Notes: a model not told the origin generated them from the sequence alone. A stretch of DNA of 64,000 nucleotides from Chloroflexota bacterium (GCA_005889135.1 VBEK01000124.1:15658-79657); one strand, 5' to 3'. Shown: positions 1 through 64,000, numbered from the stretch's first letter. A program made the numbers and translations.

Positions 1-541
1 GGCATTGACACATCTCGACACCTTGTACAGGGGCGCGCTCCGGCTCACCCACGACCCCGACCAGGCCCAGGACCTGGTCCAGGAGGCATATCTCCGCGCG
101 TTGCGCTACCAGCACAGCTACCAGCAGGGCACGAACATGAAGGCCTGGCTGTTCGCCATCATGCGCAACCTCTTCTGGGACCGCTTCAAGGGCTCGCGCA
201 AGGAGGACGTCAGCCTCGACGACGTCGGCGACTTCGTCCTCTACGACAAGCTCCGCGACGAGGGCGCCAAGCCCGAGGCGGACGTGCTCGACAAGATCGC
301 CGCCTCCGAGGTCGTGGCCGCGGTCGACAAGCTTCCGCCGCTCCACCGCGAGGTGGTCCTCCTGGTCGACGTCGAAGGCTTCTCCTACAAGGACGCCGCC
401 CAGACCCTGGGCGTGCCCATCGGCACGGTCATGTCGCGCCTCCACCGGGCCCGCCAGCAGCTTCAAAAATCCCTCTATGACTACGCGGTCGAATCGGGTA
501 TCGTGCGGCCCAGCGGCCAACAAGATCAGGTGCAGCCATGA
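1..541 (+). CDS. ECF (sigma-70 family, SigR/SigH-like) sigma factor, probably 5'-truncated by window edge
   Basis: Frame open to position 1. Region 2 'DLVQEAYLRALRY...WLFAIMRNLFWD' and region 4 HTH 'FSYKDAAQTLGVPIGTVMSRLHRARQQL'. Stop overlaps the next start (ATGA 538-541). Confidence 0.85.
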   Translation, partial: ALTHLDTLYRGALRLTHDPDQAQDLVQEAYLRALRYQHSYQQGTNMKAWLFAIMRNLFWDRFKGSRKEDVSLDDVGDFVLYDKLRDEGAKPEADVLDKIAASEVVAAVDKLPPLHREVVLLVDVEGFSYKDAAQTLGVPIGTVMSRLHRARQQLQKSLYDYAVESGIVRPSGQQDQVQP

Positions 542-756
542 GATGCGAAGAATGTGGTGACAAGCTCGATCGCTTCGTCGATCGAGAGCTGACGAACACC
601 GAGGCTCTGGAGATCCAGCTCCACCTCGAGGGATGCCCGGACTGCATGGAGCACTACGAGTTCCAGGAGCACCTGAAGCGCCTGGTCAAGCACTCGTGTG
701 ACTGCGACGTCGCGCCCCAGGCGTTCCGGGACAAGCTGCGCCAGATCCTCAGTTAG
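538..756 (+). CDS. rsrA: Zinc-binding (ZAS) anti-sigma factor, RsrA family
   Basis: 72 aa. HxxxCxxC motif 'HLEGCPDC', N-terminal Cys pair 'CEEC' and C-terminal 'CDCD'. Overall pattern ('LKRLVKHSC..DVAPQAFRDKLRQIL') resembles Streptomyces RsrA. Translationally coupled to the sigma gene. Confidence 0.85.
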   Translation: MRCEECGDKLDRFVDRELTNTEALEIQLHLEGCPDCMEHYEFQEHLKRLVKHSCDCDVAPQAFRDKLRQILS

Positions 757-765
757 CAGAAGGAG

Positions 766-808
766 CCCTCTCCCCTTCAGGGGATAGGGATGAAGGGTGA
801 CGGGCGGG
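766..808. repeat. REP-like G/C-rich palindromic intergenic element, copy 1
   Basis: 'ccctctccccttcaggggatagggatgaagggtgacgggcggg'. Same hairpin-plus-tail layout as 3863-3905. Confidence 0.6.
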
Positions 809-1417
809 CGTCGAAGCGACCAGCTCGAGGCCGCCCGCCTCTACGTCATCACGCCGGACGCCGAGCCGTCGCGCGTCCTCGAGCTGGCTTCGGCCGCCCT
901 CCGCGGCGGCGCGGACGTCATCCAGCTCCGGCACAAGTCGCTCCCCCGAGGAGAGCTCCTCACGCTGGGGCGCGAGCTCAGGTCGGTGGTCAGGGACGCG
1001 CTTTTCATCGTCAATGACCATGTCGACATCGCGCTGTTGAGCGGGGCCGACGGCGTGCACCTCGGGCCGGACGACCTCACTCCGGCCTCCGCGCGCAAGG
1101 TCGCCGGCGGCCGCCTGCTGATCGGGGTCTCGGCCTCGACGCTCGATGCAGTGCCGCCAGAGGCCGACTACGTCGGGTGCGGGCCGGCGTTCTCCACCCC
1201 GGTCAAGCCCGAGAAGAAGGTCATCGGCCCCGAGGGAGTAGCTGCTCTGGCCAGGGCGGTGAAGGTCCCGGTCTTCGCCATCGGCGGCGTCGACGAGTCC
1301 AACCTCGGGCAGCTCATCGCCGCGGGCGTCCGCCGCGCCTGCGTCATCCGCGCGGTCAGCGAGGCGCCCGACCCGGAGCAGGCCGCCCGCCGCCTGCGTG
1401 CGATGCTGACCGCATGA
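797..1417 (+). CDS. thiE: Thiamine-phosphate synthase
   Basis: 'LYVITPD', 'GADVIQLRHK', 'VNDHVDIAL..GADGVHLG', 'VFAIGGV'. GTG start. Stop overlaps thiL start (ATGA 1414-1417). Confidence 0.9.
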   Translation: MTGGRRSDQLEAARLYVITPDAEPSRVLELASAALRGGADVIQLRHKSLPRGELLTLGRELRSVVRDALFIVNDHVDIALLSGADGVHLGPDDLTPASARKVAGGRLLIGVSASTLDAVPPEADYVGCGPAFSTPVKPEKKVIGPEGVAALARAVKVPVFAIGGVDESNLGQLIAAGVRRACVIRAVSEAPDPEQAARRLRAMLTA

Positions 1418-2265
1418 GCCTGCGCGGTCTCGGCGAGCTCGGCCTCCTCGAGCGCATCCGGCCATACCTCGGGCCCGGCGCGGGGGGTGACGACGCCGCC
1501 GTCATCCACGACGGCCACCGGTTCCTGGTCGCCAGCGTGGACATGTTCGTCGAGGGCGTGCATTTCGACTTCGCCTGGGAGTCACCGGCGGACGTGGGCT
1601 GGCGCGCGCTCGCCCTGGCCCTGGGCGACCTGGCGGCCAAGGGCGCCCGTCCAGAGTGGGCCCTCGTCTCTGTGGCGATGCCGCACGGATGGGAGGTCGA
1701 CCGCCTGACCGGCGTCTACGAGGGCATGCACTGGCTCGCGGCGCATTTTGGGATGACCATCGCCGGCGGCGACATGAGCTCCACGGCGGGCCCGGCCGTG
1801 CTGTCGCTCACCGTCGCGGGCCACGTCGACCACAGACCGCTCGCTCGGGCCGACATCAAGCCAGGCTGGACCGTGGGAGTGACCGGGCCCCTCGGCGCGG
1901 CCGCGGTGGCGCTCCGGGAGCGGAAGGCGTGGCGCCTCTTGCCCCTCATCGAGGAGGGTGTGCGGCTCAACCGGCTCGGCCTCGCCTGTGGCGACATCTC
2001 CGACGGGTTGGTTCGCGAGATGGAGAAGTTCTCGGCCATGTCCGAGGTCGGGTGCATCCTCGAGGCCGCGTCCGTCCCACGAGCACAAGGAGCTGAGCTC
2101 GAGGAGGCATTGACCAGCGGCGAGGAGGCGGAGCTCGTCTGCATCGGCCCCGACGAAGCCATTCGCGAGGCGGGTCTGGAGGTGGTGGGCCGGACCACAG
2201 AAGAGGCAGAGGTCATCGTGGTCGGGTCCGAGCTCGAAACCACCGGCTACGACCACTTTGCTTGA
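1414..2265 (+). CDS. thiL: Thiamine-monophosphate kinase
   Basis: 'GDDAAVI..LVASVDMFVEGVHFD', 'ALALGDLAAKGA' (AIR-synthase-like fold). Internal ATG chosen because the upstream part of ORF 1177..2265 overlaps thiE and is Arg/Pro-rich. Confidence 0.85.
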   Translation: MSLRGLGELGLLERIRPYLGPGAGGDDAAVIHDGHRFLVASVDMFVEGVHFDFAWESPADVGWRALALALGDLAAKGARPEWALVSVAMPHGWEVDRLTGVYEGMHWLAAHFGMTIAGGDMSSTAGPAVLSLTVAGHVDHRPLARADIKPGWTVGVTGPLGAAAVALRERKAWRLLPLIEEGVRLNRLGLACGDISDGLVREMEKFSAMSEVGCILEAASVPRAQGAELEEALTSGEEAELVCIGPDEAIREAGLEVVGRTTEEAEVIVVGSELETTGYDHFA

Positions 2266-2701
2266 CCCTGGGCGCGCGCAGGGCGCACCTCCAGACCAGC
2301 TCACGAGCTCGCCGGCCGAGACTGAGCGCCTGGGGATGCTGCTGGGTGAGCGGCTACGGCCCGGCGACGTGGTTCTTCTCAAGGGCGAGCTGGGCGCGGG
2401 CAAGACGACGTTCGTGCGCGGGGTCGCCCAGGGAACCGGCTCAAGGGTGGAGGTCGCCAGCCCGACCTTCCAGCTCGTACGCGTATATCCCGGCCGGGTT
2501 CAGCTTGCCCACGTCGACCTGTACCGCGTCGAGACCGGCGCCGAGCTTCGCGACCTCGGCCTGGAGGAGCTCGCCGACCAGGGCGCGGTCGTCGTCGAGT
2601 GGGGCGACCGGCTCCAGGTCGAGGGGGCGGCGGAGATCGAGATCGAGCACCGCGGCGGTGACCGCCGCCTGATCAGGACCTCGCATGATCTTGGTCATTG
2701 A
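2258..2701 (+). CDS. tsaE: tRNA t6A37 biosynthesis ATPase TsaE
   Basis: P-loop 'GELGAGKTTFVRG', 'SPTFQLV', 'HVDLYR', 'VVVEW'. Confidence 0.9.
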   Translation: MLDPGRAQGAPPDQLTSSPAETERLGMLLGERLRPGDVVLLKGELGAGKTTFVRGVAQGTGSRVEVASPTFQLVRVYPGRVQLAHVDLYRVETGAELRDLGLEELADQGAVVVEWGDRLQVEGAAEIEIEHRGGDRRLIRTSHDLGH

Positions 2702-3245
2702 CACCTCCGCGCCGAGAGCCTCGTTCGTGGCGACGATCGACGGTGGACAGAGAGAGGAGCACCAGGCTCCGCGCCTCGACCTCGAGGCGCTGCGCAAGCT
2801 GGCGCGCGAGAGGCCGCCGACGAAGGTGGCTGTCGCCACCGGCCCCGGCTCGTTCACCGGGCTTCGTGTCGGGGTGTCGTTCGGCCTGGGCCTGGCGATG
2901 GGGCTGCGGATCCCGATCCTCGCCCTGCCGACCCTCGAGCTGCAGGCGGCGCGCACCGACGAGCCGGCGACGGCCGTCGTCGACGCCGGCCGCGGCCGCT
3001 ACTACTACAAGCTCCCCGGCCAGCCGCCCGGGCTCGGTGAGCCGGCGGCCATACCGCCGAGCCATCCGCTCGTCGGCAACGTCGCCGACCGGCGGTCGTT
3101 GATCGCCGGCGGGCACCGTTTCGTGCCCGACACCGCGCTCCGGAGGTTCGTCGACGCCGCCGCCACGCTCCTCGAAACGGCGCGTGAAGTGCCGTATCGT
3201 AATCTCGAGATCGAATACATGCAGTCGTTCTCACGGAAGGATTAG
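2685..3245 (+). CDS. tsaB: tRNA t6A37 biosynthesis protein TsaB
   Basis: 'ILVIDTS', 'VAVATGPGSFTGLRVGVS'. Overlaps tsaE by 17 nt. Confidence 0.85.
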   Translation: MILVIDTSAPRASFVATIDGGQREEHQAPRLDLEALRKLARERPPTKVAVATGPGSFTGLRVGVSFGLGLAMGLRIPILALPTLELQAARTDEPATAVVDAGRGRYYYKLPGQPPGLGEPAAIPPSHPLVGNVADRRSLIAGGHRFVPDTALRRFVDAAATLLETAREVPYRNLEIEYMQSFSRKD

Positions 3246-3860
3246 ATGGTCCAGATCCGGCAGCAGCTGGCCCTGGACTTGATGCGCGAGGCGGACGTCA
3301 ACACCGTCCAGGAGATCGAGCGCGAGATCTTCGCCACGCCCTGGCCGCGCAACGCCTACTACCGCGAGCTGGCCTCGCGGGCGAGCGCACACTACGTCGT
3401 CCTGCGCCAGGAGATTCAAGGAGACGGGCCCTCCCAGCGGCCGGCCGGGTACCGGATCGCCGACTTCGACCCGACGATCATCGGCTACGGCGGCATGTGG
3501 CGGATGTACGACGAAGCCCACGTCACCACCATCGGCGTGCGCCGCGATCTGCAGCGCAGAGGCTACGGGCGGATCGTGTTCGCCGGGCTGGTCCAGGCCG
3601 CCTACGACATGGGTGCAAAGTGGATCACGCTCGAGGTCCGAACCACGAACGACAACGCGATGAAGATGTACGAGACCTTCGGCTTCAAGGTGATCGGCCG
3701 GCGGAAGGGCTACTACACCGACAACGGCGAGGACGCGATCGTCATGTGGTCGGACTCGATCCACTCGCCGCGGTTCCGCAAGGCGTACGAGGCGAACCTG
3801 GAGCGGATCGACTCGGAGGTCCGCGGCCTCCGCCGCGAGCTGCTCGCCAAGGATCAGTAG
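3246..3860 (+). CDS. rimI: Ribosomal-protein-alanine N-acetyltransferase (GNAT)
   Basis: GNAT core 'IGVRRDLQRRGYGR...LEVRTTNDNAMKMYETFGF'. Sits in the canonical position between tsaB and tsaD. Confidence 0.8.
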   Translation: MVQIRQQLALDLMREADVNTVQEIEREIFATPWPRNAYYRELASRASAHYVVLRQEIQGDGPSQRPAGYRIADFDPTIIGYGGMWRMYDEAHVTTIGVRRDLQRRGYGRIVFAGLVQAAYDMGAKWITLEVRTTNDNAMKMYETFGFKVIGRRKGYYTDNGEDAIVMWSDSIHSPRFRKAYEANLERIDSEVRGLRRELLAKDQ

Positions 3861-3862
3861 GT

Positions 3863-3905
3863 CCCCTCTCGCCTCAGGGGAGAGGGGTGAGGGGTGAGGG
3901 GCGGG
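3863..3905. repeat. REP-like G/C-rich palindromic intergenic element, copy 2
   Basis: 'cccctctcgcctcaggggagaggggtgaggggtgaggggcggg'. Stem 3863-3870/3880-3887. Confidence 0.6.
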
Positions 3906-3913
3906 AAAGAAGA

Positions 3914-4891
3914 ATGTCACTGACCCTCGGCATCGAAACCTCCTGCGACGAGACCTCGGTCGCGGTGGTCGAGGACGGCCGCAAGGTCCTCGCCAACGTC
4001 ATCCACTCCCAGGTGGACCTGCACAGGGACTTCGGCGGCGTCGTCCCCGAGCTCGCGGCCCGCGACCACCTCGAGCGGTTGCCCGGCCTCCTCGACCTCG
4101 CCCTGGAGAAGGCCTCGGTCCAGCCCCGGGACCTCGACCTCGTCGCCGTCACCCGCGGCCCCGGCCTGGTCGGCTGCCTGCTGGTCGGGGTGGGCGTGGG
4201 GGAGGGGCTGGCGGCGGCCTGGGACAAGCCCCTGACCGGCGTCAACCACCTCTGGGGCCACATCTACGCGGCCATGCTCAGCCGTCCCGACCTGGAGCCG
4301 CCTCTCCTCGGCCTGGTGGTGAGCGGCGCTCACTCGGACCTCGTGCGCATGCCCGAGCAGGGCCGCTTCGTGGTCCTCGGCCGGACGCGCGACGACGCCG
4401 CCGGGGAGGCTTTCGACAAGGCGGCGCGCATGCTCGGCCTCGGCTTCCCTGGAGGCCCGGCGCTGGATCGCCTGGCCAGGAAGGGCGACCCGGACCGCCG
4501 GCCGCTTCCGCGGCCCTCTCTCCCCGGCCTCGAGTACAGCTTCAGCGGCCTCAAGACCGCGCTCCTCTACCGGCTGCGCGACCTCGGCGACTCGGTCACT
4601 GAGCAAGACAAGGCTGACCTCGCGGCGGCCTTCGAGAGGTCGGTGGTCGAGTCCCTGCTCGAGAAGCTCGACCGCGCCCTGAACGAACAGCCCGCGACCG
4701 AGATCGTCGTGGCCGGGGGCGTGGCCGCCAACACGCTTCTCCGCAGGCGAGCGGGCGAGGTCGTGGGACATCGAGCGCGCCTGACCATGCCGCCCCTCGA
4801 GCTGTGCACCGACAACGCCGCCATGATCGCCGCCGCCGGTTACTACGGGGCCCGGCACGCGGCCAACGTCGACCCCTCCCTAAGCTGGTGA
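3914..4891 (+). CDS. tsaD: tRNA N6-adenosine threonylcarbamoyltransferase TsaD
   Basis: 'LGIETSCDETSVAVV', 'GVNHLWGHI', 'VVSGAHS', 'GEAFDKAARMLGLGFPGGP'. Internal ATG 3914 used because the upstream part of ORF 3497..4891 overlaps rimI. Confidence 0.92.
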   Translation: MSLTLGIETSCDETSVAVVEDGRKVLANVIHSQVDLHRDFGGVVPELAARDHLERLPGLLDLALEKASVQPRDLDLVAVTRGPGLVGCLLVGVGVGEGLAAAWDKPLTGVNHLWGHIYAAMLSRPDLEPPLLGLVVSGAHSDLVRMPEQGRFVVLGRTRDDAAGEAFDKAARMLGLGFPGGPALDRLARKGDPDRRPLPRPSLPGLEYSFSGLKTALLYRLRDLGDSVTEQDKADLAAAFERSVVESLLEKLDRALNEQPATEIVVAGGVAANTLLRRRAGEVVGHRARLTMPPLELCTDNAAMIAAAGYYGARHAANVDPSLSW

Positions 4892-4898
4892 CACTCAT

Positions 4899-5171
4899 AT
4901 GAGCGTCAAGGGCTGGTCGGTGGTGTTCAAAGGGGAGCGGCTGCAGGCCGATCTGATCGCCGCCATCCTCGAGGCCGACGGCATCGAGGTCGAGGTCTTC
5001 GGCGACAACGCCTACGGGGTCGGCATCGACCTGACCGAGGCCCGCCTGATGGTCCCGGACGACCAGGCCCAGGCCGCGCGGCGCGTGATCAAGCAGGCCG
5101 AGGAGCGCCCCCTCGAGGCCGACGAGGAGGACGTGGTGGAGGGCGACCAGACCCCCGATAGTCGCGACTAA
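4899..5171 (+). CDS. DUF2007-like small putative signal-transducing protein
   Basis: 90 aa. 'VFKGERLQADLIAAILEADGIEVEVFGDN...ARLMVPDDQAQAARRVI' fits the DUF2007 pattern. Acidic tail. Confidence 0.5.
   Translation: MSVKGWSVVFKGERLQADLIAAILEADGIEVEVFGDNAYGVGIDLTEARLMVPDDQAQAARRVIKQAEERPLEADEEDVVEGDQTPDSRD
5159..5170. promoter_or_regulatory. 12-bp perfect palindrome TAGTCGCGACTA (candidate operator, copy 1)
   Basis: Overlaps the stop codon of the 4899..5171 gene. The same core recurs 42 bp downstream. Confidence 0.4.
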
Positions 5172-5197
5172 CCGAACTTCTGGGCGGCCAGTTGGCT

Positions 5198-5215
5198 GGA
5201 TAGTCGCGACTATCC
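5198..5215. promoter_or_regulatory. 18-bp perfect palindrome GGATAGTCGCGACTATCC (candidate operator, copy 2)
   Basis: Self-complementary over 18 nt and contains the same 12-bp core as 5159-5170. Lies upstream of the groES promoter/CIRCE. Confidence 0.4.
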
Positions 5216-5270
5216 CGAGGGGCCGGCGCCAGGAGGACGTTTAGCGGTCCCCTCCCGGCAGGTATTACAA

Positions 5271-5297
5271 TTAGCAGTCGAACCCCCCGAGTGCTAA
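5271..5297 (+). promoter_or_regulatory. CIRCE (HrcA operator) inverted repeat
   Basis: TTAGCAGTC-N9-GAGTGCTAA against consensus TTAGCACTC-N9-GAGTGCTAA (one mismatch). 54 nt upstream of groES. A -10-like TACAAT at 5266-5271 abuts it. Confidence 0.9.
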
Positions 5298-5350
5298 GCG
5301 CTCGGGCCCGGGGAGTGCCAAATCAACTGATCAGCTGAGGAGGGCTGCAC

Positions 5351-5659
5351 ATGAACTTGAGGCCGCTGGGCGACCGCGTAGTGGTCAAGCCGGTCGAGAA
5401 AGAAGAGAAGACCAAGAGCGGGATCGTCCTTCCGGACACCGCCAAGGAGAAGCCCCAGGAGGGGATCGTCGAGGCCGTGGGGACCGGAAGGATCCTGGAC
5501 AACGGAACCAAGGTGCCGATGGAGCTCAAGGTCGGCGACAAGGTGCTCTACGCGAAGTACGCCGGCAACGAATTCAAGATCGACGAGGTCGAGTACCTGA
5601 TCGTCTCGGAGAAGGACGTGCTGGCCGTGGTTGGCACGAACGGCAAGAGCAAGAAGTAA
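5351..5659 (+). CDS. groES: Co-chaperonin GroES
   Basis: '[12 protein letters not shown]...[25 protein letters not shown]'. SD GAGGAGG upstream. Confidence 0.97.
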
Positions 5660-5685
5660 CCAGCAGGTAGAAGAGGGGAGAGCAT

Positions 5686-7320
<1,635 letters not shown>

Positions 7321-7345
7321 AGAACTGGTTCAGATTTCGGGTTCG

Positions 7346-7380
7346 AAGGCCCCTCGTCGCGAGGGGCTTTCTCTTTTTTA
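7346..7380 (+). terminator. Intrinsic terminator of groESL
   Basis: Stem GCCCCTCG (7349-7356) / CGAGGGGC (7360-7367), 3-nt loop, followed by TTTCTCTTTTTT. Confidence 0.85.
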
Positions 7381-7550
7381 GACGTTGTCTGTAGGCCGGA
7401 TTCACTCCGGCCGTCCCCGACCTGGCGCGCAGCGCCACCCGGCGGTTCAAGTGGAAAGGGGGGCTCGCGGGGGGATCCTGATCCCCCCGCGCTCGTTTAC
7501 TGAATCCGGGATTTAGAGAACCCCCCGCTCGGGCGGGGGGTTCTTTCTTT
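7381..7550 (+). ncRNA. Candidate structured small RNA between two plus-strand intrinsic terminators
   Basis: Starts just after the groEL terminator and ends in its own terminator (GAACCCCCCGC-tcgg-GCGGGGGGTTC + TTTCTTT, 7518-7550). Internal hairpins at 7394-7412, 7423-7435 and 7467-7490. 7396-7404 is also complementary to 7501-7509. No family recognised. Confidence 0.3.
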
Positions 7551-7904
7551 CCCCGGGGGCTCCTCAACGGGGATGACGCCGCCGATCCCGGCCACGCGCC
7601 GGGCGGCAAACGAGACGCCGATGGGGAGCAGGAGCATGCCGCCCGCGACGACGACGGACAGCGCGTCCGGCAGGCGCTGCGGGTCGCGCAGGCCGACATA
7701 GGTGAGGAAGCCGCCGGCGCCCGCCGTGACGAGGACGAGGAGCGTGGAGATGGCCATCGCCCAGGTGCGGTATTCGCGGTAGAGCGGAGGAGCCTGGCTC
7801 CTGACGAGGCGCAGCAGCCACCACGCGGTCAGGCCGTTGAGGACGAGGCCGCTGATCACGGCCAGCGCGGCGATGCCGACGCGGAACGCAGCCAGGTGCA
7901 CCAT
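7497..7904 (-). CDS. Hypothetical integral membrane protein
   Basis: 135 aa with about four hydrophobic helices. The C-terminal hydrophilic tail reads through the 7518-7543 hairpin, so the true end or expression is uncertain. Confidence 0.5.
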   Translation of the reverse strand: MVHLAAFRVGIAALAVISGLVLNGLTAWWLLRLVRSQAPPLYREYRTWAMAISTLLVLVTAGAGGFLTYVGLRDPQRLPDALSVVVAGGMLLLPIGVSFAARRVAGIGGVIPVEEPPGKERTPRPSGGFSKSRIQ

Positions 7905-7989
7905 GACGAACGCGGAGGCGTTGACGGCGAGGATGCCCAGGGGCGTGATGACGCCCAGGGCCAGGAGGACTAGCTCTCTAGCTCTCCGG

Positions 7990-8370
7990 CTAGTGGCCGC
8001 AGCCGCAAGCCTGCGCGCTGCCAGCGTCGTCGCCCGTGTCGAACGAATGGCCGCAGGAGCAGGAGTGCACGGCGTTCGGGTTGTGGACCGTGAAGCCGGC
8101 GCCCATCAGGCTGTCGACGTAGTCGATCTCCGCGCCTCGGATGTAGCCGACGCTGAAGTCGTCGACCAGGATCTGGACGCCTCCGTGATCGATGATGACG
8201 TCGTCCGCCCGCCGCTGGTCGTCGAAGGCCATGCCGTACTGCATGCCCGAGCAGCCGCCGCCGCTGACGAAGATGCGGAGGGCAAGCTGCGGGTTGTCCT
8301 CTTTGGAGAGCAGGTCCCTGAGGCGGGTCGAGGCTTCTGGGGTTAGGGAGACGACAGCTTGTTCGATCAC
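7990..8370 (-). CDS. Fe-S cluster insertion/carrier protein, HesB/IscA/ErpA family
   Basis: 'LRIFVSGGGCSGMQYGMAFD', 'FTVHNPNAVHSCSCGHSF', plus an extra 16-aa tail ending 'ACGCGH'. GTG start. Confidence 0.88.
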   Translation of the reverse strand: MIEQAVVSLTPEASTRLRDLLSKEDNPQLALRIFVSGGGCSGMQYGMAFDDQRRADDVIIDHGGVQILVDDFSVGYIRGAEIDYVDSLMGAGFTVHNPNAVHSCSCGHSFDTGDDAGSAQACGCGH

Positions 8371-8393
8371 GGGATAGATCCTACCAAAGACCG

Positions 8394-9671
8394 TTAGCGC
8401 CGCCCGAGCTTGAATCCCTTCTTTTCGCCTTTGGGCTCGCTTGCGGTCGAGCCGGCGATCTGCTGCGCCAGCTGCTCGACCCCACGCGAGATCTCGCTCT
8501 TCGGGTCGGTCAGGACGAGGATCTCGCCCTTGACCGCGGCCTCGTCCGGCTTGGTGCCGTCGAAGCCGATCTCGATCGCCAGCTCCTGCTTAAGCGTCCG
8601 GACGACGTCCTCCTTGCTCACCACCGACTTCGGGACCTTGTTGTTGAGGGCGAGGATGACGCGGCCCGGGACGATGTTGAGGACGTTGGTGAAGATGTTC
8701 AGCAGCTCGCCCACGTCCTTGAGGGAGGAGAGCTCGGGCGTAACCAGGACCAGCACGCGCTGGGAGTGGTCGAGGACGCTGATGACGATGTCGGTGAAGG
8801 CCACGCCGAGGTCGAAGACGATGTAGCGGAACGCGTTGACCAGGATGCCCATCGCCCGGTTGACCAGGTCGACGGTGATCAGGTCGGCCTGCTCGGCGCG
8901 CAGCACGCCGGGAAGCAGCATCATGCCGCCGGGGTGGTGGAGGATCGCGCCGAGCACCGCCTCCTCGAAGTTCTGCGGCGGCACCTGGCTCGCGGCGGCC
9001 AGACAGCCCGTGGGAGTGAGGTAGGAGATCAATGCGGCGTGGTTGTAGGGCAGCGCGAGGTCGACGAGCAGCACCTCGCCCGGGAACCGGCGGGCAAGTG
9101 ACGCGGCCAGGTTGACGGCGATGGTCGTTCGGCCCGAGCCGCCCTTGGGCGAGTAGATGGCGACGGTCGAGGCCGCCTGCTCCGGGGCGACCATGCGCGC
9201 GCGGGCTATCAGGTTGGGGAGGGTGTCCTTGCGCTGCTCGACCAGCTTGGTGAGCTCGATCAGGGCGTCGGACTCGGCGGGGACGGTCTCGTAGAGCGTC
9301 TTCCGGTCGAGGGTCAGGAGCCTGCAGTCCTCCAGGGCGCGGACGCTGGCTGTGCGGGTCTCCTCCGAGATCAGGGCCATCTCGCCGAAGAAGTCGTCCG
9401 GACCCATGAGGGCGATCGTGATCGTGTGGCCGGGGGACTCCTCGACGTAGACCTCGCACCGTCCCGACTCGACGATGAACATCGTGTCGCCGGGGTCGCC
9501 CTGGTGGACGATGACCGAGCCGCGGGCGGCCGACGCCGACGCCAGGCGCCGGGCGAGGGCGTGGAGGATGTTGTCCGGCAGCGTGAAAAAGATGGCGACT
9601 CGCTCCAGGATCTGGAAGCGCCTTCGGAGCTCGTCCGGCGAGCCCGCTGTTGGGTGATCGTTGTCGCTCAC
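8394..9671 (-). CDS. cNMP-binding domain fused to CpaE/TadZ-like MinD/ParA-family ATPase
   Basis: cNMP cassette 'GDTMFIVESGRCEVYV...FFGEMALISEETRTASVRA'. Deviant Walker A 'IYSPKGGSGRTTIAVNLA' and 'VLLVDLAL'. GTG 9671 preferred (TATAAT at 9682-9687 on this strand) because the ATG at 9785 overlaps tRNA-Asp. Confidence 0.75.
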   Translation of the reverse strand: MSDNDHPTAGSPDELRRRFQILERVAIFFTLPDNILHALARRLASASAARGSVIVHQGDPGDTMFIVESGRCEVYVEESPGHTITIALMGPDDFFGEMALISEETRTASVRALEDCRLLTLDRKTLYETVPAESDALIELTKLVEQRKDTLPNLIARARMVAPEQAASTVAIYSPKGGSGRTTIAVNLAASLARRFPGEVLLVDLALPYNHAALISYLTPTGCLAAASQVPPQNFEEAVLGAILHHPGGMMLLPGVLRAEQADLITVDLVNRAMGILVNAFRYIVFDLGVAFTDIVISVLDHSQRVLVLVTPELSSLKDVGELLNIFTNVLNIVPGRVILALNNKVPKSVVSKEDVVRTLKQELAIEIGFDGTKPDEAAVKGEILVLTDPKSEISRGVEQLAQQIAGSTASEPKGEKKGFKLGRR

Positions 9672-9757
9672 GCCGACGGGAATTATAGGTATGGGGTATC
9701 CCGGATCCGGCCAGGTTTCGGGCGAGTTCTGGGCCGTTGGTAGACTTAGCCGCTGCC

Positions 9758-9836
9758 GGTCCCGTGGTGTAGCCTGGCCAAACACGCGGCCCTGTCAAGG
9801 CCGAGAACGCCGGTTCGAATCCGGTCGGGACCGCCA
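9758..9836 (+). tRNA. tRNA-Asp (GTC), CCA encoded
   Basis: Hand-folded cloverleaf: acceptor GGTCCCG/CGGGACC, anticodon stem CGGCC/GGCCG, loop CTGTCAA, T-loop TTCGAAT. Confidence 0.9.
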
Positions 9837-9853
9837 TTGAGGTGCTGCTCGCC

Positions 9854-9944
9854 GGAGAGGTGGCCGAGTGGTTGAAGGCGGCGGTCTCGAAAACCGTTAT
9901 GGGTCACTGGCCCATCGAGAGTTCGAATCTCTCCCTCTCCGCCA
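9854..9944 (+). tRNA. tRNA-Ser (CGA), class II with long variable arm, CCA encoded
   Basis: Acceptor GGAGAGG/CCTCTCC, anticodon loop CTCGAAA, variable arm GGG..CCC, T-arm GAGAG-TTCGAAT-CTCTC. Confidence 0.9.
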
Positions 9945-10130
9945 GTTCTCGAGATTGGGCGTCTTGACTCCCTTGGCCAGGTCCTGTGCGTCGGCTGCAC
10001 GGGCCTGGTAGACCCCTCTCAAGATCAAATCAAGAGGGCGTGGAGCTCCGCGGCCAGCCGGCAATGCTTCCCGGAGGAGGCGCCGCTGGTGCCTTCATGT
10101 TTATCGGATACAAGGCCATCACTGAGCCTG

Positions 10131-11264
10131 TCAGCTAGGACAGCCATAGTTCGGATCGCACCGATACTGCTGCGTGGAATCGTCGAAGGAGGCGGTCAAC
10201 CATGTCAGGTTGGTCTCTTCGTGCTGGACCTCGCTGATGTAGCCAGTGGCCGCGGTCGAGTACCAGTTTCCCGAGTACCACGCGCCGACGCATCCCCAGA
10301 TGTCGCCGCCCGTAGGATTCAGCCAGGTGATCCAGCCCTCATAACAACCGCGCATCCACGCGCCCCAGTAGTCGGCGGCGGCCGCAGTCGAATCGCGGGT
10401 GAATGGAAAGGTTCCGTTCTGGTTACCTGCATAGGCTGGGTAGGGCGATTGCCATGCGGGGTTGTCCCAACTCATGATCCCCAGGATCGAGAACGTCTTC
10501 GGGCAGAAGCCGGTGGTCGGTGTGGAAGGGTAGCCACCGACGCTCGTGATGGGGTCGAGCTGGTAGTCGTGGCCTCCAACAGCGGCGATCCCGCTGCAGT
10601 AGGTAATCGAGTCAGCGGTGACGGATGAGAAAGCGTCGCCACAACCTCGCAGCCAGTAGCAGCCTGCGGTCGGGTAGTTGAGATATTGGAACCACGTCGA
10701 CTCTGTCACAGCATCGGCACGGATCAGGTTGTCGGGCAGGCCCCACTTGCACGCTGCCCACTGGAAGATCTCATCGGTGGTTCCGGTGAACTGCCCGTCA
10801 ACGCGCGGCAGCAACCATGTATCCCACAGTGAGTTGTAAGTGTTTCCCAGGTCCCGAGGCCGCAGCGCAAAGGAAGCGGCCATCGCTCCGGGTGCAGGCA
10901 TCGTGTTGTTCTGCATCGTGTTCTCAGGCCGTGGCTCCCAGGTGGACTGGTGAACCTGAGCGGCACACTGCGCGCCAGAGGGCAGCGAAGACCAGGAACC
11001 TACCGGCCCCAGGCTGGTGAAGTACCCACTTGCCGGCGGTGCCGTGCTTCCGACAGACGCGGGACCGGGCGTAGGCGACGGTGACGTTGTCGGTGAAGGT
11101 GAAGGCGTCGGTGTTGGGCTAGTTGAGGGGCTCAAACACTTGTGACGTGAGTGGCAGTTTGGTTGCGCAGTGACTTGTTGGGGTGAGACAGCAATGAAAC
11201 CCAGGCTGCTCACCAACGCCAGTAGCGTTATCCGCGCTCGGATTGGCTGCTGCGAGTGTGTCAA
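10131..11264 (-). CDS. Secreted Cys-rich protein with Pro/Ser/Thr linker; possible lysozyme-like/lytic-transglycosylase-like domain (paralog of 35624..36904)
   Basis: Signal peptide 'ITLLALVSSLGFIAV', linker 'SPSTSPTPTPSPSPTTSPSPTP', 10 Cys in the mature domain. 'QWAACKWGLPDNLIRADAVTESTWFQ' resembles the SLT 'ES' catalytic region. Confidence 0.7.
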   Translation of the reverse strand: MTHSQQPIRARITLLALVSSLGFIAVSPQQVTAQPNCHSRHKCLSPSTSPTPTPSPSPTTSPSPTPGPASVGSTAPPASGYFTSLGPVGSWSSLPSGAQCAAQVHQSTWEPRPENTMQNNTMPAPGAMAASFALRPRDLGNTYNSLWDTWLLPRVDGQFTGTTDEIFQWAACKWGLPDNLIRADAVTESTWFQYLNYPTAGCYWLRGCGDAFSSVTADSITYCSGIAAVGGHDYQLDPITSVGGYPSTPTTGFCPKTFSILGIMSWDNPAWQSPYPAYAGNQNGTFPFTRDSTAAAADYWGAWMRGCYEGWITWLNPTGGDIWGCVGAWYSGNWYSTAATGYISEVQHEETNLTWLTASFDDSTQQYRCDPNYGCPS

Positions 11265-11526
11265 TTCGCGCTACCTCCGAAGTCGTTCGTTGCCGGCGAG
11301 ACTTCAACTGCCCGACTTGGGAGCTAACGCTCATGTCCGACGAAGCTTGCGGAAGAGTGCCCGAACCTGTCACTCGGTATCCGCTACGAACGACAACCAC
11401 AACCCGGCGGCATCGCTGATCAATACGACGCGCCAGAGCGGGCAATTATCGTCCGCGGCATGGGCGCACAGCAATGCGCAACTCTAGATTTCCGATCCAG
11501 AACGCAAAATGGCATCCTAGACGTCC

Positions 11527-12480
11527 ATGTCGCAGGAACCACCGAGCAAAGCACCGCCCCGGTGGTCACCTGCCGGATATTGGTGGCGACACACCAAGGG
11601 CACGTCCTTAGGGCGAAATCTGGGGATCGGCGGCGGCGCGCTTATCGCCTTGGTCGCGATTATCGCCATCGGTGCGTCTGCGGCGAACCGGCCAGGTTCG
11701 TCCGCGAAATCGACGCCTGCTGCGGTAGTACCTTCCAGCCCGTCATGGCCCATTCCTTCTCATTCCAGCCCGTCTCCGAGCGGCCCGGTCTGCATTGCCG
11801 ATCCCCACGCCCACGTATACAGCCCCGACCGCCTCGAGCTGCTGGCCGCTTGCGTCGAGGTGAGCGGCACCATCGAAGAAGAGAGCGCCCAGGAGGATGG
11901 GGACTACCACGTTCGTCTTCGCCTCGACCCCGGCCAGACCTGCTCGGGCCAACCCTGCCTGAACGGGCGCAACCTGAGCCAGCTGGAGGGTGATCTGCTG
12001 CTGGAGCCGGTCTGCGAGAACCCGGTCACACGAGAGGATGCTGTCGCGGCTTGCCAGGGCTATCACAACCCGCTCGTGCTGCCCCTGGTCGGCAGTCACG
12101 TTGCGGCGGTGGGTCCATTCGTGCTCGATATCGACCACGGCTGGAACGAGATTCATCCGTTGGAGTCGATAACCGTGGTGCCGGTGCCACCGAGCGCTCC
12201 CCCGGTTGTCCTCACGGTCACCATCACCGCCGCCGCATACGGCTATGTCGCTGCGACCACGGCTCCAGGCGCTTCCTGCACCGCTACAGCCAGGCTTCCC
12301 TCCGGCGAAACTAGCGGGGCTAGCGCGTTACAAGCGACGGTCGTGGCCGGACAGGACGGCGCGGTGGCGTGGAGTTATGGAACCGTCTCCACCACGAAGT
12401 CCGGAACCGGGACGCACACGGTGACATGTACGCTGAACGGCACGACCGCGAGTGCGTCCGCTCCGTTCACGGTGCCGTGA
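11527..12480 (+). CDS. Hypothetical membrane-anchored exported protein
   Basis: Single TM 'GGGALIALVAIIAIGASAA', then a Ser/Pro linker and a Cys-containing ectodomain. No family recognised. Confidence 0.6.
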   Translation: MSQEPPSKAPPRWSPAGYWWRHTKGTSLGRNLGIGGGALIALVAIIAIGASAANRPGSSAKSTPAAVVPSSPSWPIPSHSSPSPSGPVCIADPHAHVYSPDRLELLAACVEVSGTIEEESAQEDGDYHVRLRLDPGQTCSGQPCLNGRNLSQLEGDLLLEPVCENPVTREDAVAACQGYHNPLVLPLVGSHVAAVGPFVLDIDHGWNEIHPLESITVVPVPPSAPPVVLTVTITAAAYGYVAATTAPGASCTATARLPSGETSGASALQATVVAGQDGAVAWSYGTVSTTKSGTGTHTVTCTLNGTTASASAPFTVP

Positions 12481-12509
12481 AGCACGTTACAAACAGGGCG
12501 ACCTCGCCT

Positions 12510-12545
12510 CTGTGGGCCCATGGGACGGAAGGCCCATAGCTTTTC
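12510..12545 (+). terminator. Possible intrinsic terminator
   Basis: CTGTGGGCC (12510-12518) / GGCCCATAG (12531-12539) with one mismatch and a 12-nt loop, followed by CTTTTC. Confidence 0.35.
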
Positions 12546-12614
12546 GAGCGGCCGCATCTGATCATTTGATCAGCTTTGCCGAATCGATCTGCCATCGCCC
12601 GGACCCTTGACGTG

Positions 12615-12851
12615 ATGCTCCCCTTCAGGGTCGTGATTCGATCGTCCACGGGCTGGTCGAGCCAGGATCGAAACAGAGTCCTGAGGCGGGCCGGCGCGCT
12701 GCAGGAGCCTCCCGCTGAACTTACTGAGCGAGGATTCGAGCTGTCCTTGAGGGCGAAGGCGGCCGAGGCGGCAAGAGAGAAGGTGGAGGCGGCTGTGCAA
12801 GGGATCCACTCGCACACCGGGGTTTATCTCACCACCGAGCTACGCCCCTAA
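12615..12851 (+). CDS. Hypothetical small protein (weak call)
   Basis: 78 aa. Third-codon positions look G/C-enriched by eye, as in neighbouring genes. No motif recognised. Confidence 0.25.
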   Translation: MLPFRVVIRSSTGWSSQDRNRVLRRAGALQEPPAELTERGFELSLRAKAAEAAREKVEAAVQGIHSHTGVYLTTELRP

Positions 12852-13043
12852 CTCGCTCACAGGACGCTTTGCGGTGTCGACGCGGCTCCAGCGCTGCCAC
12901 CGTTGCCGAGGCGTAGGAACGAGCTGAGCGCGGTGAGCAGGGCGGCAGTATTCCATTCGCCGCGTAATGCTCGTGCGGTGACATTCAGTGATCGATCCCA
13001 AATCCACGCGACAGAAGAAGAACCGGTGCGGTCACCGGTCATG

Positions 13044-13310
13044 TCATATGTCTAAGTGAAGTGCGTCGGGCGGTGTCGAAATTGTTGTTGGCTGGTTGGG
13101 GGCGATCGCCGCCTGCACCGTCGGGCGCCCCTGGTTACAGGACTGCACTCTCGCGTGAGAGGTGAGGCTAACTAGGCTCAGGGTCACTGTTCCGGTCAGG
13201 ATGCCGAGGGCTGTTACGACGACTAGGATCTCGACCAACGTCAACCCGCGCTGGCCGTTGCGTGCTCGCATGCCCTGGTTGATGTACCGGTACAACCTTT
13301 CCATCGACAT
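13044..13310 (-). CDS. Type IV pilin/pseudopilin-like protein (prepilin N-terminal cleavage/methylation domain)
   Basis: 'NGQRG|LTLVEILVVVTALGILTGTV' matches the G/(F,L)TL(I,V)E prepilin signature. Start uncertain (13310, 13304 or 13271). Confidence 0.65.
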   Translation of the reverse strand: MSMERLYRYINQGMRARNGQRGLTLVEILVVVTALGILTGTVTLSLVSLTSHARVQSCNQGRPTVQAAIAPNQPTTISTPPDALHLDI

Positions 13311-13976
13311 CCCTACTTCTTGTCGTGAACCCAGGGACTGGGGAGGTTGGCGGCGGAGAGGGATTGTCGCTCGACAGCGACAGTGTCGACCGGCGGCGCG
13401 GATGCGTCTGACCCGGCTGGAGCCGCTCGCATCACGATCACGATTCAAACTGTATGAGCAGTGCTCCTCGACTGAAATGGGACCGTAGTACCAGGCGGAT
13501 AGACAATTTCGCAGCCATCGGGACTCGACCGTGCCCCGATCAGGCGTGGCGCCGAGCGCGGGCGCCCGGTGCGCTGTATAGCGGCAGGTGCGCGCCCCGC
13601 GGCTCCAGCTAACGGCGCACCTGAAGAGGCACAGATCCTCCCCTCGCGGTCGCCGCCAGTCGTCGAAGTCCCGGGTGGGATCGGGACATGCTTGGAAACC
13701 CCCCCATACTCGAGACCGGCGCCGGCCCTTTGCCTCGGCAATTCAGCCCTTCGCGACTCCGCCCCGCCCCGAGAATTCAATTCGCCAGTCCATGACGGCT
13801 CGGAAATGGCTCACATCGGGCACCCACGCCAGGTGGGCTCCCTTGGGCCGCTGCGGCGTCCATCGCTCGGGTGCTCGGGACATTTGCCTTATTGGTAAAT
13901 ACGGCGCGGCCCGCCATTCTTGTCGGCAGTGGAGGCGCACGACCTTGCTCGGCCTGGGACGTCATGGCCGAGCCAG

Positions 13977-14315
13977 ATGAGACGCAGGGGCTTTCCTTAT
14001 TCCGCGTTGCTGCGGATCGGCGTAGTGGCAAACCTAGGTTTGGGGTTGGTCGTCCTTGTCGGCCTGAGGCCGGCGGGGTGGTCCGGATGGCTCCAGCTAG
14101 GCACCGGCGCCTTCTGCTGTCTGATCGCCGGTTGGATCGCGGCCGCGGGCTGGTCGATGTCGTACTGGAATCGGAGCATGGCCCGGCAGGTGGCGACCTG
14201 GCGCCGCATCGCCGACACGTTTTGCGCTTGGGTCGAGGAGGTGCCTGTGCCCACCGAAGCTTTGCACCAATTGAAGTCGTCTCTCGAGGAGGCTGTTTCC
14301 ACCGGGCGAACCTAG
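13977..14315 (+). CDS. Hypothetical two-TM membrane protein
   Basis: 'ALLRIGVVANLGLGLVVLVGL' and 'GAFCCLIAGWIAAAGW', then a soluble tail. Lies upstream of a TM-less histidine kinase. Confidence 0.45.
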   Translation: MRRRGFPYSALLRIGVVANLGLGLVVLVGLRPAGWSGWLQLGTGAFCCLIAGWIAAAGWSMSYWNRSMARQVATWRRIADTFCAWVEEVPVPTEALHQLKSSLEEAVSTGRT

Positions 14316-14463
14316 CCCTTCTGGCGCCCAACCCAGGCCGTCAGGTTCCGTCGTATCGAGCCCGTGTCCATGATCAACGTCGACGCCTGAGGACCGCCGA
14401 TACGTGGCGGCTCCGAAGTTGCGGCGACGCGTCCACGGCTAGGACTTTGGTGCTTTCGTACCA

Positions 14464-14492
14464 TTGACCCGACAATTACTGGCACTTAACCT
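14464..14492 (+). promoter_or_regulatory. Candidate sigma-70-type promoter
   Basis: TTGACC-N17-TAACCT, about 50 nt upstream of the kinase GTG. Confidence 0.3.
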
Positions 14493-14540
14493 GCTGAAGG
14501 GCGGGAGTCCCATGTACTTCGGAGTCTCCTCCAGGGAAAC

Positions 14541-15314
14541 GTGTGGAGTCTCGCCGACTCCATTTTTCAGTTATCCATTTTAAAGGGAGGGACTTTGGCC
14601 ACGGCGATGACTGCGATCGGCCGTAGGTCGAAGGTGTCTAGCCGGCAGGCTGCGATTGAGCAAGATGTCAGGCGCCAGCTTGCGCGCGAGCTGCACGACC
14701 GGGTCGCCCAGACGCTCACGGGCATGCTGGTCGATGTCGAAAACTTCAAGACAGAGCAGGTTGGGTGGAAGGACGTCGTCAAGCAGATGGACATCGTTCA
14801 GGACTCGACGCGGGAAGTGCTCATGGCGATCCGCCAGCTGCTTCACGATCTCCGAGGGGAGGACGAGCTTGGCGCCAGCTTCAGCGATTCCGTTCGATCA
14901 CTGATTGCCAGGTTCCAGGACAAGACCCAGGTTCCGGTCGAGCTCGAAGTCAAGCCTGACTGGCCAGACGCTCTGGCCGCTCCGGCGTTCTTGAACATGT
15001 ATCGCATCATCGAGGAGGCTCTCTCCAATGTGAGGATGCACAGCAGAGCTAGATCCGTGCGCATCATCCTGGAGCCGCGACCTGAGAACGAGCTGGCGAT
15101 TGTAGTCCGCGATGACGGACGGGGTCTTGACACAGATCAATCCCGGCCAATGGGCTTCGGGACCCTCGGGATGAAGGAGCGCGCTCTCTTGCTCGGTGGT
15201 CAGGTCGAGATCGACAGCGAACCCGGGCGAGGGACCACCGTGCAGGCGGTGTTTCCAAGGCGGCGGTTGGTCCCACAAGATTTGTCTCGCTCGCTCGAAC
15301 TCGTGATCGCATGA
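14541..15314 (+). CDS. Histidine kinase, HisKA_3 (NarL-partner) class, no TM segment
   Basis: H-box 'LARELHDRVAQTL', N-box 'IIEEALSNVRMHS', G-boxes 'DDGRGL' and 'GFGTLGMKERA..GG'. Confidence 0.88.
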   Translation: MWSLADSIFQLSILKGGTLATAMTAIGRRSKVSSRQAAIEQDVRRQLARELHDRVAQTLTGMLVDVENFKTEQVGWKDVVKQMDIVQDSTREVLMAIRQLLHDLRGEDELGASFSDSVRSLIARFQDKTQVPVELEVKPDWPDALAAPAFLNMYRIIEEALSNVRMHSRARSVRIILEPRPENELAIVVRDDGRGLDTDQSRPMGFGTLGMKERALLLGGQVEIDSEPGRGTTVQAVFPRRRLVPQDLSRSLELVIA

Positions 15315-15967
15315 CACCGCCCGCAAGAGTTGCGCGCGTCCTTGTTGTCGATGATCAGACACTTTTCCGCACTGGGTTGACCAGTCTTCTCGCTGCCGAC
15401 GAACGCGTGGAGGTGGTGGGTCAGGCCGTCGATGGGGCTGATGCCGTCGAGAAAGCGAGCAAGCTAGAGCCCGACGTGGTCTTGATGGACATCAAGATGC
15501 CGACCCTCGACGGCATAGAGGCGACCCGGCAGATCGTCCAGGCCGTGCCGGGAGTCCGTGTGCTGATCCTGACCACATTCGAAACCGACAGTCAGGTCAT
15601 ACAGGCGCTGAAGGCTGGCGCCAGCGGATTCGTGCTTAAAGACTCATCGGTTGCGGCGATCATCAGCAGCATCATCGCTGTGATGTCTGGCGAGCGCGTC
15701 ATGGCGAGCGCTGTCGCAAATCGCGTGCTCGAGATGCTGACCGGCACGGCGACTCCGAACGAGTTCTACGACGGTATGACCAACCGGGAGATCGAGATCC
15801 TGAAGTTGCTGGCCACCGGCGTCCCGAATAAGCAGATCGCCTATCGCTTGAAGATCAGCGAGAAAACTGTTCGGAACCACGTGAGCAACATGTACGAGAA
15901 ACTTGGTATCTACGATCGGTCGCAGGCGGTGCTTTACGCGGTGAAAAAAGGACTCGTCGAGGTCTAG
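15311..15967 (+). CDS. Response regulator, NarL/FixJ family (REC + LuxR HTH)
   Basis: 'VLVVDDQ', 'DVVLMDIKMP', 'LTNREIEILKLLATGVPNKQIAYRLKISEKTVRNHVSNMYEKLG'. ATGA overlap with the kinase. Confidence 0.93.
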   Translation: MTPPARVARVLVVDDQTLFRTGLTSLLAADERVEVVGQAVDGADAVEKASKLEPDVVLMDIKMPTLDGIEATRQIVQAVPGVRVLILTTFETDSQVIQALKAGASGFVLKDSSVAAIISSIIAVMSGERVMASAVANRVLEMLTGTATPNEFYDGMTNREIEILKLLATGVPNKQIAYRLKISEKTVRNHVSNMYEKLGIYDRSQAVLYAVKKGLVEV

Positions 15968-16029
15968 CTCGTCACAGGCGCTCGTGCGCGCGGGTGGCAA
16001 GATACGGCGCCTCGGTGCTGACTAGATCT

Positions 16030-16884
16030 TCATCTTCCGTCGACGTGCGCCTGATAGACCAGCTGCGCTCGCTCCCTGAGCTTGGCCAGAGAAGGTTGTT
16101 GCAACCACTGCTCGCGAAGCGCCGCCTTGGCGCGCGTCCGGTCCTCGGATGGAACCCACGCGTCCTTGGTGTCCCAGACGTCGCCCGCGTCCAGTAGCTT
16201 CGCGCCCCCGACGCTTTGGACTTCCCGGTCCAGCTGCTCGCGAGAGACCTCTCCAGACTCAAAACCAAACAGGGTCTTGGAGAGGGTTCCGCGGAGCTTT
16301 ATCAGCTCGAGGCACTCACGCACGTTTGCGTCGGTGTGGACGAATTCAGCAAAACTCGTGCCAAACCGAGCGTTGAGCTTGCGAATCACGGGTCCGAACT
16401 CGTGGGTGACCTGCTCGAACTCGCCAACTACGAAGCTGTGCCGATAAGGGAATAGGCACTCATAGAAGCGCGAGTACGCGACGAGCGCGTCGTGGATCGT
16501 GACGTTGGGTTCGCGGACGAGCTGAGACAGGATCGCGTCTTCCGGTCGGCGGATGACAAGGAGAGCAGGGACCTTGCGGTGAGCAGCCTCGATCAGCTGC
16601 GCTGGCGCATGCCAGTGGTGGGCCAGCCGTACGGGCCTTTCCTGCGAGAGTTGGAGGGCGTAGACCGCGAACGTTGTTCCACACCGCGTGTAGCCCTCGA
16701 TCACCAGCTCCGTGCGAGAGTTGATGACCTGCCTCTGCAGGTCGCGAACGTCAAGGCGAAGAGCACGCTTCGCCCTCGCGATCGGCAGATACAGCGCCGG
16801 GTGTTCCGTGACATGTGTGCGAAGGCGGTGCCTGGCTCGGCCAATCAGCGAGATCGACGCGGGCTGGCCCGCGACTGCGCTCAC
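16030..16884 (-). CDS. Sulfotransferase family protein (PAPS-dependent)
   Basis: 5'-PSB-like loop 'EGYTRCGTTF' and 3'-PB-like 'IRRPEDAILSQ'. GTG 16884 overlaps the stop of the upstream gene (GTGA). The N-terminal part of ORF 16030..17202 was rejected. Confidence 0.75.
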   Translation of the reverse strand: MSAVAGQPASISLIGRARHRLRTHVTEHPALYLPIARAKRALRLDVRDLQRQVINSRTELVIEGYTRCGTTFAVYALQLSQERPVRLAHHWHAPAQLIEAAHRKVPALLVIRRPEDAILSQLVREPNVTIHDALVAYSRFYECLFPYRHSFVVGEFEQVTHEFGPVIRKLNARFGTSFAEFVHTDANVRECLELIKLRGTLSKTLFGFESGEVSREQLDREVQSVGGAKLLDAGDVWDTKDAWVPSEDRTRAKAALREQWLQQPSLAKLRERAQLVYQAHVDGR

Positions 16885-17594
16885 GTGGTCGTTTCGAGCG
16901 CCGGCACTCTGCTCTGCGCCAGCACGGCCACTCGGCCGACGGACGGCAGGGCTGCCACATTTTCCTCGGGCGTCTCGGCAAGTCGAATTGTGTCGCCGAC
17001 CCGGAACTCCGTCACCGAGCCACGTCCGACCGGGAGTCGCCAGCTCTCGTCCGCGACGCCATGCAGGGCGACACGTGTGAGCCGGATCATGACCGCGTGT
17101 GTCACGGCGACGACGGCTTCTCCCGGATGCCGCGACCCGATCAGTTGGAGAGCCGCGATCATGCGCCGCTGCGCGTCGATCAGCCGCTCTCCCTGCGGGC
17201 ACACAGCCTCCGTCGGCGATGTGCGGTACAGGGCATGCGCCTCGGGCTCACATGAGGCGGCTTCGTCTGCTGTCATGCCCTCCCACATGCCGTAGTCAAG
17301 GTTGTTGAGGCCATGAAGGATGCGCAGGTCCGGCACGCCGGCTGCATCGGCGATGATCTGTGCAGTAGCAATCGTGCGGCGAAGCGGGCCGGTATAGACC
17401 GCGGCCAGCCCGACAGCAGACAGTCGCCGGGCGGCATCGACGGCGTCCTGGTAGCCCTGTGCATCCAGGGGGATGTCGCGGCGGCCTCTGTATCGATTCT
17501 GTACGTTCATCACGGTAGTGCCGTGCCTGACCAGGTAGAGGCGGCACTCCGGCATCGCGTGGTCGGATTGTGTCAAGAGCCCTTGAGCGCTCAT
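16881..17594 (-). CDS. Histidine phosphatase superfamily (phosphoglycerate-mutase-like) protein
   Basis: 'LYLVRHGTT' RHG motif, 'SGPLRRT'-like 'TGPLRRTIATA', second catalytic His in 'VVAVTHAVMIR'. Confidence 0.85.
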   Translation of the reverse strand: MSAQGLLTQSDHAMPECRLYLVRHGTTVMNVQNRYRGRRDIPLDAQGYQDAVDAARRLSAVGLAAVYTGPLRRTIATAQIIADAAGVPDLRILHGLNNLDYGMWEGMTADEAASCEPEAHALYRTSPTEAVCPQGERLIDAQRRMIAALQLIGSRHPGEAVVAVTHAVMIRLTRVALHGVADESWRLPVGRGSVTEFRVGDTIRLAETPEENVAALPSVGRVAVLAQSRVPALETTT

Positions 17595-19171
17595 GCTTCG
17601 TGACTCCCATTCGATGTTGTTTCTTGGTGGCGACCCGACTGAGTAATCCGAGTTCCTGCGGTCACTGCCGCGACGTTCTGATCCGAGCGCGCAGACTGGC
17701 CGCTGATGTCCTCCCAGGTCAGGACCGGACGTTGCGGCGACGGGATGGCTGCGGCTTGCGTGGCCGGCTGCCGCGAGTACGCCGATTGCTCACGGAGGCG
17801 TCGGACCCCGCGTTCATGGTCGAGCACCCACCCGATAACGTCATCACGTACATGGCTGAGCTCGTTTGCAGCGGCGCGCACTCGAGCTCGGTCGGTTGCC
17901 CGCGCGTCGGCGACGAGCAGTACCATCGCCCCGAGCTCGACAAGCGCTCCGGTGTCAGCGCTCGCCAGCACCGGAGGCGCGTCGATCACGACGAAGTCGA
18001 CCTTGTTCCTGAGCTTTGTCAGCAGCCCTAGGAAGGCGGTCGATTGGGAAACGCTCGAAGGATCTGGGTACTCAGGTCCGCTCGGGAGCACTTGAAGGCG
18101 GGGGACCTCTGTCGCTCGCAGGGCATCGGCCAGCTTTGAGTCCCCATGGACGATGCTCGTCAGGCCGGCCTCTCCGTCCATTCCAAAGAGGGCGTCCGCC
18201 TGTCCCCACCGGGGATCGGCGCAAACGAGGACGACCTTCCGGCCAGACAACGCCAACGCAGCGGCGAGATTGGCCCCAATCGCGGCCTTGTCTTCGCCAC
18301 CCGGGCTTGTGACGAGCAGAATGTTGGCCTGACGCGACACCGCTGCGTGTAGAACCCGGGTCCGCAGGTTCAGGTACGCATCGGCGACCCGGGAGTTCGG
18401 GCTGCTGACGATGGCCAATCGGTCTCCCACGCCGTTCCTTGAGCGAGGCATGGCGGGGATCTCGGCAAGAACCGGAGCACTGGCCTGGATCTCGAGATCG
18501 CGATGATCCCGCAGGCTGTCGTCCATCCAGTCGCGAACCAGAGCGACTCCGAGACCCAGGGCCAGGCCCAGGACAGCCGCGACGCCGAGGATCAACAAAC
18601 GGTTCGGGCTCACAGGAGCCGTCGGCAATGTCGCATCTGTGACGACAGACGCCTGCACCGCTCCCGCTGTGGAAGGTGTCGTGGTCCCACCGCGCGACGC
18701 GGTCGGCTGATTGGTCGAAGTTCGATAGGCGACGTAAGCGGCCGCAATACCCTGCGCGGCGCTTTGGGCCACATGCGGATCTGAATCCGAATACGAAATG
18801 ACGAGCAGGTCGGCGTTCGCCGGGACAGTCACCGACAGGCCGTGCTGCAACTTGCTTACGGGAATGAGCAGAGACTTCGACGCGATTGAGAGCACGGCCC
18901 CTGAGGACGCGATTCCCTTTTCCGTCCCCATTACGAACGGCTGCACGCCGCTGCTGGTACCCGACGCAGGGTAGACGGCCACGGTCGCCTGCGCCGCGTA
19001 GATCGGGGTCTGAGTCTGCATCACCGCCGCCGCGGCCGCAATCACCACTGCGGTGGTCAGGAGGATCGAGGGCCAATACTTGAGGAGGACTCGCGACCAA
19101 TAACCCCAGTCTCGTCGGGCGACCTGTAACTCATCGCCGTCGATTTCGCTCTTCCAGCTGTCTTTGGTCAC
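17591..19171 (-). CDS. Polysaccharide co-polymerase (Wzz-like) fused to a BY-kinase-like P-loop domain with degenerate motifs
   Basis: N-terminal TM plus Wzz region and a second TM 'LLILGVAAVLGLALGLGVALV'. 'LLVTSPGGEDKAAIGANLAAALA', 'VVLVCADPRW', 'DFVVIDAPPV'. No C-terminal Tyr cluster. Confidence 0.8.
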   Translation of the reverse strand: MTKDSWKSEIDGDELQVARRDWGYWSRVLLKYWPSILLTTAVVIAAAAAVMQTQTPIYAAQATVAVYPASGTSSGVQPFVMGTEKGIASSGAVLSIASKSLLIPVSKLQHGLSVTVPANADLLVISYSDSDPHVAQSAAQGIAAAYVAYRTSTNQPTASRGGTTTPSTAGAVQASVVTDATLPTAPVSPNRLLILGVAAVLGLALGLGVALVRDWMDDSLRDHRDLEIQASAPVLAEIPAMPRSRNGVGDRLAIVSSPNSRVADAYLNLRTRVLHAAVSRQANILLVTSPGGEDKAAIGANLAAALALSGRKVVLVCADPRWGQADALFGMDGEAGLTSIVHGDSKLADALRATEVPRLQVLPSGPEYPDPSSVSQSTAFLGLLTKLRNKVDFVVIDAPPVLASADTGALVELGAMVLLVADARATDRARVRAAANELSHVRDDVIGWVLDHERGVRRLREQSAYSRQPATQAAAIPSPQRPVLTWEDISGQSARSDQNVAAVTAGTRITQSGRHQETTSNGSHEA

Positions 19172-20652
19172 GTGCGGACCTCCTTTGCTCGGGCATCACG
19201 GTTGATCTGGTCGTCGCTGGTACCGGGCCGCTTGAGACCGGCCGTCGTCAACGCAATCAGCGCGAACATGAGATCGGCTGAGCCCCGATACGTGAGATGC
19301 GGATCGAATGTCATCAGAACCGTCGTCACGATCACCGCGACGAACGTTGCGATGCCGGCGACGCTGCGGGCGCCGGAGTTCCGGCGCGCCGCGTCCCATC
19401 CTCGCTTTGCGGTCGCGACGACGAAGAAGACGAAGCTGGCGAGGAGCGGGATTCCGCCGCCCCACAGCAGCCAGGTATAGCCGCTTTCGATCCAGACGTA
19501 GCCGCTCACCTGCTCGGGCGCCGGGATCCTGGCCGAGGGGCGGACTCCGAGCAGGAAGTTCCAATCCGAGAGCAGCTGCGGCCAGAAGTAGGCCTGAAGG
19601 TTCTGGAGTCGTCCAGTCCAGCTGGTGGGCAGGCCGGAAACGGACTGAAAACCGCTCAACCGGGCGGCCAACACCGGCTGCAACACCAGCGACCCGATCA
19701 GACCGGTGGGCACGAAGATCTTCAGCAGCCCGGCGGAATTTGTGACTGCCGCGATGCACACAACTGCCACGACCAAGCCGATCGCGCTCGAGAACTCACC
19801 GGCCGACAAGGCGCCGACAACAAGCAGACCGGCGGCGCATGCCAGCAGAGGTCGATGTCGCCGGGATTGCATCCACAGCCCGCTGACGATCGCCAGGTTG
19901 TAGACCATCAGATCCGCGGTTGCGGCCGGCAGCGCCAGCGTGGAGCTCCCTCTGGCGGCAAACGCGTCCATCGACCCGTCGTAGCCGAACGGTACGAAGT
20001 AGGTTGCGAGAAGCCGTGGCACACCAAAGAGTTGGAGCGACTGCAGGATTGCCAGCACCGCCACGACGGAGGCGGCAGCGACCGCGATCCAGAGGCATCG
20101 TCTTATCTGTGCCTCGGTACTGACACTCATCCGGACGAGCACGTACAGACCCAGGTACTTCCAGAGCACGAGGCCGTACAGCAGGTCGTCGGTGGTGATC
20201 GGTTGCTGGCGCAGCGTCATCCAGGTCAAGGGCACCACCGAGCTGAAGATCGCAAGCAGCAACATCGAAACTTCGACGCGATCGAGCCTGAGCATGGGGA
20301 ACCGTCCCGCTCGGAGCTGTGCCAGGCGGCGCGTCACGAGGGCAAATCCGATGAGCAAGACCAAAACCTCGTTGGGCCGGAGAAGGGGCACGGCAACGCC
20401 GCGGCTGACACCCACGATCAACGGAGTCACACCGATCAGGAGATACGCTCCGAGCGCCGGCCGCATCCAGATGAAGACGACAAGCCCGACGACCGCAGCC
20501 CCAGCCATCGCCTGCAGCGGCTCGAGGCCCGTTCCCGCGCCGACACCCAGCGCGGCGAGAAGGGTCGCCAAGAGCAACCAGTGATTCGGTATCCATTTCC
20601 AGGCATGACGGGGGATGGCGCTCGTCGGTCGCGCCAGCGTGACGCTAGACAT
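19168..20652 (-). CDS. O-antigen polymerase/ligase-like (Wzy family) membrane protein
   Basis: About 12 hydrophobic helices with one larger loop. Positioned between the flippase and the co-polymerase. Confidence 0.6.
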   Translation of the reverse strand: MSSVTLARPTSAIPRHAWKWIPNHWLLLATLLAALGVGAGTGLEPLQAMAGAAVVGLVVFIWMRPALGAYLLIGVTPLIVGVSRGVAVPLLRPNEVLVLLIGFALVTRRLAQLRAGRFPMLRLDRVEVSMLLLAIFSSVVPLTWMTLRQQPITTDDLLYGLVLWKYLGLYVLVRMSVSTEAQIRRCLWIAVAAASVVAVLAILQSLQLFGVPRLLATYFVPFGYDGSMDAFAARGSSTLALPAATADLMVYNLAIVSGLWMQSRRHRPLLACAAGLLVVGALSAGEFSSAIGLVVAVVCIAAVTNSAGLLKIFVPTGLIGSLVLQPVLAARLSGFQSVSGLPTSWTGRLQNLQAYFWPQLLSDWNFLLGVRPSARIPAPEQVSGYVWIESGYTWLLWGGGIPLLASFVFFVVATAKRGWDAARRNSGARSVAGIATFVAVIVTTVLMTFDPHLTYRGSADLMFALIALTTAGLKRPGTSDDQINRDARAKEVRT

Positions 20653-22366
20653 TGACCACCTCGGCGACCACCCGGTTGTCGTTGGTCCGCCACCGGCCGC
20701 TCAGTCCGGTCGTGAGCCACCCCAGCTCAGGGCTTCGCCACACGGCCTGGACCGCCAAGAACACGGCCGCACCGACCACCACCGCAGCGGCGGTCGAGAG
20801 CTGAGGCGCCAGCGAGCGACCAAGCCAGCTCGGCACGACGTCGGCCACCAACCATGCCGGCGCGGCCATGATCGCTGCCCCGGCGACGAACTTCGCGATC
20901 GATGGCGCCAGCCGCTGCGAGCCGAGCCCGCTGAGGTGGCGCCACACGCGAAAGGTCAGATGTGCCGCGGCTGCGCAGATTGACAGCGACAACGCGAGCC
21001 CAAGGACGACGAGCACGGCGGGCCCATGGACGAGCAGGGATGTGGTCGCCAGTCCAAGGCAGCAACTCGCCTGCACCACCATCGAGATCAGGGGAGTGCG
21101 CGTGTCCTTTCTGGCGTAGGACGCGTAGGTCATGATCACGAAAGCGGTCTGACCGACGACCGCGACGGACAGCGCCGCCAGCGATGCAGCGATCATGGTG
21201 ATGCCTCCGCTCGAAGCCATCCCGCCGAACGAAACTGCCCGGGCCAATGGCATTGCCAGCACCAGGCAGCCCACCGCCGCCGGAATGGCCACCAGGAAGC
21301 CCAGCCCCAGACCGCGGACCAGGGTGTCGCGAAACGCGGTCGCATCGCCCTCGAGGTGATAGCGCGCCAACCGGGGCAGCAAGGACAGTGCCACCGGCGC
21401 AGCGCCAACCGCGATCGCGAGATAGTAGAAGTTCAGAGCGATCTGGAAGGCGATGACTCCGCCGGGCAGACGGTTGGCGATCGTCAGCAGCGTCAGCACC
21501 TGCACTGAGGCCAATCCCGCCTGCGCGATCGAAGGCAGTGCCCTACGGACGACAACGCGGACTTCCGGATCGCGCCACCCCGCTCGTGGCACGATCACCA
21601 CGCCGGCCCGCCGGGCACCCCACCACTGCGTCGCCGCATGCAGGGCGACCGCGCCTGTTGAGCCGAGCCCTAACAGCACCATCTCGCCGGTGGGCACGTC
21701 GTTCAGGGTGGTGCGGGTGCCATAGATCAGGGCAGCGGCGCCGAGGACGGCCATTGTTCCAACGTTCTCGACAGCAGGGGCGCCGGCGGCCAATGCGAAC
21801 CGCCGCCGTGAGTTCATAACCGCTGTGGCCGTGCCCACAACCCCGTAGAGAAAGATCTGCGGGATGAACATGACGATGAGGGCCAGCCCGACTCGCATCT
21901 GTGCAGCCGCCTGCGTCACCTGCGGCCCGCCTCCCAGTGCAGCGAATCCGAGCACCAGCGGTCCGAGAACGATCGCCACCGGCGCGATCAACAGAAGCAT
22001 CAGCAGCGTGATGCCCAGGAAGCCGCCTGCCACCCTTTCCGACCCGCGGCGGTCACCCTTGTCGACGTGGCCGACCAGAGCCGGCACGAGCAGCGAGGAG
22101 AAAAGCGAGCCTGCAAGAAAGCCGTAGTAGATGAGGTTGGGCAGCGAATTGGTGAACTGGTATGTATTGCCGAAGAACGTCGGCCCCAGGACCGCGCCGA
22201 TGACGGCGAATCTGAGCACGCCGGTGGCGCGGCTGGCAATGGTCCATCCAGCCACGGTCATCGAGTCACGCGCGGCAGCGACCGCTTTGAACTGATCTTG
22301 GGCATCGCTGCCGATCTCTGCTCCAGCACCCAGCGCTAGGAGCCGCCCCGGGTCATTGTGCGCCAT
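20645..22366 (-). CDS. MurJ/MviN-family (MOP superfamily) flippase
   Basis: N-terminus 'ASRATGVLRFAVIGAVLGPTFFGNTYQFTNSLPNLIYYGFLAGSLFSSLLVPALV' is MurJ-like. About 14 TM helices. Confidence 0.75.
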   Translation of the reverse strand: MAHNDPGRLLALGAGAEIGSDAQDQFKAVAAARDSMTVAGWTIASRATGVLRFAVIGAVLGPTFFGNTYQFTNSLPNLIYYGFLAGSLFSSLLVPALVGHVDKGDRRGSERVAGGFLGITLLMLLLIAPVAIVLGPLVLGFAALGGGPQVTQAAAQMRVGLALIVMFIPQIFLYGVVGTATAVMNSRRRFALAAGAPAVENVGTMAVLGAAALIYGTRTTLNDVPTGEMVLLGLGSTGAVALHAATQWWGARRAGVVIVPRAGWRDPEVRVVVRRALPSIAQAGLASVQVLTLLTIANRLPGGVIAFQIALNFYYLAIAVGAAPVALSLLPRLARYHLEGDATAFRDTLVRGLGLGFLVAIPAAVGCLVLAMPLARAVSFGGMASSGGITMIAASLAALSVAVVGQTAFVIMTYASYARKDTRTPLISMVVQASCCLGLATTSLLVHGPAVLVVLGLALSLSICAAAAHLTFRVWRHLSGLGSQRLAPSIAKFVAGAAIMAAPAWLVADVVPSWLGRSLAPQLSTAAAVVVGAAVFLAVQAVWRSPELGWLTTGLSGRWRTNDNRVVAEVVNV

Positions 22367-23051
22367 GTGTCGACAGCACCACCGGCACGGTCTTGAACAG
22401 GATTACGAGGTCGAATACGAAGCTCCGCTGACGGACGTACTCGAGGTCCAGGTCGAGCCCCTGCCTCATGGTCAGCTTGTTCCTTCCGCTCACCTGCCAC
22501 AGGCCGGTCAGACCCGGCTCAGCGAGGAAGCGGGCGGAGTAGGCCGGACCGATCAACTCCGCCTCCCACGGAAGTAGAGGGCGGGGCCCGACCAGCGACA
22601 TATCGCCCCGGATGATGTTGACCAGCTGAGGGAGCTCGTCGATGCTCGTCCGTCGCAACAGGCGGCCGACCGGCGTGATCCTCGGATCGTCTTCCAGCTT
22701 GAAGAGACCTCGCGGCCCGCCCATGGGCGGCTGATCTTCAGTTAGAAGCCTGGAGACATACTGCCGGTGGACGTCGTCCGGACTGCCGGCGTACATCGTG
22801 CGGAACTTGTAGAGGACGAACGGCCGACGGTCCCTGCCGATCCTGGTCTGGCGAAAGAAAGGTGAGCCTGGGCTGGTCGCCGACACGATCACGGCGACAA
22901 TCGCAAGCAGTGGGGAAAGCAAGACGAGGCACACGCTTGCGGCGAGAAGGTCGAAGGGTCGCTTGGCGGCGGGCGCCGGTGCCCAAGGGCCTGCCGTGAG
23001 ATCGTCTTCTGGCAAATGCACCCCTTGTCTGACCGGCTCGGGGCGGATCAT
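22353..23051 (-). CDS. Small monotopic polyprenyl-phosphate glycosyl-1-phosphate transferase (PglC/WbaP C-terminal type)
   Basis: 'KRPFDLLAASVCLVLLSPLL', 'FFRQTRIG..RPF.LYKFRTM', 'DELPQLVNIIRGDMSLVGPRP', 'PGLTGLWQVSGRN'. Confidence 0.92.
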   Translation of the reverse strand: MIRPEPVRQGVHLPEDDLTAGPWAPAPAAKRPFDLLAASVCLVLLSPLLAIVAVIVSATSPGSPFFRQTRIGRDRRPFVLYKFRTMYAGSPDDVHRQYVSRLLTEDQPPMGGPRGLFKLEDDPRITPVGRLLRRTSIDELPQLVNIIRGDMSLVGPRPLLPWEAELIGPAYSARFLAEPGLTGLWQVSGRNKLTMRQGLDLDLEYVRQRSFVFDLVILFKTVPVVLSTHGAQ

Positions 23052-23725
23052 CGCTTCGACCCGGCCATCCGGAGCACCGCGTCCGGCGGTCCTGTGAAGC
23101 GGTAGCGACTGACCGAATCCGTCACCGCATCGACTCGGGACTCGATGGCACGGAGGTCGCGGACTTTCCCTCGCACCGCTGCCGGATTGCCGAACGCGAC
23201 AGAGCCGTCAGGAATATCGCGGACAACAACGGCGCCTGCACCGATAAGGCATCCCGCCCCGATGCGCACAAACGGCAGAATCGTCACGTTGACCCCGATC
23301 TGGGCACCGGCCCCGATCTGAGGCCCAGACATCATCGCGGCGGAAGTGGACTGTCCCGGGTAGAGATCGTTGGCGATCGTTACGCCCGGCGCAAGAAAAG
23401 CCCCGTCCTCAATTTCGGTGAACTGCGCGATGTAGCAGTTCGAGTGGATCTTGACTCGGTCACCAATCCGGCAGCCGTAATCCACCACCGAGTTACTCCA
23501 TACGGAGACGTCGTCGCCGATACGGCAGTCTTCGCGGATGATCACGTTGTGGCCGGTTTGGAACCGGGCTCCGATCGTCGACCCGAAATAGACCACCGTG
23601 CCGCTACGAATACATGCGTCTTGTCCCAGCGAAAGATCGGATGGCGCGGTCCGCGCGGAGGGGTAGCCGATGATCGCGCTTGGGTCCGATCGCAGCCCGT
23701 CTCCCACGATCACGTCAGGCAACAT
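23048..23725 (-). CDS. Left-handed beta-helix (hexapeptide) sugar N-acetyltransferase
   Basis: Tandem hexapeptide repeats ('IGDDVSVWSNSVVDYGCRIGDRVKIHSNCYI', 'IGAGAQIGVNVTILPFVRIGAGCLIGAGAVV'). Internal ATG 23725. Confidence 0.85.
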   Translation of the reverse strand: MLPDVIVGDGLRSDPSAIIGYPSARTAPSDLSLGQDACIRSGTVVYFGSTIGARFQTGHNVIIREDCRIGDDVSVWSNSVVDYGCRIGDRVKIHSNCYIAQFTEIEDGAFLAPGVTIANDLYPGQSTSAAMMSGPQIGAGAQIGVNVTILPFVRIGAGCLIGAGAVVVRDIPDGSVAFGNPAAVRGKVRDLRAIESRVDAVTDSVSRYRFTGPPDAVLRMAGSKR

Positions 23726-24842
23726 GCACCTCAGCTGCGGACACCGCCTCCAGAACCGCATCACAGACCTGGGTGATTTGGTCATCGCGCATGTGCGGGA
23801 AGATCGGCAGCGAGAGGATTTCGGATGCTGCCGCCTCGCTGACGGGCAAGCGCCCGTCCGCGAAGCGCAGGTACGGATCTTGCCGATGACACGGAATCGG
23901 GTAATGGATCGAGCTCTGAATCCCTTGCGTTGCGAGGTGTTGCTGAATCCGCGTGCGCTGGGGCACGCGCGCGACCGCGAGGTGGTAGACGCCCTGCCCC
24001 CCGGGTGTGTCCTCGACCAGGCGGACGGGGGACGAGGCAAACGCGGCCCTGTATCGCATCATGATCGACCGGCGAGCCTCGTTCCACTCGTCCAGCCGGG
24101 CGAGCTTGGCGTTCAACACGACCGCCTGGATCGCATCCAGACGGCTGTTGGTGCCGATCAATTCGTGTCGGTAATGGGATCCAGCCATGCGGCCGTGGTC
24201 GCGCACACTCCTGATCCGGTTGGCGAGATCAGCGTCGGCAGTGACCACGGCGCCGGCGTCGCCGAACGCACCGAGGTTCTTGCCGGGATAGAAACTGAAG
24301 GAGCCCGCCCGTCCCATTGACCCGGCCGGCCGGCCCCGCCACGTCGCACCGTGAGCCTGGGCCGCATCCTCGATGATCACGACCCCGGCCCTGTCAGCCG
24401 CGCGACCAAGCGAGTCCATGTCGGGCATCTGCCCGTACAGATGGACGACGATCACTGCGCGGGTCCGGTTGGTGATCGCGGCCTCGAAGTCAGCGCTGGT
24501 GAGCAGCAAAGTCTGCGGACTTACGTCGGCGAAACGGGGTGTCGCCCCCGCAAGGACAACCGCCTCCGCGGTGGCGACAAACGTGTTGGTAGGAACAATC
24601 ACTTCGTCGCCGGGTCCGATGCCCAAAGCCATCAGCGTCAGCTGCAGAGAGTCAGTTCCATTAGCCACGCCGATCGCGTGCGGCGCTCCGCAGTATTCCG
24701 CCCACGCCTCCTCAAACTCCACGACCGCCTCGCCGCCGATGAAAGCGCTGCGCTCGAGCAGCTGCGCCCAGCCCTGGTCGATCGCGGGGCGAACTTCGCG
24801 GGTCATCGCGGCAAGGTCGGTGAAAGGCACGTGGACGCTCAT
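23715..24842 (-). CDS. DegT/DnrJ/EryC1/StrS-family PLP-dependent sugar aminotransferase
   Basis: 'GVANGTDSLQLTLMALGIGPGDEVIVPTNTFVATAEAV', 'SFSFYPGKNLGAFGDAGAV'. ATGA overlap with the upstream gene. Confidence 0.92.
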   Translation of the reverse strand: MSVHVPFTDLAAMTREVRPAIDQGWAQLLERSAFIGGEAVVEFEEAWAEYCGAPHAIGVANGTDSLQLTLMALGIGPGDEVIVPTNTFVATAEAVVLAGATPRFADVSPQTLLLTSADFEAAITNRTRAVIVVHLYGQMPDMDSLGRAADRAGVVIIEDAAQAHGATWRGRPAGSMGRAGSFSFYPGKNLGAFGDAGAVVTADADLANRIRSVRDHGRMAGSHYRHELIGTNSRLDAIQAVVLNAKLARLDEWNEARRSIMMRYRAAFASSPVRLVEDTPGGQGVYHLAVARVPQRTRIQQHLATQGIQSSIHYPIPCHRQDPYLRFADGRLPVSEAAASEILSLPIFPHMRDDQITQVCDAVLEAVSAAEVHVA

Positions 24843-26032
24843 ACCGCCTCCGAGCTCGGCAAGGTCACCAGCGGCGCTTGCTCGGCCGGCGACCCATCGC
24901 CGGAACCATTTGCGTGTGCGGAAGCCAAATGGTTGCCGTTGCCCCAGCCGATCGAGCGAAAGACGTGGCTCTCGACACGTATCTCCTCGAGCAAGACCGG
25001 GCGGCCCAGGCGGCGCGACAGCTCCGCCGCTTCGAGCGTCTCGACCACAGCGAGGCCGTTGGCCCCATCGGTCAGGGGCTGGGTTCCAGTGGCGATGCAA
25101 TCGACAAGGTGCCGGTCCTGCAACGAAAGTGGCTCGTCCGCGGGAATGAATGGAACCACGATGTCGCCGTACCGATACGAAGTCGGCGGCTGACTGAGGT
25201 TGGCTCCATCCGGCGGCAGACTTACGCCTTTGTCGAGGACTCGGATCCGCTCGTCGGCGGCGAGGTCGTCATAGACGGCCATCTTCTTGCTGCCGACGGC
25301 GGTAACCCGCCGAACTTTGCACGGGTCCAGCCAGCTGACGTGGATGTTTGCGGACAAGCCACGGCCGTCGAACACATCGTCATAGAACAGCCGGAGGTAG
25401 GCGACATCCTCGAATCGGCGGTGAGCGTGGCGCGCCGCCCAGGCGTCGACCGCGACCGGCTTGCGGTCGAGCACGTGGTTGATGATCGAGACGTCGTGTG
25501 GCGCCAGGTCGAAAATGACGTTGACGTCGTTCTGGTAGAGGCCGAGGTTCAGCCTCGCGCTGTCGATGTAGTAGAGCTCGCCCAGCTCTTGACTGCGCAC
25601 GAGCTCGCGAAGCTTCCTAACCGCCGGGTTGTACTCAAAGGTGTGCCCGACCATGAGAATGACGCCGGCTTCTGTCGCCGCCTTGATCAGCCGCCTTGCC
25701 CCGGCGGTCGTAGGCGCCAGCGGTTTCTCGACCAGGACGTGCTTGCCTGCCGCGATAGCCTCCAGAGCGACTGGCACGTGCATGCTCGGCGGCGTCGCGA
25801 CCACCACGGCGTCCACGTGAGGCAGCGCGGACCTTAGTTCCGCATAGCACGGCGCCGTCTTGAAGTTGCGGGCCAGAGCCTGCAAGCGGTCGGCGCGGCT
25901 GTCGACGATGCTTACCTCGGCGACGCCGTCGAGCGCATGAAGGACGCGGACGTGCTTCGAGCCCCAGTACCCGCACCCGACCACGGCGACCCGGAGTCCG
26001 TCACCTGTTCCCCCCTCCATCAAGGGGTCCAC
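24839..26032 (-). CDS. Gfo/Idh/MocA-family NAD-dependent sugar oxidoreductase (WbpB-like)
   Basis: Rossmann 'LRVAVVGCGYWGSKH', 'HVLVEKPLA'. Immediately upstream of the aminotransferase and acetyltransferase. Confidence 0.85.
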   Translation of the reverse strand: MDPLMEGGTGDGLRVAVVGCGYWGSKHVRVLHALDGVAEVSIVDSRADRLQALARNFKTAPCYAELRSALPHVDAVVVATPPSMHVPVALEAIAAGKHVLVEKPLAPTTAGARRLIKAATEAGVILMVGHTFEYNPAVRKLRELVRSQELGELYYIDSARLNLGLYQNDVNVIFDLAPHDVSIINHVLDRKPVAVDAWAARHAHRRFEDVAYLRLFYDDVFDGRGLSANIHVSWLDPCKVRRVTAVGSKKMAVYDDLAADERIRVLDKGVSLPPDGANLSQPPTSYRYGDIVVPFIPADEPLSLQDRHLVDCIATGTQPLTDGANGLAVVETLEAAELSRRLGRPVLLEEIRVESHVFRSIGWGNGNHLASAHANGSGDGSPAEQAPLVTLPSSEAV

Positions 26033-26154
26033 AGACGCGCGACCGGCGGGCTGAAACCAAGCGTGATTGGCACACCCGAAACGTACCGGCTGAGTCGCGG
26101 CATGGTAATAGGCCGATCGTCCCAGGGCATGGGACTTTCAAGTCGGGGCAGGGA

Positions 26155-27888
26155 CTAGGAGGTCGCGAAGTCGCGCCGGCCGACGAACCCCTCTTCCTCG
26201 AGGTGGCGCAGGATCAGCTCGGCCGCTTCGTCCGCCCCGATTTCCGAGGTGTCGATGGTGACCTCGGCGTCCTCGGGAAGCTCGTATGGGTCGGAGATGC
26301 CGGTGAAGTCCTTGATCATGCCGGCCCTCGCCCTTGCATACAGGCCTTTGCGGTCGCGCTGCTCGCAGACTTCGAGCGGGGCCGCGAGGTGGACGAGCAC
26401 GAAGCCGCCGTGGGCCTCGACCATCGCGCGCACTGCCTTGCGGGCGGCGTCGTAGGGCGCAATCGGGGCACAGATGGCGATCCCGCCGTGCCTGGTGATC
26501 TCGGCAGCCACAAACCCGATCCGCTGGATGTTCAGATCGCGGTGCTCCCGGGAGAACCCCAGCTCACTGGACAGGTTCTTGCGGACAACGTCGCCGTCCA
26601 GCATGGTGATCGTGCGGCCACCCCGCTCCAGCAGCCTGGCGTTCAGGATTTTGGAAACGGTCGATTTGCCCGACCCGGAAAGGCCGGTGAGGAACACCGT
26701 GAAGCCCCGCTCCCGACGCGGACGATAGCTACGCCGAAGCTCACCGGCGACCTCGGGAAAAGTGAACCAGTCGGGAACCTGCTCCCCCGATGTCAGCCGC
26801 CGACGGAGCTCTGTGCCGGAGATGGTGTGGGCGGCCAGACCGCTCGGGACCTCGTCCTCGGGAAGGTACGCGTCCAGCTGGCCCACGTACACCAATGTCG
26901 GGAACGAGACCATCGCGATGCCGATCTCTGCCTCGAACTGGCGAAGCAGGTCCTGGGCGTCGAACGGTCCGTAGAACGAGCGACCGTTAAGCCGTTTACC
27001 TGGCCCGGCGTGATCCCGGCCGACGATCAGGTGCGTGCACCCGAAGTTGCGTCGAACGATCGCGTGCCACAGGGCTTCCCGCGGCCCGGCCATGCGCATC
27101 GCGAGCGGCAGCAAGGCGAGCATCGCGGTGTCTTCCGGGTAGCGGTGCATCAGCGCCTTGTAGCACCGCACCCGGGTGTAGTGGTCGATGTCGCCGGGCT
27201 TCGTCATGCCGACCACCGGGTTGATGAGCAGCTTCGCGCCGACGGCGTCGGCCGCGCGCAACGTCAACTCCTGATGGACGCGGTGCATCGGATTGCGGGT
27301 TTGAAACCCGACGACCCTTGACCAGCCCTGCCGGGCCATGGCTGCTCTGACCTGTCTCGGTGTCATTCGCAGCTCGGGGAAGTCGAAGTGGCTGGGAAGG
27401 TGCACTCCCTCCACCGTCCCGCCGACGTAGACGGGATGGGTCTGATCGAGGAGAAACGCCACGCCAGGATGGTCGCGGCTGCCGGTCCCATAGACCTGCC
27501 TGGCCTCCGCTTTGCGGTCCGGCCGGTAGAGGTCTTCGACGTGGAGAACCGCGAGCAGGGCTCCCTCGGGGTCCCGAAGGCCGAGCACGGTGCCCGGGGT
27601 CAAATCCTTCGCCGCCTCCTCGGTCACGTCAAGCACGATCGGTATCGGCCAGAGCGCACCGTTGGCCAGACGCATGTCCTGGCAGACGGACTCATAGTCC
27701 AGCCCATTCATGAACCCGGTCAGGGGCATAAAGCCGCCATTGAGCAGCAGCTCGAGGTCACAGAGCTGTCTCTCGGTCAGGTTCCAGGAGGGGGCGCGAA
27801 GGCCGGCCCGAACCACCTCGGCACGGCGCTGGGGAGCCGCGATAAGGTCGCTGCCGCCGGCATCCTCGCGCAGCTTCTCGACAATCAT
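26155..27888 (-). CDS. Bifunctional sulfate adenylyltransferase / adenylylsulfate kinase (PAPS synthase, Sat-CysC fusion)
   Basis: ATP-sulfurylase 'GFQTRNPMHRVHQEL' and 'HLIVGRDHAGPG'. APS kinase P-loop 'FLTGLSGSGKSTV', 'LDGDVVRKNLSSELGFSREHRDLNIQRIGFVA'. Confidence 0.93.
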   Translation of the reverse strand: MIVEKLREDAGGSDLIAAPQRRAEVVRAGLRAPSWNLTERQLCDLELLLNGGFMPLTGFMNGLDYESVCQDMRLANGALWPIPIVLDVTEEAAKDLTPGTVLGLRDPEGALLAVLHVEDLYRPDRKAEARQVYGTGSRDHPGVAFLLDQTHPVYVGGTVEGVHLPSHFDFPELRMTPRQVRAAMARQGWSRVVGFQTRNPMHRVHQELTLRAADAVGAKLLINPVVGMTKPGDIDHYTRVRCYKALMHRYPEDTAMLALLPLAMRMAGPREALWHAIVRRNFGCTHLIVGRDHAGPGKRLNGRSFYGPFDAQDLLRQFEAEIGIAMVSFPTLVYVGQLDAYLPEDEVPSGLAAHTISGTELRRRLTSGEQVPDWFTFPEVAGELRRSYRPRRERGFTVFLTGLSGSGKSTVSKILNARLLERGGRTITMLDGDVVRKNLSSELGFSREHRDLNIQRIGFVAAEITRHGGIAICAPIAPYDAARKAVRAMVEAHGGFVLVHLAAPLEVCEQRDRKGLYARARAGMIKDFTGISDPYELPEDAEVTIDTSEIGADEAAELILRHLEEEGFVGRRDFATS

Positions 27889-27956
27889 GTTCGGTGACGG
27901 GCCAGCCTCAGGGCGCCGGCCGCCTGACTATGCTCACGTCCGGACGTGCCTTCTGT

Positions 27957-28727
27957 CTATCGCCGCTGGGGACGCGGCCCTGGGACTGCCGGCGATGAGC
28001 TGGGCATCTGTCCCATCGAAGCGGGCACGTCCGCGGCGGCGGGGCCGCTCACGGTATCGCCGTGCGTATCCAACGCCCAGCGATGAACGCCCTCGGCGGG
28101 AAGCTGGCAGCGGATGTAGTGCTTGCTCCCGCCTCTGACGCCGACCGTCCGATCGAGTCGATAGCCGAGCCGAGAGAGCGCGGCCAGCATCCTTTCGTCG
28201 GTCACCTGTCCCTCGATCTCCTGTGCTCCGAGCCGTTCGGCGTGGACGATCCAGGCGGCGTGGAGCTGCAGAAAGAACAGCGGCGGGACGCGATGCGTGC
28301 GAGCGTCTTTTGAGATCGCTTCGTACATTGAAACCGCCAAGGCGGATCGGCTGGGAGCACGAGGCCTGACCATCCAGCGAACGAGGCCTCGCACGTAGCC
28401 CGGCGTCTCGTATGGGCGACGGAGGATCGCCAGCGCGACCCCGGCCGCGACGGTAGGCATGTGCCGGCGGACCATCCGCCTCATGAAACGAGACTTGTCC
28501 AGAGTCCCAACGCTGTAACCGACCAGCCGGCCCTCGAGCTTCGCGGCCAGGGTGACCTCATCCGCGAACTCTTCAAAGAGGCGGATGAGGACGCGTTCCC
28601 CGGCCAGGGTGAAGAGGTCGTCAGGGAAGCTTCGCGTGTGCAGGCGGGCGGCCGCCGGCGCGTCGTCCCGAGTCAACACCCCGATCGTCAGGGAGGGAAG
28701 GGTGCCCGCCGATTGGTGCCCCGTCAC
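27957..28727 (-). CDS. GNAT-fold acyltransferase (start uncertain)
   Basis: 'LEGRLVGYSVG', 'HAERLGAQEIEGQVTDERMLAALSRLGY' fits the GNAT core. GTG 28727 lies 4 nt after the ACP stop. The ATG at 28817 would overlap the ACP gene by 86 nt. Confidence 0.55.
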   Translation of the reverse strand: MTGHQSAGTLPSLTIGVLTRDDAPAAARLHTRSFPDDLFTLAGERVLIRLFEEFADEVTLAAKLEGRLVGYSVGTLDKSRFMRRMVRRHMPTVAAGVALAILRRPYETPGYVRGLVRWMVRPRAPSRSALAVSMYEAISKDARTHRVPPLFFLQLHAAWIVHAERLGAQEIEGQVTDERMLAALSRLGYRLDRTVGVRGGSKHYIRCQLPAEGVHRWALDTHGDTVSGPAAADVPASMGQMPSSSPAVPGPRPQRR

Positions 28728-28731
28728 CCGC

Positions 28732-29019
28732 TCAGGAGACCCTTTGCCCGTCTGGCTTCGCCGGCGAACCGTTCGTGGGCTTGAGCTTCGCGGCGAGCGC
28801 GGATCGCAGGCGCTCATAGCTCACGAGCTCGCCCATCTCGTCTTCGGAAAATCGGACTCCGAACTCCTGCTCCACGGAGACGATCATGGAAAAATGCTGA
28901 AGCGAGTCCCAAAGCTCGACGTTCTCGATCGATGTCGTGTTGTCGATCGTCGACGGATCCAGCTCAAAAACCTCGGCCAGGATCTGCTTCAGGCTCAACT
29001 CCTCCGCGTCGCCCATCAT
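28732..29019 (-). CDS. Acyl carrier protein
   Basis: 95 aa. Phosphopantetheine site 'ELWDSLQHFSMIVSVEQEFG'. ATGA overlap with the FkbH stop. Confidence 0.82.
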   Translation of the reverse strand: MMGDAEELSLKQILAEVFELDPSTIDNTTSIENVELWDSLQHFSMIVSVEQEFGVRFSEDEMGELVSYERLRSALAAKLKPTNGSPAKPDGQRVS

Positions 29020-30899
29020 CCCGCCGCTGCTCCTGCTTGGGCGTTGGTGGGGAGCTCGACGGATGCGAACCACGCCGGCACCGAGGGATCCGAGTCGCCC
29101 AACATCAGGCTCCAACCGGAATCGTCCCCTGGTTGGCGGCTAAAGCCGTGATCGGGATAGAAGGTGGACACAGCCTGGTTGCGCGCGGTCGCCGCATACG
29201 TGCCATGCAAGCGCCGGTAGCCCAGCGCCTCAGCCTGGATGGCGGTCGCATGCAGAAGCACGTCTTCGACGCCTCGACCCAGCACGCGACAGCTCAGTAG
29301 GAACGTGTCGATCTCGGCCTCGCCGGCGTCAGCGCCCCGAACCACGATCGCGACTCCAACCAATCCAGCGTCTCCAAAGCGATCGCTCACGCGAATCGAG
29401 AGGATTTCGACGCCAGGTTTGCGTGCCAGCTGAGTGAGCTCCTCTGTCGTGTACCGACGCGTCGTGAGGTTGAATTGATTGGTCTTCTGGGTCAGCTGCG
29501 CAATTCTGGTGGCTGAGATGTGGTCGATTCGCCGTACCTCGGCCGTCATTCCGAGTGATCGATAGTACTCATCCAGAGTCGAAGCCGATTCCTGGGCAGC
29601 CTGGCGTGCCTGCTCGTTTCTGTAGAGCTCGACGCGGCGCCGATCTTCGTCGGTCACCCCTACGGCATCGAAGCAGTCGAGCGATTCGATCGCCGCTCGC
29701 AACTCACTGAGTTCCGCCGGCAACTGGACAACGAGCACCATTGGAAGCAAGCTCCTGACCATTTCACATTGATGCGGATCGTCGTCGACAAAAACCAACG
29801 AGTCCAGTCCAACGTTCAAATCGGATGCGATCGCGCGCAAGTTCGTGGCTTTGTTGGTCCAATTCACGCGCTTCGCAGAGATATCCGACTTACGCAGGAC
29901 CATCGAAGGATGGTGGTCGAAGACTTCGTCCACGTCAGCTTCGTTGTTGGCGCTGCACAAAGCCAGAAGAACCCCGCGCTTACTCAGATTGAGTGCCGCT
30001 TCCTGAAGGCCGACATAAGCGATGCCGGGGTATGAGTCACCGAGCCTGATTCCGCCTATGTGGTCCTCGCCGATGACGCCGCCCCACAAGGTGCCATCAC
30101 AGTCGAGGACAAGAACCTTGCGGGACCTTCCTGCACGCGCTTTGAGAATTCGAGCGTAGACGTCGCTCAGCTGTTCGAGGATCGCCGGCGTGAAGGGCGC
30201 CCGGGCGGCCAACCAGTTCCGAGCATCGATCGGTGACCTTTCGGCGATCCTCTCGAAGTCAACGATGAACACGTTCCCCATGCCGCTCGCGATGGCGCCG
30301 AGCTCCTGGTTCAGGGCTCGAACGCGACTGGTGAGGCTGGTCATCGAAGTAGCTTCGGCCAGGCCCTCGGGCGCGTTTCTCGGCAGGGCAAAATTGTGGA
30401 TGGCGATGGTTGCGGTGGTGCGCTCATTGATGGCGGCAACGATTCGGCGAATGCTCGAAACCGTCTGCTCGGCCGCCTCAGACGCCTGCGATCTGCTAAG
30501 CGTCAGATACCGGTTGAACAACGTTGGTGCGAGGTTCTCGAGACTCAGCGCGATGACGACAACATCTGGTTGATACTCGAACAGCCAACTTCCCGCCGTC
30601 AAAGAGTCGCGCATAGAAGTGTCATATCCGCCGATCCGCACGTCCACTGCAAAGCCGGCGGCAGCGCCCTTGACGGACGCGTACGCGTCGAGTGGTTCGA
30701 CGGTGAAGTTCCTCAGGACCGCGACTCGGATGCGCGGCCAATCCGGAGGAGTCACCATGCGCAAACGGCGCGCCGCAGCCAGGTATCGACTTAAGGTCGG
30801 CTTGTCCACGACCCAGGCGACAAGGCTCTCAGCATCGCCCGGGATGGCGACGTTGACTTGAGCGGGCACTTTCGAGTCATCGCCTGCAGCGATTACCAC
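29016..30899 (-). CDS. FkbH-like HAD-IIIC phosphatase/acyl-loading enzyme
   Basis: HAD motif I 'VLVLDCDGTLWGGVIGED', 'VFVDDDPHQCEMV'. C-terminal domain has the catalytic-Cys-type motif 'FLLSCRVLGRGVED'. Confidence 0.85.
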   Translation of the reverse strand: MVIAAGDDSKVPAQVNVAIPGDAESLVAWVVDKPTLSRYLAAARRLRMVTPPDWPRIRVAVLRNFTVEPLDAYASVKGAAAGFAVDVRIGGYDTSMRDSLTAGSWLFEYQPDVVVIALSLENLAPTLFNRYLTLSRSQASEAAEQTVSSIRRIVAAINERTTATIAIHNFALPRNAPEGLAEATSMTSLTSRVRALNQELGAIASGMGNVFIVDFERIAERSPIDARNWLAARAPFTPAILEQLSDVYARILKARAGRSRKVLVLDCDGTLWGGVIGEDHIGGIRLGDSYPGIAYVGLQEAALNLSKRGVLLALCSANNEADVDEVFDHHPSMVLRKSDISAKRVNWTNKATNLRAIASDLNVGLDSLVFVDDDPHQCEMVRSLLPMVLVVQLPAELSELRAAIESLDCFDAVGVTDEDRRRVELYRNEQARQAAQESASTLDEYYRSLGMTAEVRRIDHISATRIAQLTQKTNQFNLTTRRYTTEELTQLARKPGVEILSIRVSDRFGDAGLVGVAIVVRGADAGEAEIDTFLLSCRVLGRGVEDVLLHATAIQAEALGYRRLHGTYAATARNQAVSTFYPDHGFSRQPGDDSGWSLMLGDSDPSVPAWFASVELPTNAQAGAAAG

Positions 30900-32110
30900 G
30901 TCGTCGTCTCCCAGGTGGCGGCGACAGCGCCCGCTGGAATCTGCCCGGGAGGGATATCAAACCGAGTTCGCCACCACCGCGCCACGTCGAGTGGCAGGGC
31001 GCTCCACATGTCGTTTCGATTCGCCATCTCGGCGAGGAACGCCTCGTACACGTTCCACGTCCTCGGCCGGCGAAGGTAGTCAGGGTGCGAGTTCAGCAAC
31101 GCCATCCCGCGATGTGCGGCGATGAACTCGACCTTTTCGAGCCACAAGTGGGGAGACGACTCGCCCAGGATCTCCGTCAGCGTGTAGTCCTGGACGAGGG
31201 TGTACGGCAACTCGACGAACCGTCCAAGGATGAACGGCCAGAGGCTCATTGTGCCGCCGGGAATCGGTTCAAAGGGGTCCGAATCGAAGAAGGAAAGATC
31301 GTACTCAACGTCGAGCGCCTGCATCCATTCCGGATTACGGTGTGTGAGCGCGGTTCGGAAGCCGGCCGCGCCTGTGCGGGCCAGCTCAGCGTTGATGCGC
31401 GGCGCGCGTGAGTCGAAGATCGCGCGAGATCGGAACAGCTTTCCATCGTGATTCAGATCGTGGACTCCAACTTCGAATCCCCGAGCCCTCAGCTCGGAGA
31501 TGAGACCCGGGTCGGTGCGATACCGTTCCGGCACGAAGTTGAAAGACGAACGAAATCCGTATCGCTCCTCAAGTTCGACCACTCTGATGACGAAGTCGAG
31601 GCCTTCGCGTTGCTCTACGTCGTGGGTCAGAACAAACGCAAGGTGGCGGTCATCCGGCCAGATGCTTACGTAGGTGGCGCGGTCGAGCCCGCGCTCGTCC
31701 AGCACGTGGAAAAGCACAGCCCGCAAGAAGTCGGCGTAGCGCGATTCACACGGCCACTCGAGGCCGGCACCGCTGCCGTGATCGCGTCCATAGACGCGCC
31801 GAAGCCAGCCGATTGCGGCACGCGGAAGGAGCGGCTTCAGGTCGTAATAGATCTGTTTCACGGTTCCGAGCTTCCAGTGGTCCTCCCCGAACTGACCCTC
31901 GCTGAGGACGGCCTCCATCAGCCCGCCCGGATGCTGAACACGTGCTGTTACGGATGGCGGAAGGAGGTGGGCGGCCTGCGCGATAGCGTCGCCCCATTCT
32001 TGCGTGGTCGGCAGTGGATCGAGCAGCTTCCAGAAGGCCTCAGGGCTGTTGCCCGCGCACAGCGGCACCGAAGCCGGCGTGCGCATTGCTTCTTTGGATG
32101 ACGAGGTCAC
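30893..32110 (-). CDS. Polysaccharide deacetylase-like (CE4-like) protein
   Basis: 'FVLTHDVEQREGLD', 'FEVGVHDLNHDG', 'GFRTALTHRN' resemble NodB-type metal/catalytic motifs. GTGA overlap with the GT4 stop. Confidence 0.5.
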   Translation of the reverse strand: MTSSSKEAMRTPASVPLCAGNSPEAFWKLLDPLPTTQEWGDAIAQAAHLLPPSVTARVQHPGGLMEAVLSEGQFGEDHWKLGTVKQIYYDLKPLLPRAAIGWLRRVYGRDHGSGAGLEWPCESRYADFLRAVLFHVLDERGLDRATYVSIWPDDRHLAFVLTHDVEQREGLDFVIRVVELEERYGFRSSFNFVPERYRTDPGLISELRARGFEVGVHDLNHDGKLFRSRAIFDSRAPRINAELARTGAAGFRTALTHRNPEWMQALDVEYDLSFFDSDPFEPIPGGTMSLWPFILGRFVELPYTLVQDYTLTEILGESSPHLWLEKVEFIAAHRGMALLNSHPDYLRRPRTWNVYEAFLAEMANRNDMWSALPLDVARWWRTRFDIPPGQIPAGAVAATWETTTW

Positions 32111-33369
32111 CGGAAACCGTCTCGGCCGTCAGCCGTGGCTGCCTGGAAAGCGCCGCGGCGATCGTCGCGCGAATCATCGCCGGCAGATGCTCCGTCCAGC
32201 CTCGGGTCGGAGAGGCCGAGGGCTTCGCGATAGCGGCCCGACACCGACTCCCAGGCCAAGCTGTGCATGACAGTCCGGGCCAGACGCGCCTGTCGCCGGG
32301 CAGCAGAGGGGTCGGCCAGCAGCCTGTGCACCTGCGCCGCGAGGCCGGCGGCATCGCCGGGATCGAAGTACGCCAGACAGTCCTCCGGGAAGTGCTCTTG
32401 AATCGCCGGCAGGCGCGAGCAGACGACGGGAACCCCAAGTGCCGCGAACTCGAGGACCTTGTTAGGGAGACAAAGATCTCCGTACCCATCGGAAAGCATC
32501 GGGACAAGGCCGAGCGCCGCCTGGCGAACATGCTCCATCATGCGCGGCCAGGGCAGGAATCCGTGCGAGAAATGCACGCGATCGTCCAGCCCCAGGCGGC
32601 CGGCCAGTTCGACCAGCGACGGCTCGCTCTCTCCTTGGCCGAGGATGCGAAGCGTGAGCGTGGGCCATTCGCCCGTCAGCCTCGCCATCGCCTGAATGGC
32701 GATGTCAACCCCATATCGCGGGATCAGGGTGGTCTGGATGACGAGAAACGCCGGCTCGGAAGGCGTGGACGAGCCCAAGCCGGCGACTGGATGGGAATTT
32801 GGAACCACCGTCACCTTGTCACTCGCGAGTCCGCGGCGGACCAAGATCCGCCGGCACGGCTCACTGACCGTGATGACGTGATCGACCCAGCTGGTCGCCG
32901 CCCGCTCTATCGAGGTCGCGACCCGGACAGGCAACGCCTGTCGATCGAGTCCTAGCCGAGCGGCCGTCAGCTCCGGCATCAGCTCCATCGAGAACAGCAC
33001 GATTCTCGACCTGCGAATCCGCGCCAGCACAGTCGTGAAGACGAGGAAGTCCGGGGTGTTCTCGACTTCGATCACGTCGTAGCGCCGTCCCAAGCCGAGG
33101 AGCGAAACGACAAAAAGCGCCCAAAGGAAAAAAGTCACGTAATGAACCGGATACCAGAAGGCATGTGAGCGCCGAGCTCTGATAGGGACGCCGTAAAGGC
33201 GCAGGCCGGGCTGATCCACGACTGGGCTTGCCCACCGGAAGCTGGCGGTCAGACACACGACGTCAACGTTCAGCCTCCAGTTGATCAGCTGCGTCACGTT
33301 TCGTCGCAGGGTGGTCCCTATCGGGTAGGGATGGCGGCTAACCACGAGGACGCGCCGGCCGTCCGTCAT
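32107..33369 (-). CDS. Glycosyltransferase family 4 (GT-B, group 1)
   Basis: C-terminal 'LGLVPMLSDGYGDLCLPNKVLEFAALGVPVVCSRLPAIQEHF' (E-x7-E region). Internal ATG 33369 gives an ATGA overlap with the upstream gene. Confidence 0.85.
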   Translation of the reverse strand: MTDGRRVLVVSRHPYPIGTTLRRNVTQLINWRLNVDVVCLTASFRWASPVVDQPGLRLYGVPIRARRSHAFWYPVHYVTFFLWALFVVSLLGLGRRYDVIEVENTPDFLVFTTVLARIRRSRIVLFSMELMPELTAARLGLDRQALPVRVATSIERAATSWVDHVITVSEPCRRILVRRGLASDKVTVVPNSHPVAGLGSSTPSEPAFLVIQTTLIPRYGVDIAIQAMARLTGEWPTLTLRILGQGESEPSLVELAGRLGLDDRVHFSHGFLPWPRMMEHVRQAALGLVPMLSDGYGDLCLPNKVLEFAALGVPVVCSRLPAIQEHFPEDCLAYFDPGDAAGLAAQVHRLLADPSAARRQARLARTVMHSLAWESVSGRYREALGLSDPRLDGASAGDDSRDDRRGAFQAATADGRDGFR

Positions 33370-34505
33370 GACGCGAGCCCCGGAAGCCGACCGTACAGGA
33401 GCTCCCCGGTGAGCCGGCAAACGACCGATGGCGAACTCTGGATGATTCTTGCCATGATCTGGCGGCTCAACCCTGGCCAAGGCGCGGGTCGGGCGGTGGT
33501 CACATACGAATAGTTCAGCGGTATCTCTACGGCGCCCCAGCGTCGCTTGAACTCACGAAGGCCGTGGTTGTCGATGTCGCTCCGCCCGAAGTCGAGGTCG
33601 CGATAGCCGTGCACACAAGCCCATTCGATGGCGGTCCACATGACGAGGTTGTTGGGGCGAAGGTCCCAGAAACGGGCATCGGAGGCCCCGTACTTGTAGA
33701 TCACGTGGTCGTTCCAGGCGAGATAAACGGCTCCCGCGATTGGTTGGCCATCCTTTTGGGCGAGGACGACAAACCCGAGTCCACGATCGATGACCAGTCG
33801 CCATAGGAGGCGGAAAAAGCGCTTGGGCTGAACCGGAACGCCCTGGCGCCGGCGGGTCTCTACGTGCAGCTGATAAAAGGTATCGGTGTCGGCCTCCGTC
33901 CGTGAGATCCGCGCGGTCACGCCCTCGCGTTGCGCTTTTTTGATCGCGCGATCCACCTGATTGCCTTTGATGCGTCGCAGGTACTCCTCCCTGGTGCAGT
34001 CGAGCGGGAGGAGGTGGCGGACCGCTCGCGATACCACGTGGATGCCCGCAATCGACGACATGTCACCGTGCACGACGAGCTGATGGATGTGGCCGCTGCG
34101 TTGCCACCGAAGGAGCGCGGTGGTCAGCGCGGCGAGAGAGTCTTCGCTCGTCGCAAGCGGGGGACAGTAGTCAGTGAAAGGAAGGGCGGTGAAACGCCGC
34201 CGGGGGCTTAACCGCTGGACTTCGAGCGTCGGAATTCCAGCTGCCACGGCGCCATTGGTATCGTCCTGGAGCAGGACCGACGGTCGGTAACCGTAGGCTG
34301 CAACCAGCACCTGCGACCACGCGGGATGGTGGAACACCGTCGCCTCCCTGTGCGAACCGGCAAATTCCAACCAACGTCGATCATCAAGCCCCGTAACGGC
34401 CAGCCCTGGCGCCGGGCCTGGCATCAGCCCGGGCTCGCCGTCGAAGCTGTCTGTGGTGGGGCGAAGATGCTGGCGTTGTTCGGAAGGCACGGGAATCAGA
34501 GCCAT
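33366..34505 (-). CDS. FemAB-related / GNAT (Acetyltransf_6-like) protein
   Basis: 'VFHHPAWSQVL', 'GAVYLAWNDHVIYKYGASDARFWDLRPNNLVMWTAIEWACVHGYRDLDFG'. Confidence 0.7.
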   Translation of the reverse strand: MALIPVPSEQRQHLRPTTDSFDGEPGLMPGPAPGLAVTGLDDRRWLEFAGSHREATVFHHPAWSQVLVAAYGYRPSVLLQDDTNGAVAAGIPTLEVQRLSPRRRFTALPFTDYCPPLATSEDSLAALTTALLRWQRSGHIHQLVVHGDMSSIAGIHVVSRAVRHLLPLDCTREEYLRRIKGNQVDRAIKKAQREGVTARISRTEADTDTFYQLHVETRRRQGVPVQPKRFFRLLWRLVIDRGLGFVVLAQKDGQPIAGAVYLAWNDHVIYKYGASDARFWDLRPNNLVMWTAIEWACVHGYRDLDFGRSDIDNHGLREFKRRWGAVEIPLNYSYVTTARPAPWPGLSRQIMARIIQSSPSVVCRLTGELLYGRLPGLAS

Positions 34506-34644
34506 CGGGCTAGTCGCCGGTTAGCGTACGGAGCACCTCAGGCGCTGTTAATGGGCATGGCGAGAAGATGCCCGACAGCGGGACCAGGCGAGGCGGCCGA
34601 TTGTCCCGTGGCCGGGCGGTTTGTCCCAGCCCGGAGCGGTGGCC

Positions 34645-35580
34645 TCAGCTGGTCAACATGTGGTTGGCAAGCAGGAACGAGTGCGCCACCGATGCGGGAG
34701 GCTGCCGATCGATCGTCACGGCGCGATTCAGAGCTCGCATGACGGTGACGGTCAGCAGGCTGTTCAGGGACGTGTATCTCTCCTGAAACGCGACACCGAG
34801 CACCTTGAGCAACTTCGTCTTGATGATCAGGGCGACGTGCTGGAACCCGAAGATGTTCTTGGGGTCACTGAGGACGGCATAGGTCAGGCCGCCCAATTGT
34901 GGGTCGGTTGAGAACGCCTTTCCCACCTGCACCACATGGCCGTCGAGCGCGTTGTAGATCGATGCACCGGTCGGCAGCGGAACGAACTCGAGATTCGTGA
35001 GTCGATACGCCTGCTGCAGGCCTGCATATCCGGCGTAACGAGTCCGGCCGGCGGCATAGTCCCCAAACTTCAGACTGAATGGCACCGATTTGAGCTGTGC
35101 GATCGTGGTCAGGCCCCTCGGCTGGGCGAAGCTTTGCAGTGTGATCAGCGCGTTGGCATTGGCGAACGTGGTCACCGGCACCATGACCGTGGCGTCGTAC
35201 TTCTGCTCGTACTCTTGTGCGATCTGCTCCGCTTGAGCCTCTGACGTAAGGGGCGTTGCGTACCCGGCGACGGTTTCTGCGAGGTCGCCAAGGTATTCGG
35301 GATATGCGTTGAGCTGCCCTGACTGAAACGCCGAATCCATCTGCTGGCTGGTGCTCGTGCTCGGTGTTAGATCGACGACATAGCCGAGGGCGCGGAATGC
35401 CTGCGCATAAAGCTCGCCGAGGACCAGCTCCTCGTTCGAGCCTGCATCCCCGAGCACGATCGCTGGTTTTCCGTGGCCCGGCAGTGGGGTGGCGCCGGAC
35501 GCGTTGCCGCCTCCGCACGCCACAAGGACAACTGCCATCGCGGCGAGCAGACCGACTCGGCTCCGTTGTTTGTGACCCAT
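34645..35580 (-). CDS. OpuAC-family (glycine betaine/choline-type) substrate-binding lipoprotein, orphan
   Basis: Lipobox 'VVLVACGGG'. 'LVLGELYAQAFRALGY', 'QLNAYPEYLGDL', 'FSTDPQL...YAVLSDPKNIFGFQHVALII'. No permease or ATPase nearby. Confidence 0.8.
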   Translation of the reverse strand: MGHKQRSRVGLLAAMAVVLVACGGGNASGATPLPGHGKPAIVLGDAGSNEELVLGELYAQAFRALGYVVDLTPSTSTSQQMDSAFQSGQLNAYPEYLGDLAETVAGYATPLTSEAQAEQIAQEYEQKYDATVMVPVTTFANANALITLQSFAQPRGLTTIAQLKSVPFSLKFGDYAAGRTRYAGYAGLQQAYRLTNLEFVPLPTGASIYNALDGHVVQVGKAFSTDPQLGGLTYAVLSDPKNIFGFQHVALIIKTKLLKVLGVAFQERYTSLNSLLTVTVMRALNRAVTIDRQPPASVAHSFLLANHMLTS

Positions 35581-35623
35581 CACCGCACCGGCGAATTTTC
35601 TCTTCTCGATTCTCAGCTCGTGG

Positions 35624-36904
35624 TCAGCTGGCGCACCCGTACCTGGCATCGCATCTATATTGCTGGGACGGGTCGCCGAACGATGCCGTGAGCCACGTGT
35701 GGCTGTTCTCGTTGTTCTGAACCTCGGCGATGTAGCCATTGGCACCACTTGAATGCCAGTCGCCTGAATACCACGACCCGACACACCCCCAGAGGTCGCC
35801 GGCGGCGTAAGTCCCGGATCCGGTGCCTTTCAGCCAGTAAGCCCAGCCTTCGTAGCACCCGCGGATGTATGCGCCCCAGTAGTCAGCGGCGGCCGCCGTG
35901 GAATCACGGGTGAAGGGGAAGGTGCCGTTCTGGTTGCCCGGGTATGGGGCAAATGGAGCTTCCCACGCGGGGTCATCCCAGCTCATCACCCCGAGGATCG
36001 AGAAAGTCTTTGGACACATCCCACTTGTGGGTGTGAACGGGTATCCCCCCGCGCCCGTCACGGGATCTTTCTGATAGTCGTGGATCTCCGAAGACAGCAC
36101 GCCCTGGGCCGCGATGCCGTTGCAGTACGTGATCGACGCGCTGGTCGGCGAGGAGAAAGCATCTCCGCAGCCGTACAGCCAGTAGCAGCTGCCACCGCCA
36201 CCGCCATAGGAGGCATTACTGGGGTAGTGCAGGTACTGGAACCACGTGGATTCCACCACGGCATCGGCCCTGAGCAGGTTGTCGGGCAAGCCCCATTTGC
36301 AGGCCGCCCACTGCAAGATCTGGTCCGTGGTTCCGATGAATCGCCCGTCCACCCGGCGGAGGAGCCATGTATCCCACAGTGTGTTGTAAGTCCCGCCCTT
36401 GGCGCGCGGACGCGCCGCGAACGACGCCGCCATGGCTCCCGCTGCCGGCTCGGTGTGATTTTGCTGGTAGTTCTGCGGGCGTGGTTCCCAGGTCGAGTTC
36501 GACACCTGGGCGGCGCACTGGGAGTCGGAGGGAAGAGACGACCAGCTGCCAACCGATCTGAGGCTGAAATAGCCCGACGCGGTTGGGGGGGAGGTGGACG
36601 AGCTCAATTGCGGCGTAGACGGAGGGGGCGGCGCGAGGGTCTGGGTAGGGGTGGAGGCTGTCTTAGGTGTCGGAGCCGGGGTGCCGGTCGCGGCCGGCGG
36701 AGACTTGGGCGTTGGTGAAGTTGTCGCGCTGCGAGGCAAGGACGTCGGAGTGGAACATGAACTTTGCGTGGAGCAGTTTGCCTGCGCGACCGCGCTTCGC
36801 GGTGCCTTGGCGCTTGTCACGGACACAGTCACGAGCACGGCACCAGCCAAAAAGACCACGATGGTGAAACCCCAGCGCAGGCGCATGTTCTGGCTCTTGA
36901 TCAT
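35624..36904 (-). CDS. Secreted Cys-rich lysozyme-like protein, paralog of 10131..11264
   Basis: Collinear with 10131..11264 over about 300 aa ('QWAACKWGLPDNLLRADAVVESTWFQ', 'CPKTFSILGVMSWDDPAW', 'NQNGTFPFTRDSTAAAADYWGA', 'QQYRCD..YGC.S'). Confidence 0.75.
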   Translation of the reverse strand: MIKSQNMRLRWGFTIVVFLAGAVLVTVSVTSAKAPRSAVAQANCSTQSSCSTPTSLPRSATTSPTPKSPPAATGTPAPTPKTASTPTQTLAPPPPSTPQLSSSTSPPTASGYFSLRSVGSWSSLPSDSQCAAQVSNSTWEPRPQNYQQNHTEPAAGAMAASFAARPRAKGGTYNTLWDTWLLRRVDGRFIGTTDQILQWAACKWGLPDNLLRADAVVESTWFQYLHYPSNASYGGGGGSCYWLYGCGDAFSSPTSASITYCNGIAAQGVLSSEIHDYQKDPVTGAGGYPFTPTSGMCPKTFSILGVMSWDDPAWEAPFAPYPGNQNGTFPFTRDSTAAAADYWGAYIRGCYEGWAYWLKGTGSGTYAAGDLWGCVGSWYSGDWHSSGANGYIAEVQNNENSHTWLTASFGDPSQQYRCDARYGCAS

Positions 36905-37057
36905 CCATCCTCTCCGGGGCGGTGCCTTTCAAGGAACGAGTTCCGGGAACGGGATGCTTTCGTGGCACCGGAAGAGTACGTGACCATAACGGATCTGCAG
37001 GCCGTTTCCTTGCCTTCCCTTGAGTCGAGGTGGCCTCCAGGCAGGCACCGATTCCGC

Positions 37058-38521
37058 CTAGCCGAACGGATCCCTCTCGCTGGCTGCCACCGCCGGGTCA
37101 AGGCTGGCCGAGGTGTGTGGAGTGCCGGTCAGCGTGGTGGTTGGGTGCACCGGAAGGATGACTGAATGAAGTGGGGCCTGGTTGAAGTCAAAGTCGCGCA
37201 CGAGGTTGCCGAGGACGCTGGCATTCTCGCGAACGTCCAGTCGCGGGTCAGGCCGTCCGTCCGTGGCAGGATCGAGCCGTTGACCATCGAGAAAATCATC
37301 CTCGATGAACTTGTCGTAAGCGTCGAAGGAAAGGACCTGGTGGTCGACGAAACCACGTCGCGCATATGGACTGATGACGATTCCGGGAACGCGCAGGCCG
37401 AACCCATTCTCGTCGACAGCCGGTGGCATGACGTGATCATAAAATCCGCCCCAATCGTCCCAGGCGAGGAAGATCGCGGTGGAGGACCAGTCCGGACCTG
37501 TCATCACGGCGTTGATCAGGCTCGTGACGTAGCTTTGTCCAAAGCTAATTGGCGATGGCGGGTGTTCGCTCACCTCGGCGGACGGCGCCACCCACGAGAC
37601 GGCCGGCAGGAGTCCAGCCTTGGCGGCGAGGTAGAACCGATTGACTGACTGGATGTTTCCAAGCTGGCCGTCATTCTTCACCGTGTCAAAGTACGGGAGA
37701 GGGTTGAAAATCCCCGGCGTTTTCGAACCCTGATGGACGGGAGCGCATGTCATCGCAGCGTCGTTCTCGCAATCCGGCTCAGCACCCTCGACCACGTAGT
37801 ACCCCCAGCTGATGCCGCGTTTGTGAAGCAAGTAGGTGATGTCTGTCCACGCATAGATCGGGTTTGTGCCGTCCGAACCACTCTGGTCGGGGGGTAGCCC
37901 AGGGCTCTGGGGAGCATTCGTACAACTCGACGGGTCGTTGTGCTGAGAGCACCGTGCAGACCACTGGCTGACCTCAAACAGGTGAGCCGGGAGACTCCAT
38001 GAGGCATTGGGCTCAAACATGTGGTCTTGAAGCACGAAGTCTCTGGCATACGTCCAGTAGTTAGGGATGTCGCTCGCCGTGTGATAGCCCATGACGTCAG
38101 GCGCAAGCGCGTTGGTGCAGGCAGGGGCCGCGGGCGTGCACGACAGGTTCCCCTTCTCGGCCTGAGCCTGGAAGCCGTCCATCTTGCCGCCGTCAATATC
38201 AGCGCGGGCGTTTACCAGGTTGTGAGGGCCGCCTTGATTGACATCGGAATGGTCGGCGTAGGGCCTGACACACTTGCTGGTCAGCGGATCAGGCACGCAC
38301 GTGCCGGGCTGTCCGCCGACCGTGGGAAAGCCGTCGGCACCAGGGTAGGTACCGAAGTAGGAGTCGAACGAGCGATTCTCCTGCAGAACAATGACCACGT
38401 GGCGGATCACGTGAATCCCGGTTGGCCCGCTCGTTGCTGCCGGACTGCAAGCGGAGCCCACGATCGCCAGCGCGATCGCGATCGCTGTACCGCGCCCCTG
38501 TGTCGATTGCAGGCCATGCAT
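37058..38521 (-). CDS. Phosphoesterase family protein (phospholipase C / acid phosphatase AcpA type)
   Basis: '[28 protein letters not shown]', 'GPHNL', 'DHVMPP'. Internal ATG 38521 gives the signal peptide '[13 protein letters not shown]'. Confidence 0.88.
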
Positions 38522-38867
38522 GTCTGGCAACCGCCGCCCTTTCTTGTCAGCCACGCGCGGCTTCAGGCGTGCCGGAGCTGTGCACCAGGCGGAGTCTAGG
38601 CTGTTCCAACCACTGTGGGATTGCAGCCGAGGTCCTACCGGATGGGGGTTGAACAGGTCACGGTCGAGTTGAACCCCTCCGATCACCCGGTTCGCCCTGG
38701 GACTCACGCGTCAAAGATGTAGTTCTTGCCCATTGACCCATTGCAGCCCGGGCGCTGTAAATGGACCGCCAGCAGATGACCATGGACTTTCGAGGCGAGG
38801 ACCGCGGTCTCGCCGGCAGCCGCGTGACCAGAAGTTCCGTTCCGGCCTTCGACGTTCCTCCACGGAT

Positions 38868-41800
38868 GTGCAGCTCCATGACCAGTTGCTAGCCACCACC
38901 CGGGCCATTCGGCGCTTTCCCAAGCTAATCGGCCTGCTTGGGACAGCTCTCGTGCTGTCCACCAGCCTGGCCGTGCTGCCGGCTTCAAGAGCCGTTATGG
39001 CGGCCCAAAGCAGCAAGCTCGTCGTGATCACCTTTGAGAACCAGTCCTACGACAGCATTGTTGGCAGCAGTCAAGCGCCCTATCTGAACCACCTCATCTC
39101 GCTAGGAACCGTGTTTACCGGATACACGGCGGTGGCTCCGCTCAGCCACCCGAATTACCTGGCGATGACCAGCGGCCTGACCTCCGAGCTCTCGCCTCCA
39201 TCGCCGAACGTCTTCCAGGCGATCGACGCGTCGGCCGGCCTCAGCTGGAAGGAATACATGGAGTCGATGACGGGGACGTGTGGCGTGGGGACCACCGGGC
39301 GCGTTCCCGGAAGCACGGATTCGCTCTACACAACCGATCACGACCCCGCGTTCGCCTACGCAAGCAACACGACGTGCACCGTCAATGACGTGCCGCTCAC
39401 GACCAGCACGTTCAATCCCGCCAACCTTCCCAGCTTCAGCTACGTCGTGCCCAATGAGTGCAATGACATGCACACGCCGGTTTCAAACGGTCAGCCCTGT
39501 CCTGCCTACTTCGGTCCGAACTCCGGTACAAGCCCGATCAACATGGGGGACAACTGGCTGTCCAACGTCGTCCCATCGTTGCTGGCCCAGGCGAACGTCA
39601 CGGTGCTGATCACCTGGGACGAGAATGACGACAACGCGCCCGGCAGCGGCCCTGCCGAGCACATCGTGACTCTGGAGGTCGGCGCCGGGGTCACTGTCGG
39701 CGGAATCGACGGAAACTCTTACAACCACTTCAGCCTCGAAGCCGGTTTGTACCGCTATTTCGGACTCGGAGCGGCGCCGAACAATGGAGCCTCAGCTCTA
39801 CCGCTGCCGATTCCGGCTTCTGGCGCACCCCCGTACGCCGGACCACCCAACGCGATCACCCAGGAAAATTCCAATCCCGGCACGACCGCGTGGAAGCTCG
39901 GTAAGGCGGCGGACGACTACAACCATCAGATTGAGGGCTACGCCTCCGCCACCAGTGCGACTCTGGGCCAGCAGATCAGTTTCTACGTGAGCGTCAACGC
40001 GCCTCAGTCATACACCATGGACTTCTATCGCATGGGCTATTACCAGGGCCTTGGGGGCCGGCTCATGCTCGAGGCGGCCAATCTTTCGGGGGTGACACAG
40101 TCAACGTGTCCCCAGAACAGCACGACCGGAATGACGGCCTGCAACTGGGCCGCCGGCTACAACCTCACCATCCCGACGTCATGGGTCAGCGGCGCCTATC
40201 TGGTCAAACTCACGAGCGCCGCCGGTTATCAGAACTACATCAACTTCGCGGTCCGGGACGATGCTCGGAATTCGGCACTTCTCTATCAGGTCGCCTTCAA
40301 CACGTTCGAGGCTTACAACAACTGGCCCGCCGATGCACCGCCGGGTTCGCCCACCGGCCAACCGGCGACGGGCAAGAGCCTGTACGAGTTCAACAGCTCG
40401 GCGAGCACGACTTCGCTCGGGACGACGCGGGCCGTCCAGGTGTCCTTCGACCGGCCGTTCTCCACCAGCCAGGGTGGCTTTCTCGACTACGAAGTCAATG
40501 ACGTCGCTTGGCTGGAGCAGCAGGGGTACGACGTTTCCTACTCCTCAGACGTCGACACCGATACGTCCGGCACCAGCCTGCTGAACCATCATGGCTTCAT
40601 TTCCGCCGGTCATGACGAGTACTGGTCGATGGCGATGTACAACGCCGTGGCCAGGGCCCGCGACAGTGGGGTCAACCTCGCGTTCCTTGGCGCGGACGAC
40701 GTTTCCTGGCAGGTGCGCTACGGCGCTTCAGCGTCCGGCGTGCCAGACCGAGTGTTGATCTGCTACAAGAGCGCCTCGCTCGATCCGGTCCAGAACAACA
40801 CGACCACCGTCCACTTTCGGGATCCGCAGGTCAACATGCCCGAACAGCTCCTGGTTGGGGGGACCTCGGCCGCCGAGCAGCTGGGAGCGAGCAGCGCGAC
40901 ACCGGTGGCATACGTCGTCCAGAACGCCTCCAGCTGGGTCTATGCCAACACCGGCGCATTCAACGGCGAGAGCGTTCCCAACGTCGTCGGCTACGAGATC
41001 CAGGCCTACAACAGCAGCTATCCATCGCCCTCAGCGGCGGCTGGAACCTATCAGCTGTTGTCGAGCTCGCCGATCGTGAACAACAACAATCAGACCGTCT
41101 TCCAGAACGCGACCATCTATCAGGCTGCGAGCGGAGCGTGGGTCTTCTCCGGTGCCTCAATCGAGTGGGGTTGGGCGCTGTTCAACTTCGCGTTCCCGAC
41201 TGGCGGCCAGGCGCACGCGGACTACTCCTCTCCGTTCGTTCAGATCATGACCGCGAACATCCTGAACAAGTTCTCGGCCGGCACTTCGCCGCTGCCGGCT
41301 GCACCCACCAACCTGGTCGCCGTCCCGAGCGCATCGGCCATCACCTTGTCGTGGACGGACAACGATCCGACCGCTGCGTACGAGCTGGACAGGAGCACCG
41401 ATCCGGGCTTCGCCACCTTCAGTGCCGTCGGCCTGGCCGCCGGCGCCACCAGTTACAGCGACGGCGGATTGAGCGCCGGTGTCTACTACTACCGGCTCGT
41501 TGCCGTAGGCGCCAACGGCAACTCGCCGTACGTCTCCGTCAGCGCCGCCACGATCTCCTACGCCGCGCTCGTTGCGGCGCGCCCGGGCTCTCTGGCCCAC
41601 TGGCGTTTGGGCGAAGCCTCGGGCGCAACCGCGTACGACACGACCGGTACCTACAACGGGACTTTTGTCAACGCCCCGACGCTCGGGTCGTCGGGCGCGA
41701 TCACCAACGATCCCAACACGTCGGTGACGTTCAACGGCAGCAACCAGCGCGTCAGCGTGCCATCAGTTCCGACCGCCACAGACTTCTCAATCGAAGGGTG

Positions 41801-44800
41801 GACGTACCTGACCAACGTCTCCGTGAACAACAACACCGTATATGGTGGCAGCGGTACAGCTCGGCTGATGCCACGGCCGGGGACCGGCAGTTTCTTGTCG
41901 GCCGCCTACGCGGGCGTCACCTTGAACGGCACGGAATACGCATTACAGCCGACCAGCCCCAGCTCAAACATCAGCACCTGGGTCTACTGGGTACTCACCC
42001 GTCAAGGCAGCCTCCTGACGCTGTACCGCAACGGTGTGCAGATCGCTCAACGGAGCGACCTGCCTGCTACTGCGACGGCCAACATCAACGGCTACATCGC
42101 CGCGCAGAACAACGGAGCCTACTACCTCGCCGGCAGTCTGCAGGACGTGGCCCTCTATACCCATGCGCTTTCCAGCACCGAAGTGCGCAACGGCTATGCG
42201 GCCGCGCTCAATGGGATCGCGCCGACGCCTCCCGTGCTACCGCCGGCCGCGCCTACGAACTTCTCTGCCGTTCCGTCGGCATCGGCGGTAAGTCTTTCCT
42301 GGACGGACAGCGACACGACGTCCAGCTACATTCTGTACAGAAGCAGCGATCCCAGTTTCGGTACCTCGGTCTCGATCACCCTACCGCCCGGCACCAGCCG
42401 TTACACCGACACCGGCCTCGGCCAGGGCGTCGTCTACTACCGACTTCTCGCGATGAACTCCGGCGGGCGGTCGCCGTACGTATCGGCGAGCGCGGCGACG
42501 ACCTCGTATGCGGCGCTGGTGAATGGGCGCACTGGCCTGCTAGGTCACTGGCGGCTGGGCGAGACCTCGGGCACCACGGCCTGGGACACGTCCGGCACCT
42601 ACAACGGCTTCTACGTCAACGGTCCCACGCTGGGATCGGCCGGGGCCCTCGCCAATGACCCGAGCACATCGGCGACGTTCAACGGGACCAGCCAGCGCGT
42701 CAACCTCCCGTCGTTGCCATCTGCGGGCGACTTCTCCATCGAAGGCTGGAGCTACCTCACCAATGTCTCGGTGAACAACAACACGCTTTACGGCAGCGGT
42801 TCAATGCAGCTGCTCGTGCGGCCTGGGACGGGTAGCTTCCCGTCCGCCGCGTACGCCGCGGTGACTCTGAATGGGACCCTGTACGCACTCCAGCCCAACA
42901 GTCCCGCCTCCAACATCAATACCTGGGTCTACTGGGTCATGACCCGGCAGGGCGGCACGCTGACGCTGTATCGCAACGGGGTGCAGATCGCCCAGCGCAC
43001 CGACCTGCCGGCGACGGCCACGACCAGCCTCAGCGGCTACATCGCCGACCAGACCACCGGCTCCTACTACCTGACCGGCAGAGTCCAGGATGTCGCCGTC
43101 TACAACCGGGCCCTCTCCAGCCTGGATGCGACCACCGCCTATACCGTCGCCTTGAACGGGCTTGCGCCCACCCCGCCGCCCACACCGAGCACGCCCTATT
43201 ACAACGTCGTGCGCTCCGAGCCGTCACTGATCGCGTACTGGCGCCTCGACGAGTCAACCGGCAGCACCGCTAACGACGCCTTAGGGAGGTACAACGGAAG
43301 CTACGTAAACGGGCCGACCCTGGGATCGGCGGGTGCGATCGTGAACGATCCGAATAAGTCAGCGACCTTCAACGGGACAAACCAGCGGGTCAACCTGCCG
43401 TCGCTACCGTCGGTCGGTGACTTCTCGATCGAAGGTTGGACCTACCTGACCAACGCCGCAGTGAACAACAACACTCTGTACGGCGGCGGCAGCACGGTGC
43501 AGTTGTTGGCCCGCCCCGGCACCGGTAGTTTCCCGACCGCTGCGTACGCGGGCGTGACACTGGGTGGCACGCAGTACGTCCTGCAGCCGACCAGCCCTGC
43601 GTCCAACATCAACACCTGGGTGTACTGGGTCCTCACTCGACAGGGCGGCACACTGACGCTTTACCGCAACGCTGTGCAGATCGCCCAACGCACCGATCTG
43701 CCGGCAACCGCCTCCGCGAACATCAACGGCTACATCGCTGACGAGCTAGGCGGGCTGTACTACCTGACCGGTGGCGTCGACGATGTCGCTGTCTACAGCG
43801 GTGCGCTCAACCCACAGGACATCACCAGCCACTACAAGGACGCTGGATTCGGTCCCGCGCCTGCACCCACTGCGCCACCCAGCATCGCGGTGACCAACCT
43901 GGCGAGCGGGAGCACCTATGGCGGTAACTGGCCGGGATCGATCAGCGGCTCGGCTTCGTCAAATTCCGGCTTCTCGCTGGTCGGGGTGTCGGCGGCGGTG
44001 CAGGACACCACGACTGGTGAATGGTGGGGTGGGTCGGGGTTCAACCAGCCCGGCCAGACGTTCGTCCCGGTGAGCTCGGGGACCACCAGCTGGACGCTGG
44101 CCTTTCCGTCCGCCAACCTGACGTCCGGGCACGGCTACGTCGTCACGGCCCAGGCCACCGACCTCGTCGGCAATGTCGGCATCAGCTTGCCGGTCGGATT
44201 CAGCTATACCACCACCCCGCCCAGCGCCTCTGTCAGCTACCCGACGAACGCGAGCACTCATGGCGGTAACTGGACGGGATCGATCACCGGATCGGCGTCG
44301 TCAAATTCCGGGTTCTCGCTGGCCGGGGTGTCGGTGGCGGTGCAGGACCTCACGACGGGTGAGTGGTGGGGTGGGTCGGGGTTCGACCAGCCCAGCCAGA
44401 CATTCATACCGGTCACCTCCGGGACCGGCAACTGGTCGCTGAGTCTTCCGGCCACCAACCTGACTTCCGGGCACAGCTACCTCGTGACAGCTCAGGCCAC
44501 CGACAGCTTGGGCAACGTCGGCGCCAGCACCTCGGTCGTCTTCAGCTACATCAGCGACGCTCCCACGACCAGCATCGCGTGCAATGGGGCGACCTGTTCG
44601 AACTGGTACAACGCGTCCGTCAGCGTCGCGCTGTCCACGACGGATCCAGGCGGGCCTGGGGTTGACGCCACCTACTTCACGACTGACGGGTCCACCCCGA
44701 CAACTTCGAGCACGCGTTATGTCGGCGCGTTCACCGTGACGAGCACCAGCGCGGTCAGGTTCTTCTCCGTCGACACCGCCGGCAATGCCGAGTCGGTCAA

Positions 44801-47800
44801 GGCCCAGCCGATCCAGATCGACACGGTGGGCCCCACGACCAGCATCTCCTGCAACGGCGCCGCATGTTCCAGCGGCTCCTACAACGGGCCGGTCACTGTG
44901 ACGCTGCCGGCCAGCGACAACAGCGGCGGCTCGGGGGTGAGTGCCACCTTCTACACCACGGACGGCTCATCCCCGACCACGTCAGGCGTCGTCTACGCCG
45001 GCGCGTTCACAGTGTCGAGCAGCACCACGGTCAGGTTCTACTCCATCGACAACGCCGGCAATGCCGAGTCGGTCAAGGTCCAGCCCGTCCAAATATTGGT
45101 TTTGGTGTCGATCGCGGTCACACCCGCGAGTCCGTCGATCGCGAGTGGGACCTCGGAGCAGTTCACGGCCACGGGCACCTATTCCGATGGGACGACGGTG
45201 GATGTGACCAGCTCGGCGACCTGGGTCTCGTCGAACAGCGCGGCGGCGACGATTACCGTCGGCGGACTGGCGACCGGAGCCGCCCAGGGCACCTCCCAGA
45301 TCAGCGCCAGCTTGGCCGGCGTGACCGGCAGCACCACCCTGACTGTGGGTCCGGCGGTGTTGGTGTCGATCGCGGTCACCCCTGCGAATCCGTCGATCGG
45401 CAGGGGGACGACGCAGCAGTTCGTCGCCACCGGCACCTATTCGGACGGGTCGACCCTGGACTTGACCAGCACGGCGACGTGGCTTTCGTCCAATACGGCG
45501 GTGGCGAGCATTAGCGCGGGTGGCCTGGCCACCGGAGTGGCCCAGGGCACCTCCCAGATCAGCGCCACTTCGGCCGGCGTGACCGGCAGCACCACCCTGA
45601 CGGTCGCAGCCGCGGTGTTGGTGTCGATCGCGGTCACCCCCGCGAGTCCGTCGATCGCGAGTGGGACTTCGGAGCAGTTCGTCGCCACCGGCACCTATTC
45701 GGACGGGTCGACGCTGGATGTGACCAGCTCGGCGACCTGGGTCTCGTCGAACAGCGCGGTGGCGACGATTACCGTCGGCGGACTGGCGACTGGAGTGGCC
45801 CAGGGCACCTCCCAGATCAGCGCTACATCAGGCGTGGTCACCGGCAGCACCACCCTGACGGTCGGAGCCGCGGTGTTGGTGTCGATCGCTGTCACCCCTG
45901 CGAGTCCGTCGATCGGCAAGGGAACCACGCAACAGTTCGTCGCCACCGGCACCTATTCCGATGGGACGACCCTGGATTTGACCAGCTCGGCGACTTGGCT
46001 TTCGTCCAATACGGCGGTGGCGACCATTACCGCGGGCGGCCTGGCCACCGGAGTGACTCAGGGCACCTCCCAGATCAGCGCCACCTTGGGCGCGGTGACG
46101 GGCAGCACCACCCTGACGGTCGGAGCCGCGGTGTTGGTGTCGATCGCGGTCACACCTGCGAATCCGTCGATCGCCCAAGGCAAGACGCAACAGTTCACGG
46201 CCACAGGCACCTATTCCGACGGGACGATGCTGGTCGTGACGAGCTCGGCGGCCTGGGTCTCGTCGAACAGCGCCGTGGCGACCGTTGCGGCGGGCGGACT
46301 GGCGACGGGAGCGGCCCAGGGCAGCTCCCAGATCAGCGCCACCTTGGGCGTGGTCACCGGCAGCACCAGCCTGACGGTGGGTCCGGCGGCGTTGGTGTCG
46401 ATCGCGGTGACACCAGCGAATCCGTCGATCGCCAAGGGGACCACGCAGCAATTCGCAGCCACAGGCACGTATTCCGATGGGAGCACCCAAAGCCTGACGA
46501 GCTCGGTGACATGGGTCTCCTCGAATGCGGCGGTGGCGATGATCAGTGCGGTCGGCCTGGCGACCGGAATCGCCCAGGGCACCTCCCAGATCAGCGCCAC
46601 CTGGGTGGGCGTGACGGGCAGCGCCAACTTGACGGTCGGGCCAGCTGCGCTGGTGTCGATAGCGGTCACGCCCGTGAATCCGACGATCGCCAAAGGGGCC
46701 ACGAAGCAGTTCAACGCCACCGGCACCTACTCCGACGGATCGACGGTCGACGTGACCAGCTCGGCAAAGTGGGTCTCGTCGAAAACGGCGGTGGCGACCA
46801 TAACCGCGGGCGGTCTCGCCACCGGGGTAGCGAAGGGCAACTCCCAGATCAGCGCCGCTTCGGCTGGGGTGACGAGTAAGACCACTTTGACGGTGGGAAC
46901 GGCGGTATTGGCGTCGATCACGGTCACGCCCGCGAATCCGTCGATCACCCAGGGCAAGACGCAGCAGTTCAGCGCCACCGGCACCTATTCGGACGGCAGC
47001 ACGAAGAACCTGACAACCCAGGTCACCTGGGCGTCGTCGAACACCGCAGTGGCAACCATCACGGCGGGCGGTCTCGCCACGGGAGTGTCTCAGAGCACGT
47101 CCGAGATCAGCGCCGCTCTGGGCGCGGTGACGGGCAGCACCACCCTGACGGTCGGAACGGCGGTGTTGACGTCGATCGTGGTGACTCCTGCGAATCCGAC
47201 GATCGGCAAGGGGAGCACTAGCCAGTTCGCCGCCACCGGCGCCTACTCCGATGGCAGCGCTCAAGACCTGACGCGTTCGGTGACATGGCTCCCGTCGAAT
47301 ACGGCGGTGGCGACCGTCACCGCGGCCGGTATTGCAACCGGAGTGGCCCAGGGCACGTCCCAGGTCAGCGCCAGCACGGCGGGCGTAACCGGCAGTACGA
47401 CCTTGACGGTCGGACCGGCGGTGTTGGTGTCGATCGCGGTGACGCCTGCGAATCCGTCGATCGCCAAGGGGAGCGCGAAGCAGTTCAACGCCACCGGCAC
47501 TTATTCGGATGGATCGACGTTGGATCTGACCGGCTCGGCGACATGGATATCGTCGAACACCAATGTGGCGACCACTACCGCAGGCGGACTGGCGACTGGA
47601 GCAGCTCAGGGCACCTCCCAGATCAGCGCCAGTTCGGCGGGCGCGACGGGCAGCACCACTTTGTCGGTCGGAGCCGCGGTGCTGGTGTCGATCGCGGTCA
47701 CGCCGGCGAACCAATCCGTGAAGGTCGGCGCGAGTGTCCAGTACGTGGCTACCGGAACGTACTCCGATGGCAGCACCCAGAATCTGACGACCTCCGTCAC

Positions 47801-47936
47801 GTGGACTTCGTCGAACTCCGGTGTTGCGACGATCACCTCCGGCGGAGTCGCGTCGACTCTCAAGGTAGGCAGTGCCACAATTACGGCCACCTCGGGGGGC
47901 ATCGTCGGAAGCACATCGCTCAACGTGACGAACTAG
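38868..47936 (+). CDS. Giant (~3000 aa) secreted multidomain protein: phosphoesterase + dimethylformamidase-beta-like domain + FN3/LamG modules + Ig-like repeats + CHB_HEX_C-like pair + 11 Big_2 domains
   Basis: Single uninterrupted frame. Start uncertain: GTG 38868 or TTG 38886 give a signal-like 'FPKLIGLLGTALVLSTSLAVLPASRAVMA', and the ORF opens at TTG 38733. Domain motifs are described in the findings. Confidence 0.9.
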   Translation: MQLHDQLLATTRAIRRFPKLIGLLGTALVLSTSLAVLPASRAVMAAQSSKLVVITFENQSYDSIVGSSQAPYLNHLISLGTVFTGYTAVAPLSHPNYLAMTSGLTSELSPPSPNVFQAIDASAGLSWKEYMESMTGTCGVGTTGRVPGSTDSLYTTDHDPAFAYASNTTCTVNDVPLTTSTFNPANLPSFSYVVPNECNDMHTPVSNGQPCPAYFGPNSGTSPINMGDNWLSNVVPSLLAQANVTVLITWDENDDNAPGSGPAEHIVTLEVGAGVTVGGIDGNSYNHFSLEAGLYRYFGLGAAPNNGASALPLPIPASGAPPYAGPPNAITQENSNPGTTAWKLGKAADDYNHQIEGYASATSATLGQQISFYVSVNAPQSYTMDFYRMGYYQGLGGRLMLEAANLSGVTQSTCPQNSTTGMTACNWAAGYNLTIPTSWVSGAYLVKLTSAAGYQNYINFAVRDDARNSALLYQVAFNTFEAYNNWPADAPPGSPTGQPATGKSLYEFNSSASTTSLGTTRAVQVSFDRPFSTSQGGFLDYEVNDVAWLEQQGYDVSYSSDVDTDTSGTSLLNHHGFISAGHDEYWSMAMYNAVARARDSGVNLAFLGADDVSWQVRYGASASGVPDRVLICYKSASLDPVQNNTTTVHFRDPQVNMPEQLLVGGTSAAEQLGASSATPVAYVVQNASSWVYANTGAFNGESVPNVVGYEIQAYNSSYPSPSAAAGTYQLLSSSPIVNNNNQTVFQNATIYQAASGAWVFSGASIEWGWALFNFAFPTGGQAHADYSSPFVQIMTANILNKFSAGTSPLPAAPTNLVAVPSASAITLSWTDNDPTAAYELDRSTDPGFATFSAVGLAAGATSYSDGGLSAGVYYYRLVAVGANGNSPYVSVSAATISYAALVAARPGSLAHWRLGEASGATAYDTTGTYNGTFVNAPTLGSSGAITNDPNTSVTFNGSNQRVSVPSVPTATDFSIEGWTYLTNVSVNNNTVYGGSGTARLMPRPGTGSFLSAAYAGVTLNGTEYALQPTSPSSNISTWVYWVLTRQGSLLTLYRNGVQIAQRSDLPATATANINGYIAAQNNGAYYLAGSLQDVALYTHALSSTEVRNGYAAALNGIAPTPPVLPPAAPTNFSAVPSASAVSLSWTDSDTTSSYILYRSSDPSFGTSVSITLPPGTSRYTDTGLGQGVVYYRLLAMNSGGRSPYVSASAATTSYAALVNGRTGLLGHWRLGETSGTTAWDTSGTYNGFYVNGPTLGSAGALANDPSTSATFNGTSQRVNLPSLPSAGDFSIEGWSYLTNVSVNNNTLYGSGSMQLLVRPGTGSFPSAAYAAVTLNGTLYALQPNSPASNINTWVYWVMTRQGGTLTLYRNGVQIAQRTDLPATATTSLSGYIADQTTGSYYLTGRVQDVAVYNRALSSLDATTAYTVALNGLAPTPPPTPSTPYYNVVRSEPSLIAYWRLDESTGSTANDALGRYNGSYVNGPTLGSAGAIVNDPNKSATFNGTNQRVNLPSLPSVGDFSIEGWTYLTNAAVNNNTLYGGGSTVQLLARPGTGSFPTAAYAGVTLGGTQYVLQPTSPASNINTWVYWVLTRQGGTLTLYRNAVQIAQRTDLPATASANINGYIADELGGLYYLTGGVDDVAVYSGALNPQDITSHYKDAGFGPAPAPTAPPSIAVTNLASGSTYGGNWPGSISGSASSNSGFSLVGVSAAVQDTTTGEWWGGSGFNQPGQTFVPVSSGTTSWTLAFPSANLTSGHGYVVTAQATDLVGNVGISLPVGFSYTTTPPSASVSYPTNASTHGGNWTGSITGSASSNSGFSLAGVSVAVQDLTTGEWWGGSGFDQPSQTFIPVTSGTGNWSLSLPATNLTSGHSYLVTAQATDSLGNVGASTSVVFSYISDAPTTSIACNGATCSNWYNASVSVALSTTDPGGPGVDATYFTTDGSTPTTSSTRYVGAFTVTSTSAVRFFSVDTAGNAESVKAQPIQIDTVGPTTSISCNGAACSSGSYNGPVTVTLPASDNSGGSGVSATFYTTDGSSPTTSGVVYAGAFTVSSSTTVRFYSIDNAGNAESVKVQPVQILVLVSIAVTPASPSIASGTSEQFTATGTYSDGTTVDVTSSATWVSSNSAAATITVGGLATGAAQGTSQISASLAGVTGSTTLTVGPAVLVSIAVTPANPSIGRGTTQQFVATGTYSDGSTLDLTSTATWLSSNTAVASISAGGLATGVAQGTSQISATSAGVTGSTTLTVAAAVLVSIAVTPASPSIASGTSEQFVATGTYSDGSTLDVTSSATWVSSNSAVATITVGGLATGVAQGTSQISATSGVVTGSTTLTVGAAVLVSIAVTPASPSIGKGTTQQFVATGTYSDGTTLDLTSSATWLSSNTAVATITAGGLATGVTQGTSQISATLGAVTGSTTLTVGAAVLVSIAVTPANPSIAQGKTQQFTATGTYSDGTMLVVTSSAAWVSSNSAVATVAAGGLATGAAQGSSQISATLGVVTGSTSLTVGPAALVSIAVTPANPSIAKGTTQQFAATGTYSDGSTQSLTSSVTWVSSNAAVAMISAVGLATGIAQGTSQISATWVGVTGSANLTVGPAALVSIAVTPVNPTIAKGATKQFNATGTYSDGSTVDVTSSAKWVSSKTAVATITAGGLATGVAKGNSQISAASAGVTSKTTLTVGTAVLASITVTPANPSITQGKTQQFSATGTYSDGSTKNLTTQVTWASSNTAVATITAGGLATGVSQSTSEISAALGAVTGSTTLTVGTAVLTSIVVTPANPTIGKGSTSQFAATGAYSDGSAQDLTRSVTWLPSNTAVATVTAAGIATGVAQGTSQVSASTAGVTGSTTLTVGPAVLVSIAVTPANPSIAKGSAKQFNATGTYSDGSTLDLTGSATWISSNTNVATTTAGGLATGAAQGTSQISASSAGATGSTTLSVGAAVLVSIAVTPANQSVKVGASVQYVATGTYSDGSTQNLTTSVTWTSSNSGVATITSGGVASTLKVGSATITATSGGIVGSTSLNVTN
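45099..47936 (+). repeat. Eleven in-frame 258-bp tandem repeats (Big_2 domains) running to the stop codon
   Basis: Unit starts at 45099, 45357, ... (period 258). Each encodes 'VLVSIAVTPANPSI..G...QF.ATGTYSDGST.D.TS.ATW.SSN.AVATI...GLATG.AQGTSQISA....VTGSTTLTVG'. Antisense shadow ORFs show the same 258-nt period. Confidence 0.95.
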
Positions 47937-48023
47937 GTCGAGTACTGCCGCATGGCAGTCCGGGTCCTTGAGACAACAGCAGTTGTCTAGGTGCCGCGGA
48001 CCGGTAGGCATCGATAACGCGTG

Positions 48024-48052
48024 TTGACATACGCGAGACCACGCCTTACCCT
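48024..48052 (+). promoter_or_regulatory. Candidate sigma-70-type promoter
   Basis: TTGACA-N17-TACCCT, about 120 nt upstream of the 48175 start. Confidence 0.3.
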
Positions 48053-48174
48053 GCGCCAGGCTACCGCACGCGGGCGGAGGTGCCAGGCAAACAAATCCGA
48101 AAACGGAGGCCCAGCCAATTGCCGTTGGTCGGATTTCTGCGCATCGGTCGGATCAGGTCGGGAACCGGCGCACG

Positions 48175-49722
48175 GTGAGAAGACTCTCGATGGCGACGTT
48201 CATCGGGGTTTTCGGAGCTGTGTTGGTCGCTGTGGCGGCACTTCCCAAAGAAGCTGCCGCCGGCACGATGCCGACCTTCCAGCACGTCTTCATCGTTGTC
48301 GAAGAGAACCGCTCCTACAGCGAGATCATCGGAAGCACGGCAGCCCCATACATCAACAGCCTTGTGTCGCAGAACGGTGTCGCGACCAACTATTTCGCGG
48401 TCACGCACCCGAGTCTTCCGAACTATCTCGCGCTTACTGGGGGAAGCACCTTCGGCATATCGACTGACTGCGCTCCGACGTCATGCCCCGTCAACGCAGC
48501 GAACATCGCCGACCGTGTGGAGGCGTCGGGCAGGACATGGAAGGCATATGAGGAATCGATGCCGTCGGCGTGTTATCTCAGCGACTCGGGAGAGTACGCG
48601 CCAAAACACAACCCGTTTGTCTACTACACCGACATCCAGGGCAGCGCGAGCCGCTGCCAGTCTCACGATGTGCCGTACTCGCAACTCGCCAGCGATCTGG
48701 CCTCGGACAGCACCACGCCGAACTACGTCTTCATAACGCCGAACCTGTGCCACGACATGCATGACTGCTCAGTCTCGACCGGCGACACATGGCTGCAGGA
48801 CAATCTCCCGAGCATCTTTACATCTCCGGCGTGGACCACCCAAACGTCCTTGATGCTTATCACCTGGGATGAGGATGATGGCAGCGCGAGCAACCGCGTC
48901 GCGACCCTGGTGATCGGACCAAGCGTTATCGCCGGCCACGTATCGAGCACCATCTACAACCACTACTCACTGCTCAAGACGCTCGAGCAGGACTGGAGCC
49001 TTACCGCACTGACGACGAACGATTCCAAGGCGGCTGCGATGAGTGACTTCTTCGGTGCGTCATCGCCAAGCCCCAGCCCGTCGCCATCTTCGAGCCCCTC
49101 GCCATCTTCGAGCCCCTCGCCCATCGCAACCGCTACGGTTCCTTGGTCGCCGACCGGCGTCACCGCGGTGGCGGGCAACCATTCGGCGACGGTTGCCTGG
49201 AGTGCTCCGACAAGCACCGGAGGCAGTCCGATAACGGGCTATGTCGTGGTTGCGTCCAGTAGTGCCACTATGTCGGCGGGTGCGACTCAGACGAGCGCAA
49301 AGGTGAACCATCTCAAGAATGGGGTTTCGTACACGTTCACGGTCACAGCGTTGAACGCTGTTGGCGCGAGCTCTCCATCGGCGCCGTCAAACGCGGTGGT
49401 GCCTCAACCACCCAACAACCGTACGTCGGCTGCGGGGGCTGGCACGTCGGCTCAAAGTACGCCAAGTGTGAATTCAGGCGGTCGTGATGCCACCACCGAT
49501 CCGTCCGCGACGCAGTCAACCGGCAAAGTCATCGGCGCCTCCAGCGTTCCTGACAGGGCGCTGACATCGTTCGGCCTTACCGCTGACAATGGCATTAGAA
49601 GGCTCCAGTCAAACCCAGCCGGGTCGGCAGGAGCTGGGCTCGTAATCCTATGCGCGCTTGCCTTGCTCGTTCTCTCGCGCGGGACGTCGGTTCCCCGGCG
49701 GAGAAGACGGCAGCGCCGCTGA
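48175..49722 (+). CDS. Secreted phosphoesterase (PLC/AcpA family) + Ser/Pro linker + FN3 + C-terminal TM/basic tail
   Basis: 'FQHVFIVVEENRSYSEIIGS', 'HPSLPNYLALTGG', 'PNLCHDMHDC', 'LITWDEDDG'. Linker 'SPSPSPSPSSSPSPSSSPSP'. FN3 'VTAVAGNHSATVAWSAPTSTGGSPITGY'. Tail 'GLVILCALALLVLS..RRRRRQRR'. Confidence 0.88.
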   Translation: MRRLSMATFIGVFGAVLVAVAALPKEAAAGTMPTFQHVFIVVEENRSYSEIIGSTAAPYINSLVSQNGVATNYFAVTHPSLPNYLALTGGSTFGISTDCAPTSCPVNAANIADRVEASGRTWKAYEESMPSACYLSDSGEYAPKHNPFVYYTDIQGSASRCQSHDVPYSQLASDLASDSTTPNYVFITPNLCHDMHDCSVSTGDTWLQDNLPSIFTSPAWTTQTSLMLITWDEDDGSASNRVATLVIGPSVIAGHVSSTIYNHYSLLKTLEQDWSLTALTTNDSKAAAMSDFFGASSPSPSPSPSSSPSPSSSPSPIATATVPWSPTGVTAVAGNHSATVAWSAPTSTGGSPITGYVVVASSSATMSAGATQTSAKVNHLKNGVSYTFTVTALNAVGASSPSAPSNAVVPQPPNNRTSAAGAGTSAQSTPSVNSGGRDATTDPSATQSTGKVIGASSVPDRALTSFGLTADNGIRRLQSNPAGSAGAGLVILCALALLVLSRGTSVPRRRRRQRR

Positions 49723-49807
49723 TCGGCCGCTCCTGATATTCAGACCGGTCAAGCAGTTCTCGATCCTCGATTTGCCGCTCATGACTAGATTGAAGGAGGG
49801 GGAATCC

Positions 49808-50491
49808 CTAGCCGGCCGCGACGGCGAGCAGACCCGGCGCCGGGCGGTGCAGCCGGCCTTCGCCCACGAGCCTGGCCACGACCTCGCTGCTCCCCGGCCA
49901 GCTGAACCATGACGCCACCTCCGCCTCCGGAGCCACGACCGCGGCCCTCACGCCGGCGACGATGACGTCGCCGTGTGGGTCGTCGCCGCCCCCTCGTTCC
50001 ACGACCTGATCCCACCGTCGCATGGGTGCGAAATACCAGCTGGTTGAGCTCTCGAACACAAGCCCATCGCTCACGATCGCGCCCAACCGCTCCATCCGTG
50101 TGCGCGCCTGCTTGACGCGCCTGGCGTCCCATCCCAGCTCGAGGGCGACGTCCTCGGTCATCGAGGGACCGCGCCGTCCGAGGTGATCCAGCAGCACTGC
50201 GTCGTCGCCATCGGCGGAGTCGATGGTCTGCCTGACGAGCGGGTCGACCGCACGCGCCGTCGACATCGAGAGGTACAGCGACTTACCGCGGTGCAGCTTG
50301 GTGAGCAGGGCCTCGGGACCGCGAGTCAGCTGGAATGACCAGATCCACTTCGTCTTCGGCCACAGATCGAAACCGCGGCCCGCCGGGTTAGCGGGCGCTT
50401 CGTGGCATGCCGCGAACAGGCTTGGGAGCGCGCAGTCCGGCATGCGGGTGAGCATGCCGCGCTCGGCCAGAAATCCGACGGCCTCGTCCAC
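49808..50491 (-). CDS. Hypothetical protein (possibly winged-helix), start uncertain
   Basis: ORF 49808..50671 overlaps the upstream DUF559 gene, so the in-frame GTG at 50491 was chosen. No confident family. Confidence 0.35.
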   Translation of the reverse strand: MDEAVGFLAERGMLTRMPDCALPSLFAACHEAPANPAGRGFDLWPKTKWIWSFQLTRGPEALLTKLHRGKSLYLSMSTARAVDPLVRQTIDSADGDDAVLLDHLGRRGPSMTEDVALELGWDARRVKQARTRMERLGAIVSDGLVFESSTSWYFAPMRRWDQVVERGGGDDPHGDVIVAGVRAAVVAPEAEVASWFSWPGSSEVVARLVGEGRLHRPAPGLLAVAAG

Positions 50492-50534
50492 CGTGGTGAG
50501 GGCGCGGTCAGGCGTCAGCCGGCAGAGGCGTGAC

Positions 50535-51308
50535 CTAAGCGACTCGACGTCTTGGGCCAAGCGCAATCCTGACCAGCGACACGACGACTTCAGCGCGCTG
50601 GTAGATGTCGATCGCGGTGAAGCGGAGAATGCGAAACCCCGCGTTGGCAAGGAGGTTCTGGCGACGGTCATCGGCCACCAGCCGGTCGCGGTGGTTGCCG
50701 CCGTCGTACTCGATCACCAGTCGGGCCCTTGGGTAGTACAGATCGGCCCTTCCGAGGAACCGCCCTTTGTCGTCGTAAAGGTCGGTCTGCACCTCTGGCC
50801 GCGGTAAGCGCGCACTTATCAGCAACCAGCGCAAGCGGGTCTCCATTGGAGACTCAGCGGGCTCGGCGAGCTCGATCTGACGCCTGAGTCGCCTTGACCC
50901 TGGAAGACCGGTAACGCCGCCGACGTAGCGCCGCAGCGCTGCTTTCGTCGTCCGCCGCGAACGAATCGCCATGTCGAGGGCGATGAGCGCCTCGACGGCA
51001 GGCGCGAGCACACAGATGTCACGAAGCGTGCGATGCAGGGTTGTCACACATACGCCTCCCAGGGTGATCACGTCCTCTGCGGGGAGCGCGAGGTGCCGGA
51101 CCGTCAAGGCTCGGCGCGAGCGCGTGCCGCGATTTGGCGGCACGGCGACGTCCACCTCCTCGCCTCCGAGGTCCAGCCCGTGTATCCGGGCGACCGTAGG
51201 TCCCACGAACACCGCCTCCGGTGGCAGCACACGCTGCCATTCCGCGATCTGCATGCCTGAACGATGCTCCGGCGGCAGACGGAAGTGAATCCTGCCTGTA
51301 AATCCCAT
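50535..51308 (-). CDS. DUF559 (Vsr/restriction-endonuclease-like fold) domain protein
   Basis: C-terminus 'ESPMETRLRWLL...GRADLYYPRARLVIEYDGGNHRDRLVADDRRQNLLANAGFRILRFTA'. Only the last 257 aa of ORF 50535..52043 are credible. Confidence 0.75.
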   Translation of the reverse strand: MGFTGRIHFRLPPEHRSGMQIAEWQRVLPPEAVFVGPTVARIHGLDLGGEEVDVAVPPNRGTRSRRALTVRHLALPAEDVITLGGVCVTTLHRTLRDICVLAPAVEALIALDMAIRSRRTTKAALRRYVGGVTGLPGSRRLRRQIELAEPAESPMETRLRWLLISARLPRPEVQTDLYDDKGRFLGRADLYYPRARLVIEYDGGNHRDRLVADDRRQNLLANAGFRILRFTAIDIYQRAEVVVSLVRIALGPRRRVA

Positions 51309-51379
51309 GGATTTGATCAAATCGCCGGCCCCTGCCACCCAACCAGCGCGCGATTTGGTCAAATCGCGCACGCAAGAGC

Positions 51380-52861
51380 TCAGATAAACGCGATTGCTTC
51401 GTAGATCGGCCCGCGCGTGAACCAATCGCCCGCGAACGCCACGTGCATTGCGTTCTGCTCCCATGGGTCGTTGACCCAGTAGTCGGAGGCGCCGTTCAAT
51501 CCCGTCAGCGTCACGAAGTGGGTTCCACCCGAGGGCAGGTTCATGCCCACGATCACCGGGTGGCCGGCCCCCACCTGCGCCCGGATCCACTCCGGGCTCG
51601 GATCCATCACCATCACGGTTCGGTGCCCGGGTACGTTCAGGGCGGAGTTGAAGATCGCGCCGCTCGCGTCGAACCACCCGCCATGCGCTGCGATCGAAGC
51701 CGGGGTCACGGACGAGAACCCAAAGTGCGAGTACACCATCGCCAGGTCTGACACCAGGCAACCGATCTTCCACACCGGGAACGTCCCGCCGACGTCGATC
51801 GAGGCCCAGCGCGTGTCCCGCTGGTTGTAGTAGGCGCCCCACGCGTCGCGCAGAGGCTGCGGCTCGAGGATCAAGCGCTCGGTAGAGCCCGCGCCGCTTC
51901 CCGCGCCCGCGAGCCCGCGCGCGATGTCCCAGCCCGGCCACTCCAGCGACGGACGCACCACCGGCGCGCTGCCCCACGCGTGCACGCCGCCCGACCGGTC
52001 GAGCACCCACCCGCCCGGGGACCCGCCGGGCGCCGCCGTCCACGCGACAAGCGAGTCGGCCATGTCACGCCCCGCCCAGGTCGCAGAAGGCGTAAGCGGA
52101 GGCGCGCCGCCGAACGGGTGCAGCCCGCCCGAGTAATCGAGTGTGTACCCCTGCACGAACACGCCGCCCTGCCGGTCCACCAGCACGATCCCACGCGCCA
52201 CGTCGTCGGCAAAGCGCTTGTTGCCCAGCACCGCCGGCGCGCCGCCGAACGGGTGGACGCCCCCGAAGCCGTCGAGCGTGTAGCCCCGCACCCTGGTGGG
52301 CGTGCTCGAGGCCATGAGCACCATCCCGCGCGCGATCCCCTGGGCGGGCCACGTCACGGACGCCGTCACTGCCGGCGCTCCGCCAAACGCGTGGATGCCT
52401 CCGTCCGCGTCCAGGAGGTAGCCCGCAGGCCGGCCCGCAGACGACCACGGCGCCATCACGATCTCGCGCGCGCCGATCCATGCCGGCCAGTACACGCCGC
52501 TCTCCAGGGCCGGCGCGACACCCAGCGGGTGCAGTCCGCCCCAGCCGTCCATCACGTATCCGCCGGTCCCATCGGGGAACAGGGCGAGGCCGAAGGCGAT
52601 GTCCTTGTTCGGCCACGAAGCGCTCGTGGACAGCGCCGGGGACGAGCCCACCGGGTGGACGCCGCCCCAGCCGTCGAGGACGTAGAGGTGGCCCTGGTTG
52701 TCTACCGGCCCCGCGCTGCGGACGGGAACCGAATGCGTCGTCATGCGTTCGAACTGCGGCGCGGGGAATGCAGACCGTCCACCCCACATATAAAGGAGGG
52801 ATGCGAGCGCCACTACCACGGCGAGCAAACCGCCAAGAGCTCGAAGTCCCCGCCCCGACAT
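51380..52861 (-). CDS. Membrane-anchored protein with six 'LDGxGG(V/L/I)HPxG' repeats and a C-terminal C39-like (papain-fold) peptidase domain
   Basis: TM 'LGGLLAVVVALASLLYMW'. Repeats 'LDGWGGVHPVG', 'MDGWGGLHPLG', 'LDADGGIHAFG', 'LDGFGGVHPFG', 'LDYSGGLHPFG', 'LDRSGGVHAWG'. C-terminus 'YYNQRDTRWA..GCLVSDLAMVYSHFG..GTHFVTLTG..VNDPW'. Confidence 0.8.
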   Translation of the reverse strand: MSGRGLRALGGLLAVVVALASLLYMWGGRSAFPAPQFERMTTHSVPVRSAGPVDNQGHLYVLDGWGGVHPVGSSPALSTSASWPNKDIAFGLALFPDGTGGYVMDGWGGLHPLGVAPALESGVYWPAWIGAREIVMAPWSSAGRPAGYLLDADGGIHAFGGAPAVTASVTWPAQGIARGMVLMASSTPTRVRGYTLDGFGGVHPFGGAPAVLGNKRFADDVARGIVLVDRQGGVFVQGYTLDYSGGLHPFGGAPPLTPSATWAGRDMADSLVAWTAAPGGSPGGWVLDRSGGVHAWGSAPVVRPSLEWPGWDIARGLAGAGSGAGSTERLILEPQPLRDAWGAYYNQRDTRWASIDVGGTFPVWKIGCLVSDLAMVYSHFGFSSVTPASIAAHGGWFDASGAIFNSALNVPGHRTVMVMDPSPEWIRAQVGAGHPVIVGMNLPSGGTHFVTLTGLNGASDYWVNDPWEQNAMHVAFAGDWFTRGPIYEAIAFI

Positions 52862-52864
52862 GGC

Positions 52865-53263
52865 GTGCGCGATGGTAGCGGATTGAGCGGCGGTTTCAGC
52901 GCCGCCGACCTCCAGGCGGCGCGCGACCAGCGCGAGGTGTCGCTGACCACGACCGGGCGCCGTTCGGGCAAGGCGCGGCGCGTCACCATCTGGATCGCCA
53001 CCGACGGCGAGCACATCTACGTCCGCTCCGGCCAGGGGATGGGGCGGCAGTGGCCCCAGAACCTGATGGCCAACGGCAAGGCCACGCTCCACCTTGGCGG
53101 CCGCGGCGTCGAGGTCAGGCCGCGACACGTGACCGATCCCGACGAGGCGCGCCGGACTTCCCAGCTCGCGCGCGAAAAGTACGGGAGCTACGTCAAGCCG
53201 TCCAAACCTGGCGAGCCGCTGACCATGGGCGAGACCGCCGTCTTCGAGCTGATCCCAACGTAG
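52865..53263 (+). CDS. Deazaflavin(F420)-dependent nitroreductase-family (DUF385-like) small protein
   Basis: 'LTTTGRRSGKARRVTIW...GQGMGRQWPQNLMANGKATLHLGG' matches the split-barrel DUF385 pattern. GTG 52865 or TTG 52883. Confidence 0.65.
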   Translation: MRDGSGLSGGFSAADLQAARDQREVSLTTTGRRSGKARRVTIWIATDGEHIYVRSGQGMGRQWPQNLMANGKATLHLGGRGVEVRPRHVTDPDEARRTSQLAREKYGSYVKPSKPGEPLTMGETAVFELIPT

Positions 53264-53337
53264 GGCCCCCGCGGGCCGGGCAGCTCGCGAGGGCCGGGTC
53301 GGAAGGGGTGTATCTGCAGACCCGATACGGCGAGGGG

Positions 53338-54726
53338 TTACTGGGCGAGCCCGCAGATGAACCGGATCACCGCCTCGATCCCACGGTGATAGTTGTCGAT
53401 CAGCAGGTGCTCGTTCGGGGAGTGGATGGCGCAGTCCGCCTGTGCGATCCCGCTGATCACCAGCGGCGCCCCGACCGCCTCCTGGAAGTCCACCGCGACC
53501 GGGATGGAGCCCCCGACCCGAATCAGCGCCGTCTGGCGGCCGAACGCCTCCCCATACGCGGCCCGCAGCGCCCGTGCCGCCTCGTGGTCGACGCCGCAAA
53601 GCACGGGTGGCGCGGAGCCGATCAACTCCACCGTAATCTCCACGCCGGGCGTGCTGAGCGCCGCGACGTGTTTCTCGTAGGCCGCGAGGATCGCCTTCCA
53701 GTCCTGGTCCGGCACCAGGCGCATTGACACTTTGGCCGAGGCCTCTGCGGGGATCACCGTCTTCGCCCCCTTGCCAGTAAAGCCGCCGATGAAGCCGTTG
53801 GCGTCCAGCGTCGGCCGGCCGCCGGCGCGCGCCAGGGCAAGGAATCCTTCCTCGCCCTCGAGGGACTTGGCCCCCGTCATACGCAGGATGTCCGCCGAGT
53901 AGCGCGCGTCCTTCTTCTTCCACTCCGCGAGCTCGTCGGCGCCCGGCTCGCGCACCGCGTCGTAAAAGCCCGGCACGGTCACGTGCCCGTCGCGGTCCTT
54001 GAGCTCCCCGATCACCCGCGCAAGCGTGTTGATCGGGTTCGGCGCCACACCGCCGTACGTCCCCGAGTGGACGTCGACAGCCGGGCCTTTCGCGCGCAGC
54101 TCCGTGTACAGAATTCCGCGCAGCGCGGTCGCGAGCGTCGGGTTGCCCTCCTCGTCCATGCCGCTGTCCCAGATCAGGACGGAGTCGGTCTTCAACGACG
54201 ACCCGCGTGCGCGCAGGAGCTGGGGCAGCGAGGGCCCGGTGATCTCCTCCTCGCCCTCGAGGAGAAAGCGCAGGTTGATGGGCGAACCGCCCGACGCGAA
54301 GAGGTGCTCGACGGCCTTCACCGTCGTCATGTGGTTGCCCTTGTTGTCGGCGGCGCCGCGGGCGTACAGGTGGCCGTCGCGGACCTCGGGCTCGAAGGGC
54401 GGCGAGGTCCATTCGTCCACCGGGTCGACCGGCTGGACGTCGTAGTGGCCGTAGATCGTGAGGTGCGGCTGGCCAGGCCGGCCGTTCCACTCCGCCATCA
54501 CGACCGGCAGCCCGCCCTCGCGGACGTCGACGATCTCGGTCTTCATGTCCATCGCGACGAATCGGTCGCGCAGCCAGCGCGCGTTCCGCAGGCAGTCCTC
54601 GCGGCGCTCGGGAAGAGTGCTTATGGAAGGTATGCGCAGCTCCTCGACCAGGTCCTCGAGGTCTTTGTGGCGGCGCGACTGCGCGAGGGCGATGGCGGCC
54701 TCCTGCAGAGACTGGGTGGTCGCCAT
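53338..54726 (-). CDS. M20-family metallopeptidase (dipeptidase/ArgE-DapE-like)
   Basis: 'LTIYGHYDVQPVDP..W..PPF', 'LYARGAADNKG', 'LLEGEEEITG', 'IHSPNEH'. Internal ATG 54726. Confidence 0.9.
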   Translation of the reverse strand: MATTQSLQEAAIALAQSRRHKDLEDLVEELRIPSISTLPERREDCLRNARWLRDRFVAMDMKTEIVDVREGGLPVVMAEWNGRPGQPHLTIYGHYDVQPVDPVDEWTSPPFEPEVRDGHLYARGAADNKGNHMTTVKAVEHLFASGGSPINLRFLLEGEEEITGPSLPQLLRARGSSLKTDSVLIWDSGMDEEGNPTLATALRGILYTELRAKGPAVDVHSGTYGGVAPNPINTLARVIGELKDRDGHVTVPGFYDAVREPGADELAEWKKKDARYSADILRMTGAKSLEGEEGFLALARAGGRPTLDANGFIGGFTGKGAKTVIPAEASAKVSMRLVPDQDWKAILAAYEKHVAALSTPGVEITVELIGSAPPVLCGVDHEAARALRAAYGEAFGRQTALIRVGGSIPVAVDFQEAVGAPLVISGIAQADCAIHSPNEHLLIDNYHRGIEAVIRFICGLAQ

Positions 54727-54728
54727 CT

Positions 54729-55217
54729 CTAGGCTCGCCCGCGCGCGCGGCGGATCTGGTCCGCGTGCTCGTGGGCATGCGCGGCGTAGATCCTGAGCCA
54801 GTCCTCGGTCGTGTACCGGCCGCTCTCGGTGTGCGTGCCGGCGATCCGCCAGTCGGCGTCGGTCATGCGGTCGAGCAGCTGCCCGCATGTCTCGCGCGCC
54901 CAGCGCATCGCCTCCAGCGATGGCTCGATCGGACGGTCGGCGGTGAGGCGCTCCGCGAAAGCCTTCTCGTCGTAGCCGTGGATCACCGGTTTGGTCTCGG
55001 CCAGAAGGCGCCGGATCCGGACCGCCGACATCATCTCGCTGTCGGCTAGGTGGTGTGCGATCTGGCGCGGCGTCCAACCGCCGTCGGCGGCGAGGTCGAG
55101 CTCGTCCTCGGTGATCCCTGCTAGCGCCTCTATGACTACCCGATAACCATCGCGGTACTGCGCCATCAGCCCGGCTCTGTCGGATGCGTTCAATCTCGTC
55201 CCTCCGCCAGCGATCAT
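54729..55217 (-). CDS. DinB-family (DinB_2, four-helix-bundle metalloenzyme-like) protein
   Basis: 'WTPRQIAHHLADSE', 'HAHEHADQI' His triad pattern. Lies 2 nt upstream of the M20 gene. Confidence 0.8.
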   Translation of the reverse strand: MIAGGGTRLNASDRAGLMAQYRDGYRVVIEALAGITEDELDLAADGGWTPRQIAHHLADSEMMSAVRIRRLLAETKPVIHGYDEKAFAERLTADRPIEPSLEAMRWARETCGQLLDRMTDADWRIAGTHTESGRYTTEDWLRIYAAHAHEHADQIRRARGRA

Positions 55218-55317
55218 CGCATCTACGTGCGTGCCGGCAAATGCGGGTTATCCGCTCCGCGCAAGCCCGCGTGAGCCGGCAGATGCGGGGAATCCTGCCG
55301 CCTCCACGGCGCGCCGG

Positions 55318-55390
55318 AGCCGCCGACAGGAATCGAACCCGTAACCTGCTGTTTACAAAACAGCTGCTCTGCCAATTGAGCTACGGCGGC
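55318..55390 (-). tRNA. tRNA-Thr (TGT)
   Basis: Reverse complement folds as acceptor GCCGCCG/CGGCGGC, D-arm GCTC..GAGC, anticodon stem GCTGT/ACAGC, loop TTTGTAA, T-loop TTCGATT. CCA not encoded. Confidence 0.9.
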
Positions 55391-55539
55391 GCGCCTTGAT
55401 GAGCGTAGCGGAAGGCACAGGGATGTCCCCAGCTTCAGTATTTGCGCCTCCAACCTGAAGAGGCTAGGATGCCTGAGCCTCGCGGGGGGCCCCGCGGGCA
55501 GTGCCCACAAAGGCTTGTTCGAATGAGGGGTGTTCGCGT

Positions 55540-57525
55540 ATGACTCAGCGCAGATTCGGCATTCCCGTCCTCGCGGTCGCCGCCGCGCTTTGTGCCTCGG
55601 CCGTGGTGGTCGTTCCGGCCGTGGGCGCGACAGGCGCGGCGGGGACGACCCGCCAGGTGCCGGCCGCGGGCAAGACCGCGGTCAACCCCACGCCCACCGG
55701 AAACGACCTCGGCGTGCAGCAGCCTGAGCTCGGGCCTGCGATCGGTGAGGCATCCGGCAACGCCAGCTCCCACAACAACAACGGGGTCAACCGCAGCCGG
55801 TCGATCCAGCATGGGGCCCCCGACGTCACTGGCGCACCAGTCGCCGCCGGCGTCGGCGTCTCCAGCAGCGGTCCGCTGACGGTGCTGAGCACGTTCGACG
55901 GCCTGAACCACCGCAACCAGCGCCTTGCCAACGGCGGCAACCAGTTCTCTCTCGAGCCGCCCGACCAGGGCCTGTGCGTGGGCAACGGCTTTGTGATGGA
56001 GATCATCAACGACGTCCTGAAGATCTATTCGCCGTCGGGTGCAACCGTGAAGGCCACAGAAGACCTGAACACGTTCTTCGGCTACCCGGCGCAGTTCAAC
56101 CGCACGACGGGCCTGGTCGGTCCGTTTGTCACCGACCCGAGCTGCATTTACGACTCGGCGAGCAACCGCTGGTTCGCCGACGTGCTGACGCTCGAGGTGT
56201 TCCCCTCCACAGGTGACTTCACCGGCGCCAACCACATCGACCTCGCGGTCAGCGACACCGGCGACCCGACCGGCACGTGGACCGTCTTCCGCGTCCAGGT
56301 CCAGGACGACGGCAACAACGGCACGCCGAACCACGGGTGCACCGGCATTCCGCCTTTCGGCAGCCCGCCGCCAACGATCGCGCCTACGTTCAAGAACGCC
56401 TGCATCGGCGACTACCCGCACCTCGGCGCGGACGCCAACGGCGTCTACGTCACGACCAACGAGTACTCGCTGTTCGGCAACGACTTTCACGGCGCGCAGA
56501 TCTACGCCTTCTCCAAGGCCGCGCTTGTCGCCGGTGGCGGCAGCGTGGGAGTGACTCAGATCGACACCCACGGGATGGACAACGGCAACTCCGGCTTCAC
56601 GATCTGGCCGGCCACCGCCCCGGCGGGCATCTTCGACAACACCGCCGGCGGCACCGAGTACTTCATGAGCTCGAACGCGGCGGACGAGGCGCATGGCAAC
56701 GGATCCACACCCGGACCGCGCCGCTCGAACCAGCTCCTCGTGTGGACGCTCGCGCACACGTCCTCGCTGAGCTCCACCCCCAACCTCAGCCTGACCCACG
56801 CCACCCTGGGCGTCGGCCTCTACGTCGTGCCGCCGCGCTCGGAGCAGAAGGTCGGCCCGACGCCGCTTATCGACTGCTTGAACATGAAGTCGTGCGCGAC
56901 CAACTTCCTGCTCGGCGTTCCTGACCCGTTCGCGCCGGAGCACGAGTACGACCTCGACAGCAACGACACCCGCATGCAGCAGGTCGTCTTCGCCAACGGA
57001 CGGCTCTGGGGCGCGCTCGACACCGCGGTCAACTCCTCGGCCAACACGCGTGCCGGCATCGAGTGGTTCGTCGTCAACCCCAAGGCCGGCGGCGGCCCAG
57101 CCCTGGTCAACAATGGTTACCTGGCCGTCAGCCAGAACAACGTCATCTACCCGGCCATCGCGGTGAGGCCGGACGGCAAGGGCGTGATGGCGTTCACGCT
57201 CGTTGGCCGAACGTTCTTCCCTAGCGCCGCGTTCGCCTCGATCGACGCGAACGGCGTGGGCACCGTGCAGGTCGCGGCTCAAGGGGCGGGCCCAGCTGAC
57301 GGCTTCAGCGGCACGGCGGTCTTCAACGCCCCGAACCCGGCCCGGCCGCGCTGGGGCGACTACGGCGCCGCCGTCGTCGATGGAGCGAACATCTGGCTCG
57401 CCTCCGAGTACATCGCCCAGACGTGCAACCTGAGCACCTGGCTGGCCACCGGCGCGAGCTGCGGCGGGACGCGGACAGCGTTTGCCAACTGGGCCACCCG
57501 GATCACGCAGGTGAACGCCGGCTGA
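55540..57525 (+). CDS. Secreted hypothetical protein (possible beta-propeller)
   Basis: Signal peptide 'FGIPVLAVAAALCASAVVVVPAVGA'. Asp-box-like 'SDTGDPTGTW'. No family assigned. Confidence 0.7.
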   Translation: MTQRRFGIPVLAVAAALCASAVVVVPAVGATGAAGTTRQVPAAGKTAVNPTPTGNDLGVQQPELGPAIGEASGNASSHNNNGVNRSRSIQHGAPDVTGAPVAAGVGVSSSGPLTVLSTFDGLNHRNQRLANGGNQFSLEPPDQGLCVGNGFVMEIINDVLKIYSPSGATVKATEDLNTFFGYPAQFNRTTGLVGPFVTDPSCIYDSASNRWFADVLTLEVFPSTGDFTGANHIDLAVSDTGDPTGTWTVFRVQVQDDGNNGTPNHGCTGIPPFGSPPPTIAPTFKNACIGDYPHLGADANGVYVTTNEYSLFGNDFHGAQIYAFSKAALVAGGGSVGVTQIDTHGMDNGNSGFTIWPATAPAGIFDNTAGGTEYFMSSNAADEAHGNGSTPGPRRSNQLLVWTLAHTSSLSSTPNLSLTHATLGVGLYVVPPRSEQKVGPTPLIDCLNMKSCATNFLLGVPDPFAPEHEYDLDSNDTRMQQVVFANGRLWGALDTAVNSSANTRAGIEWFVVNPKAGGGPALVNNGYLAVSQNNVIYPAIAVRPDGKGVMAFTLVGRTFFPSAAFASIDANGVGTVQVAAQGAGPADGFSGTAVFNAPNPARPRWGDYGAAVVDGANIWLASEYIAQTCNLSTWLATGASCGGTRTAFANWATRITQVNAG

Positions 57526-57564
57526 CCTGGCGAGGTTAGGGGAGGGGGCGGGAGCCCCGCTGGA

Positions 57565-57597
57565 GAGGCCCGGGCGACCGGGCCTCTTCAATTTCAT
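57565..57597 (+). terminator. Intrinsic terminator
   Basis: GAGGCCCGG-gcga-CCGGGCCTC followed by TTCAATTTCAT. Confidence 0.7.
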
Positions 57598-57729
57598 CCA
57601 AAACTGATCAAATCGATCTCGGCTGACAAGAATTTTTCCTTAATTTGTGGCGCCCGGTCATGGCCTCGCTACTATCGAGTCCAGCCCGCCAAACTTGGCG
57701 AGATCGCCGTCAGAAGGGGTGTTCTGAAA

Positions 57730-59064
57730 GTGGGCCGTTCGTTCGCGCCAAATCGATATTTCCGCGTGTCTTCTTCGGCCCTGGGGGCCGCGATGGCGGC
57801 CGCCCTTCTTGCCTCCATCGCTGTCGCGGCGGACGACGACCCGGCAGAGATCCCAGACGAGGGTATCGACGCGACCATTACGGGGGCCGACTTCGGGGGG
57901 GCCGCTCCGCTCCCGACGTCGCGCACGATTCGCCACTGGTCGAGCGAGACCACCAACGGTGACAACGGCGTGACCTATCGGTACAACATGGTCGGCGCCG
58001 ACCCGAGCACCGACGGGTCGGCCGTGATCGGCGTCGACATCATCCCGCTGAACGTGACCGTCGCGGGGCACGAGTTCAACGGCTCGCAGATCACGAACGC
58101 GGTGCTTGCCTCGCCGCTCTTCTCGACCAGCTTCACTGTTCAGACGAGCACGGGCCCTGCGACGGTGCCGTATTCCTACGTTTCGACGGCCGCCGCCTCC
58201 AACGCGTTGGGCGGCCCCGGACCAGGCGGCAGCCTCTCCCCCGGCAACTCAGGTGTGCAGCTGCTGGACGCAACGATGCGCGCCCAGTTCAACAAGATCG
58301 GCAGCCCCTTCTACCACCTGGTCCTCGACCCCGCCGTCCACGATCCGGTCTCGATCAACGTCCCCGACGATCAGGGCACGATCGTGACCAGCCCCGTCGG
58401 CGTGACGATGGCCAACCTTGACATGAAGTGGTTCCGGACCCGGATCCAGAACCAGTTGGGCCGCTTGAACTACCTCGACCCGACCAGGCTGGCGCTCTTC
58501 CTTACCTACGACGTCCTGGTCACCACGGACGGCACCCTGGGGACCGTCGTGGTCGGCGCCCACGGCGCCGGCCCGGCCACCGGCAACGGGAACGGCAACG
58601 TGCTCGCCGACGGCAACCAGCCGGTGCAGACGTTCGTGTGGGGATCGTGGCTCTCGACCGGGTTCTTCAGCCGCAACCGCATGTGGGCGATCCAGGACAT
58701 CCACTCGCTCAGTCATGAGATCGTCTCGTGGGCCGTCGACCCCTTCGTCACCAACACCGTGCAGCCGTGGTTCGTCGCCAGGTCGATGCAGTACGGCTGC
58801 AGCGATCTGATGGAGACGGCCGACCCGGTGGCCGGCCTTGGCTTCGCCATCGGCTCGCACAACTTCGACGTCAACAGGTTCAGCGAGCACAGGTATCACC
58901 CGTCCGACCAGGTCTTCCTCCCGTGGTTCATGCGCTCGGACCCGCAAACGCAGAGCGTGCAGCACGACCGGAGCGTCGGGCGCTTCACGTTCTTGGGCGA
59001 CCTGAACCAGGTGAAGGACGCCGCCGGAAATCGCATCTTCCAGCAAGCCGCGACGGGCTGTTAG
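57730..59064 (+). CDS. Secreted hypothetical protein
   Basis: GTG start, signal peptide 'SSALGAAMAAALLASIAVAA'. 444 aa, no family recognised. Confidence 0.65.
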   Translation: MGRSFAPNRYFRVSSSALGAAMAAALLASIAVAADDDPAEIPDEGIDATITGADFGGAAPLPTSRTIRHWSSETTNGDNGVTYRYNMVGADPSTDGSAVIGVDIIPLNVTVAGHEFNGSQITNAVLASPLFSTSFTVQTSTGPATVPYSYVSTAAASNALGGPGPGGSLSPGNSGVQLLDATMRAQFNKIGSPFYHLVLDPAVHDPVSINVPDDQGTIVTSPVGVTMANLDMKWFRTRIQNQLGRLNYLDPTRLALFLTYDVLVTTDGTLGTVVVGAHGAGPATGNGNGNVLADGNQPVQTFVWGSWLSTGFFSRNRMWAIQDIHSLSHEIVSWAVDPFVTNTVQPWFVARSMQYGCSDLMETADPVAGLGFAIGSHNFDVNRFSEHRYHPSDQVFLPWFMRSDPQTQSVQHDRSVGRFTFLGDLNQVKDAAGNRIFQQAATGC

Positions 59065-59101
59065 CCCGCCGGAAATCAGGGGTGTGGGCGTGAGCCCTGC
59101 G

Positions 59102-59140
59102 GACGAGGCCCGGTAACCCCGGGCCTCGTCTCTTTATTCT
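59102..59140 (+). terminator. Intrinsic terminator
   Basis: GACGAGGCCCGG-taacc-CCGGGCCTCGTC followed by TCTTTATTCT. Confidence 0.85.
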
Positions 59141-59149
59141 TGGCCCGAT

Positions 59150-59482
59150 TTGATCGAGCCCAAGGACATCGTCATCGCCATCCTCGGTTCCTCCGCGGCT
59201 CTCGGCGGATTCGTCCTCGTCTTCCTCGGCGTGGTCATCGCGTCCTACCAGTCGTATCCGGGCGGCGTGCCCGCCGGGGTAGTGAGGCCGTACCGGATCA
59301 GCGGCACGGCTCTGCTCGCGACCTTCGCCCTCAGCCTGGTCACGGTCGCGGTCAGCCTGCTCTGGCTGATCAACGGCGGGCCGGCGCCGCTCTACGACTG
59401 GGCGATCGCGCTCTTCGCGATCCTTCTGATCGCCGTCTTCGCGGCCGCCGTCTGGGCGACGCGCATGGTGCTGTGGCAGTGA
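59150..59482 (+). CDS. Hypothetical small membrane protein
   Basis: 110 aa with three to four TM helices. TTG start. Confidence 0.5.
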   Translation: MIEPKDIVIAILGSSAALGGFVLVFLGVVIASYQSYPGGVPAGVVRPYRISGTALLATFALSLVTVAVSLLWLINGGPAPLYDWAIALFAILLIAVFAAAVWATRMVLWQ

Positions 59483-59486
59483 CGCC

Positions 59487-59780
59487 GTGGCCCTGACGCA
59501 GAAGAAGCTGCAGGACCTCAAGGACGCGAGCCTCATGACGCTGCTGGACGACGGCGCGCCGTCGTGGAAAGCCAAGGCGAGGCACGCGTTCAACGCCACC
59601 CATGCCTTCATCAAGGAGATCCGCCCCGACGACGTGGTGCCTTTGCTGATCGCGGAGCTGGAGGTGACGCCCGAGTTCCGGGCCTACCTTGCGCGGAAGA
59701 AGCTGAAGCAGAAATACTGGTCGGAGTGGTTCGCGGAGCTGATCATCGACCGCTACTGGAAGGAGCTCGAAGGAGGATGA
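59487..59780 (+). CDS. Hypothetical small helical protein
   Basis: 97 aa, Lys/Glu-rich, GTG start 4 nt after the previous stop. Confidence 0.45.
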   Translation: MALTQKKLQDLKDASLMTLLDDGAPSWKAKARHAFNATHAFIKEIRPDDVVPLLIAELEVTPEFRAYLARKKLKQKYWSEWFAELIIDRYWKELEGG

Positions 59781-59941
59781 CCGTGGCCAAGGACGCGTCC
59801 GAGCAGGCGAAGAGGTTCATCGACGCCTCGTTGCGAGGCACCCGCAAACCGCCGAGCAAAGCCGCGTACGCGCGCGCGGTCAGGCTGGCGCGCCGGGCGA
59901 TCGAGGAGCTGACCCTGGTCGCTACCCGCGGCCGGAGCTGA
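59777..59941 (+). CDS. Hypothetical 54-aa protein
   Basis: ATGA overlap with the previous gene. Internal start of ORF 59564..59941. Confidence 0.35.
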   Translation: MTVAKDASEQAKRFIDASLRGTRKPPSKAAYARAVRLARRAIEELTLVATRGRS

Positions 59942-60044
59942 TACCTCAAATGAGGGATGCCTCGCGGCGCGCGGGGTGATATGTCCTAGTTCTGCAAGTA
60001 CGTAAGCCGAGCTCCGGGGTGGCTCCCGGGCTCCGTGTGGGGGT

Positions 60045-62249
60045 GTGGACATGGTTCTTCGGCGCGCTGCCGTCTATTCGCTCGTGGCCCTGGTCGTCGC
60101 CTTCGTCGCGGTCGCGCCCTTAGCTCGAGGCGCGACCAACGTGGAGGCGGCCGCGATCACCTTCGAGACGCCGACGATCGTCGACCCGATCCACACCAAC
60201 GGCGAGCCCGACATCGGGATCGACGCCCAGGGCAGGGTGTTCAACAGCGGCCCCACCGGGACTGGCACCCAGCGCAGCACCTGGTTCGGCTCGGTCGACG
60301 GCGGCCACACGTTCCGGGTGATGGCTCAGAAGACCGTGCCCTCGCCGATCATGGGGATCCCGGCGCCGGGTCCAGGCGGGGGCGACACCGACATCGCCTT
60401 CGACCGCAGCGGCAAGCAGTACTTCGCCGACCTCTGGGCCCTCGCCTGCCAGCGCGTGGCGGTGACCGGACCGGTCAACTCGGGCGCGACCGACGAGGAG
60501 AATTTCCTCGGCTGCTCCGGTAGCGGCCCCGGCTCCGACCGGCAGTGGTTCGCCGTCTACGACCCCGCGCCCGGCACGCCCCACCAGTCGGCGTACGCGG
60601 GTCCGACGCCGCTCATCTACCTGGCCTGGAACAACCTCGTCGGCCCCGGTCCGGACGGGGGCGAGGCCTGGAACAAGAGCACGGACGGCCTGAGCTACAG
60701 CAACGCTGTCGGGGACTCGCCCGACCCGACGACCTACTCGCCATTCGGCGGCGACGGCTACCCGGCCATCGACCAGGTGACCGGCAAGGTGTTCCAGGCC
60801 GCCGGCTGCAACGCCAAGCTGTGCGGCGGCACCTCGAGCACGGCCACACCGGGCCTGTACCTGAACATCGGCACGCCGGACGCGACCGGGACGCTGCACT
60901 TCCTCGATGCGACCGGCACCGGCCAGGACCTGACGAAGCTGGTCAAGATCGCCGACACGGTTGGCGATCCGGATGTCCTGTTCGCGGTCCTTTCGATGGA
61001 CAGCGCGCGCAACCTCTTCGCGGTCTGGGCGGTCGACAACGACAGCCCCGTCCTGCGGCAGGTCTTCGTCAGCGCCTCCAGCGCCGCTAGCGGCTGGACG
61101 GCGTGGACAACGCCGGTTCAGGTCAGCGACGCCTCGACGCGCACCGGTGACGCGACGAACGTGTTCCCGTGGATCAAGGCCGGCGGGCCGGGCCGCGCCG
61201 ACGCCGTCTGGTACGGCTCCGACAAGCAGGTCGACCCGAGCAGCCACAACAACCAGTCGTGGAACGTCTTCATGTCCCAGGTCGTGTTCCCGACCGACGC
61301 CACCGGCGCGATCACGGGAGCGGCGCCGGCCAAGCAGCTGGTCAAGGTGACGCCCCACCCGATGCACTACGACGACGTCTGCCTCCAGGGCTCTGGATGC
61401 ATCGCCAGCCAGGGCAACCGCAACCTTGCCGACTTCTTCGTGGTCACCGTCGACAAGACCGGCGCGGCCGAGATCGTCTACGACGACACCTCGAACAAGC
61501 TGGTGCAGCCGCCGGGCACGTGCACCGTCCAGGTGGCGGACCACTGCGGCGCCGGCGTGATCACGATCGCGCGCCAGAGCGGCGGGCTCGGGCTCTTCGG
61601 CACCAGGGTGAGCGGCCCGTCGAACGCGCCTGCGTCCGGGATGTTCGACGCCTCCGGCGACGGGCTCTACCCGGTCATCGGCGGCGCCAACCAGGCGGGC
61701 ATGGACATCAGGGCGAGCAACCTGAGCCTTTCCCGCGACGGCAAGACGCTGACCGTCACCATGCAGGTCGGCGATCTGGCGCATCCCGCGACCACCATCG
61801 CCGGCATTCCCGGCGCGACCAACGTCCAGTACGTCACGCGGTGGCAGCTCGGCAACACCGTGTACTACGCCGCGATGGAGAACACGGCCGCAAACGTGCC
61901 GCTGTTCTACGCCGGCGCGATGCAGACCATCGACCTCTGCTCCGTCTCCGCGTGCTTTCCACACGTCCTGACCTACCCGGAGCCTGGCGCCGGTCCGACC
62001 TTCACCGGCAGGCAGGAGACGGGCTCCATAAGCTGTCCCGCGAGCGGGCCGTGCACGCTGACGATCACGGTCAAGGTCGCCGACGTGGGCACTCCGACCT
62101 CGACCAGCCTGCTTGAGTCGGTGGGCGCCTACGCGCTCGCTGCCTCGCTCCAGGAAGGCGCTGAGAACAACGCCACCGCGGAGAGCGACACGGTTCCGCT
62201 GGAGATCGACGGCGTCTGCTGCTTCAACTTCAGGGGTGGCAAGTCATGA
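60045..62249 (+). CDS. Secreted BNR/Asp-box (sialidase-fold-like) beta-propeller protein
   Basis: Signal peptide 'VYSLVALVVAFVAVAPLARGA'. Asp-boxes 'GSVDGGHTF', 'KSTDGLSY'. 734 aa. Confidence 0.75.
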   Translation: MDMVLRRAAVYSLVALVVAFVAVAPLARGATNVEAAAITFETPTIVDPIHTNGEPDIGIDAQGRVFNSGPTGTGTQRSTWFGSVDGGHTFRVMAQKTVPSPIMGIPAPGPGGGDTDIAFDRSGKQYFADLWALACQRVAVTGPVNSGATDEENFLGCSGSGPGSDRQWFAVYDPAPGTPHQSAYAGPTPLIYLAWNNLVGPGPDGGEAWNKSTDGLSYSNAVGDSPDPTTYSPFGGDGYPAIDQVTGKVFQAAGCNAKLCGGTSSTATPGLYLNIGTPDATGTLHFLDATGTGQDLTKLVKIADTVGDPDVLFAVLSMDSARNLFAVWAVDNDSPVLRQVFVSASSAASGWTAWTTPVQVSDASTRTGDATNVFPWIKAGGPGRADAVWYGSDKQVDPSSHNNQSWNVFMSQVVFPTDATGAITGAAPAKQLVKVTPHPMHYDDVCLQGSGCIASQGNRNLADFFVVTVDKTGAAEIVYDDTSNKLVQPPGTCTVQVADHCGAGVITIARQSGGLGLFGTRVSGPSNAPASGMFDASGDGLYPVIGGANQAGMDIRASNLSLSRDGKTLTVTMQVGDLAHPATTIAGIPGATNVQYVTRWQLGNTVYYAAMENTAANVPLFYAGAMQTIDLCSVSACFPHVLTYPEPGAGPTFTGRQETGSISCPASGPCTLTITVKVADVGTPTSTSLLESVGAYALAASLQEGAENNATAESDTVPLEIDGVCCFNFRGGKS

Positions 62250-64000
62250 GGAAGATCGCTCTTCTCGCAGGGCTGGCGGCAATCGTCGCCACCATCGGTG
62301 TTGCGGCGCCCGCGGCCGCCAGGCCTGCCCCGCCACCCCCGCCCTTCAACCCCAACCTTCTGCTTCCCGGGAGCACCGGCGCTGCCGAGCCGAGCATCCG
62401 CGCCAACAGCCTCGGCGAGTCGTTCGTCATCGGACCGACGGGCCTGCAGTGCAACGCCATGCGCGTCAACCACGCGGGCTCGGCGGCCAAGTTCATCGGC
62501 GCGCCCGACCACAACGCCGGCGGCGGAGACTGCGACTGGGCGGTGGGGCCGCGAGAGACCGGTGCCCTGCCCGGGTTCCCGACGCCGACTGCAGACGACC
62601 TGGCCTTCTCGAGCCTCGACAACCTGATCAACATCACGACGGGCAAGTCCACGGACGACGGCAACAGCTTCATCTCGCCCAACCCCGCTTCGACGCAGGT
62701 CGTGGGCGACGACCGCATGTGGATGGCGGCGGATCCCCGACTCAACAGCGCTGGATTCGCGACTGTCTTCATGACGTACCACGACATCACGGTCGACGAC
62801 ATCGAGCTCAGCATCTCGACCGACGGCGGATTCGCGTACACGCAGAACGCCCCGATCATCAACGCGACCGATGTCGCGCAGGGCCAATGGCAGGGGCTCG
62901 GCGCCGGCGCCGGCAACGAGCTCGGCAACATCGTCGCCCGGCGCGACCCGGTGACTGGCGCGCTTACGCTCTACTCGATCTTCGAGACGCCTGACAGCCC
63001 GACCGACAACGTCAACCAGGGCGTAGCCGGGACCTTCAACTTCAACCGCGTCTACGAAGCCGTCGGCACCGTCACCGACCCCTTGCCGCCGACGCTGACG
63101 CCGACCATCGCCTGGCGCAACTACGAGGTCTTTCACGGCCCGGTCGGCGCGCGCTACAACCGCATCTTCCCGGTGACGACCGTCGACTCGGCCGGCCGCG
63201 TGTACGCCTTCTGGTCCGACGGCAACCGCATCTTCACCAAGTCCGACGCTACGGGCACCGGCTGGAGCCCTGCCGCGGCTCCGGGGCAGATCCCGAACTT
63301 CGGCTCCGACAACACGGCCCTCATGCCCTGGGCGGACGCGATCGCGACAGGAGGCGCGCCGGGTGTGGTCGATGCGGTCTTCTACGGCGCGCATGGCGGG
63401 GCGGGCGCGCAGCCGAACCCGCAGGATGATCCGAACAATGTCTGGAACGTCTACATGGCGCAGACCGTGGATGGTGGCGCGACCTGGACCACTCTCAAAG
63501 CGAGCGACCACGACATCCACAAGAGCCAGCTCTGCATCGACGGGCTGAACTGCAACCTCGTCGGCAACCGCGACCGGACCCTGCTCGACTTCTTCCAGGT
63601 CTCCATCGATCCGACCAACGGCGCGGCCGACATCGCATACGCGGACGACCACGCGTCGCCTGGCACCGCGGTCATGTACTACACGCGCCAGTGCACCGGC
63701 GTCTCGGCCAAGACCGGTGCCGCGCTCGTCAACGACTGCGTCGCGCCGCCTCCGCCTCCGCCCGCGCCGCAGGGCAATGCGTGCCCTGGCCCGCAAGTGG
63801 CCGACTTCTCCGGAGACGCGCCCAACAACTTCCCCGGCGGCATGGGGCAGAACATGGACAACCTCGACGTCACCGCGGTCACGTTCGCCTCCGCGCCCGG
63901 CGGCGCGAACATCGACATCACCCTGCAGCTCAAAGACCTCGAGGCCCCGCCGACCACGGCCAACCCCAACATCGTCTCCGCCCTGTGGACGGTGTACTTC
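62246..64000 (+). CDS. Secreted BNR/Asp-box protein, paralog-like to 60045..62249; 3' end beyond window
   Basis: Not in the supplied track because it has no stop. My translation from ATG 62246 (ATGA overlap with the previous stop) is open for 585 codons to position 64000: 'MRKIALLAGLAAIVATIGVAAPAAA...', Asp-boxes 'KSTDDGNSF', 'ISTDGGFAY', 'QTVDGGATW'. Confidence 0.8.
   Translation, partial: MRKIALLAGLAAIVATIGVAAPAAARPAPPPPPFNPNLLLPGSTGAAEPSIRANSLGESFVIGPTGLQCNAMRVNHAGSAAKFIGAPDHNAGGGDCDWAVGPRETGALPGFPTPTADDLAFSSLDNLINITTGKSTDDGNSFISPNPASTQVVGDDRMWMAADPRLNSAGFATVFMTYHDITVDDIELSISTDGGFAYTQNAPIINATDVAQGQWQGLGAGAGNELGNIVARRDPVTGALTLYSIFETPDSPTDNVNQGVAGTFNFNRVYEAVGTVTDPLPPTLTPTIAWRNYEVFHGPVGARYNRIFPVTTVDSAGRVYAFWSDGNRIFTKSDATGTGWSPAAAPGQIPNFGSDNTALMPWADAIATGGAPGVVDAVFYGAHGGAGAQPNPQDDPNNVWNVYMAQTVDGGATWTTLKASDHDIHKSQLCIDGLNCNLVGNRDRTLLDFFQVSIDPTNGAADIAYADDHASPGTAVMYYTRQCTGVSAKTGAALVNDCVAPPPPPPAPQGNACPGPQVADFSGDAPNNFPGGMGQNMDNLDVTAVTFASAPGGANIDITLQLKDLEAPPTTANPNIVSALWTVYF

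Follow-up and report, generated by a model that had tools for sequence, protein, structure and literature searches.

The window analyzed here, a 64,000-nucleotide stretch of DNA from a Chloroflexota bacterium, contains a 17-gene Wzy-type polysaccharide operon on the minus strand, the strand on which all operon genes described below are read. Embedded in this operon are three consecutive genes encoding a putative FkbH-type glyceryl-ACP synthase, a dedicated acyl carrier protein (ACP), and a divergent GNAT-fold acyltransferase. An initial annotation had placed this trio in a polysaccharide locus, and the gene content of the operon bears this out.

The FkbH gene (29016..30899) begins with GTG and encodes 627 amino acids, arranged as an SGNH-like N-terminal domain (FkbH_N), a HAD-IIIC phosphatase domain, and a C-terminal cysteine domain. 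In an NCBIfam profile scan, the protein scored 282 bits against TIGR01686 (cut-off 146.65), covering residues 260-588, and 57.8 bits against the HAD-IIIC family TIGR01681, and residues 52-414 match Bacteroides fragilis BF1531 (PDB 3slr) with an E-value of 4e-40. The HAD-IIIC and cysteine motifs noted in the initial annotation, 'DCDGTLWGG' and 'LLSCRVLGRG', start at residues 266 and 534, respectively, and the FkbH assignment was confirmed. The key aspartate and cysteine residues are intact in alignments of 120 and 26 FkbH sequences. At least 97% of the 120 sequences share the query residue at D266, D268, K350, D372, and D373, throughout QLTQKTNQFN (468-477, K472 excepted), and at S536-C537-R538; the 'DCDGT' residues D266, D268, and T270, together with K350, D372-D373, and the Ser-Cys-Arg triplet, are invariant among the 26, with T270 lying outside the 97% set. 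Cys537 is, from knowledge of the family, presumably the carrier of the glyceryl thioester. The SGNH-like domain was also considered as a possible transferase, but its usual GDS serine position reads 'RNFT', making a canonical hydrolase or transferase site unlikely on this reading of the sequence.

The ACP gene (28732..29019) encodes 95 amino acids and is translationally coupled to FkbH, its ATG overlapping the FkbH TGA as ATGA. The product exceeds the Pfam cut-off for PF00550 (27.2 versus 20.8 bits), shares 76% identity with the ACP of a syntenic relative (L003), and has its predicted phosphopantetheine serine in 'WDSL', all in agreement with the original description. The genome encodes one AcpS-type phosphopantetheinyl transferase (PPTase), located on the same contig (C45:8495-8812). 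Both the FkbH and ACP assignments are strong family matches at the sequence level, and not a chance effect. Extrapolation from polyketide homologs suggests that the FkbH protein would convert 1,3-bisphosphoglycerate to glyceryl-S-ACP.

The third gene (27957..28727; ORF3) starts with GTG four nucleotides past the ACP stop, a start favored by the N-termini of its homologs, and encodes 256 amino acids. Because the protein has no Pfam or NCBIfam match, even at an E-value of 10, its identity had to come from structure prediction and profile searches. The AlphaFold model (pLDDT 75) has only GNAT acetyltransferases as top Foldseek matches in the PDB (probability 1.0, best E-value 8e-8), and weak or remote profile matches, several of them fused to GT4 domains, carry the Pfam Acetyltransf_1 domain (PF00583). 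Together, the model and the remote homologs confirm the predicted GNAT fold proposed in the initial annotation. This is a rare lineage: a profile search of 1.84 billion representatives found only three clusters with E < 1e-30, and a word-based homolog search found only 15 close relatives. The relatives have the sequence R143-x-x-G146-x-P after strand 4, in a loop matching the CoA-pyrophosphate motif (Q/R-x-x-G-x-G/A), with glycine in 14 of the 15; the window protein has Arg146 at this position.

Directly upstream of FkbH, with its stop overlapping the FkbH start, lies a gene (30893..32110) for a 405-amino acid CE4/NodB-fold deacetylase-like protein resembling VimE. Its predicted structure (AlphaFold pLDDT 88) matches polysaccharide deacetylases, ArnD, and WbmS in Foldseek, and H163, D164, H217, H221, H342, and D344 are invariant. 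The CE4 family is large, with more than 7800 homologs, some of which are fused to GNAT domains of the ORF3 type. In fusions of 625 amino acids, the C-terminal parts match the ORF3 profile, up to residues 409-588 (E-values 6e-9 to 2e-7). Furthermore, the one clear distant GNAT homolog (E-value 9e-50), at locus L110, is encoded directly after a CE4 homolog (phmmer 2e-130); neither an FkbH nor an ACP gene lies nearby. The GNAT family is linked to the CE4 family even without FkbH, and the L110 arrangement indicates that it can do without a carrier protein.

The remaining genes fit the production of a tailored surface polymer. The operon opens with a FemAB-family, VimA-like gene (33366..34505; Acetyltransf_6 1.8e-23, FemAB 2.9e-11), whose product scores 135.6 bits against TIGR03019 (pepcterm_femAB), under the 260-bit cut-off. 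Its stop is overlapped by the ATG, at 33369, of a GT4 glycosyltransferase gene in a VimF-like position (32107..33369; Glyco_trans_1_4 5e-18, Glyco_trans_4_4 2e-13). After the trio come genes for a bifunctional sulfate adenylyltransferase/APS kinase, or PAPS synthase (26155..27888; NF004040, 863.8 bits, cut-off 669), and a WbpB-like Gfo/Idh/MocA sugar 3-dehydrogenase (24839..26032; GFO_IDH_MocA 3.5e-29), which reaches 195 bits, below the cut-off, for the UDP-GlcNAc 3-dehydrogenase family NF040723. Next is a WbpE-like DegT aminotransferase (23715..24842; PF01041 2.9e-113), whose ATG at 24842 overlaps the stop of the preceding gene; described initially as adjacent to the trio, it in fact lies three genes downstream. 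Overlap-coupled to it is a WbpD-like hexapeptide N-acetyltransferase gene (23048..23725, starting at 23725 or 23713; Hexapep 2.2e-28), with a sub-cut-off score of 90 bits for the NeuD/PglB/VioB family TIGR03570. The assembly genes encode an initiating sugar transferase (22353-23051; Bac_transf 3.6e-62), a MurJ-type flippase (20645-22366; MurJ 8.6e-43), a polymerase-like membrane protein that lacks a Pfam match (19168-20652), and a Wzz/BY-kinase-like co-polymerase with GNVR and AAA_31 matches (17591-19171). The last gene of the operon (16033-16884) was considered as a sulfotransferase for its 'GYTRCGTTF' motif and set aside for want of Pfam or PDB support.

By protein type, this operon resembles the Wbp/Vim systems of Porphyromonas gingivalis and Tannerella forsythia (WbpA/B/E/D, VimE, VimA, and VimF), with WbpB-, WbpE-, and WbpD-like enzymes, a CE4 protein, and a proposed re-acylating transferase in one operon, together with FemAB and GT4 genes. 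In those bacteria, the CE4 enzyme VimE removes a 2-N-acetyl group, and VimA, of the TIGR03019 family, re-acylates the amine with serine or glycine (PMC7468200). The Chloroflexota operon differs in having an FkbH-ACP-GNAT trio beside the CE4 gene and in lacking both WbpA and a type IX secretion context, and its new acyl group would come off a carrier protein, whereas in Wbp/Vim it is an amino acid.

The reading that we favor, with somewhat more confidence than doubt, is that the trio is a cassette for carrier-protein-dependent acylation, by which one sugar of the repeat unit exchanges an N-acetyl for an N-glyceroyl group. Every functional step of this reading is inferred. As its family and conserved residues suggest, FkbH would take 1,3-bisphosphoglycerate from glycolysis, its HAD domain would strip a phosphate, and the glyceryl unit held on Cys537 would pass to the phosphopantetheine arm of the ACP. 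On the Wbp/Vim precedent, the WbpB/E/D-like enzymes would build a 2,3-diacetamido sugar, from which the VimE-like CE4 enzyme would strip one N-acetyl group and so expose the acceptor amine. The GNAT protein is the proposed mover of the acyl group from the ACP onto this amine, giving an N-glyceroyl amino sugar, a step suggested by gene order, co-distribution, and the CE4-GNAT fusions. Because the L110 order and the fusions tie the GNAT family to CE4, deacetylation of an amino sugar followed by re-acylation from the ACP is the likeliest chemistry; an alternative acceptor is the α-amine of an amino acid that the FemAB/VimA-like enzyme would attach. The modified sugar would then enter a lipid-linked repeat unit to be flipped, polymerized, and possibly sulfated with PAPS made by the product of the next gene. 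The initial annotation had offered the aminotransferase product as acceptor, but the DegT gene has its own WbpD-like acetyltransferase, making that product less likely; the three identities, the key residues, and the glycan context of that interpretation stand, and its acceptor gives way to the amine exposed by CE4.

A sequence of this kind has well-known parallels. In the NodB/NodF/NodA and LpxC/LpxD systems, a de-N-acetylase frees the amine of a glucosamine and an acyl-ACP-dependent transferase re-acylates it, and NodB is itself a CE4 enzyme and NodF a dedicated ACP. These systems differ in that their acyl groups are fatty acyl groups made by FAS-type enzymes, their transferases (NodA and LpxD) are not GNATs, and the loader is not FkbH.

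Several observations weigh against the acetyl-to-glyceroyl swap. GNATs normally use acyl-CoA, and the L110 homolog stands without FkbH or ACP; the window protein has Arg146 in place of the glycine of the CoA-pyrophosphate-type loop; the operon holds two further N-acyltransferases, the FemAB-like and WbpD-like proteins; and neither a WbpA-type UDP-GlcNAc 6-dehydrogenase nor a sulfotransferase was identified in it. No WbpA-type gene occurs elsewhere on the contig of the window either, with four UDPG_MGDP_dh genes found elsewhere in the genome, and the genome has no PF13469 sulfotransferase match. The GNAT could be an ordinary acyl-CoA transferase that caps the amine freed by CE4 without contacting the ACP, with glyceryl-ACP off-loaded by the WbpD-like hexapeptide enzyme onto the 3-amine made by DegT, by the FemAB-like protein, or by the C-terminal domain of FkbH. 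In addition to L110, this alternative draws on the left-handed β-helix-type (LbH) hexapeptide transferases that flank FkbH-ACP pairs elsewhere (13 of 143 sampled neighbor genes), on a genome of the same genus with the gene order LbH-DegT-ACP-FkbH, and on the LbH enzymes LpxA and LpxD, which are classic users of acyl-ACP. It is nonetheless rather unlikely. In this lineage FkbH-ACP, with or without a VOC gene, occupies precisely the space between CE4 and GNAT, the junctions being overlaps or 4-nucleotide gaps, and the GNAT subclade always adjoins the ACP or VOC gene of this FkbH subclade and is found only with it. Moreover, the LbH protein of the window, coupled as it is to DegT, resembles acetyl-CoA-using enzymes of the WbpD/PglD type, and deacetylation followed by re-acetylation would be futile.

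The order FemAB-GT4-CE4-FkbH-ACP-(VOC)-GNAT-PAPSS-WbpB/E/D-PGT-MurJ recurs in independent metagenomes. Related operons, for example at locus L020, have an extra gene for a VOC protein resembling methylmalonyl-CoA epimerase between ACP and GNAT, and otherwise identical operons occur both with and without it; a search of the window and the whole genome found no copy. The VOC protein may invert the C2 stereocenter of the ACP-bound acyl group. Among 60 related genomes, none has the GNAT and two have an FkbH, of a different subclade.

The FkbH-ACP cassette itself is widespread and not unusual. FkbH relatives are encoded in the genomes of at least 595 species, and the survey of co-occurrence suggested in the initial annotation shows an ACP gene adjoining FkbH in 69 of 78 sampled loci, a PPTase gene adjoining the pair in three, and no ketosynthase within 8 kb of FkbH in any of the 78. 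Flanking genes often encode N-acyltransferases, namely AAC(3)-type (9), hexapeptide (13), and GNAT (∼5) enzymes. This distribution bears on whether the FkbH-ACP pair instead feeds a small molecule or lipid, such as a tetronate, a methoxymalonyl extender, or a glycolipid, and sits in the operon incidentally. Every characterized FkbH enzyme found in the literature belongs to a polyketide or non-ribosomal peptide pathway, and in tetronate and methoxymalonyl-ACP systems FkbH-type enzymes are proposed to convert 1,3-bisphosphoglycerate to glyceryl-S-ACP (PMC7489565). Mad7/Mad8 and Mad14/Mad12 of tetromadurin, FkbH of FK520, and OzmB are of the same TIGR01686 family as the window protein, share its DxD, Lys, DD, and Ser-Cys-Arg residues, and have a small ACP gene next to them. 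Unlike these systems, the operon lacks a FabH-like tetronate synthase, FkbG/I/K-type oxidation or methylation genes, an O-methyltransferase, and a ketosynthase, and the genome (∼5% missing) has no modular PKS, only one FabF-type ketosynthase and small fragments. With its partner genes missing, a polyketide or tetronate role was rejected; translational coupling to glycan genes on either side and conservation of the arrangement in independent metagenomes make any such incidental placement highly improbable. The fate of the glyceryl unit would also differ, being a sugar amide here and a carbon-chain building block there.

Another alternative retains the cassette and changes its cargo, the unit being lactyl, glycolyl, pyruvoyl, or a sulfated or methylated glycerate rather than plain glyceroyl. 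Elsewhere, MaoC dehydratase and SDR genes accompany FkbH-ACP in 19 of 78 loci, and methyltransferases and sulfotransferases are also frequent. In aeruginosin-type non-ribosomal peptide synthetases (AerB; suomilide and varlaxin), the FkbH-loaded glycerate is an N-acyl cap held by an amide, as in the model above; methylation and sulfation of this glycerate have been proposed (PMC10143770). Those modules are fused to the synthetase and act on a peptide, whereas the window encodes free-standing proteins with a presumed sugar acceptor. The PAPS synthase gene that follows the GNAT gene recalls the sulfation proposed for aeruginosins; on the other hand, the search for a sulfotransferase was negative, the operon has no dehydratase, reductase, or methyltransferase gene, and FkbH does not depart from the wider family in its key residues, leaving a substituent other than plain glyceroyl quite improbable.

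N-glyceroyl and related short hydroxyacyl groups are known on bacterial surface sugars, such as Pse5Am7Gra in Tannerella forsythia and, in Campylobacter jejuni, nonulosonic acids of the glyceroyl type. N-glyceroyl sugars thus exist, and their genes have been called elusive or unknown (PMC5378307, PMC6120980). A glyceroyl-type substituent has been reported on the nonulosonic acid of C. jejuni 11168 (bioRxiv 10.64898/2026.04.20.719630), and the flagellar glycosylation locus of that species includes cj1302 (PMC7099621). Like the window protein, cj1302 and BF1531 have FkbH domains and come from bacteria with richly decorated surface glycans; they differ in their partner genes and in their acceptors, which may be nonulosonic acids. 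No published description of an FkbH route to a glycan substituent turned up in the literature searched, in keeping with the initial claim that such a route is uncharacterized, and searches combining FkbH with polysaccharide, glycan, or capsule, and for cj1302 and glyceryl-ACP, gave no study of function that concerned glycans.

More broadly, and as a tentative proposal that we doubt slightly more than we credit, FkbH-ACP pairs with interchangeable N-acyltransferases (GNAT, AAC(3)-type, or hexapeptide) and tailoring genes (epimerase-like VOC, MaoC/SDR, and methyl- or sulfotransferases) may form a large, unrecognized, cross-phylum class of glycan-tailoring systems in bacteria and archaea. These would turn 1,3-bisphosphoglycerate into N-glyceroyl, N-lactoyl, and similar groups on surface sugars and could be the genes so far missing for such groups in Tannerella, Campylobacter, and elsewhere, and in the operon type described here the presence or absence of the VOC gene could act as a serotype-like stereochemistry switch. 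As this copy comes from an uncultured MAG, it lends itself less readily to testing than the homologous cassettes of cultured bacteria, for example that of Capsulimonas corticalis (locus L005). What the window adds is a rare GNAT lineage whose gene order and fusions bind it to a VimE-like deacetylase, pointing to an 'acetyl-swap' mechanism, and an operon type that exists with or without an epimerase-like gene. If the FkbH-ACP-acyltransferase cassette does install such groups, a simple in vitro test becomes possible, the genes behind the antigenic variation of many glycans would be predictable from sequence, and a loading enzyme of the polyketide type would gain a second major role, in cell-surface biology.

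The three genes under study lie on the minus strand at the positions initially assigned to them, with FkbH at 29016-30899, an acyl carrier protein (ACP) at 28732-29019, and a GNAT-like third gene at 27957-28727, in a window of high G+C content (about 62-70%). The FkbH protein (627 aa, GTG start) scores 282 bits on TIGR01686, the FkbH domain model (cut-off 146.65), and 57.8 bits on the HAD-IIIC model, and within its first 414 residues it aligns with BF1531 of Bacteroides fragilis, an uncharacterised protein (PDB 3slr; E 4e-40). Across a 120-sequence alignment of the query and homologues, mostly 39-47% identical, D266 and D268 ('DCDGT'), K350, D372-D373, S536-C537-R538, and all positions but K472 of the QLTQKTNQFN block (468-477) are ≥97% conserved, and a second, independent alignment of 26 sequences gave the same conservation. 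The 95-aa ACP, whose ATG shares an ATGA with the FkbH stop, exceeds the PF00550 cut-off (27.2 versus 20.8 bits) and has its serine within 'WDSL'. The earlier calls of an FkbH enzyme with intact key residues and a coupled ACP were thus borne out. The only 4′-phosphopantetheinyl transferase (PPTase) detected in the genome, of the AcpS type, is encoded on the operon's own contig (C45:8495-8812, inside a 419-aa open frame, L007), about 7 kb ahead of the window and about 36 kb from FkbH.

The third gene begins with a GTG 4 bases past the ACP stop, a start consistent with the N-termini of homologues, and encodes a 256-aa protein that matches nothing in Pfam or NCBIfam, even with the threshold relaxed to E 10. 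Its AlphaFold model, built from a 15-sequence alignment (mean pLDDT 75), has GNAT-type strand and helix order with a three-helix insert, and the only PDB structures that Foldseek matched to it are GNAT N-acetyltransferases (best E 8e-8, probability 1.0). Among 1.84 billion representative proteins, a profile search found no more than three clusters at E<1e-30, along with 174 weak matches; of the latter, those checked carried Pfam Acetyltransf_1, and several were fused to GT4 glycosyltransferases. These searches and the predicted structure uphold the original GNAT-fold call and place the protein in a rare, divergent lineage. The loop following strand 4 in its relatives reads R-x-x-G-x-P, resembling the CoA-pyrophosphate motif, and residue 146 in this cofactor-motif loop (codon 28290-28292) is Arg in the window versus Gly in 14 of 15 relatives. 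Under a rival reading, the GNAT protein may use acyl-CoA, with a different transferase off-loading the ACP.

Directly upstream of FkbH, 30893-32110 encodes a 405-aa protein with no significant Pfam match, whose AlphaFold model (pLDDT 88) matches deacetylases of the CE4/NodB fold, among them ArnD and WbmS, an O-antigen protein. H163, D164, H217, H221, H342, and D344 are invariant, and the family has more than 7800 members. Among distant homologues of the GNAT, just one is clearly related (P0260, E 9e-50). It is encoded directly after a homologue of this CE4 protein (phmmer E 2e-130; L110:6675-8744), near FemAB-like, DegT, Gfo, and second deacetylase genes, and neither FkbH nor ACP occurs within 8 kb. 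Furthermore, three 625-aa CE4-family members (P0069, P0072, P0125) carry a C-terminal GNAT domain recognised by the profile of the GNAT (E values from 6e-9 to 2e-7). Judged by gene order and gene fusion, the GNAT lineage is tied to the CE4 enzyme, and in the window's lineage FkbH-ACP, with or without an additional VOC gene, sits exactly between the two.

The CE4, FkbH, ACP, and GNAT genes belong to one long minus-strand operon, running from 34505 down to about 16030, in which most junctions are overlaps. In order, it encodes a FemAB-family protein (TIGR03019, 135.6 bits, below cut-off), a GT4 glycosyltransferase, the predicted CE4 protein, FkbH, ACP, GNAT, a bifunctional PAPS synthase, a dehydrogenase of the Gfo/Idh/MocA type (closest model UDP-GlcNAc 3-dehydrogenase, below cut-off), a DegT aminotransferase, a hexapeptide acetyltransferase, an initiating sugar transferase, a MurJ-type flippase, a polymerase-like membrane protein, a Wzz/BY-kinase-like protein, a histidine phosphatase, and a 284-aa protein. 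The sugar transferase, flippase, polymerase-like, and Wzz-like genes agree with the polysaccharide setting first proposed. The last gene (16033-16884) starts with a GTG overlapping the histidine phosphatase stop, and its product has no Pfam or PDB match and contains a P-loop-like motif, 'GYTRCGTTF'. The operon resembles the published Wbp/Vim pathway, in which a diacetamido uronic acid is made by WbpA/B/E/D, stripped of its 2-N-acetyl group by the CE4 enzyme VimE, and given serine or glycine on the freed amine by the TIGR03019-family VimA, with VimF as a glycosyltransferase (PMC7468200), except that no WbpA-type dehydrogenase is encoded on the window's contig, with four elsewhere in the genome. 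An alternative in which the FkbH-ACP pair feeds a small molecule is the least likely, because the partner genes are absent.

The evidence best fits an 'acetyl swap', every step of which we infer. FkbH would convert 1,3-bisphosphoglycerate to glyceryl-S-ACP, as proposed for polyketide FkbH homologues (PMC7489565), the CE4 enzyme would free an amine on a Wbp-type diamino sugar, and the GNAT would transfer the ACP-bound glyceryl group to the freed amine. The initial annotation had favoured the product of an 'adjacent' aminotransferase as the acceptor; this is less likely, since the DegT gene lies three genes away and is overlap-coupled to its own WbpD-like acetyltransferase. An amino acid attached by the FemAB/VimA-like enzyme could also serve as acceptor through its alpha-amine. 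The acyl unit may also be something other than plain glycerate. The PAPS synthase gene following GNAT suggests sulfation, and FkbH-derived glycerate is proposed to be sulfated in aeruginosin-type peptides (PMC10143770). No sulfotransferase partner for the PAPS synthase is recognisable in the operon, and PF13469 has no match in the genome.

The same operon occurs on independent metagenome contigs, with FkbH 75-81% identical. Four of these loci (L003, L020, L112, L113) carry an extra 138-147-aa Glyoxalase_4 (VOC) gene between ACP and GNAT (L020:6524-6940; L003:9580-10023; L112:6395-6811), at a site corresponding to 28727-28735, while the window, L114, and L115 have the operon without it. At the DNA level this site spans 91 nt in the window versus about 490 nt in L020 and L003, and no VOC homologue was found elsewhere in the genome, so the VOC-less form is a natural variant rather than an assembly error. 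The VOC protein is similar to enzymes of the methylmalonyl-CoA epimerase type and could act as an epimerase at C2 of the acyl group on the ACP, so that operons with and without it may differ in substituent stereochemistry. Within the genus the cassette varies, with GNAT absent from 60 of 60 related genomes and FkbH present in only 2 of the 60, where it belongs to a different subclade (37% identity) and has its own adjacent ACP. L003 (GCA_009772815.1) has the ACP and GNAT genes twice: a partial second copy (17730-18970) lies beside its PAPS synthase gene, and gene fragments and an IS21-family remnant come after the first, a pattern suggestive of IS-mediated rearrangement.

Scanning one genome per species recovered at least 595 FkbH relatives from many bacterial phyla and several archaeal lineages. 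Among the best 80 of these loci (L023-L102), 78 encode a full FkbH; an ACP adjoins it in 69 (directly downstream in 67, directly upstream in 2), and none of the 78 has a ketosynthase within 8 kb. Neighbours include VOC genes (19 loci, immediately upstream of FkbH in 11), MaoC/SDR (19), small hexapeptide proteins (12), FemAB-like proteins (9), and DegT (9). By Pfam, the pair is followed by MaoC (10), AAC(3)-type N-acetyltransferase (7), SDR (6), hexapeptide (6), methyltransferase (5), or GNAT (3-5), and preceded by SDR (7), hexapeptide (7), methyltransferase (6), Glyoxalase_4 (5), sulfotransferase (3), or PPTase (3). The last two, the PPTase being a dedicated ACPS-type enzyme, each directly precede 3 of 67 pairs in other taxa. 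In Capsulimonas corticalis and a Verrucomicrobium, FkbH-ACP pairs also lie within polysaccharide loci. One locus, L022, groups VOC, FkbH, sulfotransferase, deacetylase, and heparinase-like genes. Archaeal MAGs with a full-length FkbH homologue and adjacent ACP (L035, L051, L054, L070, L072-L074, L087) belong to Promethearchaeota, Thorarchaeota, Woesearchaeota, Nitrososphaerales, and Methanospirillaceae.

FkbH-ACP chemistry as such is already known. In the literature searched, FkbH and glyceryl-ACP papers concern polyketides or peptides, except where cj1302 is mentioned once as part of the flagellar glycosylation locus of C. jejuni, and none describes FkbH in glycan decoration, as the initial annotation had supposed. 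For the N-glyceroyl group of Tannerella, the responsible gene 'remains elusive' (PMC6120980). Because this type of cassette is widespread, the window represents one more instance of it, set apart by the rare GNAT transferase, the link to the CE4 enzyme, and the VOC polymorphism.
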